DNA of 64,000 nucleotides from Pseudomonadota bacterium (GCA_043797085.1 JAZDQA010000013.1:224001-288000); one strand, 5' to 3'. Shown: positions 1 to 64,000, counted from the stretch's first letter. A program made the numbers and translations. Notes: generated from the letters alone by a model not told the origin.

Positions 1-624
1 AAAGCAAAAAGCGATGGAGCAAAGCACTTTATTTTCATGAGTACTGTAAAAGTCTATGGAGAGGAAAGCTCTACTGTCTATACCGAAAACACACCTTGTC
101 ATCCAAAAGATAATTACGGAAGGAGCAAATTTCATGCTGAGCAAGAACTTCTAATGCTAACCGATGTAAATTTTACCGTATCGATCATCCGCACGCCAAT
201 CGTCTATGGGGCAGGTGTAAAAGCCAATATTAAAAACCTTATCGATTTGGTTAAAAAAACAACTGTATTACCGTTTAAAAATACTCACAATATTCGTAGT
301 ATGGTCTATGTAGGAAATTTATATGCTTTACTGACATGCGTAATCGAGCAGCGCATCGGAGGGGTATTTTTGGCATGCGATGACGAGTCTATTTCAACAA
401 CAGAATTTATCCAAAAAATTGCTGCTTCTTTTGGGAAGAAACTCTTTTTAATCTACATCCCCTTATTCGAAGCTGCTCTAAAATTTCTAAAACCCTCATT
501 GCATAAGAGACTCTTTGGTAATCTAATAGTTGATAATACACTAACCAAAGCACGCCTTGGATATCATCCGCCCTACACAATCGATGAGGGAATTAAGATT
601 ATGCTTCATGGGGAAAAAGAATGA
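1..624 (+). CDS. NAD-dependent sugar epimerase/4-reductase (WbpV/WbfT-like SDR), 5'-truncated by the window edge
   Basis: The frame is open from base 1 (KAKSDGAKHFIFMST). It has the SDR catalytic YGRSK (YxxxK) and the motifs IIRTPIVYG and RSMVYVGNL. Confidence 0.85.
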   Translation, partial: KAKSDGAKHFIFMSTVKVYGEESSTVYTENTPCHPKDNYGRSKFHAEQELLMLTDVNFTVSIIRTPIVYGAGVKANIKNLIDLVKKTTVLPFKNTHNIRSMVYVGNLYALLTCVIEQRIGGVFLACDDESISTTEFIQKIAASFGKKLFLIYIPLFEAALKFLKPSLHKRLFGNLIVDNTLTKARLGYHPPYTIDEGIKIMLHGEKE

Positions 625-1187
625 CATCTAAACGCTGTTTCGATCTGATCCTGGCATCCATTGCCACCACCCTCCTTCTTGTGCCATTTTTGATTGTGGC
701 ATTGCTAGTACAAGTCACCTCTAAAGGTCCCATCTTCTACTGGTCTCAACGTGTTGGGAAAAACAATACTCTTTTCTTAATGCCAAAATTTCGCACTATG
801 TGGATTGACACGCCGGCGATAGCTACTCATTTGCTGAATAATCCTGAAGCACTGCTAACTCCTATTGGCTCCTTTTTACGTAAAAGTAGCTTGGATGAGC
901 TACCACAGCTTTGGAGTATCCTTAATGGAGATATGAGCTTTGTGGGTCCGCGCCCTGCTTTGTTTAACCAAGATGATTTAATAGCTCAACGTACAGAAGC
1001 AGGAATACAAACACTGACACCAGGGCTGACGGGATGGGCACAGATCAATGGTCGGGATGAACTACCAATTCCAAAAAAAGTAGCCCTTGATACAGAGTAT
1101 TTACACCAACAATCTTTCTGGTTTGATTTAAAAATACTTGCTTTGACTTTTACCAAAGTAGTTAAAAAAGAGGGTGTTATTCATTAA
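621..1187 (+). CDS. Undecaprenyl-phosphate sugar phosphotransferase (PglC/WbfU-like small initiating transferase)
   Basis: Motifs KRCFD plus one hydrophobic helix, KFRTM, SLDELPQL, GDMSFVGPRP, PGLTGWAQING. ATGA overlap with the upstream gene. Confidence 0.92.
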   Translation: MTSKRCFDLILASIATTLLLVPFLIVALLVQVTSKGPIFYWSQRVGKNNTLFLMPKFRTMWIDTPAIATHLLNNPEALLTPIGSFLRKSSLDELPQLWSILNGDMSFVGPRPALFNQDDLIAQRTEAGIQTLTPGLTGWAQINGRDELPIPKKVALDTEYLHQQSFWFDLKILALTFTKVVKKEGVIH

Positions 1188-1258
1188 AAAATGATCACAT
1201 TGATAAACTCAAGCCATTTAGTTAAAATACCCCCATTAAAACAGAGGACACCTATATC

Positions 1259-3370
1259 ATGCTAAAACTACAAGATGATCGTACTTCCTTAAAAATGCTC
1301 TTTGTTTTTATTCTAATTGCGTATATTTTTTCAGTTCTAATGCGCTTTATTTGGGTCAATGAAATCAGTAGTATTCCTCAATTTCATTGGAATAATGAAC
1401 TAATGATTAACACCAATGATGGCTATGCCTTTGCAGAGGGAGCTCGTGATATTCTTCAAGGTCATCATGAAGAGAACGATTTATCATGGTCGGATTCGGC
1501 TATCTCTCAATTGACTGCCTTTCTGGCTAAAATTATTCCCGTTAGTTTTGAGACTCTTATCCTTTATATGCCCACCTTTATAGGTTCACTCATTGTCATA
1601 CCTCTTATCCTTATTGGACGAGCTCTCAATCAAACCACAATGGGATTTATTGCTGCGCTCATGGGTTCGATCGCTCACAGCTACTACAATCGTACTATGA
1701 CAGGTTACTATGATACCGATATGCTCAATATCGTATTTCCTGTATTGGAGATGTATTCACTGATTCTCGCCCTCACGTACCAGCGAAACCGTATCCTCAT
1801 TCCTATTACCATTTCTATTGCCTTATATCAATGGTGGTATCCTGGAGCATATGCCTTCGATAGTGCTCTTTTTCTCATGCTAATCGGATATGCTCTTATC
1901 TTTGAGCGCAAGAATGTGTATCTTTATAAAATCGCTTTATTTATTCTTATTGGTATTTTAGCTATTCCTCTTGTCAGTAAAATCAGCCTAGCCCTTATTC
2001 TTTTTGCTTTCTTTCACTTCCAAAAAGAGCTTTCTGTAAAACTTTTTTGGCCTCTTTTTACTGCAATCGCAGGAATTTACTTTTTTACCGGTGGAATCGA
2101 TCCTATTTGGACTCTTCTAAAGGTATACATTGTCCATAGTGCCTCAGAAAATACAGTTACTACATCCCTAAATTATTATAATGTTATAAACACTGTACGG
2201 GAAGCTGGACATATTCCTTTCACTGTTTTTGCAGAACGTATTAGTGGGCATACAATTACTTTTATACTAGCATGTATCGGTTATATTATGGCTCTCATAG
2301 CATATCGTCCTCTTCTAATTACTCTTCCGTTGGTTGGGCTTGGATTTATTGCCACATTTGCAGGATTACGTTTTACTATTTATGCTGTTCCCGTCATGGC
2401 CATTGGGTTTGCCTATTTACTTATATTTCTCACTCAACGCATTGAAAAATCATGGCTTAAATATGCCACTCTTTTTGTTTTTATCGGAGCAGGAATTTAT
2501 CCTAATTATCTTCATATCAAAGAATACATGACTCCAACGGTTTTTACAACTCAAGAAGTAACCTCTCTTGATCAATTTCGAAAAATTGCAAGCAGAGATG
2601 ATTATGTTGTTACATGGTGGGATTATGGTTATCCAATCCGTTATTACAGTGATGTCAAAACATGGATTGATGGAGGAAAGCATTCCGGAGATGTAAATTA
2701 TCCAGCATCCTTTGTCCTCACGACACAAGATCAAAATTCTGCTGCGCATATGATGCGTTTATTCACGGAATACACAGAGAAAGGCTATAAAGACAGTAAC
2801 AAAACTCAAAATGATTTTGAATATATGATGACCAAAGAAGGATTTAAAGATCCTGAAGAATTTTTAACCGCATTAGCTTTACCCGAATATAAGCTACCAA
2901 AAAAGAGTAGAGATATTTATCTCTACCTGCCATTGCGAATGATGGAAATTTTACCTACTATTACCCTCTTCAGTAATTTGGATCTTAAAAATCCGGATAA
3001 TCGAGACCAGCCTTTTTTCTATGCAACTCAAACAATGCAAGATACAGGTAAAACTCTCGAACTAGGAAATGGCATCTCTGTTATTAAAGATAAAAATATT
3101 GTCAAAATCGGGAATCAAGAAGTTCCGATTAAAGCTTTTTACCAAGTTGGCTATGACAAAACCAATACGCTTCAAATTAACGAGCAGCACTTTACTTCCG
3201 ATGGTTTAAATCTCATTTATATGGCAAGCTATGGACGATTTTTAGTTTTGGATGATTTTTATTTCAACTCTACTTATATTCAAATGTTTATCCTAGATCG
3301 ATACGACCGCAATCTTTTTGTCCCTATTTTAAGTGACCCTATGACTAAAATTTATAAACTAAAAATATAA
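1259..3370 (+). CDS. pglB: Oligosaccharyltransferase, STT3 family (protein N-glycosylation)
   Basis: Multi-TM N-terminus; motifs TNDGY, YYDTD, NTVRE, WWDYG and DGGKH. GAGGA RBS. Confidence 0.97.
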   Translation: MLKLQDDRTSLKMLFVFILIAYIFSVLMRFIWVNEISSIPQFHWNNELMINTNDGYAFAEGARDILQGHHEENDLSWSDSAISQLTAFLAKIIPVSFETLILYMPTFIGSLIVIPLILIGRALNQTTMGFIAALMGSIAHSYYNRTMTGYYDTDMLNIVFPVLEMYSLILALTYQRNRILIPITISIALYQWWYPGAYAFDSALFLMLIGYALIFERKNVYLYKIALFILIGILAIPLVSKISLALILFAFFHFQKELSVKLFWPLFTAIAGIYFFTGGIDPIWTLLKVYIVHSASENTVTTSLNYYNVINTVREAGHIPFTVFAERISGHTITFILACIGYIMALIAYRPLLITLPLVGLGFIATFAGLRFTIYAVPVMAIGFAYLLIFLTQRIEKSWLKYATLFVFIGAGIYPNYLHIKEYMTPTVFTTQEVTSLDQFRKIASRDDYVVTWWDYGYPIRYYSDVKTWIDGGKHSGDVNYPASFVLTTQDQNSAAHMMRLFTEYTEKGYKDSNKTQNDFEYMMTKEGFKDPEEFLTALALPEYKLPKKSRDIYLYLPLRMMEILPTITLFSNLDLKNPDNRDQPFFYATQTMQDTGKTLELGNGISVIKDKNIVKIGNQEVPIKAFYQVGYDKTNTLQINEQHFTSDGLNLIYMASYGRFLVLDDFYFNSTYIQMFILDRYDRNLFVPILSDPMTKIYKLKI

Positions 3371-3373
3371 ACA

Positions 3374-5167
3374 ATGCAACAAGAAAAGCCAAGCGCACAG
3401 ATGCTGACACCAAGCAGTACAAAACGGCTGATGTTTTTCGTCCTTGCGGATATCTTTCTTTCGGTTTTTACTCTTTATAGTGCATATCTGCTTCGTTTTA
3501 ATTTTGCAATCCCAGAAAATTTTCTCCTCCCCTTTTGGCATGTTGTATTTTTGATTATTGTACTAAAAATATCTACGATTGCTCTCTTTAGTGGCTACCG
3601 TTTCATTTGGCGTTTTTTTGCCCTTAATGATGCTAAAAAACTTTTTTTTGCCCATCTTTTAGCGTACACTCTGTTTTCTTTACTCTTTTTATTTTTCCCC
3701 GAACCCTTTAATCCTTTCCCTAGAAGCGTTATTATTATTGATCTGTTTCTCTCCTTTATTTTCTTGGGAGCATTGCGGTTTTCCAAGCGGCTTTTAATTG
3801 AGTCAAGCGGTAACATCAGTAAACTCAAACCAGCCATTATCATAGGGATATCCTCTAACACCGACACTCTTATTAAAAGTTTGTTAAAAGGAGATTACTA
3901 TCCTCTTGCCATTATCGCGGTACTGGACAAAAATCAAAACATGGTCGGCTCAACAATTCACGATATCAAAGTATATAATTTTCATCAACTTTCCGAAATT
4001 GTTCAAAAACACCCTATAACTGCTGCTGTCATCGATGGGACTTTGCCACAAAAAACATTGCAACAAATTTACGCCAACCTCAAAGAAACTTCCATACAGG
4101 AAATCAAACGCTCCATCAACTTAAGCGACACAATCAGCTCAATTGAACCTCTTCGCATCGAAGATCTTCTCGCCCGTCACCCCAAAGACCTCGATACCCA
4201 AACCATCGAGAACTTTATACAGGGTAAAACGATTATGATTACCGGTGCAGGAGGAAGTATCGGGAGTGAAATTGCGTTGCAATGTCATCTGTTTGGAGCA
4301 TTAGAACTTATCCTAATCGATCACAGTGAATACAATCTTTATCAAATCGGCGAAAAACTTCCAAAAGCCCAAATGCGACTGTGCAATATACTCGATCGCA
4401 CTATGCTCGATTCTATTATCCGTACCAGTAAGCCTGATATCCTTATTCACGCTGCCGCCTACAAGCACGTTCCTCTGTGTGAAGCCAACATCCATGCGGC
4501 GATTACCAACAACGTCATTGGAAGCTGCAACGTCATTGACAGTGCCATCGATCATAACGTTTCAAAGGTTGTCATCATATCCACTGACAAAGCGGTACGC
4601 CCTACGAACATCATGGGAACGACCAAGCGGATCGTTGAACTCTATGCCCAAAACGTTGATTCACGAAACAGCGAGATTGTGGCGGTTCGTTTTGGGAATG
4701 TTTTGGGTTCCAGCGGAAGTGTTATTCCAAAATTCAAAGAGCAAATCGAAGCAGGTGGACCCATCACCCTGACACATCCTGATATAACCCGCTATTTTAT
4801 GCTCATTAGCGAAGCGTGCCAGCTCGTTCTTCAAGCAGCTGCTATTGCCCGTGGCGGTGAACTTTTTATTCTTGACATGGGAGAACCTATTCGGATTATT
4901 GATTTAGCGCGCACGATGATTCGACTTTATGCGCATAATGATATTGAGATAGTGACCACGGGATTACGTCCGGGGGAAAAACTGTATGAGGAACTTTTGA
5001 TTGATGAGAGCGAACAAAAAACCGCTTTTGATTCGATTATGATCGCAGGGTCAACAGTTTATCCTATCGAGCAATTGCGTAATGATATTCAAACGCTTCT
5101 GCTCTCAGATGAACCCATTAATGCTCTTCGTCAAATCGTCCCCGAATTTACAAACCCTGCGGTGTAA
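3374..5167 (+). CDS. pglF: UDP-N-acetylglucosamine 4,6-dehydratase (PglF/CapD family)
   Basis: Four N-terminal TM helices; motifs TGAGGSIGSE, HAAAYKHVP, STDKAV, VRFGNVLGSSGSV, GLRPGEKLYEEL. Confidence 0.93.
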   Translation: MQQEKPSAQMLTPSSTKRLMFFVLADIFLSVFTLYSAYLLRFNFAIPENFLLPFWHVVFLIIVLKISTIALFSGYRFIWRFFALNDAKKLFFAHLLAYTLFSLLFLFFPEPFNPFPRSVIIIDLFLSFIFLGALRFSKRLLIESSGNISKLKPAIIIGISSNTDTLIKSLLKGDYYPLAIIAVLDKNQNMVGSTIHDIKVYNFHQLSEIVQKHPITAAVIDGTLPQKTLQQIYANLKETSIQEIKRSINLSDTISSIEPLRIEDLLARHPKDLDTQTIENFIQGKTIMITGAGGSIGSEIALQCHLFGALELILIDHSEYNLYQIGEKLPKAQMRLCNILDRTMLDSIIRTSKPDILIHAAAYKHVPLCEANIHAAITNNVIGSCNVIDSAIDHNVSKVVIISTDKAVRPTNIMGTTKRIVELYAQNVDSRNSEIVAVRFGNVLGSSGSVIPKFKEQIEAGGPITLTHPDITRYFMLISEACQLVLQAAAIARGGELFILDMGEPIRIIDLARTMIRLYAHNDIEIVTTGLRPGEKLYEELLIDESEQKTAFDSIMIAGSTVYPIEQLRNDIQTLLLSDEPINALRQIVPEFTNPAV

Positions 5168-7265
5168 ATAATATTTCGATCGGAAACGGACGATCGATGT
5201 GGTACCCTTGCGCAAAGTCCACATTAAGCTCATTAAGCACATGCAACACTGCAGCTGTCTCAACATACTCACAAATGGTTGCGATGCCCATAACGTGCCC
5301 TATTTGATTGATGGCATCTACCATTGCGCGGTTAATCGGATTAAGATGAATATCGTGAACGAAAGAGCCGTCTATTTTTAAATAATCGATCGGCATATTC
5401 TGCAAATACGAAAACGATGAGAGCCCGCATCCAAAATCATCCAATGCAAAACGGCATCCCAATGCTCGAAATTCATTAATAAATTCCAAAGCATTCGTCA
5501 TATTCCCTACAGCTTCGGTCTCTGTGATTTCAAACGTTATCGTGTGATAGGGGACACCATAATTTCCGAACAATCCCCGTATAAAATCTTTTGTCCTCGC
5601 ATCACCCAAAGACGCGCCTGAAATATTGATACTAAAATACGTCTCTTCATTCACTTCATGCCAAATCTTTGTAAAGCTTTTAAAGGTATTTTCCATCACC
5701 CATCGATCGAGTTTGGGCATAAAACCATAGCGCTCTGCTGCGGGTATAAATGCCATAGGAGGGATAATCTCCCCACTTTCTTCACGAAGCCGCACTAAAA
5801 CTTCATAATGCCGACGTTGAAGCGGATCTAAAACGGGAACAATCGGCTGAACGTACAAAACAAATGAATTAGTAATTAATGCCTCTTCAAGCCGTCCAAT
5901 CCACTGCATTTGGTTGCGGCGTTCTTGAATCGTTGCGTCTTTTGGATGTGCCACGTGAATACGGTTTCGACCGCCGTCTTTTGCCGCATAACACGCAGCG
6001 TCCGCTTGAGACAAGAGATTGGTCAAAGTGCAACACTCTTTCATAATCCCTACCATCCCTATACTGGCCCCTATTCGGAAGGTATTGCCTTGATAATTAA
6101 ATCGATATTCGCCTATCGCATTAAGCAACCGCTGACCTTGTAATTGAGCATCTTCAATGGTCGAATCAATATAAATAATTCCAAACTCATCACCGCCTAA
6201 TCGCGCAACCACGTCACACTCTCGGGCAGAACGCTTTAAAACAAGAGCGATCTGGCGCAAGAGCTCATCTCCCGCAATGTGTCCGCACTTGTCATTAATG
6301 ATTTTAAATTGATCCAAATCGATATAGCACATCACATGAGTCGCTTCACCTTTCTTCGTACTCTCTATTGCAGCTTTGAGGCGCTGCTCAAACTCATAAC
6401 GATTCACCAATCCGGTAATCGAGTCCAGCTTAACCATTTTTTCCAGCTCTTGCGTACGGCGAGAGACTTCGGCTTCAAGCGATTCATTGTAGTTTTTAAG
6501 CTGTACATTCAATTCATGGTTCTCAAAATCAGCACGGGCAAGTTGATCGGTATTGATCGTCACTTTATATGTCAGCCAAAATAAAAGAGAAATAATGACA
6601 ACAATATTAAGATCGCGCCAAAATGTATCCGTAATAAACATAAAAAGTGCTGCCAAAAATCCGATAGCAAATACAAATCCATTAAACTGCATTCCCGTAC
6701 AATCAGGGGCAGCAAGGGTACAATAATCACACCTTGCATACGGTTTAAACCCATTCCGAGCGAGAATACAATTTTTATTCGTAGTCAATTCCGGCAAGTC
6801 ACTAGAGCACGATGAAGATTTTTGCAAACTTTTAAGCCCTATGTAGCCTAACGCTGAAAGACAAAAGCCAAAAAAGGTGCTTATCATCATAAACACCCCC
6901 ATAAATGTCCCTATCAACCATGTAATCAAAGGATAATAGAAGAATAATCCAATAGCAACAGAGGAGACCAGCAACCGTAAGAACAACTCAAACCATTCAC
7001 TCTCTCGATTCATAAAATAGGATCGTTCATACGCAGGAGAAATGGTACAGATGGATCGTTTGAGGATTAATTCAATGAGGTGTAAAAGCCAACTGGTCGG
7101 GGAATAATGGAGGGTAGTGATAAGCGTAATTAAATTGACAGCAAAATAGAGATAAAAAAGTCCGATATTTTGAAAAAATACCCCAAAAATTATAATAAAA
7201 CCTAAAACCAAGCGATTAAATTTAACTTCACCTGGTGTCGGTGATTGATACGCGAACCACAACAT
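5148..7265 (-). CDS. Membrane-bound diguanylate cyclase/phosphodiesterase (DUF4395-like N-terminus, GGDEF, EAL)
   Basis: RECD-x5-GGDEF; EVLVR and DDFGCG in the EAL domain; hydrophobic N-terminus ending FGFCLS, followed by a Cys-rich loop. Confidence 0.9.
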   Translation of the reverse strand: MLWFAYQSPTPGEVKFNRLVLGFIIIFGVFFQNIGLFYLYFAVNLITLITTLHYSPTSWLLHLIELILKRSICTISPAYERSYFMNRESEWFELFLRLLVSSVAIGLFFYYPLITWLIGTFMGVFMMISTFFGFCLSALGYIGLKSLQKSSSCSSDLPELTTNKNCILARNGFKPYARCDYCTLAAPDCTGMQFNGFVFAIGFLAALFMFITDTFWRDLNIVVIISLLFWLTYKVTINTDQLARADFENHELNVQLKNYNESLEAEVSRRTQELEKMVKLDSITGLVNRYEFEQRLKAAIESTKKGEATHVMCYIDLDQFKIINDKCGHIAGDELLRQIALVLKRSARECDVVARLGGDEFGIIYIDSTIEDAQLQGQRLLNAIGEYRFNYQGNTFRIGASIGMVGIMKECCTLTNLLSQADAACYAAKDGGRNRIHVAHPKDATIQERRNQMQWIGRLEEALITNSFVLYVQPIVPVLDPLQRRHYEVLVRLREESGEIIPPMAFIPAAERYGFMPKLDRWVMENTFKSFTKIWHEVNEETYFSINISGASLGDARTKDFIRGLFGNYGVPYHTITFEITETEAVGNMTNALEFINEFRALGCRFALDDFGCGLSSFSYLQNMPIDYLKIDGSFVHDIHLNPINRAMVDAINQIGHVMGIATICEYVETAAVLHVLNELNVDFAQGYHIDRPFPIEILFTPQGL

Positions 7266-7343
7266 ACTTTATCATCCTATTGTCACAAAAATATCACATT
7301 TGTTTATCATACTCAGAAAAGTAAAAAAAGGAGCTTAACTCTT

Positions 7344-7370
7344 GTCATTCCGTGCCACGACACGGAATCC
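7344..7370. repeat. REP-like palindrome (GTCATT...GGAATCC family)
   Basis: gtcATTCCGTG-ccacga-CACGGAATcc. A related copy lies at 9159-9186. Confidence 0.65.
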
Positions 7371-7446
7371 ATTCACTATTTATGAATACCGTATCTATCC
7401 CTAAATGGCACATGAAGTACGGTACCTCAAAGAGGTTCTGACAGTA

Positions 7447-9135
7447 TTATAACTCTGTTTTTAACGCAGCCCCATTCGAAGCATTGGAGACAAGAAGGCT
7501 GTAACGCTTAAGCCACTTGGAGGTAATCTCTTTTTTGTGAGGTTTCCACGCCGAACGACGCATAGAAAGTACCTCTTCATCGACATTCAGCTGCAATAAA
7601 TGGGTATCGACATCCAGTTGAATCTCATCCCCATCCTCGATAAGAGCAATAAGTCCACCCTCAGCAGCCTCAGGGCTTACGTGCCCGATGGATGCACCGC
7701 GTGTTGCTCCGCTAAAACGTCCGTCTGTGATCAGCGCTACGCTCTCACCCAGTCCCATCCCCATAATCAATGCCGTAGGAGCTAGCATCTCTTGCATCCC
7801 AGGACCCCCTTTTGGTCCTTCGTAGCGGATAACGACGACATCTCCGGCTTTTACTTTGTGACCCATAATTCCGGCAATGGCTTCATTTTGGGAGTTAAAA
7901 CAAATCGCTTTTCCTGTAAATTGACGCATATTAGAGGTAATTCCGGCTGTTTTAACAACCGCTCCCTCTAATGCCAAATTTCCAAAAAGAATCGATAACC
8001 CACCGACAGGAGAAAAAGCGTTTTCATTCGTGTGGATAATGCCTGTATCTTTAATAACCGCATCTTTAATTCGCTCACCCAGTGTTTCACCCGTAACCAT
8101 CATGGCATCCAAATGTAGAACACCGCCTCTACGGCTTACCTCTTTCATAACGGCATTGACTCCGCCTGCACGGTTGATATCGTCCATATGAACGGTCGAA
8201 AGTGACGGAGAAATTTTTGCGATATGGGCAACTTTCTCCGAAATTTCATTGATTTTGTGAATGCTGAAATCAACTTCTGCCTCTTTGGCAATGCTCAACA
8301 AATGTAAAACGGTATTAGACGAGCCGCCCATCGCCATATCAATAACAAATGCATTGTGAATTGCTTTGTCATTTAGAATGTTGCGCATATTCCACTTCTC
8401 ACTGTTTTTATCCAGTGTCATCTCGACAATACGCTTCGCAGCAACTTTGACCATAGCAATACGCTCAGGCGTCATTGCCAAAACTGTACCATTACCCGGC
8501 AATGCAACGCCCATCGCTTCACAAAGGGTATTCATAGAGTTTGCCGTAAACATGCCCGAACATGACCCGCCGCTTGGGCAGGCTTCACATTCGATCTCAT
8601 AGAGTTCTTCATCACTCATCTTACCATTGGCATGTTGACCCACCGCTTCAAATGCGGTTGCAAGGTCGATAGGGGTTCCGTCTTTTTTATGCCCAGCCTT
8701 CATAGGCCCGCCCGACACAAAAATCGTCGGAACATTGACACGTAATGCACCCATTAACATTCCCGGTACGATCTTGTCACAGTTAGGGATACAAATCAAT
8801 CCGTCAAGCTTGTGCGCATTCATTACCGTTTCGATACTGTCGGCTATCAACTCACGACTTGGCAAGCTGTACAACATCCCATCATGGCCCATCGCAATAC
8901 CATCATCCACACCGATAGTATTAAACTCAAACGGCACACCACCTGCTTCTCGAATCGCTTCTTTTACGATGCGACCGTACTCTTGAAGAAAAAAGTGCCC
9001 CGGAATAATGTCAATATGTGAGTTTGCCACTCCAATAAACGGCTTATTAAAATCTTCATCTTTTAATCCCGTTGCTCGTAACAAACTTCGGTGAGGAGTT
9101 CTGTCAAATCCTTTTTTAATCGTATCACTGCGCAT
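7447..9135 (-). CDS. ilvD: Dihydroxy-acid dehydratase
   Basis: Motifs [61 protein letters not shown]. Confidence 0.98.
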
Positions 9136-9158
9136 TATTCATCCTTTTGCTTAGCTTT

Positions 9159-9186
9159 CGTCATTCTCGCGAAGGCGGGAATCCAG
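9159..9186. repeat. REP-like palindrome (CGTC-type) in the ilvD upstream region
   Basis: cgtcATTCTCGC-gaag-GCGGGAATccag, a stem-loop with one G:T pair. Confidence 0.7.
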
Positions 9187-9235
9187 CTTTTTTATTAATT
9201 ATTTCTCATTATAGCTAATTTTTTATTCCTGCCTC

Positions 9236-9264
9236 TTTACATACATTATTTTTTTTGCTATACT
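9236..9264 (+). promoter_or_regulatory. Sigma70 promoter of the tRNA cluster
   Basis: TTTACA-N17-TATACT with extended TGn (TGCTATACT), 17 nt upstream of tRNA-Gly. Confidence 0.65.
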
Positions 9265-9281
9265 TCCAGTCCACAAAAAAT

Positions 9282-9356
<75 letters not shown>

Positions 9357-9357
9357 T

Positions 9358-9409
9358 ATACCTCAGTTAAAATATCGAAATCCGATGTCTTAGTTGAGGT
9401 ATTTTTTTT
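9358..9409 (+). terminator. Long hairpin plus T-tract between tRNA-Gly and tRNA-Leu
   Basis: The ATACCTCA...TGAGGTAT stem extends inward through G:T pairs and is followed by a T run. Confidence 0.55.
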
Positions 9410-9418
9410 GTTATCGTT

Positions 9419-9505
9419 GCCCGGATGGCGAAATCGGTAGACGCAAGGGACTTAAAATCCCTCGGTGGTAACACTGTGCCGGTTCAAGTCCGGCTCCGGG
9501 CACCA
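9419..9505 (+). tRNA. tRNA-Leu (TAA)
   Basis: Acceptor stem GCCCGGA/TCCGGGC, arm AGGGA-CTTAAAA-TCCCT, long variable arm, CCA. Confidence 0.97.
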
Positions 9506-9518
9506 CAATTACATGGAT

Positions 9519-9592
9519 GGTGGCATGGCCAAGTGGTAAGGCGCTGGTTTGCAAAACCTTGACCCCCAGTTCGAATCTGGGTGCCACCTCCA
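9519..9592 (+). tRNA. tRNA-Cys (GCA)
   Basis: Acceptor stem GGTGGCA/TGCCACC, U discriminator, TTGCAAA loop, GTTCGAATC, CCA. Confidence 0.95.
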
Positions 9593-9621
9593 AGATGTAA
9601 GAAATACGCTCCTTTTTATGC

Positions 9622-9709
9622 GGGTCACTGGCAGAGTGGTCGATTGCACCGGTCTTGAAAACCGGCGAGGGTTAAACCTCCTAAGGTTCAAATCCTTAGT
9701 GGCCCGCCA
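9622..9709 (+). tRNA. tRNA-Ser (TGA)
   Basis: Acceptor stem GGGTCAC/GTGGCCC, arm CCGGT-CTTGAAA-ACCGG, long variable arm, G discriminator plus CCA. Confidence 0.95.
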
Positions 9710-9728
9710 TCACAACACAAAAATTCTT

Positions 9729-10619
9729 CTAAATCAACTTTTCCATCACATACATTATCAACGGCAATGTTACTAACGATACAATAATCCCATACCCAAC
9801 CAATGCAGCACTCAAAGCAGGAGCAAATCCTGAAGCAATTGCAAGCGCTCCTGCCGTAATCATCGAAGGCATCCCCGATTCTAACACTGCCGTCTTCAAA
9901 GCCAATGGCTCTACTCCCATCGCAAATAAAAGTCCAAATGCAAAAAATGGCATCACCACAAGCTTTAGAACCAAAGCTTTGGATAAAAGCGGATAATCAA
10001 GCTCTCCTCCTAATTGCATCGAATACCCTACGGATACCAAAGCAAGAGGGACGAGTGTCGAAGAGAGCAGTTGAATATAAGGCTGTATCGAATCAGGAAT
10101 TGATCCAAAAACCAAAGCAAATAGGAGAAAAATAAATGGTGGAAATAAGAGAAGTTTTTTGATAATTAGTCGTTTATGAAAAGACCCAGTCTCATAACGG
10201 GCAATCACCGCCGCTCCATACAAAGAGAGAATTAAAAACGTCCCAAACTGGTCATACATCAAAACATAAGGGATTGCCTGTTCGCCCAAAAGCGTGTGAA
10301 TGATCGGTATCCCAACAAACGAGGTATTTCCCAAAGGGATAACCAAGAGGAGTGCTGCACGAACATGGGGTGGGTGATTTCTCGTCAGAGCAAGAACAAT
10401 GGCAATTACAATCGGAAGCAGTAACCAAGGGATAAGAATCACGCTTAATGCCGAAAAGTCCAAATGAATTTTAGGCACTTGTATTAAAACCGTCGCTGGG
10501 AGCGAAACATAAATAACAAAAAAATTAAGACTTTTAGAAAAATCGGTCGGGGCATCGGTTTTTTGGAGCACTATCCCGATCATTAATAATGCAATAATAA
10601 ATATAAATTGTTCCATCAT
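9729..10619 (-). CDS. AEC (auxin efflux carrier) family transporter
   Basis: About 10 TM helices; motifs YVSLPA, GNTSFVGIP, PLALVSVG, VLESGMP. Confidence 0.88.
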   Translation of the reverse strand: MMEQFIFIIALLMIGIVLQKTDAPTDFSKSLNFFVIYVSLPATVLIQVPKIHLDFSALSVILIPWLLLPIVIAIVLALTRNHPPHVRAALLLVIPLGNTSFVGIPIIHTLLGEQAIPYVLMYDQFGTFLILSLYGAAVIARYETGSFHKRLIIKKLLLFPPFIFLLFALVFGSIPDSIQPYIQLLSSTLVPLALVSVGYSMQLGGELDYPLLSKALVLKLVVMPFFAFGLLFAMGVEPLALKTAVLESGMPSMITAGALAIASGFAPALSAALVGYGIIVSLVTLPLIMYVMEKLI

Positions 10620-10639
10620 CTCTCCTAAAAAATACTATA

Positions 10640-11050
10640 TCAACGATCCAGTATCTCTTCGGTCTCAATTCGAATATAAGGGTTTTTTCGGGTTTCTGTA
10701 AGAATCATTCTCAATCGATTTAATACACTTTGAGGGGATTTAGCGGAATCAAATGTATCCAGTGCAATACAAGAGGTATGATTCTTAAAATATTCATCCA
10801 ACCGATACATGATATTTTGTGACGCCTTATACGCATTATCTTGCTTGGTAAATGAAAAAATGACAAAGTAATGGTTATCATCAAGCTGTATAAGCTGATC
10901 AGAAATCCTAACATGCTGTGACAATTCGACAACACTTAAGGGCTGTTCGTGATACAGCAAAGCAAAAGTTGCATTCACTTGAAACCGCTCAGAAGTATAA
11001 TACGCTTTTTTTACGAGAACATTGACCCTGTTTACATTATTAAAATTCAT
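10640..11050 (-). CDS. Hypothetical protein, probable degenerate stand-alone GGDEF-like domain
   Basis: RISD-x5-DDNHY sits in the canonical RxxD-x5-GGDEF register; 136 aa. Confidence 0.55.
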   Translation of the reverse strand: MNFNNVNRVNVLVKKAYYTSERFQVNATFALLYHEQPLSVVELSQHVRISDQLIQLDDNHYFVIFSFTKQDNAYKASQNIMYRLDEYFKNHTSCIALDTFDSAKSPQSVLNRLRMILTETRKNPYIRIETEEILDR

Positions 11051-11102
11051 CTTATTCCAATAAATGATTTAATTTACAGGAGTATACCATTAATGCCACA
11101 AT

Positions 11103-11130
11103 TTATAAAAATCTCATTTTGTCCGATATA
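11103..11130 (+). promoter_or_regulatory. Possible sigma28 (FliA) promoter
   Basis: TTTTGTCCGATAT resembles the CGATwt -10 and lies about 28 nt upstream of the AAGGAG-led ATG at 11158. The -35 match is weak. Confidence 0.45.
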
Positions 11131-11157
11131 GATATAACTCCAAATAAAGGAGAAAAA

Positions 11158-11337
11158 ATGGATCCTATTAATTCGAATACGATGACCGCTTCTAGTGTAT
11201 CTGCTTTGAAAAAAGCAATAGATTTAGAGGGTCAAGGGGTGATGAAGGTATTGGAAAGTGCGCAAGTACTTCCTAGCCAACAAAACTCAGGTTCGTCAAT
11301 TACCGGCATTGGTCAAACACTAGACCTTCGCGCGTAA
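11158..11337 (+). CDS. Small YjfB-like putative motility protein (59 aa)
   Basis: Strong AAGGAG RBS before ATG 11158; pattern SVSALKKAID...KVLES...GIGQTLDLRA. Confidence 0.7.
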   Translation: MDPINSNTMTASSVSALKKAIDLEGQGVMKVLESAQVLPSQQNSGSSITGIGQTLDLRA

Positions 11338-11341
11338 TCTT

Positions 11342-11361
11342 CTCACCATCTTTATGGTGAG
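11342..11361 (+). terminator. Hairpin after the YjfB-like gene
   Basis: CTCACCAT-cttt-ATGGTGAG, a perfect 8-bp stem followed by TTGTT. Confidence 0.55.
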
Positions 11362-11402
11362 TTGTTACTATAATGTCACACTTTCTACCCATTGAGAACT
11401 TT

Positions 11403-12305
11403 ATGAATCTAACGTATACCTCTTCTAAAACTTCATTTATGACCATTTTAAAATGGCAGCTTTCCAAGCGTTTCAGCGCAAAGGACAAATCAATCAGCTC
11501 AATGCCCATCCAACACCGCGACAAGCTCCCTGATGGTGATTATGCGCTTTGGATGGGGCATGCAACGCTTTGGATTGGATTGAACAACAAACACATTGCT
11601 ATCGACCCTGTGTTGAAATCCATACCATTATATACACGTTGCACACCCTTGCCTATACCGCAAGAGCAACTTCACGCCGATGTGATCCTCCTCACCCATG
11701 CTCACTACGACCATTTTGACAAACCATCAGTTTTGAGCCTGCTGAAAAAAAATCCTGAGTGTATCATCGTAGCACCCGCAGGATTCTGGCGCTATTTAAA
11801 AGGGTATATTGCCATAGAAAGATGTTTTGAACTGGAGTGGTGGGAGTCGGTGATGATTGGGGGGCTATTTATCACCCTCACCCCAAGCAAGCACTGGAGC
11901 AAACGAACTCCTTTTGATACCAATAAGGCACTGTGGGGCGGATACGTCATTCAAAACAAAGAGCAGTGCATTTATCACAGTGGAGATACGGCTATGGGAG
12001 ATCATTTCAAAGAGATAGGGGAAAGATTCGAAATTAACGAAGCGTTTTTACCCATCGGAGCCTATCGCCCCGAGGCTATCATGAAGCACAACCACATGAA
12101 CCCTCCTGAAGCGCTGAGCGCATGTGAACTCTTGGGAGCTAAAATCCTCATCCCCATCCATTATGGAACGTTCAGGCTCTCCGATGAGCCGCTGGATGAA
12201 CCATTGGAGTGGTTTAACGCTTTGACAAGTGCGAATACCTATCCCTTTGAGACTAAAGCTCTAGGGATTGGGGAGGTTTATAGAGGAGCAGAATTACTAA
12301 TATAA
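11403..12305 (+). CDS. MBL-fold metallo-hydrolase (NAPE-PLD/RomA-like)
   Basis: Motifs WMGHAT, THAHYDHFD, HWSKR, SGDT, LPIGAY, HMNPPEA, PIHYGTF. The ORF-track ATG at 11373 lies inside a TATAAT, so I place the start at 11403 (uncertain). Confidence 0.88.
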   Translation: MNLTYTSSKTSFMTILKWQLSKRFSAKDKSISSMPIQHRDKLPDGDYALWMGHATLWIGLNNKHIAIDPVLKSIPLYTRCTPLPIPQEQLHADVILLTHAHYDHFDKPSVLSLLKKNPECIIVAPAGFWRYLKGYIAIERCFELEWWESVMIGGLFITLTPSKHWSKRTPFDTNKALWGGYVIQNKEQCIYHSGDTAMGDHFKEIGERFEINEAFLPIGAYRPEAIMKHNHMNPPEALSACELLGAKILIPIHYGTFRLSDEPLDEPLEWFNALTSANTYPFETKALGIGEVYRGAELLI

Positions 12306-15300
12306 AGCTGTGCGACTTGAGTGTTATCTGTATAGATACTGTACATAATACCACTAATGTTTACGTCTTGAGTAGTATCTGTCCATCCTGTCAACGTGAC
12401 GCTATCATTATCACCTTTGTTAATTCCGATGCCGTAATGACCTAGACCATCCGAAACACCTTGCGCTAATACATCAGCAGGAGTAATCGTGATGGCATTA
12501 ACACCTGTGTCTTGCGCGGAGTCGATGCCGTAAAGAGTATGATTATAGTTCAAATCTCCAACATTAAGCGCCATTGCGTCGTGTAATCCAACACCCACAG
12601 TTCCATTGCCCATGTTCATTTCGTAGGCGTAGGTATAGCTAAACGGATTGGTTTCTGTAAAGGAGAACACGTCTGTCCCTGCTTGCGTTACATTCATTTC
12701 GTTATTTGCAATGGAATACGTATTGGTTCGATCTCCTTCGTTAATTACCAAATTACCATTGCTGAGTGTTGCCGAAACGGAACTCCAGTTCTCAGTAGAA
12801 TCTGAATGGTTTGCTAGATTGCTGTTGTAATCTGTCGTTCCAGTAACGGTTCCATTGGTTCGTGTCACCATACCGTAATCATACATTGTGCCATTATTGT
12901 TGTTGTCATAGCCATTTTCACTCCAAAGAATGTCAGAATGAGCCACCAAATACGCACTCATATCGGCTGAACCGCCTGCTGAGTTTTGTCCCCATGTGTA
13001 GGACTCGGTATAATGACTTTCAAAGGCGTAAAAACCGTTAAACCCTCCCATTAACTGTATATCGGAAGTACGACCATTACTTGCGGTTGCGGCAATGTGC
13101 ATAGTATTGGTTGTTGTGTCTACTGTGAATGTTTGAACCGTATCTGCTGTCCCGTTAATAAAATAATCCTGTGCGGTATTGTTGGTAAAATCAAAGACTG
13201 TTTTTGCCCATGTCGTACCGTATTGATCCCCAAAATTATCGGTACTGGTTTCCCAAAGCGTCATTATGCCGCTGGATGGGAACGGATCAACGGTTGCAGT
13301 CGTGCTAATGAGAGTCCAAATCGCAGGAGGTCCTTGAGTTTCGCCGTTCATCTCGACTGTGAGATCGGTATCGGTTTGTCCCAAGATGATCATATCACCG
13401 CTGCCTGAGAGCATTTTATAGCTGTAGGTTATCCCCTCAACGCTAGCTGAAGCGATACCATTTGCAAGAGTAAGATTATGGACAAGACCATTTGGTTCGG
13501 TGATCGTTCCTGCTGTTGCTGAGCTAAATACCATTGTCACATAGCCATCGGTAAAGGTTGTTCCCACTGGGAATGCCGTAATAGCCGTTTCGGTTGCTGC
13601 GAGAGTAGAGCTGATGATGACAGCGTCAAATGGAGTACCTATGATGATCGGCGCATTAGCCGCAATTACATCAATAACAACACCTTGAAATGTTACTAGA
13701 CTTGGACCATAAAACATTGTTTCAGAATAACTCGTACCCGCTGCTGCTATCTCAGTTGACAAAAGCACACCATTCTCTACTTTAAAAGCATGAATTCCTT
13801 GGTTGGGGACGGTGACGGTAAGATACTCTACACCACTGATGGTTTCAATAGCCCATGTTCCGCCTGAAATAGCAGCTCCATCTACTGTATGCTTATCAAT
13901 CTGCTGAAGACCATTTTGATCCGTATAAGTATTGTAGGTTCCATCCCATACCTGCGAAATCAACGTTCCCGATGTTGCACCTGTTGTACCCACTAAATTA
14001 ACTCTGGTATTTTCATTGATATAGACATCACCGCCCCAATTTGGACTCACAAATGCATCACGAAGACCTGTCAATGTTGTGATAGGAGCTTGTCCGCCTT
14101 GACCATTATTTAAACTTTGATCCCAATAGGTATAGTTCTCTGTCCACCAGTCGGTCGCTGTGGCTACTGTATTTGTTTGTGCGGTTACCGTCCATGTTGC
14201 TGTTACACTATTAAGACCCGTTGTGACTACTCCATCGACAGAAGTGACAGCTTTTGCATCTGAAAATACTACCGTTTCAGTTGTTCCGCTGTGCGTCAGT
14301 GTTACACCCGTAGCGGTGGTACTAACAACATCAAAGTTTCCTGCATCATTAGTATCCGCGACATACGCTCCATTAGCGTAGTTGTAGCTTGCAAATGAAC
14401 CCTCAGTTGTCGAGCCACTAACCACATCACCGATGGAGAGACTCCAAATTCCCAGATCATAACTATCGACACCAAAAAAGTTTGTTGTAGAATCTATTGT
14501 TGCAGCAGCTCCATAGACATACGCCATTGAGCTTGGCATATCGATAGCAGCGAGATTAATCGTTTGGGTTGATATTCCGCCATGTCCATCGTCTAGTGTT
14601 ACATTCAATGAACCGCTTGTTGCTGTGGTTGATCCGGTGATGATTCCGTTGCTGATCGATAAACCCGTCGGAAGAGTAGAAGAGTTTACTGTAATCGTGA
14701 CAGTATCTCCGTCTGGATCACTGACATAATTTTGGAGGTCAATATTGAGTGCTTGACCTTTGGCAATAAGAAGAGTATTGTTATTTATCATGGTGTATGG
14801 AGTATAGTTTGGTGGCGGATTTCCACCATCAGCCGATACCCCGTTGGAAATAGTGGAGACGTTACCCGCACTATCGGTTTGACGAATGCTAAAAGTGTGT
14901 GAGCCTACCGTACTAATAGCAAAGGTATTTCCAGTACCAGCGAAGAAAGAGCCGCCATCGATTTGATATTCCCACGTAGCACCAACTTCGAGATTACTCA
15001 CTGTAGCTGTGCCACTAGAGAGAGTATAGCCTAGTGCCGATACCACCGTATCTGCCGTAAATGTTTTACTCACAATCCCAACGTTTCCAGCAAGATCCGT
15101 AATCTCAGCCGAGCGGGTATGGGTTCCGTCACTTAATACACCTGTTGTTGTATAGGTCAGGCTCCATGCTCCACCAGTAACCGTAGTCGTTCCTTTTATA
15201 TTTCCGTCAATTTTTACAACAACGGTTGAGCCGTTTTCAGCATCACTGGTTCCAGTAATGGTTTTGCTGCCTGCAACGTTTTCAGTGGCATTAAGAATGT

Positions 15301-18300
15301 TGTCAAATGATGCGTTACTGATCGTACCTGTTGGAGCTACAGAGTCAACACTAAAGGAATGCGTTGCTTGAACAGCAGGGTTTCCTGCGGTATCTGAGAC
15401 ATCCGCTGTAATAGAGTAAGAGCCTTGAGTAAGCGTTCCTAAATCTGAAGCGCTCACCGGAAAACTCCATGCTCCGCTTGATACCGTTGCCGTACCAAGA
15501 TCAAATCCATTAATTTTTACCGTAACAATGCGTCCATCTTCAGCGGTTGTTGTTCCGCTGATCGCTCCACCTGCAGCGACTTCAGCAGTATTAAGAATAT
15601 CATCCGCGGTAATAGCACTTATAGTGATTGTCGGTGCTGCTGCATCTACGGTAAAGTCACTGCTGACAATTGCAATATTTCCAGCAGTATCCGATACTTC
15701 TGCACTGCGAATATGCGCTCCATCACTCAAAAAAGGAGCAATAGCTGCAAAGGTAACACTCCATGCTCCGCCGCTAACAATGCCTGTCCCTTTTGCAATC
15801 CCATCTACTTTGTAGGTAACGACTTGACCGTCTTGGGCTGTTGTTGTTCCTGTAATCGTTTTAATTGGATTTGAATTTTCCAGTGCATTAAGAATATTAT
15901 CTGCCGTTGCAGGGTTCATCGTGATAATAGGCGCAACGGTATCAACCGTAATATCTTTGGTAATCGTTGTTCCACCCGAAACGATCGTGAGAATTTCAGA
16001 TCCTTCTCCCATCGCGGTGATCGCTGCAGTATCGAGAGCGTAACTCCATGAAGTTCCATTTACAGTAGCATTTTGTCCATTTACAGTTACAACACTAATG
16101 CCCGGTTCATTGTTTCCGGTGAGGGTTACACCTGTTGCTTTTTCGGCTGCGCTGATAATATTATCTGTTGCTACATTGTTAACGGTAACATCAACATTTT
16201 GAACCGTGATGGCTACGGCTTGATTGCTGGTGTTGCCTGCGGTATCGGTTGCGGTGACTGTAATATCGTAGGTATTATTCGTTCCTGCATCGGTAGGATT
16301 TTCATAGTCAGGTGCAACTTTAAAGGTTACTGCACCACTGACACTGTCTACATTAAAGAGCGCTGCATCCGTACCGCCGAGGCTGTAAGTAGCATCTCCT
16401 GTTGCAACTGCTGTATAGACTGCGGTTGTTGTGTTTTCTGAAACAGTTGTGGTTGTACCGCTGGTAAAGGTCGGTGCGATTGTATCAATCATTAATGTTT
16501 TTGTGAGCGTTGCGGTATTGCCTGCTGTATCGGTATCGGTTACCACAACCGTATGCGACCCTTCGGTAGTTGGTGCGACATATATTGCGCTTGCTGATCC
16601 GCCATCTACAACAAATGAGCGAGTAACGTCAACAGCTGCTGTATTAAAAGTCAATGCTGCGCTGTTGGTGATGTCATCCGTCGCACTGGTACCGCTATCG
16701 GTTGTCAAAACAGCTGTTGGTGTGGCAATAGTAGTATCAAGAGTAAAGGTTTTTGCTACTGTCGCGGTGTTACCTGCTGTGTCAGTATCGGTTACTGTAA
16801 CGGTATGTGATCCATCAGCAGTTGGTGCCACGTATGTTGCACTGGCTGATCCTGCGTCTACCGTAAAGGTACGCGTAACATCGGCAGCTTTAGAACTAAA
16901 GGTTAATGCCGCACTGTTAGTGATGTCATCCGTCGCACTCGTACCGCTATCGGTTGTCAAAACAGCTGTTGGTGTGGCAATAGTAGTATCAATATTGATG
17001 GTTTTTGTTCTCGTCGTTGCATTTCCGGCAGCATCGGTTGTTACGATCGTGAGCGTTTCAGATCCCTCACCCATAGCAGTGTAATCACCAGATGTAAGTG
17101 TATAACTCCATGTAGTTCCTGTAACGGTTGCAGATGCTCCGTTTACCGTGACGGTTGCTCCTGCTTCGTTGACGCCGGTTACGGTAACGGTTGCTGCTTT
17201 TTCAGCACTGTTTATGATGTTATCTGTTGCTATAGAATTGACCGTCAAAAGTGGTGCGCCAGTATCTACAGTGATAGCTTGTGATACCAAAGCACTAACA
17301 TTTCCGGCAGCATCTTTGGCAGTAGCGGTAATAGTTGTCCCAGAACCAATGCTCGTATAGTCTGCTTCCGTGAGAGTGTATGTCCATGCACCAGAACCAT
17401 TTGTAGTAACGGCATGAATATTTCCAGCACCCAAAGTAAGTGTGATAAGAGCATTAGCCTCGGCGGTTCCGCTGATGGTGACCGTGCCATTTTTTTCGGC
17501 TGTGTTAATAGCACTATCTGTCGAAACAGCATTGATAGTTGGTGCTGTTGGAGTGATGGTATCAATAGTAATATTACGAGTAGAGTCGGCGAATGTAGCA
17601 TTGGCTGCTGTAACTCTAACGTCGATGGTTTCAGTACCTTCACCCATAGCAGTATAATCACCGGCAGTAAGCGTATAACTCCATGAAGTCCCCGTTACCG
17701 TAGCGGCATTTCCTTCTACGGTTACCGTTGAACCTGATGCGATGGTTCCGCTCAAGACGACACCCGCTGTTTTTTCTACGAGATTGATGATGTCATCTGT
17801 GGCTATACGATTAATCGTTGATGGTGTAGTAGGCGTGGTATCTACGGTCACATTTACCGATGGGTAAGGTGCGCTAATATTACCTGCTTGGTCAACGATA
17901 ACAGCACTGATAGCATGAACCCCCTCAGAAAGAACGGGAGAGTTTAGGGTGATATATCCCCGTGCAATATCAAGCTCTGAGAGTGTTGAAGAAGCTATTT
18001 GAACGCCATCGGCCTTTAGAAGAACGGTATCACCTGAAATTGCTGCTGTTCCGTCAGTTGAAGTGGTAGTTAGGTTGATTTTGATTGCCGGAGTGGTATC
18101 TGCGGTAATAGCGGTAGCAGTAATCGTTGAAGCGCTCACAGCAACAGTATCCAATGCAACGGATTGCGCTGTTGTGATTTCGCTCAAAACTGTTGCTGCT
18201 TGTATAGCCGTTGAAGCATCGGCAATGGCACTTTGCACTTCATCACTCAGGGTGACACCTGCTGTCATGTTTGAAATGGTAGTGGAATCGCCTAAATCAA

Positions 18301-19819
18301 GAACAACTGTGGATGTTTCGGATGCTTGGATTTGAGTGACGATGTTGCTGATGATGGTATTGGTAGCCGTAGTTGCGGCAGTTGAGTCAGCTGCACTTTC
18401 AGCGGCGAGGGTGATGATGGTTGCTACGGTTGCGGCGGCTTGTTGAGCGACAAGAGCATTTGCTGCAACGGTTGGATCAGAGCTTTGAGCCGCTTCAATC
18501 GGATCATAGGTTGTCAGATTGGTACCTGCGGTCAGTCCTAACGCGGTTACAACGCTGGTTGAGGCATCTGCTATGGAAGTTGATGGGTTTGCTTGAATAA
18601 TCGCTTGAACCAATGTCGTCAATGGATTGATAACGGTTGACCCCTCGGGCGCACGTAATGGCATAGTATTTTCAACGCCCGTATCGATGTTCACCCCGCC
18701 GATTGCAACAATCGAGCCTGAGGGTGTTCCAGGAGGGAGGAAAAAGTTACCACTTTCATCGGTAGTGAGACCTGTATTGTAGTCTTGAACTCCATCATGA
18801 TTGGTATCGATCCAGATTTGCGCTCCGCGAACGTATCCGTCGGCTACGGCTCCCGATGAGAGAGAAGCAATAGCGACGGCATCATTTCCTGAGGCATCTT
18901 GGATGGCATTTACACCACTTCCGTTGTAGCTAATAACCACTGCATCACCAGCGCTAAACGCAGATGTAAGAGTGAGAGTAACCGTAGATCCCGAGACCGC
19001 AACAGCAGTTACAACATTGGCGACACCACCTGTTGTAATGGTGAAACTAGTAGAAAGTGGAGGATGAGATGCATCAAGAGTTTCTCCGTAGGTCAATACA
19101 ACGGTTTTGCTCACACCGTGCGCTAAAACACCCGTTAGTACTGGAGCTGTCGTATCAGCAGGAGCGGAAGGAGCACTGCTCCCACCTCCGCCGCCACCTG
19201 CTGCAACGGCAACTACGCCTACGCCAAGAGCACCCAATCCGACCATGGCACCCGTAGACATCCCAGCAAAGAGTCCGCCTGCTGTTTCTACTGTTGCAGC
19301 TGTACCTGCGCCAGCACCTCCTGCAACTGCGTCTGTAGCTACTCCTGTAGCCACCTGGGCATAACGGTCCAAATGCGCAAGCGATGTGTTGTTGGCAAGA
19401 GCCGTTTGAAGTGTTTCGTTTTGGGACACCATGCCCATCAATGTCGTGGTATTACCATGAGAATAGACCAAACTGCTTCCATTAGAAAGAGTTGTTCCTG
19501 TATCGGTGGATGCAATAGTATGGCTTGCCCCATTATCTAAAGACAGTTCGATTTCAGCTCCCGGGGAGGTATAAAACCCTTCCAAAGAAATTTGAGTTCC
19601 ATCTGCGTACTGAAGCGAAAGGGTATCCCCCTCTTTTAGTGCGATAACATCGTCCGCAATCGAGTCTGCTCCCGCTTTTTTGAGGCGAAATTTCTCGCCT
19701 GCTTTCACACTTATTTTCGTGTGCGACCCGGTAGCTCCTTCACCAAAAGAACCTTTATTTCCCACTACTTGCACTGCTTCGATCACATTTGCCGATGGCA
19801 TCTCAACTGCTGGTTTCAT
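12278..19819 (-). CDS. Giant type I-secreted adhesin (2513 aa; BapA-like N-terminus, SwmB-like, Ig-like and cadherin-like repeats)
   Basis: Thr/Ala/Gly-rich; many DxAGN...VDT Ig-like units; APDYENPTD cadherin-like motif; hydrophobic helix plus poly-Gly near the N-terminus; immediately downstream of the T1SS genes. Confidence 0.9.
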   Translation of the reverse strand: MKPAVEMPSANVIEAVQVVGNKGSFGEGATGSHTKISVKAGEKFRLKKAGADSIADDVIALKEGDTLSLQYADGTQISLEGFYTSPGAEIELSLDNGASHTIASTDTGTTLSNGSSLVYSHGNTTTLMGMVSQNETLQTALANNTSLAHLDRYAQVATGVATDAVAGGAGAGTAATVETAGGLFAGMSTGAMVGLGALGVGVVAVAAGGGGGGSSAPSAPADTTAPVLTGVLAHGVSKTVVLTYGETLDASHPPLSTSFTITTGGVANVVTAVAVSGSTVTLTLTSAFSAGDAVVISYNGSGVNAIQDASGNDAVAIASLSSGAVADGYVRGAQIWIDTNHDGVQDYNTGLTTDESGNFFLPPGTPSGSIVAIGGVNIDTGVENTMPLRAPEGSTVINPLTTLVQAIIQANPSTSIADASTSVVTALGLTAGTNLTTYDPIEAAQSSDPTVAANALVAQQAAATVATIITLAAESAADSTAATTATNTIISNIVTQIQASETSTVVLDLGDSTTISNMTAGVTLSDEVQSAIADASTAIQAATVLSEITTAQSVALDTVAVSASTITATAITADTTPAIKINLTTTSTDGTAAISGDTVLLKADGVQIASSTLSELDIARGYITLNSPVLSEGVHAISAVIVDQAGNISAPYPSVNVTVDTTPTTPSTINRIATDDIINLVEKTAGVVLSGTIASGSTVTVEGNAATVTGTSWSYTLTAGDYTAMGEGTETIDVRVTAANATFADSTRNITIDTITPTAPTINAVSTDSAINTAEKNGTVTISGTAEANALITLTLGAGNIHAVTTNGSGAWTYTLTEADYTSIGSGTTITATAKDAAGNVSALVSQAITVDTGAPLLTVNSIATDNIINSAEKAATVTVTGVNEAGATVTVNGASATVTGTTWSYTLTSGDYTAMGEGSETLTIVTTDAAGNATTRTKTINIDTTIATPTAVLTTDSGTSATDDITNSAALTFSSKAADVTRTFTVDAGSASATYVAPTADGSHTVTVTDTDTAGNTATVAKTFTLDTTIATPTAVLTTDSGTSATDDITNSAALTFNTAAVDVTRSFVVDGGSASAIYVAPTTEGSHTVVVTDTDTAGNTATLTKTLMIDTIAPTFTSGTTTTVSENTTTAVYTAVATGDATYSLGGTDAALFNVDSVSGAVTFKVAPDYENPTDAGTNNTYDITVTATDTAGNTSNQAVAITVQNVDVTVNNVATDNIISAAEKATGVTLTGNNEPGISVVTVNGQNATVNGTSWSYALDTAAITAMGEGSEILTIVSGGTTITKDITVDTVAPIITMNPATADNILNALENSNPIKTITGTTTAQDGQVVTYKVDGIAKGTGIVSGGAWSVTFAAIAPFLSDGAHIRSAEVSDTAGNIAIVSSDFTVDAAAPTITISAITADDILNTAEVAAGGAISGTTTAEDGRIVTVKINGFDLGTATVSSGAWSFPVSASDLGTLTQGSYSITADVSDTAGNPAVQATHSFSVDSVAPTGTISNASFDNILNATENVAGSKTITGTSDAENGSTVVVKIDGNIKGTTTVTGGAWSLTYTTTGVLSDGTHTRSAEITDLAGNVGIVSKTFTADTVVSALGYTLSSGTATVSNLEVGATWEYQIDGGSFFAGTGNTFAISTVGSHTFSIRQTDSAGNVSTISNGVSADGGNPPPNYTPYTMINNNTLLIAKGQALNIDLQNYVSDPDGDTVTITVNSSTLPTGLSISNGIITGSTTATSGSLNVTLDDGHGGISTQTINLAAIDMPSSMAYVYGAAATIDSTTNFFGVDSYDLGIWSLSIGDVVSGSTTEGSFASYNYANGAYVADTNDAGNFDVVSTTATGVTLTHSGTTETVVFSDAKAVTSVDGVVTTGLNSVTATWTVTAQTNTVATATDWWTENYTYWDQSLNNGQGGQAPITTLTGLRDAFVSPNWGGDVYINENTRVNLVGTTGATSGTLISQVWDGTYNTYTDQNGLQQIDKHTVDGAAISGGTWAIETISGVEYLTVTVPNQGIHAFKVENGVLLSTEIAAAGTSYSETMFYGPSLVTFQGVVIDVIAANAPIIIGTPFDAVIISSTLAATETAITAFPVGTTFTDGYVTMVFSSATAGTITEPNGLVHNLTLANGIASASVEGITYSYKMLSGSGDMIILGQTDTDLTVEMNGETQGPPAIWTLISTTATVDPFPSSGIMTLWETSTDNFGDQYGTTWAKTVFDFTNNTAQDYFINGTADTVQTFTVDTTTNTMHIAATASNGRTSDIQLMGGFNGFYAFESHYTESYTWGQNSAGGSADMSAYLVAHSDILWSENGYDNNNNGTMYDYGMVTRTNGTVTGTTDYNSNLANHSDSTENWSSVSATLSNGNLVINEGDRTNTYSIANNEMNVTQAGTDVFSFTETNPFSYTYAYEMNMGNGTVGVGLHDAMALNVGDLNYNHTLYGIDSAQDTGVNAITITPADVLAQGVSDGLGHYGIGINKGDNDSVTLTGWTDTTQDVNISGIMYSIYTDNTQVAQLYISNSAPL
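16489..16992. repeat. Tandem 252-bp (84 aa) duplication inside the adhesin
   Basis: 16669-16740 and 16921-16992 match at 71 of 72 nt. The protein unit IATPTAVLTTDSGTSATDDITNSAALTF occurs twice. Confidence 0.9.
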
Positions 19820-19914
19820 CTCGCTTGCCTTTAACGTCAGAATTATTATCCGTTATTTATAACACAACGAATCTTAATATATCTTCAAAAAGCTTTTAAA
19901 ATCAACAAAATATA

Positions 19915-21084
19915 TCAACGCTCATGCAGTGATTCAGAGAACGTTTTCGTAACGGGTTTTGACAAATAGGTCAGGACACTGCGGTTGCCGGTGATAATAT
20001 CGACTTGGGCGCTCATTCCGGGGGCTATGTCTATTTTTTTACCGGATTTAGAGATGAGCTGTGTTTGATCCAGCGCGATTTGCACTCTAAAGTACTGCTT
20101 GTCTCCCTGTTGTGTTTTTTCGGTCAAAGTATCGGGGCTGATGTATTTTACTTTTCCGTGAAAAATTCCATAAATACTGTAATCGTACGCATCGAGTTTA
20201 ACGGCTGCTTTTTGCCCTTGTTTGATAAACGAGATATCCGACGGACTGAGTTTCGCTTCGATGATGAGCTCATCACCGGAAGGGACAAGCTCTAAGATCA
20301 CATCACCCGGTCGTACTCTTGCCCCTTGTGTCGTTAAAATAATATTTTTGACGATAGCATCCATTTGTGAAATAATCGTTGTTCGCTCCAAAGTAATAGA
20401 GCGGTCGGTTAGCTCTTGCTCTTTGGTGGAGAGCTCTTCTTCGGCTTTGGTCATTTCGGCTTGAGAGTCTTGGAAGTATTTATTTCTTTTGTTCGATATT
20501 TGCCCTTTTAAATCGGCGATTTGACGTTTTATACGGATAATCTCCGTCGCACCAATATCGCCGTTTTTTAGCAAAGGAAGATTGAGATCCAGCTCATCCT
20601 GCGCCAGTTTTAACGATTCTTCCAAAGCGGATATTTCATCATTGAGCGCTTGCTGGCGGCGATGAAATAAAGCGGTTTGATTATCAACAAACTCTGTATA
20701 GTTCTTTACCTGTTGGGAAAAAACCAGCGGCTTGCCGTACACTTCCGCTCTGAGACGAACCAAGGCTGCTTGAAGTGCGGCCACTTTAGCACGGCTGTCA
20801 TCATACGACGCTTGCGCTTGGGATTTTTCCAGAACGATGAGACGATCCCCTTTTTTAACATGCTGCCCTTCGTGAACGTAAATCTCTTCAACCACTCCGT
20901 CATTAGCCGATTGGATCTCTTGGGTTTTTGCTGTCGTTATGACTTGCCCTTGGGCGTGTGAAATTTGGTCGATTTGTGCATACGATGCCCATGCGAAAAA
21001 AGGGACTATCACTAGGAATAATGAGCCGAATACAACCACGAGAGGGTTTAGGCGTGTTATGTAGGGAAGAGTGTGTGATTTCAT
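19915..21084 (-). CDS. T1SS membrane fusion protein (HlyD family)
   Basis: N-terminal TM helix, coiled coil, motifs AYDYSIYG, ISPD, PGM, C-terminal ESLHER. Confidence 0.95.
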   Translation of the reverse strand: MKSHTLPYITRLNPLVVVFGSLFLVIVPFFAWASYAQIDQISHAQGQVITTAKTQEIQSANDGVVEEIYVHEGQHVKKGDRLIVLEKSQAQASYDDSRAKVAALQAALVRLRAEVYGKPLVFSQQVKNYTEFVDNQTALFHRRQQALNDEISALEESLKLAQDELDLNLPLLKNGDIGATEIIRIKRQIADLKGQISNKRNKYFQDSQAEMTKAEEELSTKEQELTDRSITLERTTIISQMDAIVKNIILTTQGARVRPGDVILELVPSGDELIIEAKLSPSDISFIKQGQKAAVKLDAYDYSIYGIFHGKVKYISPDTLTEKTQQGDKQYFRVQIALDQTQLISKSGKKIDIAPGMSAQVDIITGNRSVLTYLSKPVTKTFSESLHER

Positions 21085-23186
21085 TGTTTGCCCTGTGCGG
21101 TAGGTTTGAGTTGTTGCAACACTGCGTCGCGTGGTCCGTCCATCACGATTCCCTGCGGCGTCATGACGATAATACGGTTTACCAGTCCCAGCAATGCAGG
21201 TTTATGGGTCACTAAAATAAGGGTTTTATCCGCAGTGATTTGTTGATGCAGTGCCGTTAAAATATTTCGCTCTGTCCCCTCATCCATGTTGGCAGTGGGT
21301 TCATCCAATAGCCAAACATTGGGAGACGCTAATATCATTCTCGTGATCGCAATCATCTGTTTTTGACCGCCTGAAACACTTTCTCCCCCTTCGGGAACAG
21401 GAGTGTCTAACCCTTGGGGGAGTGAATTGATAAGATGGATTAATCCGGTTTTTCCGGCAGCTTCGATAATCTTATCATCATTGATCCCGACCAATCCCAG
21501 CAAAAGGTTATCGCGAAGGGTTCCTGAAAGGAGTTTGATGTTTTGAGGAAGATACCCGATGGTTTCATTGAGTCGATTGCGTGAGATATGCTGGATGTCG
21601 ATTCCGTTGATCAGTACGCTCCCCTCTTGAGGCATATAAAGCCCTGAGAGGATTTTTAACAGCGTTGATTTTCCTGAGCCAATGACTCCCAATATTGCGA
21701 CTCGCTCACCCTCTTTGATCGTCAAGTTGGCAACTTTTATGTTTGCCATATCTTTGCCATAGCCGAATTGAATGTTTTGGCACGAAAAGCTGGGGTTCAT
21801 ATTGACGGGACTCAAAGGGCGCTCAATCCCTTCGTTGTCGCTTTTGAGGGCATAGACGTTATCCAAATCTTTGACGGCAATTTTGGTTCGTCCCCACTGA
21901 ACGAGGAGGTTTGGCAACATCGCGATAGGGGATAACACACGTCCGGAGAGAATCGTAACGGCAATCAATCCCCCCATCGTCAGGGTATCGGTGGTACTTA
22001 CCAAATACGCCCCCGTACCCACCAATGCCATATAGCTGATTTGCTGTAAAAATGCCGCCATATAGTTGGAGAGTTCGCTGTAATGACGTATGGCTATATC
22101 ATCATGGATTGCATCTTCTGTGAGGGCATTCCATCGGCTTAAAATGCTCCATCCTGCACCGGTTGCTTTTATGTTTTCCGCATTTTCGACAGTTTCAACG
22201 AGCAATCCCAGTTTTTTATGGGACGCCATCGACGAGGTTTGAGAAAGTTTTTCGATTTTTTTACGAAAAAGAGTACCGGTAATGATCGAAACCACTAAAA
22301 AGATCAAGGCAATCAAGCCCATAGACCAGCCGGAAATCATCACAATAACCGCTAAAAAGATCATCGAAAAAGGAAAGTCGATAATCAAATATAAAGCAGC
22401 CGAGGAGATAAAACTGCGAACGGTACTGTAGCTTTGAAGCTGACCCGATAAGGTTCCGATACTTTTAGGAAGGGCATCGGAACGGATTTTTAAAAAGCGA
22501 TTAAAGATATCATGTGAATAGGCTACGTCCATATTTTTCGAAGCATGATCGAGAATCGTTGCACGGGAAAGTTTGAGTACCATTTCTAAAAAGATGGCAA
22601 TAAAGACTCCGATGCTCAAAGCAATCAACGTCGAAATTCCCTGTGTAGGAATAACGCGGTCGTACACTTGCATACTGTAAAAAGAGGTACCGAGTGCCAA
22701 GATGTTGATGCTCAAAGAGGCGATGGCGGCATGAATGAGTATCGGTTTTTGAGCGCGTGCCACTTCCATGAACATTTGGGTTGCCGATATTTTTTCAAGG
22801 CTGGAACGTTGCGATTTGATGGAGGTAAACAGTGTTTTTGCCGGAAAGTTTCTCTCGCGGCGAATTCCATTTACCCCGTCACTTTTCCATGACCCGTCGG
22901 CTTCGTGTTCGATGATGACCCGCATCCCCTCACCCGGTATTAATGCCAATATCGGCAATGCCTCATGGGACAATGTTTTTGTCCAAAAAGGTTTTTTGAG
23001 ATTAAACGTCTCAAAAAGCGTTTCGAAGAAAGCAAGAATCGATTTATCGTCGATGGTCACCAATCGCTTTTCTAACGTCACAACCTCATACGAGGATAGT
23101 CTCGATGATGCGAAATGGGGAAGCGAGCAGTGCCCAGTAAGCCATTGCATATCTTCTCTAGCTTTATCCAGATGGGTATAGATCAT
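21081..23186 (-). CDS. T1SS ABC transporter permease/ATPase (LapB/LssB-like)
   Basis: Motifs MQVYDRVIP, Walker A GVIGSGKST, SGGQKQ, LLDEPT. Confidence 0.95.
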   Translation of the reverse strand: MIYTHLDKAREDMQWLTGHCSLPHFASSRLSSYEVVTLEKRLVTIDDKSILAFFETLFETFNLKKPFWTKTLSHEALPILALIPGEGMRVIIEHEADGSWKSDGVNGIRRERNFPAKTLFTSIKSQRSSLEKISATQMFMEVARAQKPILIHAAIASLSINILALGTSFYSMQVYDRVIPTQGISTLIALSIGVFIAIFLEMVLKLSRATILDHASKNMDVAYSHDIFNRFLKIRSDALPKSIGTLSGQLQSYSTVRSFISSAALYLIIDFPFSMIFLAVIVMISGWSMGLIALIFLVVSIITGTLFRKKIEKLSQTSSMASHKKLGLLVETVENAENIKATGAGWSILSRWNALTEDAIHDDIAIRHYSELSNYMAAFLQQISYMALVGTGAYLVSTTDTLTMGGLIAVTILSGRVLSPIAMLPNLLVQWGRTKIAVKDLDNVYALKSDNEGIERPLSPVNMNPSFSCQNIQFGYGKDMANIKVANLTIKEGERVAILGVIGSGKSTLLKILSGLYMPQEGSVLINGIDIQHISRNRLNETIGYLPQNIKLLSGTLRDNLLLGLVGINDDKIIEAAGKTGLIHLINSLPQGLDTPVPEGGESVSGGQKQMIAITRMILASPNVWLLDEPTANMDEGTERNILTALHQQITADKTLILVTHKPALLGLVNRIIVMTPQGIVMDGPRDAVLQQLKPTAQGKQ

Positions 23187-24448
23187 TTCATTTCTCCGGA
23201 TTCAAGTTTTATTTCTCCATTTTTTAACGCCAAGCGATAGGCAGATGCCACCAGTGTCGCTTTAATATCTGCCAGAGTATTTTTGTTTTGTGTGAGTTCT
23301 CGTGATGAGTTTACCAGATCAAGCCATTGACGTTTACCCGCAATAAAAAGACGGGTATAGGAGTCCAATACGTTTTGAGAGGCTTCTATGGTCTTGTTCA
23401 TCCCATCGATACGATCCATCGAGGCATGATAATTATCGAAATCGAGCATCAAGGCATCGCTGAGCTCCCGTTCTTTGGTCAGCTTATCCGATTGGACTTG
23501 CAAAACCTTGGACTCGGCACTTTGGATACTCGACAATGCGGACAACCCTGCTCCCGGTGACATAGAGACAGCAACATAAAGTACATTATCGGTCGTAGCT
23601 TGATCGCTGTACATCGAGCCTCGCAGATGCTCTGCACGCAAAGAGACGTTGGGCCATATAACGGCTTCTGCTCTGGCTTTTTCTGCTTGGGCCGTTTTAA
23701 TTTGCTCACTGATTTTTTTGAGGGAGGGATGGGTTTTTATCATTTGATCCATCATTTGGTTAATAGAGGCTGTTTGTTTGATAATCTTAGTATTGCTAAA
23801 CTCAACGGCACACTCCATCTTGGAACCTATGAGCAGTTCCAGTTGAGAGCGTGCGGTATTACGTTTTGATCTGGCAACGGTCAAATCTGCACTGATTTGA
23901 GAGAGACGGGATTTGATAAGCTCACTGTCTGCAACCGATGAGACACCTGCTTCAATACGACGGTTTAACATTTGATCAAACACTTCAAGCTGTTTTTTTC
24001 CATCTTCCAGTGCAGCTATGCTTCCATCCGCTTGGACATAGTTTTGCAAAACACGCAAGAGGTTTTCCATCAACACATACGCACTTTCATCCAAAGCATA
24101 TTGGGATTCATTTTTACGAGATTGGGCAATATCAACCATAGCATCGAGCTTGCCTCCCGTCCACAATGGCTGATCGAGACGTATCGTCGTCCCTGTCCGT
24201 CCAGAACCTTGGGATACATCCACCGAAGGGGTAGGATAATAGTTCCACTTCGCCCCCTCTAACTGAGCATCGGCACCTTGGATGATGTAGCGTGAGGATT
24301 GGATACTGGGATAGGTTTTAAAACTGGCATTCATAAGTGTCTCGACACTGCTTATGCAGATATCGCTATTTCCGACACGGAGGGGAGTTTCTTGGGCATC
24401 ACAGAGCGTTGAAAAAAAGATTAGAAAAATTCCAATAGCATAATGCAT
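23183..24448 (-). CDS. T1SS outer-membrane channel (TolC/LapE family)
   Basis: Signal peptide; motifs QPLWTGG and FIAGKRQWLDLVN; overlaps the ABC gene start. Confidence 0.92.
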   Translation of the reverse strand: MHYAIGIFLIFFSTLCDAQETPLRVGNSDICISSVETLMNASFKTYPSIQSSRYIIQGADAQLEGAKWNYYPTPSVDVSQGSGRTGTTIRLDQPLWTGGKLDAMVDIAQSRKNESQYALDESAYVLMENLLRVLQNYVQADGSIAALEDGKKQLEVFDQMLNRRIEAGVSSVADSELIKSRLSQISADLTVARSKRNTARSQLELLIGSKMECAVEFSNTKIIKQTASINQMMDQMIKTHPSLKKISEQIKTAQAEKARAEAVIWPNVSLRAEHLRGSMYSDQATTDNVLYVAVSMSPGAGLSALSSIQSAESKVLQVQSDKLTKERELSDALMLDFDNYHASMDRIDGMNKTIEASQNVLDSYTRLFIAGKRQWLDLVNSSRELTQNKNTLADIKATLVASAYRLALKNGEIKLESGEMK

Positions 24449-24532
24449 ACATATAACCCTTTAAAAAAGCATATTGTACCGTAATGAGTAGACTCTTCCG
24501 AAAAGGAAGAGCTGTTAAAAAGAGAGGAGTAT

Positions 24533-27500
24533 TTAGATTACGGTATTAATACTATGCGTAAATGAGCTTACATCGCTACCATAGATACTTTGCAATGCTT
24601 GCGCATCATTACCTGGATTGTCGGTATAGGTGACAATCCAAGTTGCGCTAGGGGTATCAGTGATTGATGGATCGATACTAAGTGTTACATTATTGCCTAA
24701 TACCGAAACTGCTGTAGCTACAAATTTCAGCAAAGCTGCTCCGTCAGTAAGATCAGGAGTAAGCGTTCCATCGGTTACATAAAACATACTATTTGGGGCA
24801 TACATACCTTCATCTAATAATGAATTAAAAGTAATGTCAATCGTACCCGTACTGGTGTGACCTACCACATCTGCAACAGGAGCGGTAATCAATGGTGCTT
24901 TCGTTTCTACTATGTAGTTACCGGTACTACCGCCAACACCTGTATTCCCTGCCACATCGGTATACACACCTGCGAGCGTGATTGTATTTAACACATCTGC
25001 TGCTATTCCTGCAGTTGGGGCGAATGTTCCTGTATAGGTCACTCCGCCATCACCGCTAAAGAGGTTGTTAATTGTTCCGTTTGCACTAGATAAATTTAAA
25101 TCACTTCCATCAAACCCTAGAACCGCTTCGCTAAATGTGAAAGTAACGATGGGAGCGTCTCCCGCAGTGACTACTGCATCGTTCATTGAGATAACAACCG
25201 TAGGTGCTTTCATATCTACGGCTTGTATCGACTGAAGGGCTACGGTGCTTGGATTACCATAGAAATCTGTGACTGCACCCGCAGCGACATCGACCGTTAC
25301 ATTCCCTTTAACACCCGCAGTAGGAGTTATATCCAACGTGTAGACGGAAGTGCTGACTGTAGTCAGTGCACCTGCCGGAGTCCCCCCTACAATTGTAATA
25401 TCTTGGAGGGTAAAGTCTGTAACGGGTTCACTAAAAGTAAATGTATACGTCAAATTACCTCCGACGATGTTAGCAACAGCCGCCGCTTCATCGTCAGATA
25501 TAGCTATAGTCGGAGCACGAGTATCGACATAATACGTATAGGGAGTAGTTGTCGTACCGGCAAGACCATTGAGGTCATGATAATCACCAGCACCAACACT
25601 AAACACATTAGAGGTAAACTCTACGTTTGCACTTGCGGTAAAAGTTGCAGTCCAAACACGTGCATCAGCCGTAGATGCTAAAGCGCTTAGTGTTCCATTA
25701 TTGAAATGAACAAGAAGATCTCTAACCTCCTCAGAAAAAGTAATAGTCACTAAAGAGCTTTGACCAATGCTTAAGTTTGGATTGTTAAAAAATATTTGTG
25801 TTACAGTAGGAGGAGTAACATCAGGCTTGATATAGGTGAAAGACGTAGCATCATTCCCTGCTAAATCTTGAATAGCTGGTGTTAAATCTGTGGTTACGTC
25901 TTTGTACACAACCCGAACACTCTCAAGATTTGTAAAATCATCCGCTATAGCTTTTGGCATAATTAGCGTAACGGTATCACCTAACATGGAAACAGCTTGA
26001 ACAGGGATAAGATGTGTATTGATATAAACATCAAAGCCTCCCGGATCCGACATATTTACCGCTTCCAGCGATGAATTAAGCGTAAAGGAGATAGTTTTAT
26101 TAACGTAATCGTATATCCAATCATTGACCCCGTCAAATGTTGTATCCATGAGTAGCGGAGCTAACATATCTACTACCTGTACGGATGATGTGTCCGAAGC
26201 AATATTTCCAACATTACCCGCCACATCATGGTATACAGACGATAGTACGCCTATTGTCATATTTCCTTCGTAACCAACTTCTGGCGTTACGCCAAGTGTG
26301 TAAGTCATACCATCCGGACTAGCCGTAAATGTTTTAGCGGTTCCGTGCGTTACGACAATATCTCCTGCCGTAAAGTCTTTGACCACTTCATCAAATTTAA
26401 ACGTATAGAGGATATCGGCTCCATCCGCTTTTGACGTGGCATCACCATTGCTCCCATCCATGTTAGCGGTGACGTCTCCTTGATTGTTTGTAATCGTGAG
26501 TTTTGGTCCTGTAGTGTCAGTGGTAATTGCTTCGGTGTTGCTCGTTGCAATACTGACATTTCCTGCTGCATCACTCTGGCGCACTTGAATCGCACCAATC
26601 GAATACGCTGTATTATTGGAAAGGTTAAAAGTTGTTGCACTTCCACTTGTCCACGTACCCCCATCTAAACTGTATTCCCACGTAGCTCCCGCTTCTATTC
26701 CTGACACTGTCATAGCTGAGCTACTTGTAATGTTATCGGTATTGTCTAGGCCTGTATCGTTAGCAGGTAAAAGATCAAGCGTTAATGCAGTTGGGGCTAA
26801 CATATCGACAAGTTGTGATGAATTTGCGGCAAGGGATTGTGCGCTTCCTGTGCCAAGAGCTGCGCCTGCAGCCACACTCACGGCAACATTCCCTTCATAC
26901 CCGGCAGTTGGGGTTACCACCAACGCATAAGTAATACCGCTACCGCTAAATGCTCCTTTGCCTCCACCGGTTACGGTAATGTCATCTGCGGTAAATCCTG
27001 TAACGGTATCGCCAAACGTAAAGGTATATGCAATAGACCCTCCTGCAATATTTGCCGTAGTTGAGGGTTCATCATCGCTAATAGTTAGAGTGGGCGCTGG
27101 CGGTGGGGTAGTGGCAGTGTTAACCGTATAGTTTGCACTTTGAGCTGACGTGCCTGCATTTCCTGCGCCATCGATATAGGTGCTCGCTAAGTTAATAACA
27201 TTGGAAACATCTAATGAAATACCAGCCGTTGGCGTAAAGACAGCCGTCCACGTAATGCCGCCATCAGCACTGACAAAAGTACTAACCGTCCCATTTTGGA
27301 CCGTAATATCCGCATTACTAAATCCTGCTACCGCTTCAGAAAAAGTGATCGTGACGGTAGCCGTTTCTCCACTATTAAGTAAACTGTCTGAAAGCGCAAT
27401 TGTTGCAGTAGGTGAAGTGGTGTCAGCCACAACTGCATTTAAATGCGCTGTTGCCGCTACCTCTGTAACCAATGTAACACCTGTAGGTGTTAATGCCGTT

Positions 27501-28348
27501 TGTAATGCAGGATCAAGCGCTGTTTGAACATCAATAACGGTAGTAATCAATGCAGCAGTAGCTGGAGCGATAGTGATCCCATTAGCTGCATTGCCATCAC
27601 TATCAAGAGATTGCAAAAACTGGGCGATATTAACAACTTTTGTATCAGTAGTATTGGTTCGAAGTACACCCGCAATTTCCTGAATAGTGACAATATGATC
27701 CGCATTAATGTTAGCAGTATTAAACGTCCCGATCGTTGCCTGTCCTACTTTAAATGTTACTGTATCCCCTGCTTTATATGCGAACGATCCTAATGATCCA
27801 TCAGCGAGCGTAATACCTGTAACACCCGTAAGTCCACTGCTCGTCGTATACGATACCCCCTGAACCAAGCTGTCAACTAAATTTGCGGTTAATGTTGTGG
27901 CTGCTGGAACTGTTGTCGTGCTTCCGCCGCCACCTCCACCGCCAGCTGCAGCGGCAACTCCGCCCGCAACTGCGAGAATCCCTACACCCCACCATGCACT
28001 CGTCGACATAACAGGAGTAGGAGCTGCAACTGGGGCTACGCTCACTGCGCCAAGCTCCATTGCGCCTGCTTGAGTAGTACTGTAGTTGGCGAAGGCGCCG
28101 CTTGAGTCAATGCCTGAGATTTGAACGGTTTGGTCATACGAAGCATACTCATTCAAAATCACAGAAGGATCTGTTGCGCCGTCTGCAAAAATATGGAGAT
28201 CTTTATTGACCATTTTTGTTGTTATCTTTTTTGGTGGTTGTCCTGTTGAGGCATCGACCAAAACAATTCTATCGCCGCTCATAACCATTTGTTGCGTAAG
28301 CTGTGTCACGCCATCTATTTTTTTGCCAACCACCATTGTTTTCATCAT
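24533..28348 (-). CDS. Large Ig-like repeat surface protein/adhesin (1271 aa)
   Basis: Repeated TFTFSE/DxAGN units, motif FLQSLDSDGNAANGI, WWGVG...AAAAGGGGGGG N-terminal segment, two SwmB-like units; adjacent to tolC. Confidence 0.85.
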   Translation of the reverse strand: MMKTMVVGKKIDGVTQLTQQMVMSGDRIVLVDASTGQPPKKITTKMVNKDLHIFADGATDPSVILNEYASYDQTVQISGIDSSGAFANYSTTQAGAMELGAVSVAPVAAPTPVMSTSAWWGVGILAVAGGVAAAAGGGGGGGSTTTVPAATTLTANLVDSLVQGVSYTTSSGLTGVTGITLADGSLGSFAYKAGDTVTFKVGQATIGTFNTANINADHIVTIQEIAGVLRTNTTDTKVVNIAQFLQSLDSDGNAANGITIAPATAALITTVIDVQTALDPALQTALTPTGVTLVTEVAATAHLNAVVADTTSPTATIALSDSLLNSGETATVTITFSEAVAGFSNADITVQNGTVSTFVSADGGITWTAVFTPTAGISLDVSNVINLASTYIDGAGNAGTSAQSANYTVNTATTPPPAPTLTISDDEPSTTANIAGGSIAYTFTFGDTVTGFTADDITVTGGGKGAFSGSGITYALVVTPTAGYEGNVAVSVAAGAALGTGSAQSLAANSSQLVDMLAPTALTLDLLPANDTGLDNTDNITSSSAMTVSGIEAGATWEYSLDGGTWTSGSATTFNLSNNTAYSIGAIQVRQSDAAGNVSIATSNTEAITTDTTGPKLTITNNQGDVTANMDGSNGDATSKADGADILYTFKFDEVVKDFTAGDIVVTHGTAKTFTASPDGMTYTLGVTPEVGYEGNMTIGVLSSVYHDVAGNVGNIASDTSSVQVVDMLAPLLMDTTFDGVNDWIYDYVNKTISFTLNSSLEAVNMSDPGGFDVYINTHLIPVQAVSMLGDTVTLIMPKAIADDFTNLESVRVVYKDVTTDLTPAIQDLAGNDATSFTYIKPDVTPPTVTQIFFNNPNLSIGQSSLVTITFSEEVRDLLVHFNNGTLSALASTADARVWTATFTASANVEFTSNVFSVGAGDYHDLNGLAGTTTTPYTYYVDTRAPTIAISDDEAAAVANIVGGNLTYTFTFSEPVTDFTLQDITIVGGTPAGALTTVSTSVYTLDITPTAGVKGNVTVDVAAGAVTDFYGNPSTVALQSIQAVDMKAPTVVISMNDAVVTAGDAPIVTFTFSEAVLGFDGSDLNLSSANGTINNLFSGDGGVTYTGTFAPTAGIAADVLNTITLAGVYTDVAGNTGVGGSTGNYIVETKAPLITAPVADVVGHTSTGTIDITFNSLLDEGMYAPNSMFYVTDGTLTPDLTDGAALLKFVATAVSVLGNNVTLSIDPSITDTPSATWIVTYTDNPGNDAQALQSIYGSDVSSFTHSINTVI

Positions 28349-28497
28349 TTTAAAAACCTTTATAATACGAAATAATTATTTACTCTAGGATAAATCGAAA
28401 GAAAATCAAAACAGCATATCAATATTAGTATTATAATAATATTAAAACACTATTTAATATTTAAAATAGTTACAAATAGGAACAAGAAAAGGTTACT

Positions 28498-29025
28498 TTA
28501 CCGTTTGAGCAAAATATCTACACTCAAATCAACTTGATCGCGTACCGTTAGAAACATCATTGTGATCGGTTTGATTCCAAAATCGGTCATTTTTAGTGTA
28601 CTTGCGGTTTTAATGTGTACTTTCGAGCCTTCTTCGATAATTGTTCCATCAAAACTCAGCGGTTTAGTGACACCGTGCAAACTCATCGTCCCCTTGAGAG
28701 TATAAGCATTTCCCCCTTTGGCAATAACCTCTTTAACTGCAAAGACCGCTTTGGGAAAACTATCGGATTCGAGGGATTGCTGCATGTGTTCATCGCGCTT
28801 TTTATTATCACTGACAAGATCCCCCATCGAAACTTCAATCGTCCCTTTTAAGCTGGACGGATTTGTGTCCATGACTAAATGCGACGTTGCCCGCTTGGCG
28901 ATTGGGTCAATCGTGCTGTCTCCAAATACTTCCGTATGCGCTTTAATCACGCCGGAATCAAAACTCAAATTTCCTGCGAACATTGACGTCGCCAATATCA
29001 TGGCGAGTGAACTAACTTTTTTCAT
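28498..29025 (-). CDS. YceI family periplasmic protein
   Basis: Signal peptide; motifs NKKRDEHM, FPKAVF, GTMSLHGVTK, TDFGI. Confidence 0.92.
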   Translation of the reverse strand: MKKVSSLAMILATSMFAGNLSFDSGVIKAHTEVFGDSTIDPIAKRATSHLVMDTNPSSLKGTIEVSMGDLVSDNKKRDEHMQQSLESDSFPKAVFAVKEVIAKGGNAYTLKGTMSLHGVTKPLSFDGTIIEEGSKVHIKTASTLKMTDFGIKPITMMFLTVRDQVDLSVDILLKR

Positions 29026-29975
29026 ACAGTTCTCCTAAAATAAAATGGATAGATAAGGACAAAAATGCCCAAAAGAATGACAACAATCCAAAGTTCATGC
29101 GTCAAAGCGACTAAATTGGCTATCGACGATGCACCCCAGCCTACCCCTACCATAGTAATTCCAATCACTCGAACATCGCCCATCTGAGTCAACTCGCGGA
29201 ACAATAAAACATTATAATATGAAATAACAATCGGATAAATAATAGCGAGCAATACCGGCTGATGAGAGTAATAAGCAGCATAACTTAGGGCAAAAAGTCC
29301 CAATATTATCCCATTGCTTCGCATCAATGTTTTGCCATAACGAAACGCCAAATAAACTCCCAAGAGATGCGATATAACAATCAGTGCCATATAGTGCCGC
29401 CAAACATCCATCTCATCTGAGCGGTTCAAGGTTTCAAACAAAGCGGAATCTGCAAAAATCCACACCATCATCACTGCTATCACTTTAAAATTGAGGGGAG
29501 TATGGTGGCGATGTGAGCGCATAGGCAGGCTTGAAAAATACAGTGCTGCCATTGAAATACTGGGTAACATAATTGCTATGATTCCTCGCTGTTGGAACGG
29601 ATACGTATAGAGGGCTGTTCCTACCGCGTACGAGAGAGCAAGTCCCAGTGCCAGATTTTTTCGGCTTTGTTCACGAAAGACATAGAGCATCAAAGGGGTT
29701 GTGTAGCCCACGATAAAGCCCAATACCAATAAAAGTCCCAGTGAATAATCGGGATAAAACCACGAAAGAATAATCTGTGCGATAAACATAAAAAAAAGCT
29801 CTTGCTTAATCCCATGATGCTTCCAATACGCACTCACAATACTCCCAATCACCCCTCCAATAGGAAGCGTATAAAGATCGTGTATGTGAGAGTCAAACGC
29901 TCCCACGACTCCCGTTTGTGCAATCAGGAGATAATAAAGCAACTGAGAACTAAGAACAATGACGAGCATATTCAT
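29022..29975 (-). CDS. Hypothetical polytopic membrane protein
   Basis: About 10-12 hydrophobic segments in two halves; ATGA-coupled to both neighbours. Confidence 0.75.
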   Translation of the reverse strand: MNMLVIVLSSQLLYYLLIAQTGVVGAFDSHIHDLYTLPIGGVIGSIVSAYWKHHGIKQELFFMFIAQIILSWFYPDYSLGLLLVLGFIVGYTTPLMLYVFREQSRKNLALGLALSYAVGTALYTYPFQQRGIIAIMLPSISMAALYFSSLPMRSHRHHTPLNFKVIAVMMVWIFADSALFETLNRSDEMDVWRHYMALIVISHLLGVYLAFRYGKTLMRSNGIILGLFALSYAAYYSHQPVLLAIIYPIVISYYNVLLFRELTQMGDVRVIGITMVGVGWGASSIANLVALTHELWIVVILLGIFVLIYPFYFRRTV

Positions 29976-31516
29976 TTACGCAAGCCTAAGAAATAAATCA
30001 TGGCATACAGACCATCATAAAAAGCAATCAACAATGCCAACTCATCCAAAATTCCTGCCATATACAAAGCGGCGAACGTCGAAGAGATGAGGAATCGGAT
30101 GATGGCACTGAGGCTTGCGAGACGATCTTCATCCCCATGCAATCCAAACCAGTGAATCATCCCCGTCCCCATGACAAAGGCAAACACGATATACTCATAC
30201 GTTGCGGTAAACGTAAACCCAAGCAAGCCAAAAAGCCAGCCCCCTGCGATCACAAGAATCAGCCCGCCAAAAGCGTCCCCTAAAAATCCCATCAAATGAT
30301 AAATTTTTAACGGAGTATTGATAGGGATAATCAATCGGTCATAGAGTATTTTTGCGACTAAAACAACAATCATGACCCCGAAAATAGCCCTCATCATCAA
30401 AAATGGCTCAATACTTCCGCCAATCAATCCCGCTTCTATAAGACCGGCGAGAGAAAGAGAGAGTGCCATTAAACTAATTAACAGAGCCCAGAGTGTCGCA
30501 TACAATCGTTTAAACAGCGCCGGTAAAAGATGGTAGGCGATAGAGAGAGCCATAAAAGCAACCCCTAATCCCATGGCGATATGGGCATGTCCCACGACCA
30601 AATCGTTGCGATGTATCAGCGCTCGAAGTTCAGGGATAAAAAGGATATTTCCCTCAATATCGACAAAGATAAACGCCGCAATCGATAGGATGAGATAGGG
30701 ATTTGTTTTAAACTGTACCCCAGCATCCCGAAGCCAAATCCACAGCAGCGGCAGATACAACAACGTCAAATACTGAAAAAACCACTCTTCGTTGTAACTC
30801 AATGGGTGGAAAAAATTACGTATTATCAGTGAAGTGACATATCCCGCCAACGGAATCATCCACAGCCAGTGAAAGCGTGGTGCGAACGCTTTAGGTGCGG
30901 AAAGCTTGATGAGCAAATAATAAATCGGGAGAAGAGCGAAACTCATCCCCAGCGTATTGTCCCCATGAGGGCCTACGAGAGTTTTTTCCACCTGACCGTA
31001 TTGGGGATTCATCAAAACTACCAAAGCGATGGGGGCGGCGATAACCGCTAAAAGCGATACATTCACCCACAGCGGACGTTTTTCATAACGCTTCAGTGCG
31101 TCCAAAAGTGCCAAAAGATAAAACAGCCCGCTAAAGGCGAGGAGAAAGTTCAACTGATAGGGAAAATCGTAAAATGGTAATCCCCGAATATTTCCAAAAA
31201 GAAGCGCCATACTCATAAAGAGTAAAAATACGTTCCAAACGACGAAGTATCGCGCCAAATGTTTCAAACCGTTTTGACTCAAAACACCCTCTTTTTCAAA
31301 CAGCGCAAAAGGCAACAATGAGAGAATAAGCGGGAAAAAACCATACAACATTTGCGAAATATGGAGAGACCTGGCACGCTCAGGGGAAAGCAGGGTCATG
31401 GAAGCATCTAATCCTAACATCTCAACTGCGTACACTAATCCCGTAAAGAGTCCTAAAAAGAGCCAAAACAAAAGAAGAGGGAGATTATCGTTTAAGAATT
31501 TTGACAATTTTTCCAT
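29972..31516 (-). CDS. Divergent heme-copper oxidase subunit I-like (CcoN/NorB-like) membrane protein
   Basis: ARSLH and EG...IHRNDLVVGHAH align with the CcoN/NorB heme-ligand motifs, but the CuB/FeB motifs are altered. Start uncertain (31516 or 31543). Confidence 0.72.
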   Translation of the reverse strand: MEKLSKFLNDNLPLLLFWLFLGLFTGLVYAVEMLGLDASMTLLSPERARSLHISQMLYGFFPLILSLLPFALFEKEGVLSQNGLKHLARYFVVWNVFLLFMSMALLFGNIRGLPFYDFPYQLNFLLAFSGLFYLLALLDALKRYEKRPLWVNVSLLAVIAAPIALVVLMNPQYGQVEKTLVGPHGDNTLGMSFALLPIYYLLIKLSAPKAFAPRFHWLWMIPLAGYVTSLIIRNFFHPLSYNEEWFFQYLTLLYLPLLWIWLRDAGVQFKTNPYLILSIAAFIFVDIEGNILFIPELRALIHRNDLVVGHAHIAMGLGVAFMALSIAYHLLPALFKRLYATLWALLISLMALSLSLAGLIEAGLIGGSIEPFLMMRAIFGVMIVVLVAKILYDRLIIPINTPLKIYHLMGFLGDAFGGLILVIAGGWLFGLLGFTFTATYEYIVFAFVMGTGMIHWFGLHGDEDRLASLSAIIRFLISSTFAALYMAGILDELALLIAFYDGLYAMIYFLGLRK

Positions 31517-32120
31517 CCTCCATTTCAATGATTGTATCGGCATACTCGGCTATTTTTTTATCATGGGAAGCGACCACAAATCCTGTCCCCTCGTGCGAAA
31601 AACGCTTGAACAATTCATACACACCCAACGCATTTTTCGTATCCAGGTTACCCGTTGGTTCATCGGCAAATACCACGGCGGGGCGATTTACCAAGGCTCG
31701 TGCGATGGCAGCGCGCTGACGCTCACCCCCTGAGACCTCATCACTGTAACGAGCGGCTAAGCGCCCAATCCCCAAACTCTCCATCAGTGGCTCAACGCTG
31801 TCTTCATCCAAAGCAGAAAGGGCAATATTTTCCCGCAAGGTCAAATAGGAGATAAGATAATGAAACTGAAACACAAATCCGATGTTGTGCCGTCTAAACA
31901 CATCAATATTTCCTAGCTCGCTGATGCCTTTTTCATCAAAGGTCACTGCACCGCTTGTGGGATTAAGGAGAGTTGATAGGATTGATAACAAGGTTGTTTT
32001 TCCGCTTCCGCTCTCTCCGATAATCGCCGTAAAACTCCCTGCTTCGATGGAGACATCAACGCCGCGCAAAACATGCTCAATCCCATAATAGTGCTCTATA
32101 TTTTTGGCTTGGATTCTCAT
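31485..32120 (-). CDS. ABC transporter ATP-binding protein (LolD/MacB-type)
   Basis: Motifs GESGSGKTT, GFVFQFHYL, SGGERQR, ADEPTGNLD. Confidence 0.95.
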   Translation of the reverse strand: MRIQAKNIEHYYGIEHVLRGVDVSIEAGSFTAIIGESGSGKTTLLSILSTLLNPTSGAVTFDEKGISELGNIDVFRRHNIGFVFQFHYLISYLTLRENIALSALDEDSVEPLMESLGIGRLAARYSDEVSGGERQRAAIARALVNRPAVVFADEPTGNLDTKNALGVYELFKRFSHEGTGFVVASHDKKIAEYADTIIEMEDGKIVKILKR

Positions 32121-33196
32121 GCACCGCCTCGCTGTATCAGCGTCATCGGATCAATACGCGCAGCATAAATAGCAGGGAGTAATGTCCCCAACATTGCCAT
32201 GACAATCGAGACAATAAAGACTTTAAGGGCGAGAGAGAAGGTGATTTCACCGTTGATATACCCTTGAAATTTATCCGCGTGTTCGATCAGCTCCAACACC
32301 CCAAGCGACACCCCAAGGGCAACCGCAAAAGAGAAGAGGGCAATAATCAAGGTTTCCGCCAAAAGCTTTTTGATAATCACCCACGAAGAAAGTCCAATGG
32401 AGCGCATTATCCCAAACTCCGTTTTACGATCATTGACCACCATACTCATCATGCTCACTATTCCCAAAATTCCCATTAAAAATGCCATCGCTCCAATCAC
32501 ATCCGAACTGGTTTTTATAATTTTGAACTGATTATAGGAATCAATAAAACTATCCGTGGTTTTAGCTTCTATATCGGGATTAAGTCCGTTTATTTTTTCA
32601 ATAAGGGGATCGCTTTGAGCCAAATCATCCAAACTTACCAAAAAAATCGAGGCACTTTTATGAAACAATACTCCGCCGTCATGTAAATTCATCACCACAC
32701 CGCCATCTTCAAATCCGATACGGCTTTTAAACACACCGCTTACGGTGAATTTTTGCTTGGAGAGGATGATTGTTTTGGGATGTTTCAGGGTTTCATAGAT
32801 CTTAGAACCCAGTATCACTTCCCCATTTTTTGGGGTAGAACCTTGCAGTAAAGTATAACTTTTAAAACGGTTCTCGCTCACACCATAGATTCCCACAATA
32901 GGTAGAGGTTCGACGGGTGCAGCTCCTAAAATCAAAGCACCTGCCTCACGCACACCCTCTATCCGAACAATCTCATCTACCATGGAACGGTTAATGTCAC
33001 TAAAAAAAGTATCGGCGATCCCTTTTTGTGTGACGATAATATCCCCATCCGTTTTGAGCATCGCAGAGTACATACTCACGACGCCCCCCGATATGGCGCT
33101 AATGAGAAAAATTGCCGCGATAGAGACACTCATGCTCATAAAAATGAGTGCTGTCTTAAAGCGATTTTTCCGAAGCGCTTTAATCGGGGTTATCAC
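32117..33196 (-). CDS. ABC transporter permease (FtsX/MacB-type)
   Basis: TM helix, large periplasmic domain, then three TM helices; motifs DRKTEFGIMRSIG and PAIYAARIDP. Confidence 0.92.
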   Translation of the reverse strand: MITPIKALRKNRFKTALIFMSMSVSIAAIFLISAISGGVVSMYSAMLKTDGDIIVTQKGIADTFFSDINRSMVDEIVRIEGVREAGALILGAAPVEPLPIVGIYGVSENRFKSYTLLQGSTPKNGEVILGSKIYETLKHPKTIILSKQKFTVSGVFKSRIGFEDGGVVMNLHDGGVLFHKSASIFLVSLDDLAQSDPLIEKINGLNPDIEAKTTDSFIDSYNQFKIIKTSSDVIGAMAFLMGILGIVSMMSMVVNDRKTEFGIMRSIGLSSWVIIKKLLAETLIIALFSFAVALGVSLGVLELIEHADKFQGYINGEITFSLALKVFIVSIVMAMLGTLLPAIYAARIDPMTLIQRGGA

Positions 33197-33651
33197 TGAC
33201 TAATTGCCTGTTTTAGTTCTGTTGCGGTAGAGACAAATTCAATTCGAGTAAGGAAGTTACCCCGAAATTTCATCACGGTAATTTTTTCTTCTTGGGCAGG
33301 AAATCGCAATCCTTGTTCTTCATCACGAATCAGCAAAACCGTATGGGCGTATTTTCGCATTTTGGGGAGAGCAAATGTTTCCGTAATAAAATTGGGCATT
33401 TGACTAATATCCGCAACAAATGCGGCATTATTTTTTTTCAAATAGCCCTTATCCAGCGTTGCCAAATACTCATTGACCGTCGCACCTGTCCCTTTTTCAA
33501 ATGCCATAATCAACGTCTTTGGCATCGCTTTAAGTGTGGTACGTTTACCAAACTGATCTTCCAAATCCAAGGGCATAACTGACTGCCCTGTTTTATACGG
33601 CGCTCCAAAAAGGCTTAGTGCCAAGAGTGCGAATACTATAACTTTTTTCAT
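33193..33651 (-). CDS. Secreted Cys-less thioredoxin-like protein (YtfJ/ATP10-like)
   Basis: Signal peptide; motifs LEDQFG and VADISQMPNFI...ALPKMR; AAGGA RBS. Confidence 0.6.
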   Translation of the reverse strand: MKKVIVFALLALSLFGAPYKTGQSVMPLDLEDQFGKRTTLKAMPKTLIMAFEKGTGATVNEYLATLDKGYLKKNNAAFVADISQMPNFITETFALPKMRKYAHTVLLIRDEEQGLRFPAQEEKITVMKFRGNFLTRIEFVSTATELKQAISQ

Positions 33652-33825
33652 AACAATCCTTTCGTTAATTCATCCAAAGTGTACCCTAACAAGGGTAAAT
33701 GATTATTTTTTACGAAGGATACAAAGAGATTATGAATTTTTGATGAAAGGCGAATTAACGGCGATATAAAGGTTAAATACAATAAAATCTCTTTGCACTA
33801 TTTAAACTCAAACAATCAGGTACAG

Positions 33826-36096
33826 ATGAAATTCAAATCAAATACACTATTTCTTATCGCTGCTTTTATTCTTTTCACGCTCGCGGTTACTCTCTTTAGT
33901 TATTATGAATACCGTCAAAATAAAATCGAGCTCTATCATCAAATCGACGAGAAGCTTCTTGCTTCGGCGGAAGGAGCTTCTCTCGTTTTACCTCCTGATT
34001 TTTATAACCGTGCGGTTGATCCTTCATCCATTGCGCAAGGAGAAGATGACTCCAATATTGACCGCTTAAGCCGTTTTGCCAAAGGGCAAAAAGTCGTGTA
34101 TATCTACACCATGATCCAAAAAAATGACACGATTTATTTTACCGCTTCAAGCGGTACGGAGGAGGAACGTAAAAGCGGTATCAACCTCACCCGTTATTTT
34201 GATACCTACGATGATGCGAGCGATGAGCTGAAAAATGTTTTTCGTACCCAGAAAAAACAGTTTGCCGAATATACAGATAAATGGGGAACTTTTCGAAGTG
34301 TTTTTATCCCCATGAAAAGCCAAAAAGGGACCCTCTATGTTATCGGGGCAGATATTCAAATCAATACAATCAAGCAAACCCTTAACGATAAAGCCCTCAA
34401 CCTCTTGCTGCGTCTTGCTGTTGTCCTCGCGCTCACTCTTCCGTTTCTCACTTGGCGTTTACGGCAGCTCAATAGCCGTTTATTGGAAAAAAATGGCACG
34501 CTCGGGCAAGAACTCGAAGAGGGAGAAAAAAATCTCAGGCAGCGGAATATTGAACTTCAAACTATTCTTGATGCCGCACAAGAAAGTATCTGCTTGATCG
34601 ATAAACAAGGTACCGTCCTGACGATCAACAGTACGGCTGCCCATAGACTGGGGAAAACGCCCTCAGAAATGATGGGAAAATGCGTTTATGATTTTTTCCC
34701 TTCAGAAGTAGCGCAACAACGACGTATCAAGATAGAACAAATATTTAGTACCGGTATCGGAATAAACGTTGAAGACAGCCGAGAGGCGATGTTCTTTTCC
34801 ATCAATTACTATCCTGTCTTCGATAGAAACAATCAAGTAGAATCTGTTGCGGTATTTGCACGAGACATCACCGAGCAAAAACGCGCCAATGAACGTATCC
34901 AGCACCTCGCAACGTTTGATTCTCTCACCGGATTGCCCAACCGTCAAAAGCTCTTGCAGGATTTAGAACAGCATCAACCCAACGGATGTGCAATCTTTAA
35001 CATTGACAATTTCAAAGAGATCAACGATTTTTTCGGAATCGCGGCAGGTGATACGCTACTTTGTACTGTGGGTGACTGGTTTAAAACAATGGGCTTTTCC
35101 CCCTACAGAATCGGAGGGGATGAATTTGCCATTTTATTTTATGAAACGATGACTCAAAACAAACTATACAGTCGCATTACCGCGCTCATGTCTGCACTGG
35201 ATGAAGAACGCTTTCTTGTCGAAAATGAAACACTCGATGTTCATATGAGTACCGGAGCGGCACTGGGTACGCATAAACTTCTCACCCGTGCCGACATCGC
35301 ATTGCATAGGGCTAAAGAGCAAAAAATTCCGATCGCTTTTTACGAAGAATCTGAAAATGTAGAAAAACAATATCATAGCAATATCGCCATGACAAGCACC
35401 ATCCGCAAAGCATTAGCAGGAGGACGTATTCTCTGCCATTATCAGCCTATTGTCACAATTTCGACAGGGAAGATTGAGAAGTATGAGACGCTAGTGCGAA
35501 TGATTGATGAAGAGGGGACTCTTATTATGCCGCTGCAATTTCTGCCGATTGCCAAAAAAACAAAACTTTATCCCCGCATTACCAAAGAGGTCATTCATCA
35601 AGCGTGCCATCTCTTCAGCAACCGCACTGAAGAGTTTTCTGTTAATATCTCGATGTATGATATTCATGATTCTTCTACGCTGCAAGAGATTATTACCACC
35701 ATTACACAAACAGGGACAGCATCTCGAATTGTTTTTGAAATTCTAGAATCGGATGGGATTGAAAACTATCAAGAAGTGGCTCAATTTATCAGCAAAGTCA
35801 AATCACTTGGAGCCAAGATCGCCATCGATGATTTCGGGACAGGGTATTCCAATTTTGAGCATATACTCAAGCTCGATGTGGATTACATCAAAATCGACGG
35901 TTCACTGATTCGGGAAATCACAGATAATCCACGGCACCGCATCATCGTTGAAACGATTGTCGATTTTGCGCAAAAAATTGGGGCGAAAACCATCGCCGAG
36001 TTTGTCAGTGATGAGACGATATACACTACGATCAAAGAGATTGGAGTCGATTATTCCCAAGGATATTATACCGGCAAGCCAGAGCCGCTTCAGTAA
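33826..36096 (+). CDS. Periplasmic sensor-PAS-GGDEF-EAL protein
   Basis: Two TM helices flank a YIYTM...YTDKWG sensor; PAS ending ARDITEQK; RIGGDEF; ETLVR and DDFGTGYS. The ATG at 33826 is preferred over the TTG at 33793. Confidence 0.92.
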   Translation: MKFKSNTLFLIAAFILFTLAVTLFSYYEYRQNKIELYHQIDEKLLASAEGASLVLPPDFYNRAVDPSSIAQGEDDSNIDRLSRFAKGQKVVYIYTMIQKNDTIYFTASSGTEEERKSGINLTRYFDTYDDASDELKNVFRTQKKQFAEYTDKWGTFRSVFIPMKSQKGTLYVIGADIQINTIKQTLNDKALNLLLRLAVVLALTLPFLTWRLRQLNSRLLEKNGTLGQELEEGEKNLRQRNIELQTILDAAQESICLIDKQGTVLTINSTAAHRLGKTPSEMMGKCVYDFFPSEVAQQRRIKIEQIFSTGIGINVEDSREAMFFSINYYPVFDRNNQVESVAVFARDITEQKRANERIQHLATFDSLTGLPNRQKLLQDLEQHQPNGCAIFNIDNFKEINDFFGIAAGDTLLCTVGDWFKTMGFSPYRIGGDEFAILFYETMTQNKLYSRITALMSALDEERFLVENETLDVHMSTGAALGTHKLLTRADIALHRAKEQKIPIAFYEESENVEKQYHSNIAMTSTIRKALAGGRILCHYQPIVTISTGKIEKYETLVRMIDEEGTLIMPLQFLPIAKKTKLYPRITKEVIHQACHLFSNRTEEFSVNISMYDIHDSSTLQEIITTITQTGTASRIVFEILESDGIENYQEVAQFISKVKSLGAKIAIDDFGTGYSNFEHILKLDVDYIKIDGSLIREITDNPRHRIIVETIVDFAQKIGAKTIAEFVSDETIYTTIKEIGVDYSQGYYTGKPEPLQ

Positions 36097-36102
36097 ATCG
36101 TT

Positions 36103-37218
36103 TTATTTATGCGTAATTGTCTTCAACATTTTTTCGATCTCGCCGTGCTGTTCGAGCGTTAGAACAAAACTTTCATCCATCATCTTGTCCAAATGGTTCA
36201 TCTCGGTGAGGGTAATGCCTAACGGATCTTTTTTCGCTACTTTAGCAATACCTGAAGTTACGGTGATATTATCGAGTTTTTTACCCGAATGTCGGACAAA
36301 ATAAGTGAGAAAATAACCGCCCGTATGATCTTTTTCAATGGCGACAACCGCCCGCTTAGCCTGAGAATTTTCAAACTGCACGCTTGGGACAATAGCGTTA
36401 AAATCCTCTATACTTACATATCCGATGTAGACTTTAGTATAAATATCGTGATAACGCTGGGTCGCACTTTTTCGGAAAAAATCCCAATTGATGGGTTGCC
36501 CTCCCCGAAGAGAACGCAGCATCCATGATAACGTCGCATAGTATTTAAAGGATGCGATTTTAATCTCTTCTGCGTGAGCAATCTTATCACTCTCGATACG
36601 TACCATCGGTGCTTTTGGTGCATTGGTACTGAGACTCTCCAAGAGATGCTGTGCACTGTACGCTTCCGTAAACCATACGCTGGCATACGGAGGCAAATCG
36701 TTCGTTCCTGTTGCACCTTCGTTGAGAACTAAAACCGCTCTGACGTTATAACGAGGAAATAACACTTCCAAAAGTGCCCGTTTCTTACGAAGCCGTTTTT
36801 TGAGACTCGTTGCCGATTTCACCAACGTCATTTCCATAAAATAGAGTTCTTTGTCGGTAAAAAGAAGCCCGTCAAATTCTCCGATTTCCTTGTGGCGGGC
36901 ACGGTAAATAATCTGCCCTTTCCAGCTTACAGAGAGAGCATCGCTTTGGGCATGAGTACGATTTTTGTGCGGTCCTTTAATAATGAAACTTTTGATTTCA
37001 GGCTCATTTGCCGCGTAACGGAGAAGTTTTTCGTAGATGTAGTTCTCATACACTTCTCCCTCAAACGAACGAAAAGCACTGACATACGATTCATCTTCCA
37101 TCGTCTGCCCTTTGGCTTGGAGCGAGAGTAAATGAGCGATATTGTAGTCGTAATAGAGGAGATTATCGCCTAAATCAGCGTCCCCATTGGGAATCACCTT
37201 GGAATTAATGGTTAACAA
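36103..37218 (-). CDS. Hypothetical protein, possible PD-(D/E)xK nuclease-like fold
   Basis: Pattern GEVYE helix ... GEFDGLL ... YFMEMT; TTG start with AAGG RBS. Confidence 0.55.
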   Translation of the reverse strand: MLTINSKVIPNGDADLGDNLLYYDYNIAHLLSLQAKGQTMEDESYVSAFRSFEGEVYENYIYEKLLRYAANEPEIKSFIIKGPHKNRTHAQSDALSVSWKGQIIYRARHKEIGEFDGLLFTDKELYFMEMTLVKSATSLKKRLRKKRALLEVLFPRYNVRAVLVLNEGATGTNDLPPYASVWFTEAYSAQHLLESLSTNAPKAPMVRIESDKIAHAEEIKIASFKYYATLSWMLRSLRGGQPINWDFFRKSATQRYHDIYTKVYIGYVSIEDFNAIVPSVQFENSQAKRAVVAIEKDHTGGYFLTYFVRHSGKKLDNITVTSGIAKVAKKDPLGITLTEMNHLDKMMDESFVLTLEQHGEIEKMLKTITHK

Positions 37219-37291
37219 ATAGAGCCTTTTTGGATGTTTCTAGGCACATTTCTCTAATGCCCACAGTATTTTAGCGAAAATATGGGGAAGA

Positions 37292-37300
37292 TGTTATAAT
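37292..37300 (+). promoter_or_regulatory. Extended -10 promoter, probably leaderless
   Basis: TGTTATAAT ends 6 nt before ATG 37307, with no Shine-Dalgarno in between. Confidence 0.65.
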
Positions 37301-37306
37301 TCCGGC

Positions 37307-37906
37307 ATGCAACCATTCACCCCAACCGATGATCAGATTCGCACCCAGTTTGTCACCTCTTTGATGAACTATTTCAAAATAGATGAAGATGTGTTCTTAC
37401 GCTCTCATATCGATGAGCTCATCCGTCCCATCAGCACAGCTCGTTACAGTGAGTTTTTGCGTCGTCTTTCCAGTCGTGATTTTACGTATAAAACGGGAAT
37501 TGAAAAAATTTCTCTTATCGCTCACGAACTGTATGAAGAACAGCTCTCTCCTTTGGAGATGCAAGCGCATGAGCGAACGCAAAAGCTGTATGCACTCATG
37601 TATGATTTGCGTCGAAACATCACGGAAATCAAAAACAGCGAAAGCAGTGCTGCCCAACGATTCGAAAATGTCCGTTTTACCTCGATCAAACATGCCGACT
37701 CCACCGAACCTCTTTTGGATTCACTGGACATTGACGTTATTCGAATTCTCACAAAACGATGGATTTACGATTATGTTGCGAATGATCGCGGACTATTTGA
37801 AGCACGAGTGGAACACGAATACCTCAACTTGTTAATCGAACAAGAACGATTGGCAAGACAGCCTCTCATCGCGAAAACCACCAAAAAAGCGCTAAAATGC
37901 TCATGA
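37307..37906 (+). CDS. Hypothetical soluble helical protein
   Basis: 199 aa ORF behind a clear promoter; overlaps the next gene. Confidence 0.7.
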   Translation: MQPFTPTDDQIRTQFVTSLMNYFKIDEDVFLRSHIDELIRPISTARYSEFLRRLSSRDFTYKTGIEKISLIAHELYEEQLSPLEMQAHERTQKLYALMYDLRRNITEIKNSESSAAQRFENVRFTSIKHADSTEPLLDSLDIDVIRILTKRWIYDYVANDRGLFEARVEHEYLNLLIEQERLARQPLIAKTTKKALKCS

Positions 37907-38787
37907 TAGCCATCCCCTCTTCTCTCATCGACCGTAATGATTTGAGCCTCTTAGAACGCGCGCTTCTTCCTCTGATTATTCGCCACGGTCTCATTTGGGG
38001 AGATAAACCAAAAGCTCTCTCTGCCTCATTTTTAGCCGAACTTTTACGCCACAGTCCTCGTGAAGTGGTCGAAGCACTGGATGCATTGGTAACAAAAAAA
38101 ATACTCAAAACAACCCGTGAAAAAACGGCGAACGGCGTGATGATCCTCTACGTCCTTGAGCCCATTGCTGCTTCCATTGCAAGCCCTTCTTTGGCACTTA
38201 CCGCATCGCAGTACACCGACAGCAACTATTATCTCAACCTCTCCAACGATTTTTTCGAAGAACTCCACGCCTATGCGCTCGAAGTATGTGATCGAGAGGG
38301 TCTGCGACGGGAGCTGTTTGATGATTTCAATCTCTATCAACGCTCGCAAAACCGCCGATCGTTTGACTGGTTTGCCGAGTTTGAGCGGTGGTGTCGCCGT
38401 GAAGTAAGCTCCAATGCACCCGCAATCGCCAATCCAAAGCAAGTCGAAGAGACAAAGCCAAGCACTCAAGAATTCGAGATGGCGCAGTATTTTATCCGTC
38501 GTCTCTCCTCCATCGACCCGCAGTTCCAAGAGCCGTTTGATGTGATGAGCTGGGCTGCACAGATTAAACTTTTGAGTGACACAGGAGGGTATTCCCTGCT
38601 TGAAATCAAGGCAGGAATTGATTGGCTCTTTAGCAGTAAAGGAGACTGGTTCCGTCCCAATGTCCCTGATGCCTATCATTTGAGAAAACACTTCAAACGG
38701 CTCATCTCTAACACCCGAAGTTTCCGAGACGGAGAGACAAAACTCCCCGATGGCATCAATATTTTCGATATTATCGGGCGGGAATAA
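37897..38787 (+). CDS. Phage-type replication-initiator-like protein (wHTH, DnaT-like segment, phage-rep C-terminal domain)
   Basis: Motifs LAELLRHSPREVVEALDALVTKKIL, FDDFNLY...DWFAEFERWCRR, and IDWLF...WFRPNV...HLRKHFKRL. Confidence 0.55.
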   Translation: MLMIAIPSSLIDRNDLSLLERALLPLIIRHGLIWGDKPKALSASFLAELLRHSPREVVEALDALVTKKILKTTREKTANGVMILYVLEPIAASIASPSLALTASQYTDSNYYLNLSNDFFEELHAYALEVCDREGLRRELFDDFNLYQRSQNRRSFDWFAEFERWCRREVSSNAPAIANPKQVEETKPSTQEFEMAQYFIRRLSSIDPQFQEPFDVMSWAAQIKLLSDTGGYSLLEIKAGIDWLFSSKGDWFRPNVPDAYHLRKHFKRLISNTRSFRDGETKLPDGINIFDIIGRE

Positions 38788-39709
38788 TTTCCGTCTCAAT
38801 CCGTGTTTTTTGAAGCTTATCCTCTATAACTTTCACCTCTAAACGGCTTGCCTCTATCGATACCAAGTATTTTGTAATCTCTTCGGCACGTGCCGTTGAA
38901 AAGAGCTGTGCGGTGGGATAAAGAGCGACCAACCGTACAGGAGCAACCGTGTCTTGAAACAGACGTACCAAAAGCTTATCTCCCTTCTTCATCGTATCGG
39001 CTAGTTGTTTCAATTGACCTTTCCCTAATATCGTTAAAACAACATCCCCTTTTACAAAAAGGTCTTGATTGTCATACGTACGAATAGTGGATTTTTTAAC
39101 ATCCGTCATCTCGCTCTTGGCTTCAACTTTCTCTTTTTTAACACTTTGCGATTCCAATTCCATGTAAATACAAGCCCCTTTGACATTGGGAGCGATGAGG
39201 GTGTAATTACCCTCACTGATTTTCCACTCTTTGATTTTAAGCTCTTTTAGATTGTCATCCAATCCTTTGTAGTTGAAAACTTTTTGCTCTTTTGGAACCA
39301 TCACCGTCAAGATGTTTTGCTCGATCACACACTCTTTTGAACTGGCACAATCACCGCCGCAAATTAAAATTTTATTGATAGTCTCAGTACTGTTCACAAT
39401 AAAATCATTTCTCTCAATGTGCTGCGTGTACGAATATCGATCGGTTGCACCAAAGCGTAATTTTACTTTCTCATCTTTTTGAGTTTCAATCGTATAGTTA
39501 CCAGGTTGTGCATACGTAATTTGTTTTTTATCAAATCCTTTATCAAACAAAAACTCATACGACTCTTGTTTATCCCCTTGATGATAAAAATGGGCAGTGG
39601 CAGAGGAGAGATCAGATTTAGGATAAAAAACCAATTTGCTCATGTTAGCATTTGCGATACTAAGCCCCAACATCGTCACCAATAATACTAATATACTTTT
39701 TTTCATCAT
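38771..39709 (-). CDS. Secreted hypothetical protein with degenerate OmpA/MotB-like C-terminal domain
   Basis: Signal peptide (ANA); motif LFVKGDVVL...YPTAQLFSTARAEEITKYL. Confidence 0.55.
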   Translation of the reverse strand: MMKKSILVLLVTMLGLSIANANMSKLVFYPKSDLSSATAHFYHQGDKQESYEFLFDKGFDKKQITYAQPGNYTIETQKDEKVKLRFGATDRYSYTQHIERNDFIVNSTETINKILICGGDCASSKECVIEQNILTVMVPKEQKVFNYKGLDDNLKELKIKEWKISEGNYTLIAPNVKGACIYMELESQSVKKEKVEAKSEMTDVKKSTIRTYDNQDLFVKGDVVLTILGKGQLKQLADTMKKGDKLLVRLFQDTVAPVRLVALYPTAQLFSTARAEEITKYLVSIEASRLEVKVIEDKLQKTRIETEIIPAR

Positions 39710-39816
39710 AACCTCACTATAACCAGCCTACGCACATAGTAATAAAAAAATGCTTAAAAACTTTGCTTTATCCCTTACATGCTACAATGTCTTTACTTTA
39801 ATATCCGAGTCTCTCA

Positions 39817-41103
39817 ATGTTTAAAACCGAATCTTATCTCCCTATAATCGAATCCAGTATCCACGATTTTTACAATGATCTCGAATATGAGGGGTATCTT
39901 GGAAACAGTAATTTCGAATATGCCCGTGCTATCAATCACCACAAGGAACTTTTTATTGCACTGCTTGCATCCAGCAATGCGGAGGATGCAACTGAAAAAA
40001 CCGAAGAGTTTGTACACTTTTGTGTTACACACGACATCCCTTATATGTTCGTCTATGGAGAGCTTCTCACCATTGCACGAAATTTGATGGGTATTCTCGC
40101 CAAAGAGGGAGATCTTGAAAATCTCAAAAAACTCAATGCCTATTTTGACAACCTTGAACATGAAATCACCGTTGCTTATTTTCATAAATTTCTCCGACGC
40201 CTTGCTGCCAAAAATCACCTGCGCCTCTCTCACATCGCCAACCTCGTTGAAAAAAATCTCATGGTTCATTATCAACAACACATTGAATGGCTTATTGCCC
40301 TCATTTCCTACATTGAAAATAGCTGTACAACTTCGCATCCAGAGCTCAACCATTGTCTTTGCAAGTTTGGACAATGGCTTCATAGCACCGCTATCCCCTA
40401 CATCGTTACGACAAGCCACTTTAAAGAAGTGACACGCCTGCATCAAAGCTTGCATGATGCGGCAAGCGATGTAGTAGGGCAATGTCAACAGCTCATCCTA
40501 AAACCTAAACATTTGATCCATCTGCTCCAACGCCTTGACTACATCTCGTTGGAAATCGGAAATGAGATTGCTATTTTAAACGATATGATGATGATTGAAG
40601 AGTATTCTAAAGATCCCCTCACTGGTCTACTAACGCGCCGACTGTTCGATAAAGTGATGATGGGGCAAATCGAAACCGCCAAGGCGACAGAGAGTCAATG
40701 CTCTCTCCTTATGTGTGATTTGGATCATTTCAAAATCATCAATGACACATACGGTCATTTGGCAGGAGATGCGGTTATCAAAGATTTTTCCGCACTGCTT
40801 CAAAAAATATTGCGAAAATCGGATTTTATTTTCCGCTATGGAGGGGAAGAGTTTATCGTCCTTCTCCCTGCCACTTCCAAGACTCAAGCGCGAACCATTG
40901 CACAAAAAATTTGCGATGAAGCCGCAGCCCAAGTTGTCCTTTTTGATACCATTCCCTTAAGCTATACCGTCAGCATTGGAGTAACCGCGGTTGTAACCGA
41001 CGACACCTCTTATATCCTTAAAGAGACGATTCAAAGTTACGTTGCCGAAGTTGACAGCAAACTCTATCTCGCCAAACAAAACGGACGCAATCGGGTGGAA
41101 TAA
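39817..41103 (+). CDS. Diguanylate cyclase with CZB zinc-binding domain (DgcZ-like)
   Basis: HIEW...CKFGQWL...HQSLH; RKSD-x5-GGEEF; upstream TGCTACAAT. Confidence 0.9.
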   Translation: MFKTESYLPIIESSIHDFYNDLEYEGYLGNSNFEYARAINHHKELFIALLASSNAEDATEKTEEFVHFCVTHDIPYMFVYGELLTIARNLMGILAKEGDLENLKKLNAYFDNLEHEITVAYFHKFLRRLAAKNHLRLSHIANLVEKNLMVHYQQHIEWLIALISYIENSCTTSHPELNHCLCKFGQWLHSTAIPYIVTTSHFKEVTRLHQSLHDAASDVVGQCQQLILKPKHLIHLLQRLDYISLEIGNEIAILNDMMMIEEYSKDPLTGLLTRRLFDKVMMGQIETAKATESQCSLLMCDLDHFKIINDTYGHLAGDAVIKDFSALLQKILRKSDFIFRYGGEEFIVLLPATSKTQARTIAQKICDEAAAQVVLFDTIPLSYTVSIGVTAVVTDDTSYILKETIQSYVAEVDSKLYLAKQNGRNRVE

Positions 41104-41107
41104 TCCC

Positions 41108-41446
41108 TTAACGGATCTTCACCAGCACTTTACGCTGACAATCACACTCTCCAAAATAGACCCATTGTTCTTGATACATGGGTTGTGGTGCATACACAAC
41201 AGGGGCTTGAACATTTTGTACGTACGTAACGCTTTCTCTTTGAGGAGAAGAGAGGGCATACCCGATAACACTTCCTACAACCAAGGGGATAACCCAATTG
41301 TTATGATGCCCTCCCCTTTCATACGACATCCGTTCGTGATGAGAACCACGGTTACCTCTATGCTCATTCCCGCGATCCGCATAAAGCGAAGTTGAGAGAA
41401 GTGCAGTTGCACCTAAAACGGTGACGAATAATTGTAATGGTTTCAT
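41108..41446 (-). CDS. Small secreted hypothetical protein (His/Arg-rich, glycine-zipper-like helix)
   Basis: Signal peptide, AGGAG RBS, VVGSVIGYAL segment, Pro/Val/Tyr-rich tail. Confidence 0.7.
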   Translation of the reverse strand: MKPLQLFVTVLGATALLSTSLYADRGNEHRGNRGSHHERMSYERGGHHNNWVIPLVVGSVIGYALSSPQRESVTYVQNVQAPVVYAPQPMYQEQWVYFGECDCQRKVLVKIR

Positions 41447-41507
41447 TGGAAACTCCTACTTTTTAGATAGTCGTATTGTTGCCCATAACTGTGAAGTCAT
41501 TGTGGAA

Positions 41508-41516
41508 TGGTATAAT
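41508..41516 (+). promoter_or_regulatory. Extended -10 promoter for the M15 peptidase
   Basis: TGGTATAAT, then AGGAG RBS and ATG 41546. Confidence 0.6.
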
Positions 41517-41545
41517 TGCCCAAATAAATACAGGAGAGTATTGTA

Positions 41546-42307
41546 ATGAAGTATCAATGGTTAGGATTATGGGTCCTTACAGCATCGCTGTACGCTTCTC
41601 CCCAATGTTACACGCAAGGCTATGGCGACCTCATCACTTCTGTCAACGAAACGTCCCTGATCCTCAAAGATGGTACTCAATTGCCATACCATACCGACAG
41701 CGCAAAGACATCATGGGATGAAAAAATCAACAATGCTGATTTAGAAATGCAGCTTTCACAAGCCTACGATGCCGGCGGAATAGAGACACCACCGCCCTAT
41801 CTCTTTGATCCGGGACGTTTACGCTATCAGCCTTTTTTCCAAGCTCTCTACGGCAAAGATAAAAAAGCCATCGAAAAAAATCTTGTCACGATCCAATGGC
41901 CAACACTCAAAGGTTCCGTAAAACTCCCCGTCAACAAAGTGGGAGAAGTGGATAAAAAACTTTATGCAATCGGTCAAGAGATCGCAAAACTTCCTAAAAA
42001 AGATCGGATTTGGGCAGAGGGCGCAACGACTTATTGTTATCGCGTTATCAAAGACACTGACCGACTCTCCATGCACAGCTTTGGTATCGCCATCGACTTG
42101 GCCCCAGCCACTACCCAATACTGGAAAGACGAAGCTCCTAACGAGACCGATAAAATCGGTTATAAAAATACCATGCCTATGTCTATCGTTCGCATTTTTG
42201 AAAAATATGGCTTTATTTGGGGTGGGCGCTGGTACCACTACGATACGATGCATTTCGAATATCGTCCTGAACTCTTCGCCCCCACATGTGCTACAAAGGG
42301 TATATAA
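41546..42307 (+). CDS. M15 family metallopeptidase (peptidoglycan peptidase)
   Basis: Signal peptide; SMHSFGIAID (SxHxxGxAxD); WGGRW; DTMHFEY. Confidence 0.9.
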   Translation: MKYQWLGLWVLTASLYASPQCYTQGYGDLITSVNETSLILKDGTQLPYHTDSAKTSWDEKINNADLEMQLSQAYDAGGIETPPPYLFDPGRLRYQPFFQALYGKDKKAIEKNLVTIQWPTLKGSVKLPVNKVGEVDKKLYAIGQEIAKLPKKDRIWAEGATTYCYRVIKDTDRLSMHSFGIAIDLAPATTQYWKDEAPNETDKIGYKNTMPMSIVRIFEKYGFIWGGRWYHYDTMHFEYRPELFAPTCATKGI

Positions 42308-42310
42308 ATT

Positions 42311-43642
42311 TTAGCAGCTGGTGCATGTAATCGTTTGGTTACGCCCTTGATGTTTGGCCGCGTAAAGCGCTTGATCTGCTCGTTCAATCACCATACTCAA
42401 AGCATCTTCTGTATTGACACGGGTTATCCCGATACTGCACGTGATGTGTCCTGCTTGATTAAAAATATACGCTTCAACAGCGAGACGAATTTTTTCAGCC
42501 GCGACGTATGCTTGATCACAATCCGTATGTTGCAACAAAACGACAAATTCTTCCCCGCCCCATCGGGCAAAGACGTCTGCCTCTCGAATCAACCCTGTGA
42601 CAATCGAGCTAAACGTCTTAAGGACATAATCGCCGATATTATGCCCATAGGTGTCATTGACTTTTTTGAAATCATCCAAATCCAGCATTAAAAGCGATAA
42701 GTCAATATTGTACCGTTTTGATGTTGCCAATTCTTTGTCGAAAAGTTCTGCAAACATATGCCGATTATTGATCGAGGTAAGAGAATCTTTGGTTGCCAAA
42801 GTGGTTAAATGTTTATTTTTTTGTTGAAGGATTTGGTTCAGTTCTTCAAATTTATCGTAATGCGTATTCAGCAACTGTGACCACTTTAAATACGTTCGAG
42901 AGATAAGATCTTGCTGTGTCACGATACCAATAATAATCCCATTCTCTACAACAACAATCCTCTTATAATGATGACTTTTAAAGAAATCAAGGGCATCACT
43001 GATCGTAGCTGTTGAGAGCATTGTTTCCAATGGTGAAGACATCACCTCTCCAGCGGTAATACTGGAACAATGATCATCATCGATAAATTTCAAAATATCT
43101 TTGGAGGTAACAATTCCAACAGGAAGACTTTTATCTTGGATAATGACACAATCAGAAAGAGCATCTTTCATGTATTCCAAAACATTATCCATGTTTTCCG
43201 AACAATCAAAGCTTTTAAATCCAAATTTTTTATCGAAAATAGTTCCAAGCTGCAAACTTTCCAAAACGACCTGAGGATCGACACTTGCCACAATATCACT
43301 GTTGGTAACCAACCCATATAATGAGCCATCCTCATTGCAAACACAAATATACTCACCTGTTTTGTCCGTCATATTAAGAGCATTAATAACATTACTCTCT
43401 TTGCTTAAACGCGGAAGTGTATGCAATGAAATTTTTGATAGCGGTGTCGAAAAATCAATTTTTTCTACTTTTAAACGAATCAAATCCTTCGAAGTAATGA
43501 TGTGATGAAGGGGTCCATTCACGACGACAATACTTCGATGCTCATGCTCGTGCATCTTTCTTAAGGCGTCGTTAATGGTATCGTTGATATCGGCACAGAT
43601 AACATCCGTGGAAGCAATCAATTCAAGGGTGGGGAAAAACAT
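42311..43642 (-). CDS. Diguanylate cyclase with four CBS domains
   Basis: Repeated GIVT/IITxxD CBS units; READ-x5-GGEEF. Confidence 0.92.
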   Translation of the reverse strand: MFFPTLELIASTDVICADINDTINDALRKMHEHEHRSIVVVNGPLHHIITSKDLIRLKVEKIDFSTPLSKISLHTLPRLSKESNVINALNMTDKTGEYICVCNEDGSLYGLVTNSDIVASVDPQVVLESLQLGTIFDKKFGFKSFDCSENMDNVLEYMKDALSDCVIIQDKSLPVGIVTSKDILKFIDDDHCSSITAGEVMSSPLETMLSTATISDALDFFKSHHYKRIVVVENGIIIGIVTQQDLISRTYLKWSQLLNTHYDKFEELNQILQQKNKHLTTLATKDSLTSINNRHMFAELFDKELATSKRYNIDLSLLMLDLDDFKKVNDTYGHNIGDYVLKTFSSIVTGLIREADVFARWGGEEFVVLLQHTDCDQAYVAAEKIRLAVEAYIFNQAGHITCSIGITRVNTEDALSMVIERADQALYAAKHQGRNQTITCTSC

Positions 43643-43727
43643 ACGGTAAACTCCTCTATATGTTTTATTATACCCCCAATTTTCATAAAAAACTAACTTT
43701 TCTCTAACTAAAGAAGGAAGATTCTAT

Positions 43728-44078
43728 CTATCGCCTAATCAAAAATTCAATCACTTTTTCAACTGGACGCCCGATCAGCGCTCGATTATTCTCAATGAGA
43801 ATTGGTCTTTCGATTAATTTAGGGTACTCCGCTAGGGCGTCAATAAGTTTTGATTCCTCTGTTACTTCCGCAAGTCCCAACTCTTTATACAGATCTTCTT
43901 TTGTCCGCATAAGCTCCCGCGCCGATATTCCAAGCTTTTGCAAAAGGTCCGTGATCTCTTGTCGGGAAGGTGTTGTTTCCAGATATTTAACTACTTCATA
44001 GGAAAGCCCCTTCTCTTCGAGGAGTTTGAGGGCTTCACGCGATTTCGAACATTTTGGATTGTGCCAAATGGTTATCAT
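43728..44078 (-). CDS. arsC: Arsenate reductase (glutaredoxin-type ArsC family)
   Basis: Motifs HNPKCSKSR, LIERP, IGRP. Start reassigned to ATG 44078. Confidence 0.85.
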   Translation of the reverse strand: MITIWHNPKCSKSREALKLLEEKGLSYEVVKYLETTPSRQEITDLLQKLGISARELMRTKEDLYKELGLAEVTEESKLIDALAEYPKLIERPILIENNRALIGRPVEKVIEFLIRR

Positions 44079-44144
44079 GGTGTCTCTCTTTTTTATCAAC
44101 ATTATAACGCAACGCATTAAGGCTCTCTTGTGGAAGTATCTATC

Positions 44145-46223
44145 TTACCATTTCCCCTCAATCGATAAAACCACCTGTGGTTTTGTATGCTCTTTATCCA
44201 CCTGAGTCTGCGTAATCGCTCCTGCTGCATCGTACAGACGTGAAGTTGTCTCTACCGTAGAAGCCGTGATATTTTTCACGTTAAACTGTAATTTAAACGT
44301 TTTATTGAGCCGTTTATTGGCATAGAAATCGAGTGTGCCGTACCCTTTTTGCGATTGGGATATGAAATACTCCTGCGGATCATCGTATCCACCGACGTAG
44401 CGATAAGCGGCTCCGTAGGTGATTTCAGAGCCTTTTAGCGTGTGATCAAAACCGAGGTTACAGGTAAAATTCGGTGTTTGTAAAAGCTCTCTTTTGACTC
44501 CGGTTAGAGTGTTCGTAATCGATGAGTCTTGCAGCGTTGCATTGGCAAAAATTCCGAACCCTGTGATGTACTCTTTGAGTGATTTTTTAACCTCTAATTC
44601 AAGACCCCACAACGATCCCTCTCCAGCATTTTCAGGGGTTTGTTCATAGCGTCCCGATACGGAGTTAAAACGGATCGCATTTTCGATTTTATCATTGATG
44701 GTTCGATAAAACCCGCCGATACTCGCTAAGCCTTTATCCTCAAAAAAATGTTCGTACCGAAGCTCATAACTCAACGCTTTCTCTTCGTTCAAATTCGGAT
44801 TTCCGATCACATCGGGGCGATGGATGCTGTTTTCATCGAGGGTGCTGTTGGTACTCGCCGATAGTTGGCTGAGTCTTGGGAGACGGACGGTTTTAGCAAC
44901 ACTTGCACGGATATTGTCTTTTGGTGTCACCTGAAACAGTGCGTGCAGAGAGGGCGCGAAGTAACCCAGATTCGACGTTGCACCATAGTCTCTCTCTAAT
45001 GTTTCATAACGAAGACCCGGGGTAATGACGATCCCCTCATTCAGTGTATATTCGTCTTGGATATAGAGGGCGAGCTTGTCCTCTTTCATCTGAATTTTAT
45101 CGTTCACAGAAGTGACATCTACCCCGTTTAACACCCGTGTCGTTTCATCGATTTGATCGCTTCTTTTGAGTTCAAATCCGGCTTTGATAAAGTGATCCTC
45201 TCGAAGTGCGGAATAATCTCCTTGAAGTCCGTAAAACCGACTCAATACATAATCGTGATTTTTTCGGTTGTTAGCAGATGGGGTCGATAATGACTCCAAA
45301 TCGGCACTCTCTTCAAACGAATGGATTTTTGCCTTCCATTCAAAAATATCATCACCAAATCGGTGCTCCGCCCCCAATGCCGACCAAAGCATCGTATTGG
45401 TAGCATCGTCGTAACTTTGGTAACGACTTGTCGGAGTGGCTGAGCCTTCGGTTAGCGTCGTTGAATTAATCCTATCAGTATCATGATTAAACGTCACAGA
45501 GCCGTCATAGAGTATTTTAAGGCGTGAAGAGGGGGTGAAGTTCAGTTTTCCACGCAGTCCTACGGAGCGATTTTTGCTTTTATCGTCACGCTTCTCATTG
45601 GTATTTAATGCTATTTTATCGGTAAAAATATCCGTCCGATCTACTTTACGGTTTTCAGACGCGGTAAGGTTTGCCAAATACGAAATTTTATCGATTTTCC
45701 CTTCTCGTTGAACATACGCGGTTTCACTCAAATCCTCACCGTAGGCACCAACGGTTACTTTTGCTAACATTCGCCCCTCTGCCTTTGGTTTTTTGAGAAC
45801 GACGTTGACGATCCCCCCCATCGATTCGGCAGTGTACTCTGCCGAACCGTTGGTCATCACCTCGATGCGCTCGATCATGTCGGGTGAAATCTGCTCTAAC
45901 GGACTAGCACGCTTACTCGTACCCGTCGAAGTCGCCTCACCGTCGATCATTACCACCGTGTATCCCTTACCCGGTGCACTAGCGGGTCCTTTGCCATTTG
46001 GAATCGTTACCCCAGGGGTGCGTCGGAGAATCTCTAACGCATTCGAATCCCCATACTGAGTCAATTCCTCTGCTTTGATAATCCGTTTGGCGATGGAATT
46101 ATCCCGTCGCTCATCGATAGCGGAATACTCTTCGGCGACTTGGATTTTTTCTAACGTCACAATCTCTTGCGCACACACACTGCTAATCATAGCGGTAGAT
46201 GCAAGTATAATTCGATAATTCAC
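44145..46223 (-). CDS. TonB-dependent receptor
   Basis: Plug motifs RRTPGVT and IERIEV...GGIVN; GNPNLNEE; C-terminal GKW. Likely GTG start at 46223. Confidence 0.93.
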   Translation of the reverse strand: MNYRIILASTAMISSVCAQEIVTLEKIQVAEEYSAIDERRDNSIAKRIIKAEELTQYGDSNALEILRRTPGVTIPNGKGPASAPGKGYTVVMIDGEATSTGTSKRASPLEQISPDMIERIEVMTNGSAEYTAESMGGIVNVVLKKPKAEGRMLAKVTVGAYGEDLSETAYVQREGKIDKISYLANLTASENRKVDRTDIFTDKIALNTNEKRDDKSKNRSVGLRGKLNFTPSSRLKILYDGSVTFNHDTDRINSTTLTEGSATPTSRYQSYDDATNTMLWSALGAEHRFGDDIFEWKAKIHSFEESADLESLSTPSANNRKNHDYVLSRFYGLQGDYSALREDHFIKAGFELKRSDQIDETTRVLNGVDVTSVNDKIQMKEDKLALYIQDEYTLNEGIVITPGLRYETLERDYGATSNLGYFAPSLHALFQVTPKDNIRASVAKTVRLPRLSQLSASTNSTLDENSIHRPDVIGNPNLNEEKALSYELRYEHFFEDKGLASIGGFYRTINDKIENAIRFNSVSGRYEQTPENAGEGSLWGLELEVKKSLKEYITGFGIFANATLQDSSITNTLTGVKRELLQTPNFTCNLGFDHTLKGSEITYGAAYRYVGGYDDPQEYFISQSQKGYGTLDFYANKRLNKTFKLQFNVKNITASTVETTSRLYDAAGAITQTQVDKEHTKPQVVLSIEGKW

Positions 46224-46236
46224 AATAGGTTCCTGC

Positions 46237-46626
46237 TTATTTTTGTTTGTCGGTGACAATATAGAGCTGTTCATGCCCTAGACGTTTAAGAACGTCCATC
46301 ACTCCAACAAAATTTTGAAATGCTGCATCTTTATCGCTGTAAAGTACAACTGTCATCTCTTTACCACCAGCCACTACACGCTGTTCAAACTCTGCCAAAG
46401 TGATCGGAGTTTTTGCCTCATCCAACATTAGAATCCCGTCTTTTCGGATAGTCAGTTTAAGTTCTGAGGGTTTATGCTCTGCAGCTGTCCCTTTGGCATC
46501 AGGCAACTCAACAGGGATTAATCCGGTACGAATAAATGTCGCCGTCGTCAATACCATGACCAAAAGAACCAGCATAATGTCGATAAAAGGAATGACGTTA
46601 ATGGAATCAACCCGTTTCATTTTCAT
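46237..46626 (-). CDS. exbD: Biopolymer transport protein ExbD
   Basis: Motifs INVIPFIDIMLVLL, VELP, SDKDA. Confidence 0.95.
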   Translation of the reverse strand: MKMKRVDSINVIPFIDIMLVLLVMVLTTATFIRTGLIPVELPDAKGTAAEHKPSELKLTIRKDGILMLDEAKTPITLAEFEQRVVAGGKEMTVVLYSDKDAAFQNFVGVMDVLKRLGHEQLYIVTDKQK

Positions 46627-46629
46627 AGG

Positions 46630-47082
46630 TTACCCTCGATTTTTATGGGCGCTAATGTCCCATTGTGTCAAAAGTCGTTCCATTTTTCGAAGCAAAATAT
46701 TGTAAAAAATGATAGCAGGGATAGCAACCACCAGCCCCATCGCCGTAGCTTTGAGCGCCAATGCCAATCCGGTCATAATCTTCTTCGGATCAACCGCACC
46801 AACATCACCGAGGCTGTAAAACGTAATCATAATCCCCAATACCGTCCCAAGCAGTCCCACATAAGGAGCATTGGAACCGATAGTCGCAATCGTACTGACG
46901 TTATTACCTAAATCAAGCTCCAACTCCTCTTTGGTCTCGTAATCATGGATACGTACCGACCCATACGCCATCATTCTCTCGATAAAAAGCGAGAGTGAGG
47001 CAACACTCATTAACACCAAAATCCCGATAATTCCATAATCAATCGCCGCGTGTGCGAATTCCAACATGTTGCTATTTTCCAT
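46630..47082 (-). CDS. exbB: Biopolymer transport protein ExbB (short Campylobacterota type)
   Basis: Motifs TIGSNAPYVGLLGTV and ALKATAMGLVVAIP. Confidence 0.95.
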   Translation of the reverse strand: MENSNMLEFAHAAIDYGIIGILVLMSVASLSLFIERMMAYGSVRIHDYETKEELELDLGNNVSTIATIGSNAPYVGLLGTVLGIMITFYSLGDVGAVDPKKIMTGLALALKATAMGLVVAIPAIIFYNILLRKMERLLTQWDISAHKNRG

Positions 47083-48262
47083 TTTTTTCTCCCTGTGTGG
47101 TTAATTTTAACGCTTTTCTTCTCTTCTTTTTAAGCCACAATAGTGTTCCGGTAATCATCAAGATTATCGTCACAATGCCCGAAGCAAAAATCATCAAACG
47201 ACCTGTCATTCCCAAGGCTTCACCATTATGCAAAGGAAACTGCCAATTAATAAACGATTGTCCTGAAGATACTTTTAACGGATCTTTCACATAAAGGACT
47301 TTCCCACTATACTGATCGATCCATATTGTTGTTTGCCCTTTTGTTTTTCGGACTTCACCCTCTTGGCGTTTGTAAACTTTATACGTATCTTCAGCATCTA
47401 TAGGCAAGCTGATATGACTCAATACTGCATTTGGAAAAGTACTATTTGCAATTTTCACCGCATCTTCGATAGTGATAGCCTTAGTCTCCAATAGCGTGTG
47501 CGTCGAGGTTAAATCTTTGGGTGTTTTTTCCAGCGGAGAAAAAACTTTTACTACAGGTTTGATGTATTCGGGAAAAATCAAATAGACTCCCGTGAACGTA
47601 ACGACTACGAGGATGATTGCAGTGTAAATACCGCTAACACGATGCAAGTCCAAATTAAATCGAACCGAATTTCCATCATGCTTGAGCTTTAGAGCGCGTT
47701 TGAATTTGCCATTTCTTGGCCACCATAAATAAATACCGCTTAGGACAACGATAAGCCACGCAATCCCCGAAAGCCCAACGATTGTTCGACCGGTTCCTCC
47801 CAAAAGAAGAGATGAGTGCAGTTCATAAATAGTTTTAATCAGATGCGCTCCGTCAACGCCGTACGTGCTACGGTCACGTTTTCCCAAAACTTCTGCCGTA
47901 TAAGGGTTTACCATCACTTGAAACCAATCAAATCCGCCGCAGCATTTAGGCATGCCTGCCTCAGGATGCTCTTTAGGCGTTTTAAACAACACCAAACAAA
48001 CACTCTCTTTCTCTTTAGGAGGATAGATCAAAGCAGCAGGTTTATCCGGATACGCCATTTTAGCCGAAGCCAAAATTTCAGACATCGATTTTCGGTGTCC
48101 ATCTCCATAATCGCTCACGGTAAATAGTTCAGGATTAATCATCTCATCCAATGCATCGTCAAAAACAATCACACTTCCAGTAATACCAACAACGAGAAAA
48201 ATTATCCCTAAAAATAAACTCAAGTAAAGATGAATCTTCACAAAAATACTTCGTACACTCAT
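47072..48262 (-). CDS. PepSY-associated TM helix protein (FoxB/PiuB-like)
   Basis: Motifs IHLYLSL, VNPYTAEVLG, ELH, SGIYLWWP, DLHRVSG, IDQYSG, PLHNG. Confidence 0.9.
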   Translation of the reverse strand: MSVRSIFVKIHLYLSLFLGIIFLVVGITGSVIVFDDALDEMINPELFTVSDYGDGHRKSMSEILASAKMAYPDKPAALIYPPKEKESVCLVLFKTPKEHPEAGMPKCCGGFDWFQVMVNPYTAEVLGKRDRSTYGVDGAHLIKTIYELHSSLLLGGTGRTIVGLSGIAWLIVVLSGIYLWWPRNGKFKRALKLKHDGNSVRFNLDLHRVSGIYTAIILVVVTFTGVYLIFPEYIKPVVKVFSPLEKTPKDLTSTHTLLETKAITIEDAVKIANSTFPNAVLSHISLPIDAEDTYKVYKRQEGEVRKTKGQTTIWIDQYSGKVLYVKDPLKVSSGQSFINWQFPLHNGEALGMTGRLMIFASGIVTIILMITGTLLWLKKKRRKALKLTTQGEKNGK

Positions 48263-48293
48263 TTGAACCTCTTTTATCGATTATGTATATTTT

Positions 48294-49100
48294 TCAACTC
48301 TCTGATTCGCTCAAAAACGCATCACGAGCCAAAACGGCTGCACCGTAGGATGTTGTAATTTGCGGAAATTCAGGGACAAAAATTTTGTGTCCTAGTTCAT
48401 TTTCTATCGCGCTTACAAGCCCACCATTTAATGCCGGTCCTCCGTCAAAGTAGACATTTTCTTTGACCCCGACTCGCTTCACGAGTTTCACGATCCGTTT
48501 GGCAATCGAATAATGAACTCCCGAAACGATGTCTTCCACGCTGTGACCATTACCTAAAAGTCCTATGATTTCAGACTCAGCAAAAACCGCACACGTACTG
48601 CTGATCGAAAGCGGTGTCCCTTTGGATTGAAAATGAAAATCGCCAAGTTCATCCACTCCGATTTCCAAATTCATCGCGACCACATCGAGAAATTTTCCCG
48701 TTCCTGCCGCGCATCGGTCATTCATTGCAAAATTGACTACATTTCCCTCAGCATCCAGTGAAATCGCCTTGCTGTCTTGTCCGCCGATGTTAATGATGGT
48801 TTTTATCTCTCCATACTCTTTGGCTGCTTGTTGCGCACCGATGGCATTGGCGGTAATTTCACTGATGTTTTCATCCGCCTCTTTAAAAAGTTTACGCCCA
48901 TATCCTGTAGCTACCGTATAGACCACCTCACTCTCATCAATACCTAACTCTTTTAACAGCTCCGCCAACGCCTCTTGTGCGTATTTGTAAAACATACTCC
49001 CACTCGCGCTGATTTTATGCCCGACTAAATTTTTATTTTCATCTGCAACACTAATCTTGATTGCGGTAGAGCCGATGTCGATACCTACAAAATATTTCAT
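48294..49100 (-). CDS. ATP-dependent [4Fe-4S] activator (HgdC/BadF-type archerase; DCCP-R-like)
   Basis: Motifs GIDIGST, TGYGR, IGGQDSK, MNDRCAAGTGKF, SSTCAVFAESE. Confidence 0.95.
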   Translation of the reverse strand: MKYFVGIDIGSTAIKISVADENKNLVGHKISASGSMFYKYAQEALAELLKELGIDESEVVYTVATGYGRKLFKEADENISEITANAIGAQQAAKEYGEIKTIINIGGQDSKAISLDAEGNVVNFAMNDRCAAGTGKFLDVVAMNLEIGVDELGDFHFQSKGTPLSISSTCAVFAESEIIGLLGNGHSVEDIVSGVHYSIAKRIVKLVKRVGVKENVYFDGGPALNGGLVSAIENELGHKIFVPEFPQITTSYGAAVLARDAFLSESES

Positions 49101-50368
49101 TTTTTCATTCTCTTTCGATTTTTTAATGACTCGATAAATGCTTCAACCCGTGTGGTAAGCTGTCCTTGTTGCGATGGGCTGTACTCGCTCTCGATGTAGA
49201 GGATCGGGATACCCTCTCGCTCCATCGCGGCCAAAACACTGCGCTGTTCCATCTCATACACTTGACACCCTGCAAATGCTTGGTAGATCACCCCATCACC
49301 GTTATAACTGCGAACCAATTGGATGATTCTGCGGATTCGGTCGTCGTTTTGGGTAAATATCGGGCAGGTACACGCTTTGAGATATTTATCCGAAACCGAA
49401 TCGATCATGTCGTAGAGATTCCACTCATCCACTGCCACCATATCGTTAAACATACGGTTCGAGCTGCACGTCTCATCGGCGACGATGATGGCATCGCTCT
49501 CTTCGATAATGAGGGGGATTTTATAGTTGGGGAAAATCGGTGGGGAACCTGTATAAACGATTCTCGGGCTTGCTTTTCCTGCCACATTGATACCTTCAAT
49601 TACCCGTTGTTCCAACTCTGCGACCAGTTTCTCAACAGCACTTATCCATTCGTCTATCTTGTCAAAAAAGAATGCGTTGGTAACCAAAAACATATCGACA
49701 CCCAAGATAGGGACAATTTTATTTTTTCGAAAATCGGTAAGTTTATGATAAAGCGATTGTGCATATCCGACCTTTTTAATCGCACTCTCCAGATTGGTTC
49801 GTGTCAACTTTTTACCTTGAAACTTCGAGAGTTCAACGGCAAAATGTTTGACACTTTCGCGCCAATAATGGCGGCTCTCTTCACTCTCTTTGGTTCGTGG
49901 AAATCCAACATCGATAATCGTATGTCCCAAATTCTCGATGATCGCACCCGCTTTGGTTTTTTGATCGCACGTCGTCGGTGAAAAGGTAATATCTGGCTTA
50001 TCGGTAAAATTATCCGATGCGAACAATCCCACCGTCGCTTTAACCAGCGGACACGATTTGGAAGGCATCAAATCACTTCCGATTTCATCGTCGGTATAAA
50101 ATCCGTTGCACAGTCGAATCGGCACACCATCAAGGGCATAAATGATTTCAGAAGGGATTTGGATACACATCGTCCCGATTTTTGTTTTCCCTTCATGCAG
50201 AGGTTCGTGATGACAATAGACTTTTTCAAACAAATCGTAAAAATAATCCATACTCTTGATTGGGGATTTAAAATCCTCTTTCAACGCATTAATAACATGG
50301 ATCGCCTCCATCGCTTTATGGCGATTTTGTCTCTCTTTTGCTGTTTCTATTGTATGTTCAGTGTTCAT
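49097..50368 (-). CDS. 2-hydroxyacyl-CoA dehydratase-family protein, probable double-cubane-cluster reductase (DCCP/YjiM-like)
   Basis: Cys motifs GTMC, RLC, SCP, TTCD, DETC, CTCP and GC; C-terminal QLTTRVEAFIE. Start reassigned to ATG 50368 (AAAGGA RBS). Confidence 0.85.
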   Translation of the reverse strand: MNTEHTIETAKERQNRHKAMEAIHVINALKEDFKSPIKSMDYFYDLFEKVYCHHEPLHEGKTKIGTMCIQIPSEIIYALDGVPIRLCNGFYTDDEIGSDLMPSKSCPLVKATVGLFASDNFTDKPDITFSPTTCDQKTKAGAIIENLGHTIIDVGFPRTKESEESRHYWRESVKHFAVELSKFQGKKLTRTNLESAIKKVGYAQSLYHKLTDFRKNKIVPILGVDMFLVTNAFFFDKIDEWISAVEKLVAELEQRVIEGINVAGKASPRIVYTGSPPIFPNYKIPLIIEESDAIIVADETCSSNRMFNDMVAVDEWNLYDMIDSVSDKYLKACTCPIFTQNDDRIRRIIQLVRSYNGDGVIYQAFAGCQVYEMEQRSVLAAMEREGIPILYIESEYSPSQQGQLTTRVEAFIESLKNRKRMKK

Positions 50369-51371
50369 TATTATCCTTTCTCTGATCCATCGCCATACGC
50401 ACAAGAAAGCCTTCTTTGGTCGATTCGAAAATAGTGGCTCCCATAAAATTAGCCTCCAAACATCCCTCTTCAGGACACGCTGCGATACATTTGAGACAAA
50501 GGGTACAATCTTCAGTAACTAAATTTTTGCTCGTCACATCATCGGCGATTTCGAGAATGTCCATATCACACGCATGATAGCAATCCCCGCATTTGGTACA
50601 TTTAGCTCCATCTTTATAAAGCTTCAATAAGGCGGGTTTGGAAAAAATATATTGCAATGCCGCCATCGGGCAAAAGTAGCAAAAAAACCGTTTTTTGACA
50701 AACGACCCCACTAAAAACAGTCCTGTTATAATCATCCCTAGTGCCGTCATAACCATATCTGTCTTCGACGAAAAATCAATGTAGAACTGATTAAAATGAC
50801 CTGTAAATGCCGGAATCATCATCCGTCCGGGACAAATATCGCAAAATGGCATTGAGAGCCCATTGGGAAGTTTCGGAAGACCAAATACCGAGTTGGCAAT
50901 CATCACGGGGAGCAAGAGCAAAAGAATTAAAAGAATGTATTTGATACTTTTGATTTTTCCACGATTCGCCCATGAGTATTCACTGTAACGGATTCTGGAT
51001 TTTTCACGCAACATCGTGAGCCAGTCTTGCATCGTCCCAAGAGGGCACACAAATCCACACCACCCTTTGTTCAACACCCAAAACCACACCATAAACATCC
51101 CAAGGGATATGAGAAAAGCGTATCCGGCAAATCCCATAAACATATCAATCGGATGTTTCAAATCATGTTGAAGTTCCCCCACATAACACTTTCCGCCCGT
51201 CCCTTCTCCGTTAAATACACACGCAAAAGTAGGAAGCTTATCGCCCAAATCGAGTCCGACATATCCGCCGTACACCATTAGAACAAACGCAACGATCTGA
51301 AACCAAAACCGAAACCGCACGAGGTTCATATTATTGACTGCACGACGGAGACTAAATTTATTCTTCGTCAA
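50358..51371 (-). CDS. Membrane-bound polyferredoxin (NapH/MauN family)
   Basis: Motifs WCGFVCPLG, FCDICP, FCYFCP, and two CxxCxxCxxxC; several TM helices. Confidence 0.92.
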   Translation of the reverse strand: MTKNKFSLRRAVNNMNLVRFRFWFQIVAFVLMVYGGYVGLDLGDKLPTFACVFNGEGTGGKCYVGELQHDLKHPIDMFMGFAGYAFLISLGMFMVWFWVLNKGWCGFVCPLGTMQDWLTMLREKSRIRYSEYSWANRGKIKSIKYILLILLLLLPVMIANSVFGLPKLPNGLSMPFCDICPGRMMIPAFTGHFNQFYIDFSSKTDMVMTALGMIITGLFLVGSFVKKRFFCYFCPMAALQYIFSKPALLKLYKDGAKCTKCGDCYHACDMDILEIADDVTSKNLVTEDCTLCLKCIAACPEEGCLEANFMGATIFESTKEGFLVRMAMDQRKDNNEH

Positions 51372-52311
51372 AATAGATCTCCTTGGGCGTTTTGCGCTTG
51401 CGTCGTCGGTTGTAATAAAGCCCCAGCGAAAAGACCAACATCACCCCAATAGCGGTTGCGAAGCCTAATACTTTTGATTCGTATTCCAGCGGAGATGCAC
51501 CAAAGGAGAGAGGCAAAGTCATTACATAATGAACAGCATGATATTTTTCTGTGCCGTAGATTCCCGATTCATTCACATCGTATGACGCTTCAACAATCAT
51601 CTTTTCGGAACGCTTTTTTTCTTTTTCGGTTGCCGCATAGGTACTGCGCGGAATCTCAAATGAGGTCATCCCCTCTTCATCGGGTTGAATCGTGGCATTC
51701 CAGCCGCTCTCCATGCTCACTTTTAACGGAACATCTTTTTGTACTACCCCTTTATAATAAATCGTGAAAGGGGCAATATCACCCGAATACAAACAACAGT
51801 TAATATGGTGTTTTCGAATCGGTTTCTCCATAATCAACTCAAACGGAAGCTGTGCGAGAGGTTCATGATCGTAATGGGAATCGTTCGTTTTCCCACGGAT
51901 CTCTTTAAGTAGCGTTTGAGAGATATTCCCCTCTTTGTTATGAATTCTTACCGATGAAAGATTTACATGAAGGACACCATCTTGAACGGATTTTTGTTCA
52001 AAATAAAGACGATAGCCCCCTTTGTGTACCGGAGTAAAAGAAATTTTCCCTCCCGACACATCCAGCTTTGTTACCGCATGATCCATATCGCGAACATAGA
52101 CAACCGTATTATTTAAATCACGGACTTTTTTATTCTCATCGAATGTCCCTTTTTTGATGAAAAATTCTTTGGCTTCTACTGTTTTATCCCCTGCCTTGCA
52201 ACACGATTTTTTCTTGGATTCATCCATCCATACAAAATCATCCCCAAAAAGAGGCAATGACCCATACGTGATCGCAATGACCAAAAATGTTTTTGATAGG
52301 ATCGATTTCAT
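51358..52311 (-). CDS. Periplasmic membrane-anchored protein, DUF4198/NikM-like, Cys-Cys rich
   Basis: Signal peptide; PFELI...GD...YKG...DEEG..SF pattern; KSCCK and HHINCC; C-terminal TM helix plus RRRKRK. Confidence 0.6.
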   Translation of the reverse strand: MKSILSKTFLVIAITYGSLPLFGDDFVWMDESKKKSCCKAGDKTVEAKEFFIKKGTFDENKKVRDLNNTVVYVRDMDHAVTKLDVSGGKISFTPVHKGGYRLYFEQKSVQDGVLHVNLSSVRIHNKEGNISQTLLKEIRGKTNDSHYDHEPLAQLPFELIMEKPIRKHHINCCLYSGDIAPFTIYYKGVVQKDVPLKVSMESGWNATIQPDEEGMTSFEIPRSTYAATEKEKKRSEKMIVEASYDVNESGIYGTEKYHAVHYVMTLPLSFGASPLEYESKVLGFATAIGVMLVFSLGLYYNRRRKRKTPKEIYFDEE

Positions 52312-52313
52312 AA

Positions 52314-54590
52314 TTAAAAATTTGCCGATAAATTAATCGTTACACCACGCCCTGGCATACGATAGTATTCATAATACTCTTTATCCAATAGGTTATCTAT
52401 CATCACGCTGGCTTTTATATTTTTGTTGATTTTATAATCTGCTTTCAAGTCAACAACTGTATATTTACTATAACCTGTCCATATACCCTTAACTATATCC
52501 GAATTGTCATTGCTGTTAAATACTTCTCCTACATAACGACCTGAAAGTGCTCCTGAATAATCTCCATATTGAGCTAAGAATGCCAAAGTTGCCGTATCTT
52601 TAGGGACATTGGTTACCCGCTTTCCTTCCATCCCCGTATTGGTATTATCTTTGGTAATTTTAGAATCCGTATACGAGTAGCTCCCACGCACTTCCAACCA
52701 ATTTACTAAAGGATATTCTCCTGAGAGTTCAATCCCTTTTGCCAACGCTTCTCCAGTATTTTCCTGTTTAGCAATATAATCAACCACTTTGTTGATGATT
52801 GGATCGGTATATTGAGGTACTTTGGTAATTTTTTGATAAATCAAATCGGTTGTCTTGGTTACAAAACACGTAGCCATTACCTTTCCGCCATCCACAAAGT
52901 GATATTCAACTCCAAGATCAAACGCTTTTGCTTTCTCAGGCTTCAAATCCGGATTTGAATAAATCATCTTTCCATTGGGTGCTGCGTTACCTGAAAAAGT
53001 AGGATTAGCAAAAAGATAATAGTTTGTCGGCGCACGGAATCCTGTCCCTACCGAACTTTTAATCGACGTTCGATCATTGACCATATAAACAGCGGCGATT
53101 TTTGGGCTAAATGATGATTCCTTGCGATCTGAATACACAGTCGTCCCCGGAACAGAGCCTGTGGTCACAACACCTACCCCACCCGCTTTCCACATATCAT
53201 ATCGCCCACCTACGTACAACAATAGATCATCATTAACCGCAATTTGGTCTTGAAGAAAAATTGAGTTCGTAATACTTCTAGCATCAATCCGATCCAGCTC
53301 CGCCGTTTTGGTATCCATATTCGTCCAATCCGAAACCGCGTATTTTTTCTGATGAAGACGCCCAACTTCCGTCGCAACACCCGTAATCAATAAATGGCTA
53401 TCACCAATAGGAGTAGTCAGCTGTGCTGAAGCATTGGTTGTACTATTAGGTGAATTACTAAGCGTCCCAGCACCAGAGGTCAATGTTGCCGTTGCACCAA
53501 TAGCAGAGCTCCAATACTCACGATCAATTTTCCCAAAATTGAGACTCAACTTACTGTCTCCCAATTTTCCATCATATCCAGCAAAATAGCGCAATGCAGT
53601 ATTACCCATCGGAACAGAACCGGCAAAATCTTGTTCTTTAATCGTAGTCGCTTTGCCGTTTAGATTTAGGCTTGTTGCCGTTGTCCCTATTGCGATTGGA
53701 TTCCCACTTGTATCAGTCAAATAACTATTGTATCCACGATTCAGACTCTTTGCATCGGAATAAGCGAAACCTGCATTCACGGTTGAAGTTGGAGAGAGAT
53801 CATAATAGAGTTTCGCATGAATATTTTTCTCCATAGAGGCATTAGTTCCCTTATCCCCGACAATATAAGTAGTTGCTCCCGCCGTTGTGGTGGTTTGTGT
53901 CGCACCATTAACAACAACAGCACTACCAGCAGGTGTCCCAGTAGGTGTTTTGGTTACATACTCGGCGATATATCCTTCACGATAGTTTTCAGAGACTCCA
54001 AATACAACCCCAAGACCATTTTTGAATTTATTGCGGTACAACGCACTTGCATGATCTCCCGATGCATCACCAAAACCTTTGCCAACATTAAACGACATTT
54101 CCTCTTTCGTCGGTGCTTTGGTCGTAATACTAATAACTCCACCTACTGCGTTACTACCGTATAATGAGGAACCAACCCCCGGCACTACCTCAATACGATC
54201 CACATCATCCATTGTAACCATAGACCAGTTAACTTGACCCGAATAGGCATCGACCATATTCATCCCATCTACCAAGACTGCCATCTTGGTCAATGTTCCC
54301 CCTGCACCTCGCATAACAAGATATCCTGTTGCACCAGGTCTAGAATTACCCAATGCTCCTCCTCGCAGATAAAGCCCAGGGACTTTAGCATTTAACGCAT
54401 CCCCTATACGCGGTGTGTTCATTTTTTCCATATCTTCAGCCGTTACTACTGAAACATTCACTGGAGCTTCCAATGTTGATTGCTCAATTTTTGATGCACT
54501 TATAGACACATCCCCCAAATTAACCGTTTCAGTAGCATAGGCGCTACTGCAAAATATAACTGCCGCCATTGATAGCTTAACTACTTGCAT
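52314..54590 (-). CDS. TonB-dependent receptor
   Basis: TonB-box-like VNLGDVSISASK; DRIEVVPG..SSLYGSNAVGGVI; GFRAP; NPDLKPE; terminal F. Start ATG 54590 with AAGG RBS. Confidence 0.95.
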   Translation of the reverse strand: MQVVKLSMAAVIFCSSAYATETVNLGDVSISASKIEQSTLEAPVNVSVVTAEDMEKMNTPRIGDALNAKVPGLYLRGGALGNSRPGATGYLVMRGAGGTLTKMAVLVDGMNMVDAYSGQVNWSMVTMDDVDRIEVVPGVGSSLYGSNAVGGVISITTKAPTKEEMSFNVGKGFGDASGDHASALYRNKFKNGLGVVFGVSENYREGYIAEYVTKTPTGTPAGSAVVVNGATQTTTTAGATTYIVGDKGTNASMEKNIHAKLYYDLSPTSTVNAGFAYSDAKSLNRGYNSYLTDTSGNPIAIGTTATSLNLNGKATTIKEQDFAGSVPMGNTALRYFAGYDGKLGDSKLSLNFGKIDREYWSSAIGATATLTSGAGTLSNSPNSTTNASAQLTTPIGDSHLLITGVATEVGRLHQKKYAVSDWTNMDTKTAELDRIDARSITNSIFLQDQIAVNDDLLLYVGGRYDMWKAGGVGVVTTGSVPGTTVYSDRKESSFSPKIAAVYMVNDRTSIKSSVGTGFRAPTNYYLFANPTFSGNAAPNGKMIYSNPDLKPEKAKAFDLGVEYHFVDGGKVMATCFVTKTTDLIYQKITKVPQYTDPIINKVVDYIAKQENTGEALAKGIELSGEYPLVNWLEVRGSYSYTDSKITKDNTNTGMEGKRVTNVPKDTATLAFLAQYGDYSGALSGRYVGEVFNSNDNSDIVKGIWTGYSKYTVVDLKADYKINKNIKASVMIDNLLDKEYYEYYRMPGRGVTINLSANF

Positions 54591-54632
54591 TAATATCCTT
54601 GTATTAAATAAATCCAAGAATTATTTCAAAGT

Positions 54633-54673
54633 AGTGTTACATTTGTGTTAAGTCTTAACAGTAATGTAACACT
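54633..54673. promoter_or_regulatory. 41-bp palindromic operator between divergent TonB-system transcription units
   Basis: AGTGTTACATT-tg-TGTTAAG-t-CTTAACA-gt-AATGTAACACT. Confidence 0.75.
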
Positions 54674-54719
54674 TTTCTTTCATACTTACACAAATAAATC
54701 TTAGTAAGAAGCTATTTTA

Positions 54720-55373
54720 ATGATGCAATCGTTACCTCTTTTTTCATTGTTTCTTATTGCATTATCCTATGGTGCAACGGCATGTATGCTCTCGTGTATG
54801 CCTATCCTTTCCCCGATTCTTTTAGCCAACAGCGCCACACGCCAAGAAAGCCTTCGAGTCCTTATCCCCATCACCGCAGGTCGCATTAGCGGTTATACAC
54901 TCTTAGCAGTTATTGCCTTCACAGGAGCAGTCTTTGTCCAATCACTGCTCAAAGATAAAACCTTAATGGGCTATGTTTTAGGAGCTGTAACCCTGCTGCT
55001 TGCACTCAAACAACTGCTCGCCATTCGGACAAAACAAACCTGTTGCGCTCAAACCACACAACCCAGCAAAAGCACCAATACCACCCTTTTTGCGACGGGA
55101 CTTCTTCTATCGATGTCCATTTGCGCACCCGTTGCTACCATGATGACACTCAGTGCAACCGCTCCCTCATTGGGCTGGGCAGCTTTATACGGATTGTTTT
55201 TCGGGCTGGGAGCTACGCTGTTGTGGTTTTTCTTTTTTTCCGTTGTTCTAACAACCGCACTCAAAGAAAGCCTTAATCACCTATCACGCTATCGACGCAC
55301 CATTGAAATAATGGCTCCGATTTTATTGGCGTGTGTCGGAATTTTAATTTTTAATGGATGGATACGACTATGA
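54720..55373 (+). CDS. DsbD_2/CcdA/UreH-like membrane protein
   Basis: Motifs ACMLSCMP, GRISGY, SICAP, FFGLG; about 6 TM helices. Confidence 0.8.
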   Translation: MMQSLPLFSLFLIALSYGATACMLSCMPILSPILLANSATRQESLRVLIPITAGRISGYTLLAVIAFTGAVFVQSLLKDKTLMGYVLGAVTLLLALKQLLAIRTKQTCCAQTTQPSKSTNTTLFATGLLLSMSICAPVATMMTLSATAPSLGWAALYGLFFGLGATLLWFFFFSVVLTTALKESLNHLSRYRRTIEIMAPILLACVGILIFNGWIRL

Positions 55374-56074
55374 CTATAACCATGACCCCTCAGACCAAAG
55401 CTTTTGGACTCTCCTTCGCGTTGCACACCTTAATGGCGCTTCTTGCGATGTTAGCACTTACGCGGATGTACCATCCTGTTAATCTGGATGTTATCCCAAT
55501 GAAACATGTCACTCTTGTGACACTATCTCATGTGACTCCAATGCCCATACAACCCACAATCACACCGCCAACCACAACAATCACACAACCCGCTCCCACA
55601 CAGCCCATCACAAAACCAATCGTGCCTACCAAAACCCAACCTATTGTGACTCAAACAATACCTGTACCCTCCATTCCTGCTGTCGTACATCAAGCTATAC
55701 CTACAGAAACAAAACCTGTTGTAGTCGCGGAAACAAAAGCTATACCTGTTCAAGCCGTCATTCCCTCAAAACCAAAAATCGATACAACCTCTGAAAAAAA
55801 ATTGTTCTATGCCTCATTACGTACAAAAATCCAACAAAACCTTCGCTATCCGTTTGCCGCAAGACGTGTAGGGAAAGAGGGAGAAGTTGGTGTTCGCTTC
55901 ACACTTTCTGATGATGGTTCAATCCGTAATATCTCAGTTCAACGCGGTGAAGAAATTTTTCATAACGCCGCCAAAGCAGCCGTTGCATCAACCGCCGGTA
56001 TCGATATTCCTAAAAATCTTATCGACTCTCTGCCAGTAGAGATGGATTTAACCCTCGAATTTAAGCTTAACTAA
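55370..56074 (+). CDS. tonB: Energy transducer TonB
   Basis: TM helix with SxxxH (SFALH), Pro/Thr-rich linker, YP..ARR.G.EG.V.V.F. Start uncertain (55358-55382). Confidence 0.88.
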   Translation: MTITMTPQTKAFGLSFALHTLMALLAMLALTRMYHPVNLDVIPMKHVTLVTLSHVTPMPIQPTITPPTTTITQPAPTQPITKPIVPTKTQPIVTQTIPVPSIPAVVHQAIPTETKPVVVAETKAIPVQAVIPSKPKIDTTSEKKLFYASLRTKIQQNLRYPFAARRVGKEGEVGVRFTLSDDGSIRNISVQRGEEIFHNAAKAAVASTAGIDIPKNLIDSLPVEMDLTLEFKLN

Positions 56075-56150
56075 TATACTATTTAATTATTTTAATTATA
56101 ATACTAGTGTATTCTATTAAAATACTATCTTGCAAAATTGGAGAAACAAA

Positions 56151-56534
56151 ATGTCCAAAAAAACATTTTTAAAAATAAGTGCATTGATTGCACTTGCGGT
56201 AACGATCCCTCAAAGTTTTGCGCAAGCAAACGGTGAATCTCTTTTTGAACAAAAATGCGCCATGTGCCATTTGAAACAAAGACCCTCAGCCGATGAGATG
56301 AAAAATATGATTGCGCCCCCGATGATGGGTGTTATGCGCCACGTCAAACAAGCAAAAACAAACCGCACTGAAGCAATCGCATTTATCGCCGACTATCTCT
56401 TTGCTCCGTCCCAAAAAAGTGCCGTTTGTCTTCCTGAGTCGATTGCAAGATTTGGCGTCATGCCCTCACAAAAAGACAATCTTACAAAAGAAGAGGCGCA
56501 AACGGTTTCTGCCTATATTTACGATACTTTTTGA
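56151..56534 (+). CDS. Monoheme cytochrome c
   Basis: GGAG RBS, signal peptide, CAMCH, APPM, FGVMP. Confidence 0.9.
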   Translation: MSKKTFLKISALIALAVTIPQSFAQANGESLFEQKCAMCHLKQRPSADEMKNMIAPPMMGVMRHVKQAKTNRTEAIAFIADYLFAPSQKSAVCLPESIARFGVMPSQKDNLTKEEAQTVSAYIYDTF

Positions 56535-56682
56535 GCGGATCGTAATCCGTTTGACTGATGGTACACACCTAATTATAATGTGAAACACTATTTCTATATC
56601 CATCCTAACTACAAGCAAATTTTAGTTGACTTTATGCTACGATATTAATTATTTGAATAAATCTAGTCATTGAGGATTTTGT

Positions 56683-57669
56683 GTGTACCTAAGATTTCTA
56701 TCCTTTTTTTTCGTCGCTTTGACCTCATCGATGTATGCCGATGGCTATGAGTTTGGTCATGGGTACACACTCAACGACTCGTTAACGGTCGGCGGCTACA
56801 TCTCTTCTGAATTTGACTCCAACAAACAAACGGAAAAATTAACAATCGATGATGTCGCGATGATGGCATACGGTAATGTTGGATCGAATTTTTCTTATTT
56901 AGCCGAAATGGAAGCGATAGGCTTTTATTATAAAAATCTTACCGATGGCAATGAAGGTGGAAGTCAAAAATTTCATGTTGAACGGTTATATGGTGATATT
57001 TGGGTATCAGATGACTTTAATTTTCGTGTGGGAAAACAAATAGCCCCCATAGGGTATTGGAATCTTGAACCGATCAATGTTCTGCGAGACACCACGTCAA
57101 ATCCTCTCTACAGTATGCTTTTATTCCCCAAATTTTTAACCGGTATCAATATGAACGGCTATCTTGGCGATACAACCCGCTATCACCTCTTCGGTCAAAT
57201 AACCCATGATCTGGATGAAGAATATATCAACATCCCCAATACCCATTTTTACGGTTTATCCCTAGAACATGAACTCTCAACGGACACAAATTTTGGTGGA
57301 AGCATCGGAGAGTTTATCGCATTGGCGACCGATGAAAAAACACAATTCATCCAAGGAAATCTAAAAAGCGACAACGGCACTCTTTTTCTAAGCGTAGAAG
57401 CAATCGCCGCCAAAACCGACTATCACCATACCAAAAACGATTTTACCCTCAGCGGATACATCCAAAGTGTTTACCATTTTTCCAACGAACATGCCCTCGT
57501 AGGACGATATGAATATTATAATGACCAACATCGTGATTATAAAGACCATATCGGTATTTTAGGATACAGCTACCGTCCCATCTATCCCATCTCCCTCAAA
57601 GGGGAATACCAATGGCACTCGCAACACGATGAAAATCGTGCACTTTTTTCATTCTCGGTACTCTTCTGA
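56683..57669 (+). CDS. Putative outer-membrane porin-like beta-barrel
   Basis: GAGGA RBS plus GTG start, signal peptide, VERLY..., RVGKQIAPIGYWN, alternating C-terminal strand ending in F. Confidence 0.7.
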   Translation: MYLRFLSFFFVALTSSMYADGYEFGHGYTLNDSLTVGGYISSEFDSNKQTEKLTIDDVAMMAYGNVGSNFSYLAEMEAIGFYYKNLTDGNEGGSQKFHVERLYGDIWVSDDFNFRVGKQIAPIGYWNLEPINVLRDTTSNPLYSMLLFPKFLTGINMNGYLGDTTRYHLFGQITHDLDEEYINIPNTHFYGLSLEHELSTDTNFGGSIGEFIALATDEKTQFIQGNLKSDNGTLFLSVEAIAAKTDYHHTKNDFTLSGYIQSVYHFSNEHALVGRYEYYNDQHRDYKDHIGILGYSYRPIYPISLKGEYQWHSQHDENRALFSFSVLF

Positions 57670-58070
57670 TGAAAAATCTATTGATAATTAGCCTGCTATG
57701 CGGAAGTTTATCAGCATCTGAGTATAGCGTTATTATTTCTAAAAAAATTTCTGTGATCGAAACATCTTCGCAACAGATACGAGATCTTTACCTCATGAAA
57801 CGTCACACCATCGGGAATCAAAAGATTATCCCTCTTAATCTACTAGGACAAGACGCTTCTCGAATCGCATTTGAAAATGAGATACTAAAAATGGATCGAG
57901 ACCGACTTAATACCTATTGGATAAAACAACATTTCCAAGGGATCACCCCTCCTGTTACGCAACCTTCTCACGAATCCATCAAAGCATTCGTCCAAAACGT
58001 CGAGGGTGCTATCGGCTACATCCCCTCATATATGGTCGATTCAAACGTAAAGGTGATTTATGAGTTTTAA
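57669..58070 (+). CDS. Small periplasmic protein resembling a phosphate-ABC substrate-binding-type domain
   Basis: Signal peptide; pattern IRDLYL...YWIKQHFQG..PP...FVQNVEGAIGYI. Confidence 0.7.
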   Translation: MKNLLIISLLCGSLSASEYSVIISKKISVIETSSQQIRDLYLMKRHTIGNQKIIPLNLLGQDASRIAFENEILKMDRDRLNTYWIKQHFQGITPPVTQPSHESIKAFVQNVEGAIGYIPSYMVDSNVKVIYEF

Positions 58071-59574
58071 ACTCAAAACAATTCTCCTCTTTTTAGCGGT
58101 TAGCCTCATCCCCTATGCGCTTACCATGTTTCTCGTCGGAAATTCGTTTCGTCAAGAGATCTATGATGCCGTTACGCAGGAGATGAACACCCAGCTGCGC
58201 TTGAGCATTGAGAGGATCGATCAGCAGCTGATTACCCTCCGAAATGATATGACCTTTATCGCAAAATCAGACATTATGAACGATGTTTACACCCAAGATT
58301 TAGATCGACGTATCAGCAATACTCTACTATCGAAAAAAAATGATCTCAAGATGGAAGGTGATTTCTATCTCACAAATCTCAATGGACTGATTATCGCCTC
58401 CAGTGATTTCAACGCGATAGGAAAAACCAACCGTGCACCCTCTTTTTACCACGTTAATGTTTATTCCACCTTCTCAACACAACCCATCGGAAAACTCGAA
58501 GTACGTTATCCCGTAGAAAATTTTAAACGCTTTTTTGCCAATACACAACAACGACACTACTACATACGTCAAAATGATGGATCGGTGTACTTACGCCCTT
58601 ATGTATTTGATGATGTACTCCAAGTCTCGAAATCTCTCAAAAATGCGCCTCATCTCACAATCATCCTCGAAGAAAAAAAAGAGTTCGCCTACCGTCTTTT
58701 ATACAAATACGAACAATGGTTTGTCTTTTTTCTAATCGGTGGAGCCATTTTTATTTCTCTAGCCGCCTATTTCATCGCCACTTATTTGATTAAACCCATC
58801 ATCACCCTCTCTAATACCGCTAAAAAAATCACCCGTACGCATGACTATACCCAGCAAGTAGACATCAAACGCGATGATGAAATCGGGAAACTCTCTTCTG
58901 CTTTTAATACTATGATTAGCGGAATGGATCATGCCCTAAACGAAATTACCGATCTGAATCAAGAGATTGAAGAGACCCAAAGAGAAGTCGTCTTTACGAT
59001 GGGTTCCATCGGGGAGAGCCGATCTAAAGAGATGGGTAACCATGTAAAAAGGGTTGCCGAATATTCCAGACTGCTCGCTGTGTATTACGGTCTAAGCGAA
59101 GAAGAGTCTGCAATGCTCAAACAAGCTTCTCCGATGCATGACATCGGCAAAGTCGCTATCCCCGATGCCGTTCTCAATAAACCGGGACGATTTGACGAGG
59201 AAGAGCGCCGTATCATGGATACCCATGCAGCACTGGGATACGAAATGCTCAAACACTCTCACCGCACTTTGCTCCAAGCAGCAGCGATTGTTGCCTATGA
59301 ACATCATGAAAAGTGGAACGGTAGCGGCTATCCACGAGGATTAAGCGGTGAGGAGATTCATATTTATGGACGGATTACTGCACTTGCTGATGTGTTCGAT
59401 GCCCTCGGGAGTGACCGCGTTTACAAAAAAGCGTGGGATGATGAGAAAATTTTTACCCTCTTTAAAGAGGAGAGAGGAGAACATTTCGATCCGAAACTCA
59501 TTGATATCTTTTTTGACCATTTAGAAGAGTTTATCGCAATTCGAGAGACGTTTAAAGATATTCATGAATCCTAA
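58060..59574 (+). CDS. Membrane HAMP/HD-GYP c-di-GMP phosphodiesterase
   Basis: Two TM helices, HAMP DEIGKLSSAFN, HDIGK, HHEKWNGSGYP, ADVFDAL. Confidence 0.92.
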   Translation: MSFKLKTILLFLAVSLIPYALTMFLVGNSFRQEIYDAVTQEMNTQLRLSIERIDQQLITLRNDMTFIAKSDIMNDVYTQDLDRRISNTLLSKKNDLKMEGDFYLTNLNGLIIASSDFNAIGKTNRAPSFYHVNVYSTFSTQPIGKLEVRYPVENFKRFFANTQQRHYYIRQNDGSVYLRPYVFDDVLQVSKSLKNAPHLTIILEEKKEFAYRLLYKYEQWFVFFLIGGAIFISLAAYFIATYLIKPIITLSNTAKKITRTHDYTQQVDIKRDDEIGKLSSAFNTMISGMDHALNEITDLNQEIEETQREVVFTMGSIGESRSKEMGNHVKRVAEYSRLLAVYYGLSEEESAMLKQASPMHDIGKVAIPDAVLNKPGRFDEEERRIMDTHAALGYEMLKHSHRTLLQAAAIVAYEHHEKWNGSGYPRGLSGEEIHIYGRITALADVFDALGSDRVYKKAWDDEKIFTLFKEERGEHFDPKLIDIFFDHLEEFIAIRETFKDIHES

Positions 59575-59598
59575 TTCCTAAAACACTAAGCCTCTGTA

Positions 59599-59607
59599 TG
59601 GTATAAT
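59599..59607 (+). promoter_or_regulatory. Extended -10 promoter of leuC
   Basis: TGGTATAAT, followed by AAAGG RBS and ATG 59642. Confidence 0.6.
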
Positions 59608-59641
59608 CGCGCCATTATTTACACCTTAAAAGGTCATTATT

Positions 59642-60910
59642 ATGCGCCAAACCATTACAGAAAAAATATTTTCGCAGCACGTCGGCAAAGCCGTTTACGC
59701 AGGTGAAATCATCCGCTGTCCTATCGATATGGTCATCGGAAACGATATTACAACCCCTATTTCGATCAAAGCGTTCGAAGACATCGGGGCAACTAAACTT
59801 GCCAATCCAGAGGGCTTTTCCATCGTCCTTGACCACTTCATCCCTGCCAAAGACATAGCTTCCGCCAACCAAGCGCGTATCAGCCGTGATTTCGCTAAAA
59901 AATATCAGATGAAACACTTTTTCGACGAAAAAGATATGGGAATCGAACACGCATTGCTTCCTGAAAAAGGGCTTGTAGTACCGGGTGATGTTATCATCGG
60001 TGCGGATTCTCATACATGTACTCACGGTGCATTGGGAGCATTTTCTACAGGAATGGGTTCAACCGATTTGGCGTTTGCAATGGTAACCGGAGGGAACTGG
60101 TTTAAAGTCCCTGAGTCGATCAAAGTTGTCCTTAGCGGCAAACCGGGCAAATACACAACAGGTAAAGATGTGATCCTCGAAGTAATCCGCATGATCGGGG
60201 TAGATGGCGCGCTCTACCGCACGCTCGAATTTGTCGGAAGCACCATCCCGTATCTCACGATGGATGACCGTTTCAGTATGTGTAACATGGCGATAGAGGC
60301 GGGAGCGAAAAGCGGTATCGTCGCGTATGACGAGATCACGGCAGAGTTCCTAGCCGATAAACCTCTCGCGCGTGAGCCGAAAATTCACACATCGGATGAA
60401 GACGCAACGTATGTTCAAGTATTGGAAATTGATGTCGCCAACCTCGAACCCGTCATTGCCTACCCATTCTTACCATCCAACGGACATAGCCTCAGCCAAG
60501 CCGTGAGCGACCACATCAAAGTCGATCAAGCATTCATCGGCAGCTGCACCAACGGACGTTTGAGCGACCTCAAAATCGCGGCAGAAATTCTTAAAGGCAA
60601 ACGGGTACATCAAGATGTTCGCCTCATCGTCACACCGGGAACACAGCGTATCGCACGCGAAGCAACAAAACTCGGTTACATAGACATTATCATCGATGCA
60701 GGCGGGGTTGTTTCCAATCCGACTTGTGGCGCATGCCTAGGTGGCTATATGGGAATCTTGGGCGATAACGAAGTCGCTGTTGCGACCACTAACCGTAACT
60801 TCGTCGGACGCATGGGTTCACGCTCATCAAAAGTCTATTTGGCGAATTCTGCCGTTGCTGCGGCTTCGGCTATCACGGGATACATTACCGATCCTGAAAC
60901 GATAAAATAA
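59642..60910 (+). CDS. leuC: 3-isopropylmalate dehydratase large subunit (homoaconitase/IPMI family)
   Basis: Motifs GADSHTCT, CNMAIEAG, IGSCTNGR, CGACLG, TNRNFVGRMG. Confidence 0.92.
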   Translation: MRQTITEKIFSQHVGKAVYAGEIIRCPIDMVIGNDITTPISIKAFEDIGATKLANPEGFSIVLDHFIPAKDIASANQARISRDFAKKYQMKHFFDEKDMGIEHALLPEKGLVVPGDVIIGADSHTCTHGALGAFSTGMGSTDLAFAMVTGGNWFKVPESIKVVLSGKPGKYTTGKDVILEVIRMIGVDGALYRTLEFVGSTIPYLTMDDRFSMCNMAIEAGAKSGIVAYDEITAEFLADKPLAREPKIHTSDEDATYVQVLEIDVANLEPVIAYPFLPSNGHSLSQAVSDHIKVDQAFIGSCTNGRLSDLKIAAEILKGKRVHQDVRLIVTPGTQRIAREATKLGYIDIIIDAGGVVSNPTCGACLGGYMGILGDNEVAVATTNRNFVGRMGSRSSKVYLANSAVAAASAITGYITDPETIK

Positions 60911-60925
60911 CCTCTTTCTCTGGGG

Positions 60926-61807
60926 TTATACCCCCGTATTACACGCTTCCAACGTCCCTTTATCAAATCCTCGTTTAAACCACTCCATCCGCATTTCCGA
61001 GCTTCCGTGAGTAAACGCATCGGGGACGACATACCCTTGTGATTGTTTTTGGAGCGTATCATCACCGATCTGACTGGCGGCGTTGAGTGCCTCTTCGATA
61101 TCCCCCTCTTCGAGTACTGCTCTCTCTTTTTGGGTGTGGTATGCCCATACTCCGGCGTAGCAGTCGGCTTGAAGCTCCACTTTTACCTGTACAGCATTCC
61201 CTTTTGTCTTACTCGATTTCTCTTGAGCACTGTGCGCTTTATCCAATGTCCCGAGTTGATTTTGAACATGGTGACCGATTTCATGCGAAATCACGTATGC
61301 TTGGGCAAAATCTCCAGGGGCATTATGACGCTGAGACAGCTCATCGAAAAAGCTCAAATCCAAATACACCTTTTGATCCACAGGGCAGTAAAACGGACCA
61401 ACTTGAGCATCGGCATATCCGCAGCCGCTTTGGACGCTTCCGCGAAACAGCACTAACTTCGGTTTGGGATAGGTTAGCCCTTTTTGCGTAAAAATCTTCG
61501 TCCATACCTCTTCCGTTTGCCCTAAAACAGCAGCTACAAACTGGGCACTGCGATCATCCTCCTGTTGACTAACAGCCGTGTTAGTACGTGTTTGAGTATC
61601 GAGCAAAGTGAGAGGATTGTATCCCATAAAATACGCCACAATCCCTATCACCAAAACAATCCGTCCGATATTAGTTCCCATCAAAAACCGAATAATCGGA
61701 ATAAGCAGATTCGCCCCTCTCCCGCTGCCGAAATTCATCCGTCCTCCGGAGTCTTGAGAACGTAAATCCTCAATATTGGTACTTCGCTTTAAATCTTCCC
61801 ATTTCAT
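60926..61807 (-). CDS. Neutral zinc metallopeptidase (YpfJ family)
   Basis: Motifs MKW...STNIEDLR, GPFYCP, HEIGHHVQ, ELQADC, FTHGS. Start reassigned to 61807. Confidence 0.93.
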   Translation of the reverse strand: MKWEDLKRSTNIEDLRSQDSGGRMNFGSGRGANLLIPIIRFLMGTNIGRIVLVIGIVAYFMGYNPLTLLDTQTRTNTAVSQQEDDRSAQFVAAVLGQTEEVWTKIFTQKGLTYPKPKLVLFRGSVQSGCGYADAQVGPFYCPVDQKVYLDLSFFDELSQRHNAPGDFAQAYVISHEIGHHVQNQLGTLDKAHSAQEKSSKTKGNAVQVKVELQADCYAGVWAYHTQKERAVLEEGDIEEALNAASQIGDDTLQKQSQGYVVPDAFTHGSSEMRMEWFKRGFDKGTLEACNTGV

Positions 61808-62016
61808 AACAGCATCCCTATCTTCTCTATTTCGCTCCAAAGCTCTGCTTAGGAATCTATTTTATTAGCTACTGTATTTTAGCAATATTTATCCTCTAAT
61901 CTGAACCGACTACAATTCATCCACATTTTTATTTTAAAATACTATAGCCTCAAAATATAATAACGATTATATTTTGGATTAGCTATACTTTGAAAATATA
62001 ATACATGGGGATTACA

Positions 62017-62484
62017 ATGCGTTCTTTTTATCTCGCTTCTTTACTTTTACTCGGCTCATTTTCCAATGTTAGTGCTTTTGATTTTGGCGAACTGATGCAG
62101 ACCGTGGCTCCAGTGGCTACCGCAGTTGCTCCTATCACGGATGCAAAGCTTGTCTCCAATCCGTTGATCAAAAATCTGACCACCTCTTTGGGTGTTACTC
62201 CCACCCAAGCCATTGGCGGAACAGCTGCTATTCTTAATGATGCCAAAGGCAATATGAAGCCAGCCGACTTCAAAACCCTCACAAAACAAGTTCCTCAAGT
62301 AAACACACTCCTCGCAGCAGCACCTGCCGGAATGCTAGAACTTGGAAGCCTTGGTTCACAGTTTTCCATGTTGGGGATGGATGCTTCTATGCTCGATAAA
62401 TTCTCTCCGTTCGTCCTCCAATACCTCCAAGACGGTGCAACACCAAGTATGGATAAAATTGTAGCCGCAGCCTTCGCACAATAA
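62017..62484 (+). CDS. DUF2780-like secreted protein
   Basis: Signal peptide; pattern LGVTPTQAIGG...LL...FSMLGMD. Start 62005 or 62017. Confidence 0.75.
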   Translation: MRSFYLASLLLLGSFSNVSAFDFGELMQTVAPVATAVAPITDAKLVSNPLIKNLTTSLGVTPTQAIGGTAAILNDAKGNMKPADFKTLTKQVPQVNTLLAAAPAGMLELGSLGSQFSMLGMDASMLDKFSPFVLQYLQDGATPSMDKIVAAAFAQ

Positions 62485-63090
62485 ATGTTTACCCTGCCTT
62501 GTATTCTCTTCGCAGGTGGGAAAAGCTCCCGCATGGGGAGCGACAAATCATTGCTTCCTTTTGGTGAATATACCTCTCTTGCCGCGTTCCAATATAACCG
62601 ACTTACCAAGCTTTTCACCAATGTCTATATTTCTACCAAAACACGTGAAAAATTCGATTTTGAAGCCCAATTTATCCTTGATGCAGAGAATACCGATTTT
62701 GCTCCAACCGTAGGTTTTGTGAGTGCTTTTGAAAAGTTGGGATGTGAGCGTTTTTTTGCCTTAAGTGTCGACACCCCTTTTGTTGATGTCGATACTATTG
62801 AAATGCTTCTACACGCAGATGAGTCTCATCTCGATGCCGTCATTGCCAAAACGCCTTCAGGAACCCATCCCCTATGCGGAATCTATCATCACACATTGCT
62901 AAAAAACTTTCAGCAGATGCAGCGTGAAGGTGACCACAGACTAGGAAAACTGCTCTCCATGAAGCAAACACGTTTTGTAGAATTTGAAAACGAAGAAATT
63001 TTTATGAATCTTAATCATCCTCACGAATACAAAGAAGCACTCATGCGTTATAGAAGTTTAGAAAATAGCATTTCCATCAAAGAAGTATAG
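62485..63090 (+). CDS. mobA: Molybdenum cofactor guanylyltransferase
   Basis: Motifs AGGKSSRMGSDK, SVDTP, HPLCGIY, FMNLN. Confidence 0.92.
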   Translation: MFTLPCILFAGGKSSRMGSDKSLLPFGEYTSLAAFQYNRLTKLFTNVYISTKTREKFDFEAQFILDAENTDFAPTVGFVSAFEKLGCERFFALSVDTPFVDVDTIEMLLHADESHLDAVIAKTPSGTHPLCGIYHHTLLKNFQQMQREGDHRLGKLLSMKQTRFVEFENEEIFMNLNHPHEYKEALMRYRSLENSISIKEV

Positions 63091-63848
63091 TATGAGGTTA
63101 GCGTATCCCAAGGATTAGTAGTATTATCGTTTGTTAAATACACATATCCTATTTTAAAAGAGTTCAACTTTTGCAGCTTTTGGGATGTAACCTCTGTTTG
63201 CGGAACTCCGTAACCAAGAAGGGCAAATTTCTCCGATGGATACCGCGTAATGTACTCAGGCGGAGTAAGTGCATCATACGCAATCCCTTTTTTTTCATAG
63301 ATAACCGTTATATCCGATATACGAACGATCTCTTCATCAGGATAAGCACCTGTATTTAAAACTACTTTTTGAGAAACATTACCCTCTTTGATAAAAGAAC
63401 GTAACTCTTGATAATACACAGCACTTTGTGCGGATGCATTTGCTTCATCGACAAAAATACCATCCAAGTTTGAATAACATTCTCTATAGCGGGCAATATC
63501 TGCCTTAACCTCTTCTATGGGACGCGCTGCGTAGAGAGTATGAACATATCCGATTGCTTTAATTGACTTGCCCTTAAGTTGGCTAATTCCCGCTTGATAG
63601 TCTTGGCTTATTGTTGTATTGCACTCTACTGGACCATTATTTGGGTTGATAATAGTTATGATTTCTACTGTTGTATTAATGTCTAATAGAGCTTTCCACT
63701 GCGGACCAGTCGGATAAGCATACAACGGAATAAGGGTCCCCTTAAACAAAGCAGGAGGGGTCGCAATCGTTTCATTACCATCTGTACCCATTTTACAACC
63801 CAGCACAAGAAGCATCGTAGCCACAAAAAATAAAAACTTTACAACCAT
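63048..63848 (-). CDS. Spherulin-4/GH135-like lipoprotein
   Basis: Lipobox VLGC; motifs IPLYAYP, IINPNNGP, IGYVHT.YA.R, LDGIFVDE, VIYE, NPWDTL. Start 63848 or 63860. Confidence 0.85.
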   Translation of the reverse strand: MVVKFLFFVATMLLVLGCKMGTDGNETIATPPALFKGTLIPLYAYPTGPQWKALLDINTTVEIITIINPNNGPVECNTTISQDYQAGISQLKGKSIKAIGYVHTLYAARPIEEVKADIARYRECYSNLDGIFVDEANASAQSAVYYQELRSFIKEGNVSQKVVLNTGAYPDEEIVRISDITVIYEKKGIAYDALTPPEYITRYPSEKFALLGYGVPQTEVTSQKLQKLNSFKIGYVYLTNDNTTNPWDTLTSYYTSLMEMLFSKLL

Positions 63849-64000
63849 AAAAATATCCAATATTAAAATTTAACTAAAAAAATTAAAGAGAGCGATTATT
63901 CTACCTTTAACTGCTTAATTTTCTTCTGATGTTCGATCTTCTTTTGAATTTACCACTCTAAGCTATAATAATAAAAAAATTAGATCAAAGTGATACAATA

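Follow-up and report, generated by a model that had tools for sequence, protein, structure and literature searches.

The window analysed here, a stretch of 64,000 nucleotides from a Pseudomonadota bacterium, carries a compact TonB-dependent uptake locus with two receptors and an ATP-driven iron–sulfur protein pair. Its genes and promoter features are as follows.

52314-54587, minus strand: TonB-dependent receptor 1 (TBDR1), plug and barrel families; core, of variable receptor type, with a Met-rich plug in the type found here
51358-52311, minus strand: DUF4198-fold periplasmic protein of 317 aa, putatively metal-binding, anchored in the membrane at its C-terminus and bearing an HHINCC motif; core
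50358-51371, minus strand: NapH/CcoG-type four-TM polyferredoxin (Fer4_5 and Fer4 families); core, predicted partner of the DCCP
49097-50368, minus strand: double-cubane cluster protein (DCCP) of a TBDR-linked subfamily, HGD-D family; core
48294-49100, minus strand: ASKHA [4Fe-4S] ATPase (archerase / DCCP-R), BcrAD_BadFG, with PF01869 and TIGR00241 above cut-off; core
47072-48262, minus strand: PepSY-TM (FoxB-like) membrane protein, PepSY_TM family; accessory
46237-47082, minus strand: exbB-exbD energiser, by family matches; frequent
44145-46274, minus strand: second TonB-dependent receptor (TBDR2), by family match; accessory, likely start 46223
54720-55373, plus strand: six-TM protein of the DsbD_2 family (PF13386) in which four Cys are invariant; core, though divergent here
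55358-56074, plus strand: TonB (PF03544); divergent
54635-54651, minus strand: TTAACA-N5-TTAACA-type direct repeat before TBDR1, just 5' of a -10-like hexamer; the genome's best PWM site
54655-54671, plus strand: second repeat copy, before the divergent dsbD_2-tonB unit, by sequence and PWM

All eleven genes of the preliminary description were recovered at these coordinates with their Pfam and NCBIfam families, as were the tight minus-strand run (intergenic gaps of -38 to +31 nt) and the divergent pair formed by the DsbD_2 gene and tonB. Judged by their ribosome-binding sites, the likelier starts are 54587 for TBDR1 and a GTG at 46223 for TBDR2; an arsC-like gene lies 27 nt after TBDR2. A scan of 42000-60000 for RNA elements (riboswitches and the like) returned nothing above the gathering score, and generic promoter and terminator scans did no better than on shuffled sequence.

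Conservation of the cassette

The conserved core comprises the receptor, the DUF4198-fold protein, the polyferredoxin, the DCCP, the ATPase and the DsbD_2 protein. From the best 80 of 209 genome matches, 28 loci without full flanks were dropped to leave 52 full-context Campylobacterota loci, at which each core gene is present 49–52 times (the TBDR in 49, the DUF4198-fold homolog and the polyferredoxin in all 52, the ATPase and DsbD_2 in 50 each); among 44 metagenome loci, from which 17 short ones were dropped, each is present in 25–27 of the 27 long high-GC loci (DsbD_2 in 25). The same 52 loci hold exbB in 33 cases, exbD in 32 and tonB in 27. The genomes are kin, so these counts overstate independence. 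Campylobacterota and the high-GC metagenome contigs share the gene order, which argues that the gene set is not due to chance and bears out the proposed conservation of the cassette with TBDRs across other genomes. Cultured carriers exist, for example Sulfurovum mangrovi ST1-3; one cassette record is labelled as a plasmid, and a search of viral sequences for phage carriage of the cassette gave no match. An early metagenome scan with a single protein query also gave no matches, and a broad alignment yielded no usable pattern.

The PepSY-TM protein, which matches the FoxB structure 7abw (E 3.5e-32) and is listed in the minus-strand run of the preliminary description, is not supported as a core part. 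PepSY genes occur at one of the 52 full-context loci and two of the 80 loci (both within the best 80 of 209 matches) and at 4 of 44 metagenome loci, there with 26–29% identity, and the contigs of relatives join across the gene; PepSY-dependent ferric-chelate reduction is therefore not the logic of the system. The hallmark of FoxA-FoxB (7ABW), a PepSY-TM protein as conserved receptor partner, is thus confined to that one full-context locus. The general logic is alike, in that both combine TonB import, an inner-membrane reductase and a periplasmic binding protein, and the window copy has its FoxB-like gene; here, however, PepSY is not core, an ATP-driven Fe-S pair serves as core reductant, and the regulon points to copper rather than iron.

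The cassette receptors split into at least five divergent groups and are mostly just 19–37% identical to TBDR1, whose own type recurs at 62–71% identity in six high-GC contigs. TBDR1 has 9 Met in residues 51–180, where nine further TBDRs encoded in the genome have 1–6, and Met92, 109, 111, 123 and 126 are kept in 11–12 of 15 aligned sequences; in the receptor type that cassettes carry most often, plug methionines are few (mostly 1–4). Orthologs of TBDR2 above 50% identity are found at 11 of the 80 loci, all in Sulfuricurvum (again among the best 80 of 209 matches), and distant (~23%) second receptors come after the cassette in high-GC contigs.

The double-cubane protein and its predicted partners

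Seven cysteines of the DCCP (68, 87, 106, 134, 301, 335 and 368) are invariant in 81 of 81 sequences and align with the Cys of known DCCPs, which have a seven-Cys motif with six cluster ligands (PMC7317905); the regular expression of that paper has no literal match, and read as residue distances it matches with one spacing of 28 instead of 29–30. Matching against the PDB gave 223 bits for 7yyl/6eno versus 73 for BzdN and 50 for HadC, and the structural model reaches TM 0.80–0.82 to 7yzm/6eno and keeps the N-terminal helices of class I DCCP. The earlier assignment to the DCCP type rather than to CoA-ester dehydratases accordingly stands. We give almost no credence to the pair being a standard module for a 2-hydroxyacyl-CoA dehydratase or a benzoyl-CoA reductase that adjoins an uptake locus, a reading suggested by the Pfam HGD-D assignment, by database names and by an ATPase closer to HadI (4eht, E 6e-62) than to DCCP-R (7yyl_E, E 7e-40), but contradicted by the Cys motif and the gene context: the protein is a single subunit with seven motif Cys, encoded by the only HGD-D gene of a genome with no second subunit; the NCBIfam HadB, HadC, BzdN and BzdO models score 26–82 bits, far under their cut-offs (HadC 72 and BzdN 82, against 325 for DCCP); and the gene keeps its receptor and membrane-protein neighbours in different lineages. 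The adjoining archerase ATPase has two cluster Cys, with C130 and C170 kept in 101 of 101 sequences.

We file the window subfamily as a putative sister to the canonical DCCPs. On NCBIfam NF040772 (cut-off 350) the window protein scores 324.6 bits and two of six subfamily members pass (359 and 367, in a subfamily range of 315–367), compared with 455–479 for five of five canonical DCCPs; the TBDR-linked proteins form a separate clade (SH-aLRT 99–100) in two trees, both of them quick trees with one long outgroup row (L155). The fold, the seven-Cys motif, the N-terminal helical extension and the adjoining ASKHA [4Fe-4S] ATPase are those of Carboxydothermus hydrogenoformans DCCP/DCCP-R (6ENO, 7YYL, 7YZM), whereas the sequence is only ~30% identical and adds Cys333 and a fixed DxxxVDEW loop. 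Its gene neighbours also set it apart: genes for a receptor, a periplasmic protein and a pair of redox proteins in the membrane accompany it, and such neighbours occur at none of 12 canonical loci (12 of 19, hand-picked).

Complex prediction docks the DCCP on the [4Fe-4S] domain of the polyferredoxin with a score of 0.67, the best of three controls reaching 0.00; of 157 solved pairs 116 attain the docking mark, and of 215 mismatched ones 2 do, figures that are only a rough guide for runs with our own alignments. The runs share at least 87% of contacts, with a partner pLDDT of at least 79, and the modelled interface sets DCCP residues 308–332, beside ligand Cys301, against polyferredoxin cluster residues 255–267 and 298–300. 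In the docking loop, D314, E315 and W316 are 97–100% fixed across 110 members of the subfamily, and these positions vary among 12 canonical DCCPs, to which identity is 0.14 at the interface versus 0.30 overall. The ATPase binds elsewhere on DCCP, at the C-terminal helix, according to portions of PMC9351452. A polyferredoxin profile run against the PDB returned just two weak ferredoxin-domain matches and no similar solved complex. The predicted docking lends direct computational support to the membrane electron wire of the preliminary description and, as a model, is silent on the direction of electron flow. A precedent for the double cubane as electron relay is BzdN: in BzdNO, which belongs to benzoyl-CoA reductase of class I (8S02), it stores and relays ATP-energised electrons to a partner, as sections of PMC11971306 describe. 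That partner is a soluble paralog binding the CoA ester, whereas here there is no paralog and the predicted partner is the membrane polyferredoxin.

By a simple hydropathy/positive-inside estimate, the polyferredoxin has CxxxCP, CxxCP and 2x[4Fe-4S] on the cytoplasmic side and C51, C62, H69, C177 and C180 on the periplasmic side, its Cys/His being kept in 115–118 of 118 sequences. Four-TM Fer4_5 architecture, CxxxCP motifs and 2x[4Fe-4S] are common to it and the CcoG cupric reductase, NapH and NosH types, from which it differs in the extra periplasm-side Cys/His and the predicted binding to DCCP; against NapH it falls far under the cut-off (69 of 234 bits). The DsbD_2 protein, for which no solved relative was found, keeps C22, C26, C108/109 and C135 in 67 of 67. 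The 317-aa protein itself has no Pfam or NCBIfam match; its AF2 model (pLDDT 76.8) matches Zcp (9mhl, E 2.5e-8, TM 0.64 by target length) and a Ni-bound DUF4198 structure (9gcb, E 1.1e-6) in Foldseek, so the name "DUF4198-like" holds, and homologs give weak PF10670 matches, one above cut-off. It shares the fold of Zcp but is membrane-anchored and has an HHxNCC motif, seen as HHINCC in the alignment of relatives, where Zcp has a tested His triad. Many DUF4198-fold relatives carry a Fer4_5 membrane domain in the same polypeptide, and three of the eight fusions scanned also contain NosL.

A promoter repeat common to the cassette and copper genes

The TTAACA-N5-TTAACA repeat stands before 49 of 57 cassettes (drawn from the best 80 of 209 matches, less 23 without a usable upstream region), before 26 of 29 OprC-like copper receptor genes and before 11 of 26 PCuAC genes (one of 30 OprC and one of 27 PCuAC loci without upstream DNA were dropped), and 30 exact repeat sites include two NosL genes and one PCuAC-SCO operon. 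OprC (NosA)-like genes thus carry the same repeat as the cassette, although the CxxxM plug motif of OprC is absent from TBDR1, TBDR2 and the cassette receptors and present in G000:C13:37082-39112. The repeat was found at none of 30 feoB loci and at none of the eight other TBDRs of the window's genome; its absence from 20 hand-picked CusA-type and 23 CopA-type efflux loci speaks against a CrdRS-type copper-excess regulon. Within the genus it stands reversed before ccoN in five of six genomes and also before a cytochrome-bd-like pair, apparently a copper-sparing pattern; order-wide it occurs at just 2 (sense) and 3 (antisense) of 30 ccoN genes and at two of four bd-like genes. It also precedes genes without a copper link (pmm, DUF4405, EF-hand, DUF1104, efflux and metH). 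The loose repeat is not enriched across this genome (30 vs 36 reversed); the refined pattern is enriched (6 vs 0; 37 vs 0), but was derived from these loci.

A palindrome-like sequence and a nikR gene in the genome prompted a NikR/nickel reading, which we rejected. One-directional loci keep just the direct repeat and not the GTGTTA-N16-TAACAC palindrome of the NikR operator consensus, the apparent palindrome being due to back-to-back repeats at divergent promoters, and the receptor beside nikR lacks the repeat. High-GC copies have a different upstream motif (pattern matches in 10 of 44 loci), similar to the RegA/RegR redox box, which would fit oxygen or redox control. OmpR-type regulators adjoining cassettes are mixed, with no named family matched above cut-off, and a search of the open-access literature for a published regulator site matching the repeat found none.

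An OprC-motif TBDR adjoins 8 of the 80 loci (best 80 of 209 matches), and Csp1-like and PCuAC neighbours occur at 6 and 4 of 44 metagenome loci; OprC-like genes are present in 11 of 12 cassette genomes versus 76 of 151 overall. The Csp1, PCuAC, NosL and OprC neighbours are specific to copper and turn up independently in two lineages. A dedicated N2O-reductase accessory was considered and rejected, nosZ being present in 5 of 12 cassette genomes versus 55 of 151 overall; nosZ was not found in the window's genome (95.9% complete).

A possible ATP-driven wire for copper, and its alternatives

The preliminary description left the metal open; the regulon and the neighbours point to copper. With the predicted docking on a membrane electron carrier and a repeat common with copper-import genes, the cassette probably frees scarce copper. 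More specifically, and with our confidence evenly divided, we propose an ATP-driven outward electron wire that releases copper from imported tight complexes and is switched on by copper scarcity. The TonB receptor would import tightly bound copper (a chelate or a copper-sulfide/polysulfide cluster) to the periplasm, where the membrane-anchored DUF4198-fold protein would hold it. The cytoplasmic ATPase would draw on ATP to load the double cubane with electrons of very low potential, which is established chemistry, and the DCCP would hand them to the [4Fe-4S] domain of the docked polyferredoxin, whose Cys motifs, with the four-Cys DsbD_2 protein, may take reducing power across the membrane to the outer face. 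Reduced there, the complex would yield Cu(I) to the chaperones NosL, PCuAC, SCO and Csp1, which would supply cbb3 oxidase and further copper enzymes, and the regulator of the repeat would sense copper lack. The earlier coupling of TonB import, a membrane wire and an ATP-driven reductase is supported in part: by the DCCP type, its conservation with TBDRs and the predicted docking, but not by PepSY as a core part. Against the proposal count the genes without a copper link behind the repeat, the scarcity of plug methionines in the commonest receptors, and the fact that simple reduction of Cu(II) to Cu(I) needs no ATP-boosted reductant.

The same wire might instead serve another metal or cofactor (an iron chelate, Ni, Co, Zn or a receptor-dependent mix), with the repeat belonging to an oxygen or redox regulator of microaerobic respiration, not to a sensor of copper lack. 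We consider this unlikely. The divergence of the receptor groups, the FoxB-like gene of the window copy, the RegA-like motif, the non-copper genes under the repeat, carriers that include iron oxidisers and a magnetotactic strain, and the binding of Zn, Co, Ni and Cu by DUF4198 proteins, with their links to Zn and Fe starvation (in parts of PMC12663993), all fit it, while the results at feoB and beside nikR, the failure of the NikR palindrome and the copper-specific neighbours speak against it. Less probable still is that the polyferredoxin is not an outward wire but an anchor and a cupric reductase like CcoG, and that with DsbD_2 it passes the imported copper species, or a small sulfur ligand from it, inward to be reduced at the double cubane. 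The related cupric reductase CcoG faces the cytoplasm (cited in a portion of PMC8267372), DCCP has narrow channels and takes small molecules as substrates for reduction (PMC7317905), and both the class I-like helices and the docking are compatible with this; but the conserved cassette genes include no ABC or MFS importer, the predicted docking sets the Fe-S cluster, not the Cys motifs, against the DCCP loop, and the periplasm-side Cys/His are as invariant as the cluster ligands. We hold it very improbable that a secreted chelator is synthesised or matured by the DCCP pair, exported by an RND pump and taken up again through the receptor: an AcrB-type RND gene adjoins 19 of the 52 full-context loci (from the best 80 of 209 matches), yet just 2 of 27 high-GC loci and not the window locus, whose genome has no ortholog (best 23% identity), and no biosynthetic genes are conserved.

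The novelty of the copper wire lies in the system, which is built of known parts and resembles reductive siderophore unloading; FpvA-FpvG releases siderophore iron reductively by the same logic as FoxA-FoxB. A search of the open-access literature found no description of it. The natural function of DCCP is given as unknown in passages of PMC7317905, PMC9351452 and PMC11971306, and the cassette makes that question testable by supplying a named partner, a mutable interface, copper lack as candidate signal and hosts that are in culture. Tentatively, and with reservations, the whole branch may be a machine for ATP-powered export of very low-potential electrons (through ATPase, double cubane, polyferredoxin and thiol relay to the periplasm) that dissolves sulfide- or chelator-bound copper, within an undescribed Campylobacterota copper-starvation regulon marked by TTAACA-N5-TTAACA. 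If the proposal is true, microaerophiles and denitrifiers at sulfidic or ferruginous redox boundaries could build copper enzymes. The ATP-driven reductive systems tabulated in PMC7317905 all have cytoplasmic substrates, and feeding a membrane wire to capture a nutrient would put this chemistry to a new use; it would also bear on the copper supply of sulfur oxidisers and denitrifiers in places where sulfide locks the metal up, and hence on cbb3 respiration and N2O reduction.

Organization and spread of the cassette

The preliminary description had proposed a TonB-dependent uptake locus carrying a double-cubane-type (DCCP) ATP-driven reductase; every gene position that it claimed was confirmed, and the families are as it named them. 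The elements of the locus, including a promoter direct repeat considered below, are as follows:

Features of the locus
Minus strand, contiguous run: TonB-dependent receptor TBDR1, 317-aa protein, Fer4_5 polyferredoxin, HGD-D protein (the DCCP, 49097-50368), BcrAD-type ATPase, PepSY-TM protein, exbB, exbD, receptor TBDR2
Strand opposite to the TBDR1-TBDR2 run: DsbD_2 gene and tonB
54635-54651 (-): repeat copy 1, in the divergent spacer, back-to-back with copy 2
54655-54671 (+): repeat copy 2, in the divergent spacer, back-to-back with copy 1

Intergenic gaps in the minus-strand run span -38 to +31 nt, and the GC content of the locus is 0.43 versus 0.41 for the host genome. Of the named genomes among the matches listed, those closest to the host belong to Sulfuricurvum (DCCP identity 86-96%). 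The run is flanked by an arsC-like gene (43728-44117, minus strand, 27 nt past TBDR2), which is a genus-level neighbour; past tonB (56130-59574, plus strand) lie a mono-haem cytochrome c gene, genes encoding a beta-barrel and a small periplasmic protein, and a signalling gene of HD-GYP type.

We compared the best 80 of 209 genome matches, 52 of which had full flanks. Within these 52 loci, the polyferredoxin and the 317-aa family are invariably present (52/52 each), followed by the ATPase and DsbD_2 (50/52 each), a TBDR (49/52), exbB (33/52), tonB (27/52), an RND pump (19/52), and PepSY (1/52); conservation of the cassette together with a receptor is borne out. Core genes other than the ATPase were found at 0/12 loci of canonical DCCPs. 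A metagenome scan seeded with just the periplasmic protein gave 44 loci, mostly of GC 0.50-0.67, and the 27 long ones show the same gene order (polyferredoxin 27/27, TBDR 26/27, and DCCP, ATPase, and DsbD_2 25/27 each). Judged from protein matches, these metagenome DCCPs have close relatives assigned by name to Sideroxydans, Gallionella, Sulfuricella, Sulfuritalea, Sulfurisoma, Quatrionicoccus, Paramagnetospirillum, Bacteroidota, and Desulfuromonadaceae. The spread is patchy, with the cassette in 12/151 genomes of the order and 13/63 of the genus. Strains in culture that carry it include Sulfurovum mangrovi ST1-3, Sulfurovum sp. CS9, and Paramagnetospirillum magnetotacticum MS-1. Receptors and periplasmic proteins are far more variable than the redox core, as would be expected of ligand-specific front ends.

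Several loci depart from this layout. Receptor/DUF4198-like/polyferredoxin modules without their own DCCP, often adjoining a full cassette, occur at L005, L008, L009, L039, L373, L277, L279, L282, L286, and L291 (L277 and L279 have no DCCP within 10 kb); such modules may share a single DCCP-ATPase pair. The receptor is broken into two frames beside a whole redox core at L016, L115/L162, L161, L274, and L288. Two loci (L012, L013) have a DCCP without a neighbouring ATPase, the genome of L012 also holding a complete cassette (L020), and L053 is a tandem pair of cassettes with one common ATPase.

The redox core and its predicted contacts

The 423-aa HGD-D protein scores 223 bits against the C. 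hydrogenoformans DCCP versus 73 for BzdN and 50 for HadC, and its predicted model superimposes on DCCP with a TM of 0.80-0.82. The seven motif cysteines of DCCPs, as defined in an excerpt of PMC7317905, are unchanged in 81/81 sequences. On the NCBIfam DCCP model the window protein reaches 324.6 bits against a cut-off of 350, and five canonical Campylobacterota DCCPs reach 455-479. Cassette-linked DCCPs form a single clade far from the canonical ones in two quick trees (26 and 22 sequences; SH-aLRT 100 and 99). By sequence, the protein belongs to a DCCP sister subfamily. An ordinary CoA-ester dehydratase, to which we assign the lowest probability of any reading, close to nil, is rejected by the bit scores, the seven-cysteine motif, and the lack of a second HGD-D subunit in the host genome, all of which, with the clade, agree with the DCCP-type call made originally. 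The ATPase retains both cluster cysteines in 101/101 sequences. Two canonical DCCP-ATPase pairs (L147 in genome G105, L149 in G033) adjoin selD-like and SirA/YedF-like genes, as read from ORF starts, which fits the connection to selenium that a figure legend of PMC10418091 indicates; in an excerpt of that paper DCCP is mentioned only beside selenium genes.

The polyferredoxin has four predicted helices. By a simple estimate of sidedness, its CxxxCP, CxxCP, and two [4Fe-4S] motifs face the cytoplasm, and C51, C62, H69, C177, and C180 face the periplasm; all of these, motifs included, are retained in 115-118 of 118 sequences. Complex prediction of DCCP with polyferredoxin scored 0.67 (best control 0.00), the docking mark being reached by 116/157 solved versus 2/215 mismatched pairs, counts that are only approximate for our own alignments. 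Runs share at least 87% of contacts, and polyferredoxin pLDDT is at least 79; no comparable solved complex was found among known structures. In the predicted interface, residues 308-332 of DCCP, which lie between the ligands Cys301 and Cys335, face the cluster-binding residues 255-267 and 298-300 of the polyferredoxin. It includes D314, E315, and W316; conservation of these three positions is 97-100% across 80 Campylobacterota and 30 metagenome sequences of the subfamily, and they vary among 12 canonical DCCPs. The prediction supports, but does not show, binding of the two proteins. According to an excerpt of PMC9351452, the DCCP activator DCCP-R docks on DCCP's C-terminal helix; because that helix lies outside the predicted interface, a chain from ATPase through DCCP to polyferredoxin would be possible. 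A double cubane able to serve as a relay is described for BzdN in part of PMC11971306.

On the periplasmic side, the 317-aa protein carries an HHINCC motif as well as a signal peptide and an anchor at its C-terminus, and structure search with its predicted model returned a Zcp-like fold (Zcp being a metal-binding DUF4198 protein in an excerpt of PMC12663993). In 40 relatives it is fused to a second Fer4_5 domain, with NosL in 3/8 fusions scanned. DsbD_2 keeps four cysteines in 67/67 sequences. The window receptor carries a conserved Met-rich plug; the commonest receptor type of the cassette is without one.

The promoter repeat and copper-linked genes

The sequence TTAACA-N5-TTAACA, with at most one mismatch, lies upstream of 49/57 cassettes (other spacers 0-4, shuffles 0.4). 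In one-directional loci it sits just upstream of a -10-like hexamer, a layout that we take to be that of an OmpR-type activator site; these loci retain the direct repeat only, and reading the site as a NikR palindrome was rejected on that ground. The host genome's second-best site precedes an OprC-like copper receptor gene with a GACPNRMD plug motif (G000:C13:37020-39112, L082). Across the order, the repeat lies upstream of 26/29 OprC-like genes (shuffles 0.2) and 11/26 PCuAC genes (not seen before PCuAC in nine f11 genomes tested), and upstream of 0/30 feoB genes, 0/20 CusA-type operons, and 0/23 CopA-type loci. Five complete genomes hold 30 exact sites versus 5 for the reversed control, among them OprC (three), NosL (two), PCuAC-SCO, DsbD_2-ccoN, and cassette promoters, plus unrelated genes. 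A refined pattern gave 37 sites versus 0 in five genus genomes. Besides OprC, cassettes, and a DsbD_2 gene, these sites mark pmm, ccoN (by a site lying in reverse about 100 nt ahead of it), and a cytochrome-bd-like pair that carries c-type haem motifs.

Counted against this are the loose repeat's lack of genome-wide enrichment in the host (30 versus 36), its presence at ccoN in few genomes order-wide and at the bd-like gene in 2/4, and the other upstream motifs or sigma-54-like promoters that replace it in high-GC metagenome copies. Their upstream motif resembles a RegA/RegR box. The repeat marks a putative, apparently undescribed Campylobacterota regulon and is a candidate regulator site.

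Repeat-marked Campylobacterota loci (L084-L113, L167-L193, L342-L371) carry OprC-like, PCuAC-SCO, NosL, DsbD_2, DUF4405, EF-hand, and DUF1104 genes, as well as some OmpR-type regulator genes, and the repeat is kept ahead of a phosphomannomutase gene genus-wide (G000:C7:18256, L345, L352, L353, L371). The bd-like membrane pair, with two subunits and one CxxCH in each, is followed by thioredoxin and CcoG-like genes at L372:3870-6586 in G151, where it adjoins the cassette; it is also seen at L117/L376, L356, L374, L375, and L377. It occurs in 4/151 genomes, and in several genomes it lies downstream of the repeat. It is possibly a copper-free oxidase. High-GC loci L278, L286, L291, and L293 have paired GCGACA-N4-TGTCGC-like sites upstream of the first receptor, and at L276, L277, L310, and L314 the promoters are sigma-54-like and an enhancer-binding protein, seemingly without a receiver domain, is encoded divergently.

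Copper-protein genes also occur beside the cassette: OprC-motif receptors adjoin 8/80 of the best-match loci, and metagenome loci include a Csp1-like copper store with 14 cysteines (5fjd, E 2e-20; 6/44) and PCuAC (4/44). OprC-like genes are present in 11/12 cassette genomes versus 76/151 overall; nosZ shows no such association (5/12 versus 55/151). By coordinates, an OprC-like receptor gene directly precedes ccoN in G043 and G026 and nosZ in G138 and G150.

Candidate functions of the cassette

A role in copper acquisition is the likeliest reading, with roughly even chances. An identical electron wire devoted to another metal, or placed under redox control, is a good deal less probable, and somewhat less so again is a cytoplasmic reduction carried out by the double cubane itself, with the polyferredoxin in a CcoG-like role (precedent as cited in an excerpt of PMC8267372). 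Chelator synthesis seems very improbable. A search for "double-cubane" together with "TonB" returned no paper in open-access full text, a scope outside which most subscription papers fall. Among the open-access matches listed, none of the DCCP double-cubane literature concerns uptake, and none of the papers from a further search names the dehydratase; the passages of PMC9449129 and PMC6769254 examined contain no matching site or system.

Under the copper reading, copper scarcity would switch the cassette on, ATP would drive electrons of very low potential over the inner membrane, and these would free copper from a tight complex brought in from outside. The need for an ATP-boosted reductant would imply that the substrate resists reduction far more strongly than free Cu(II) does.
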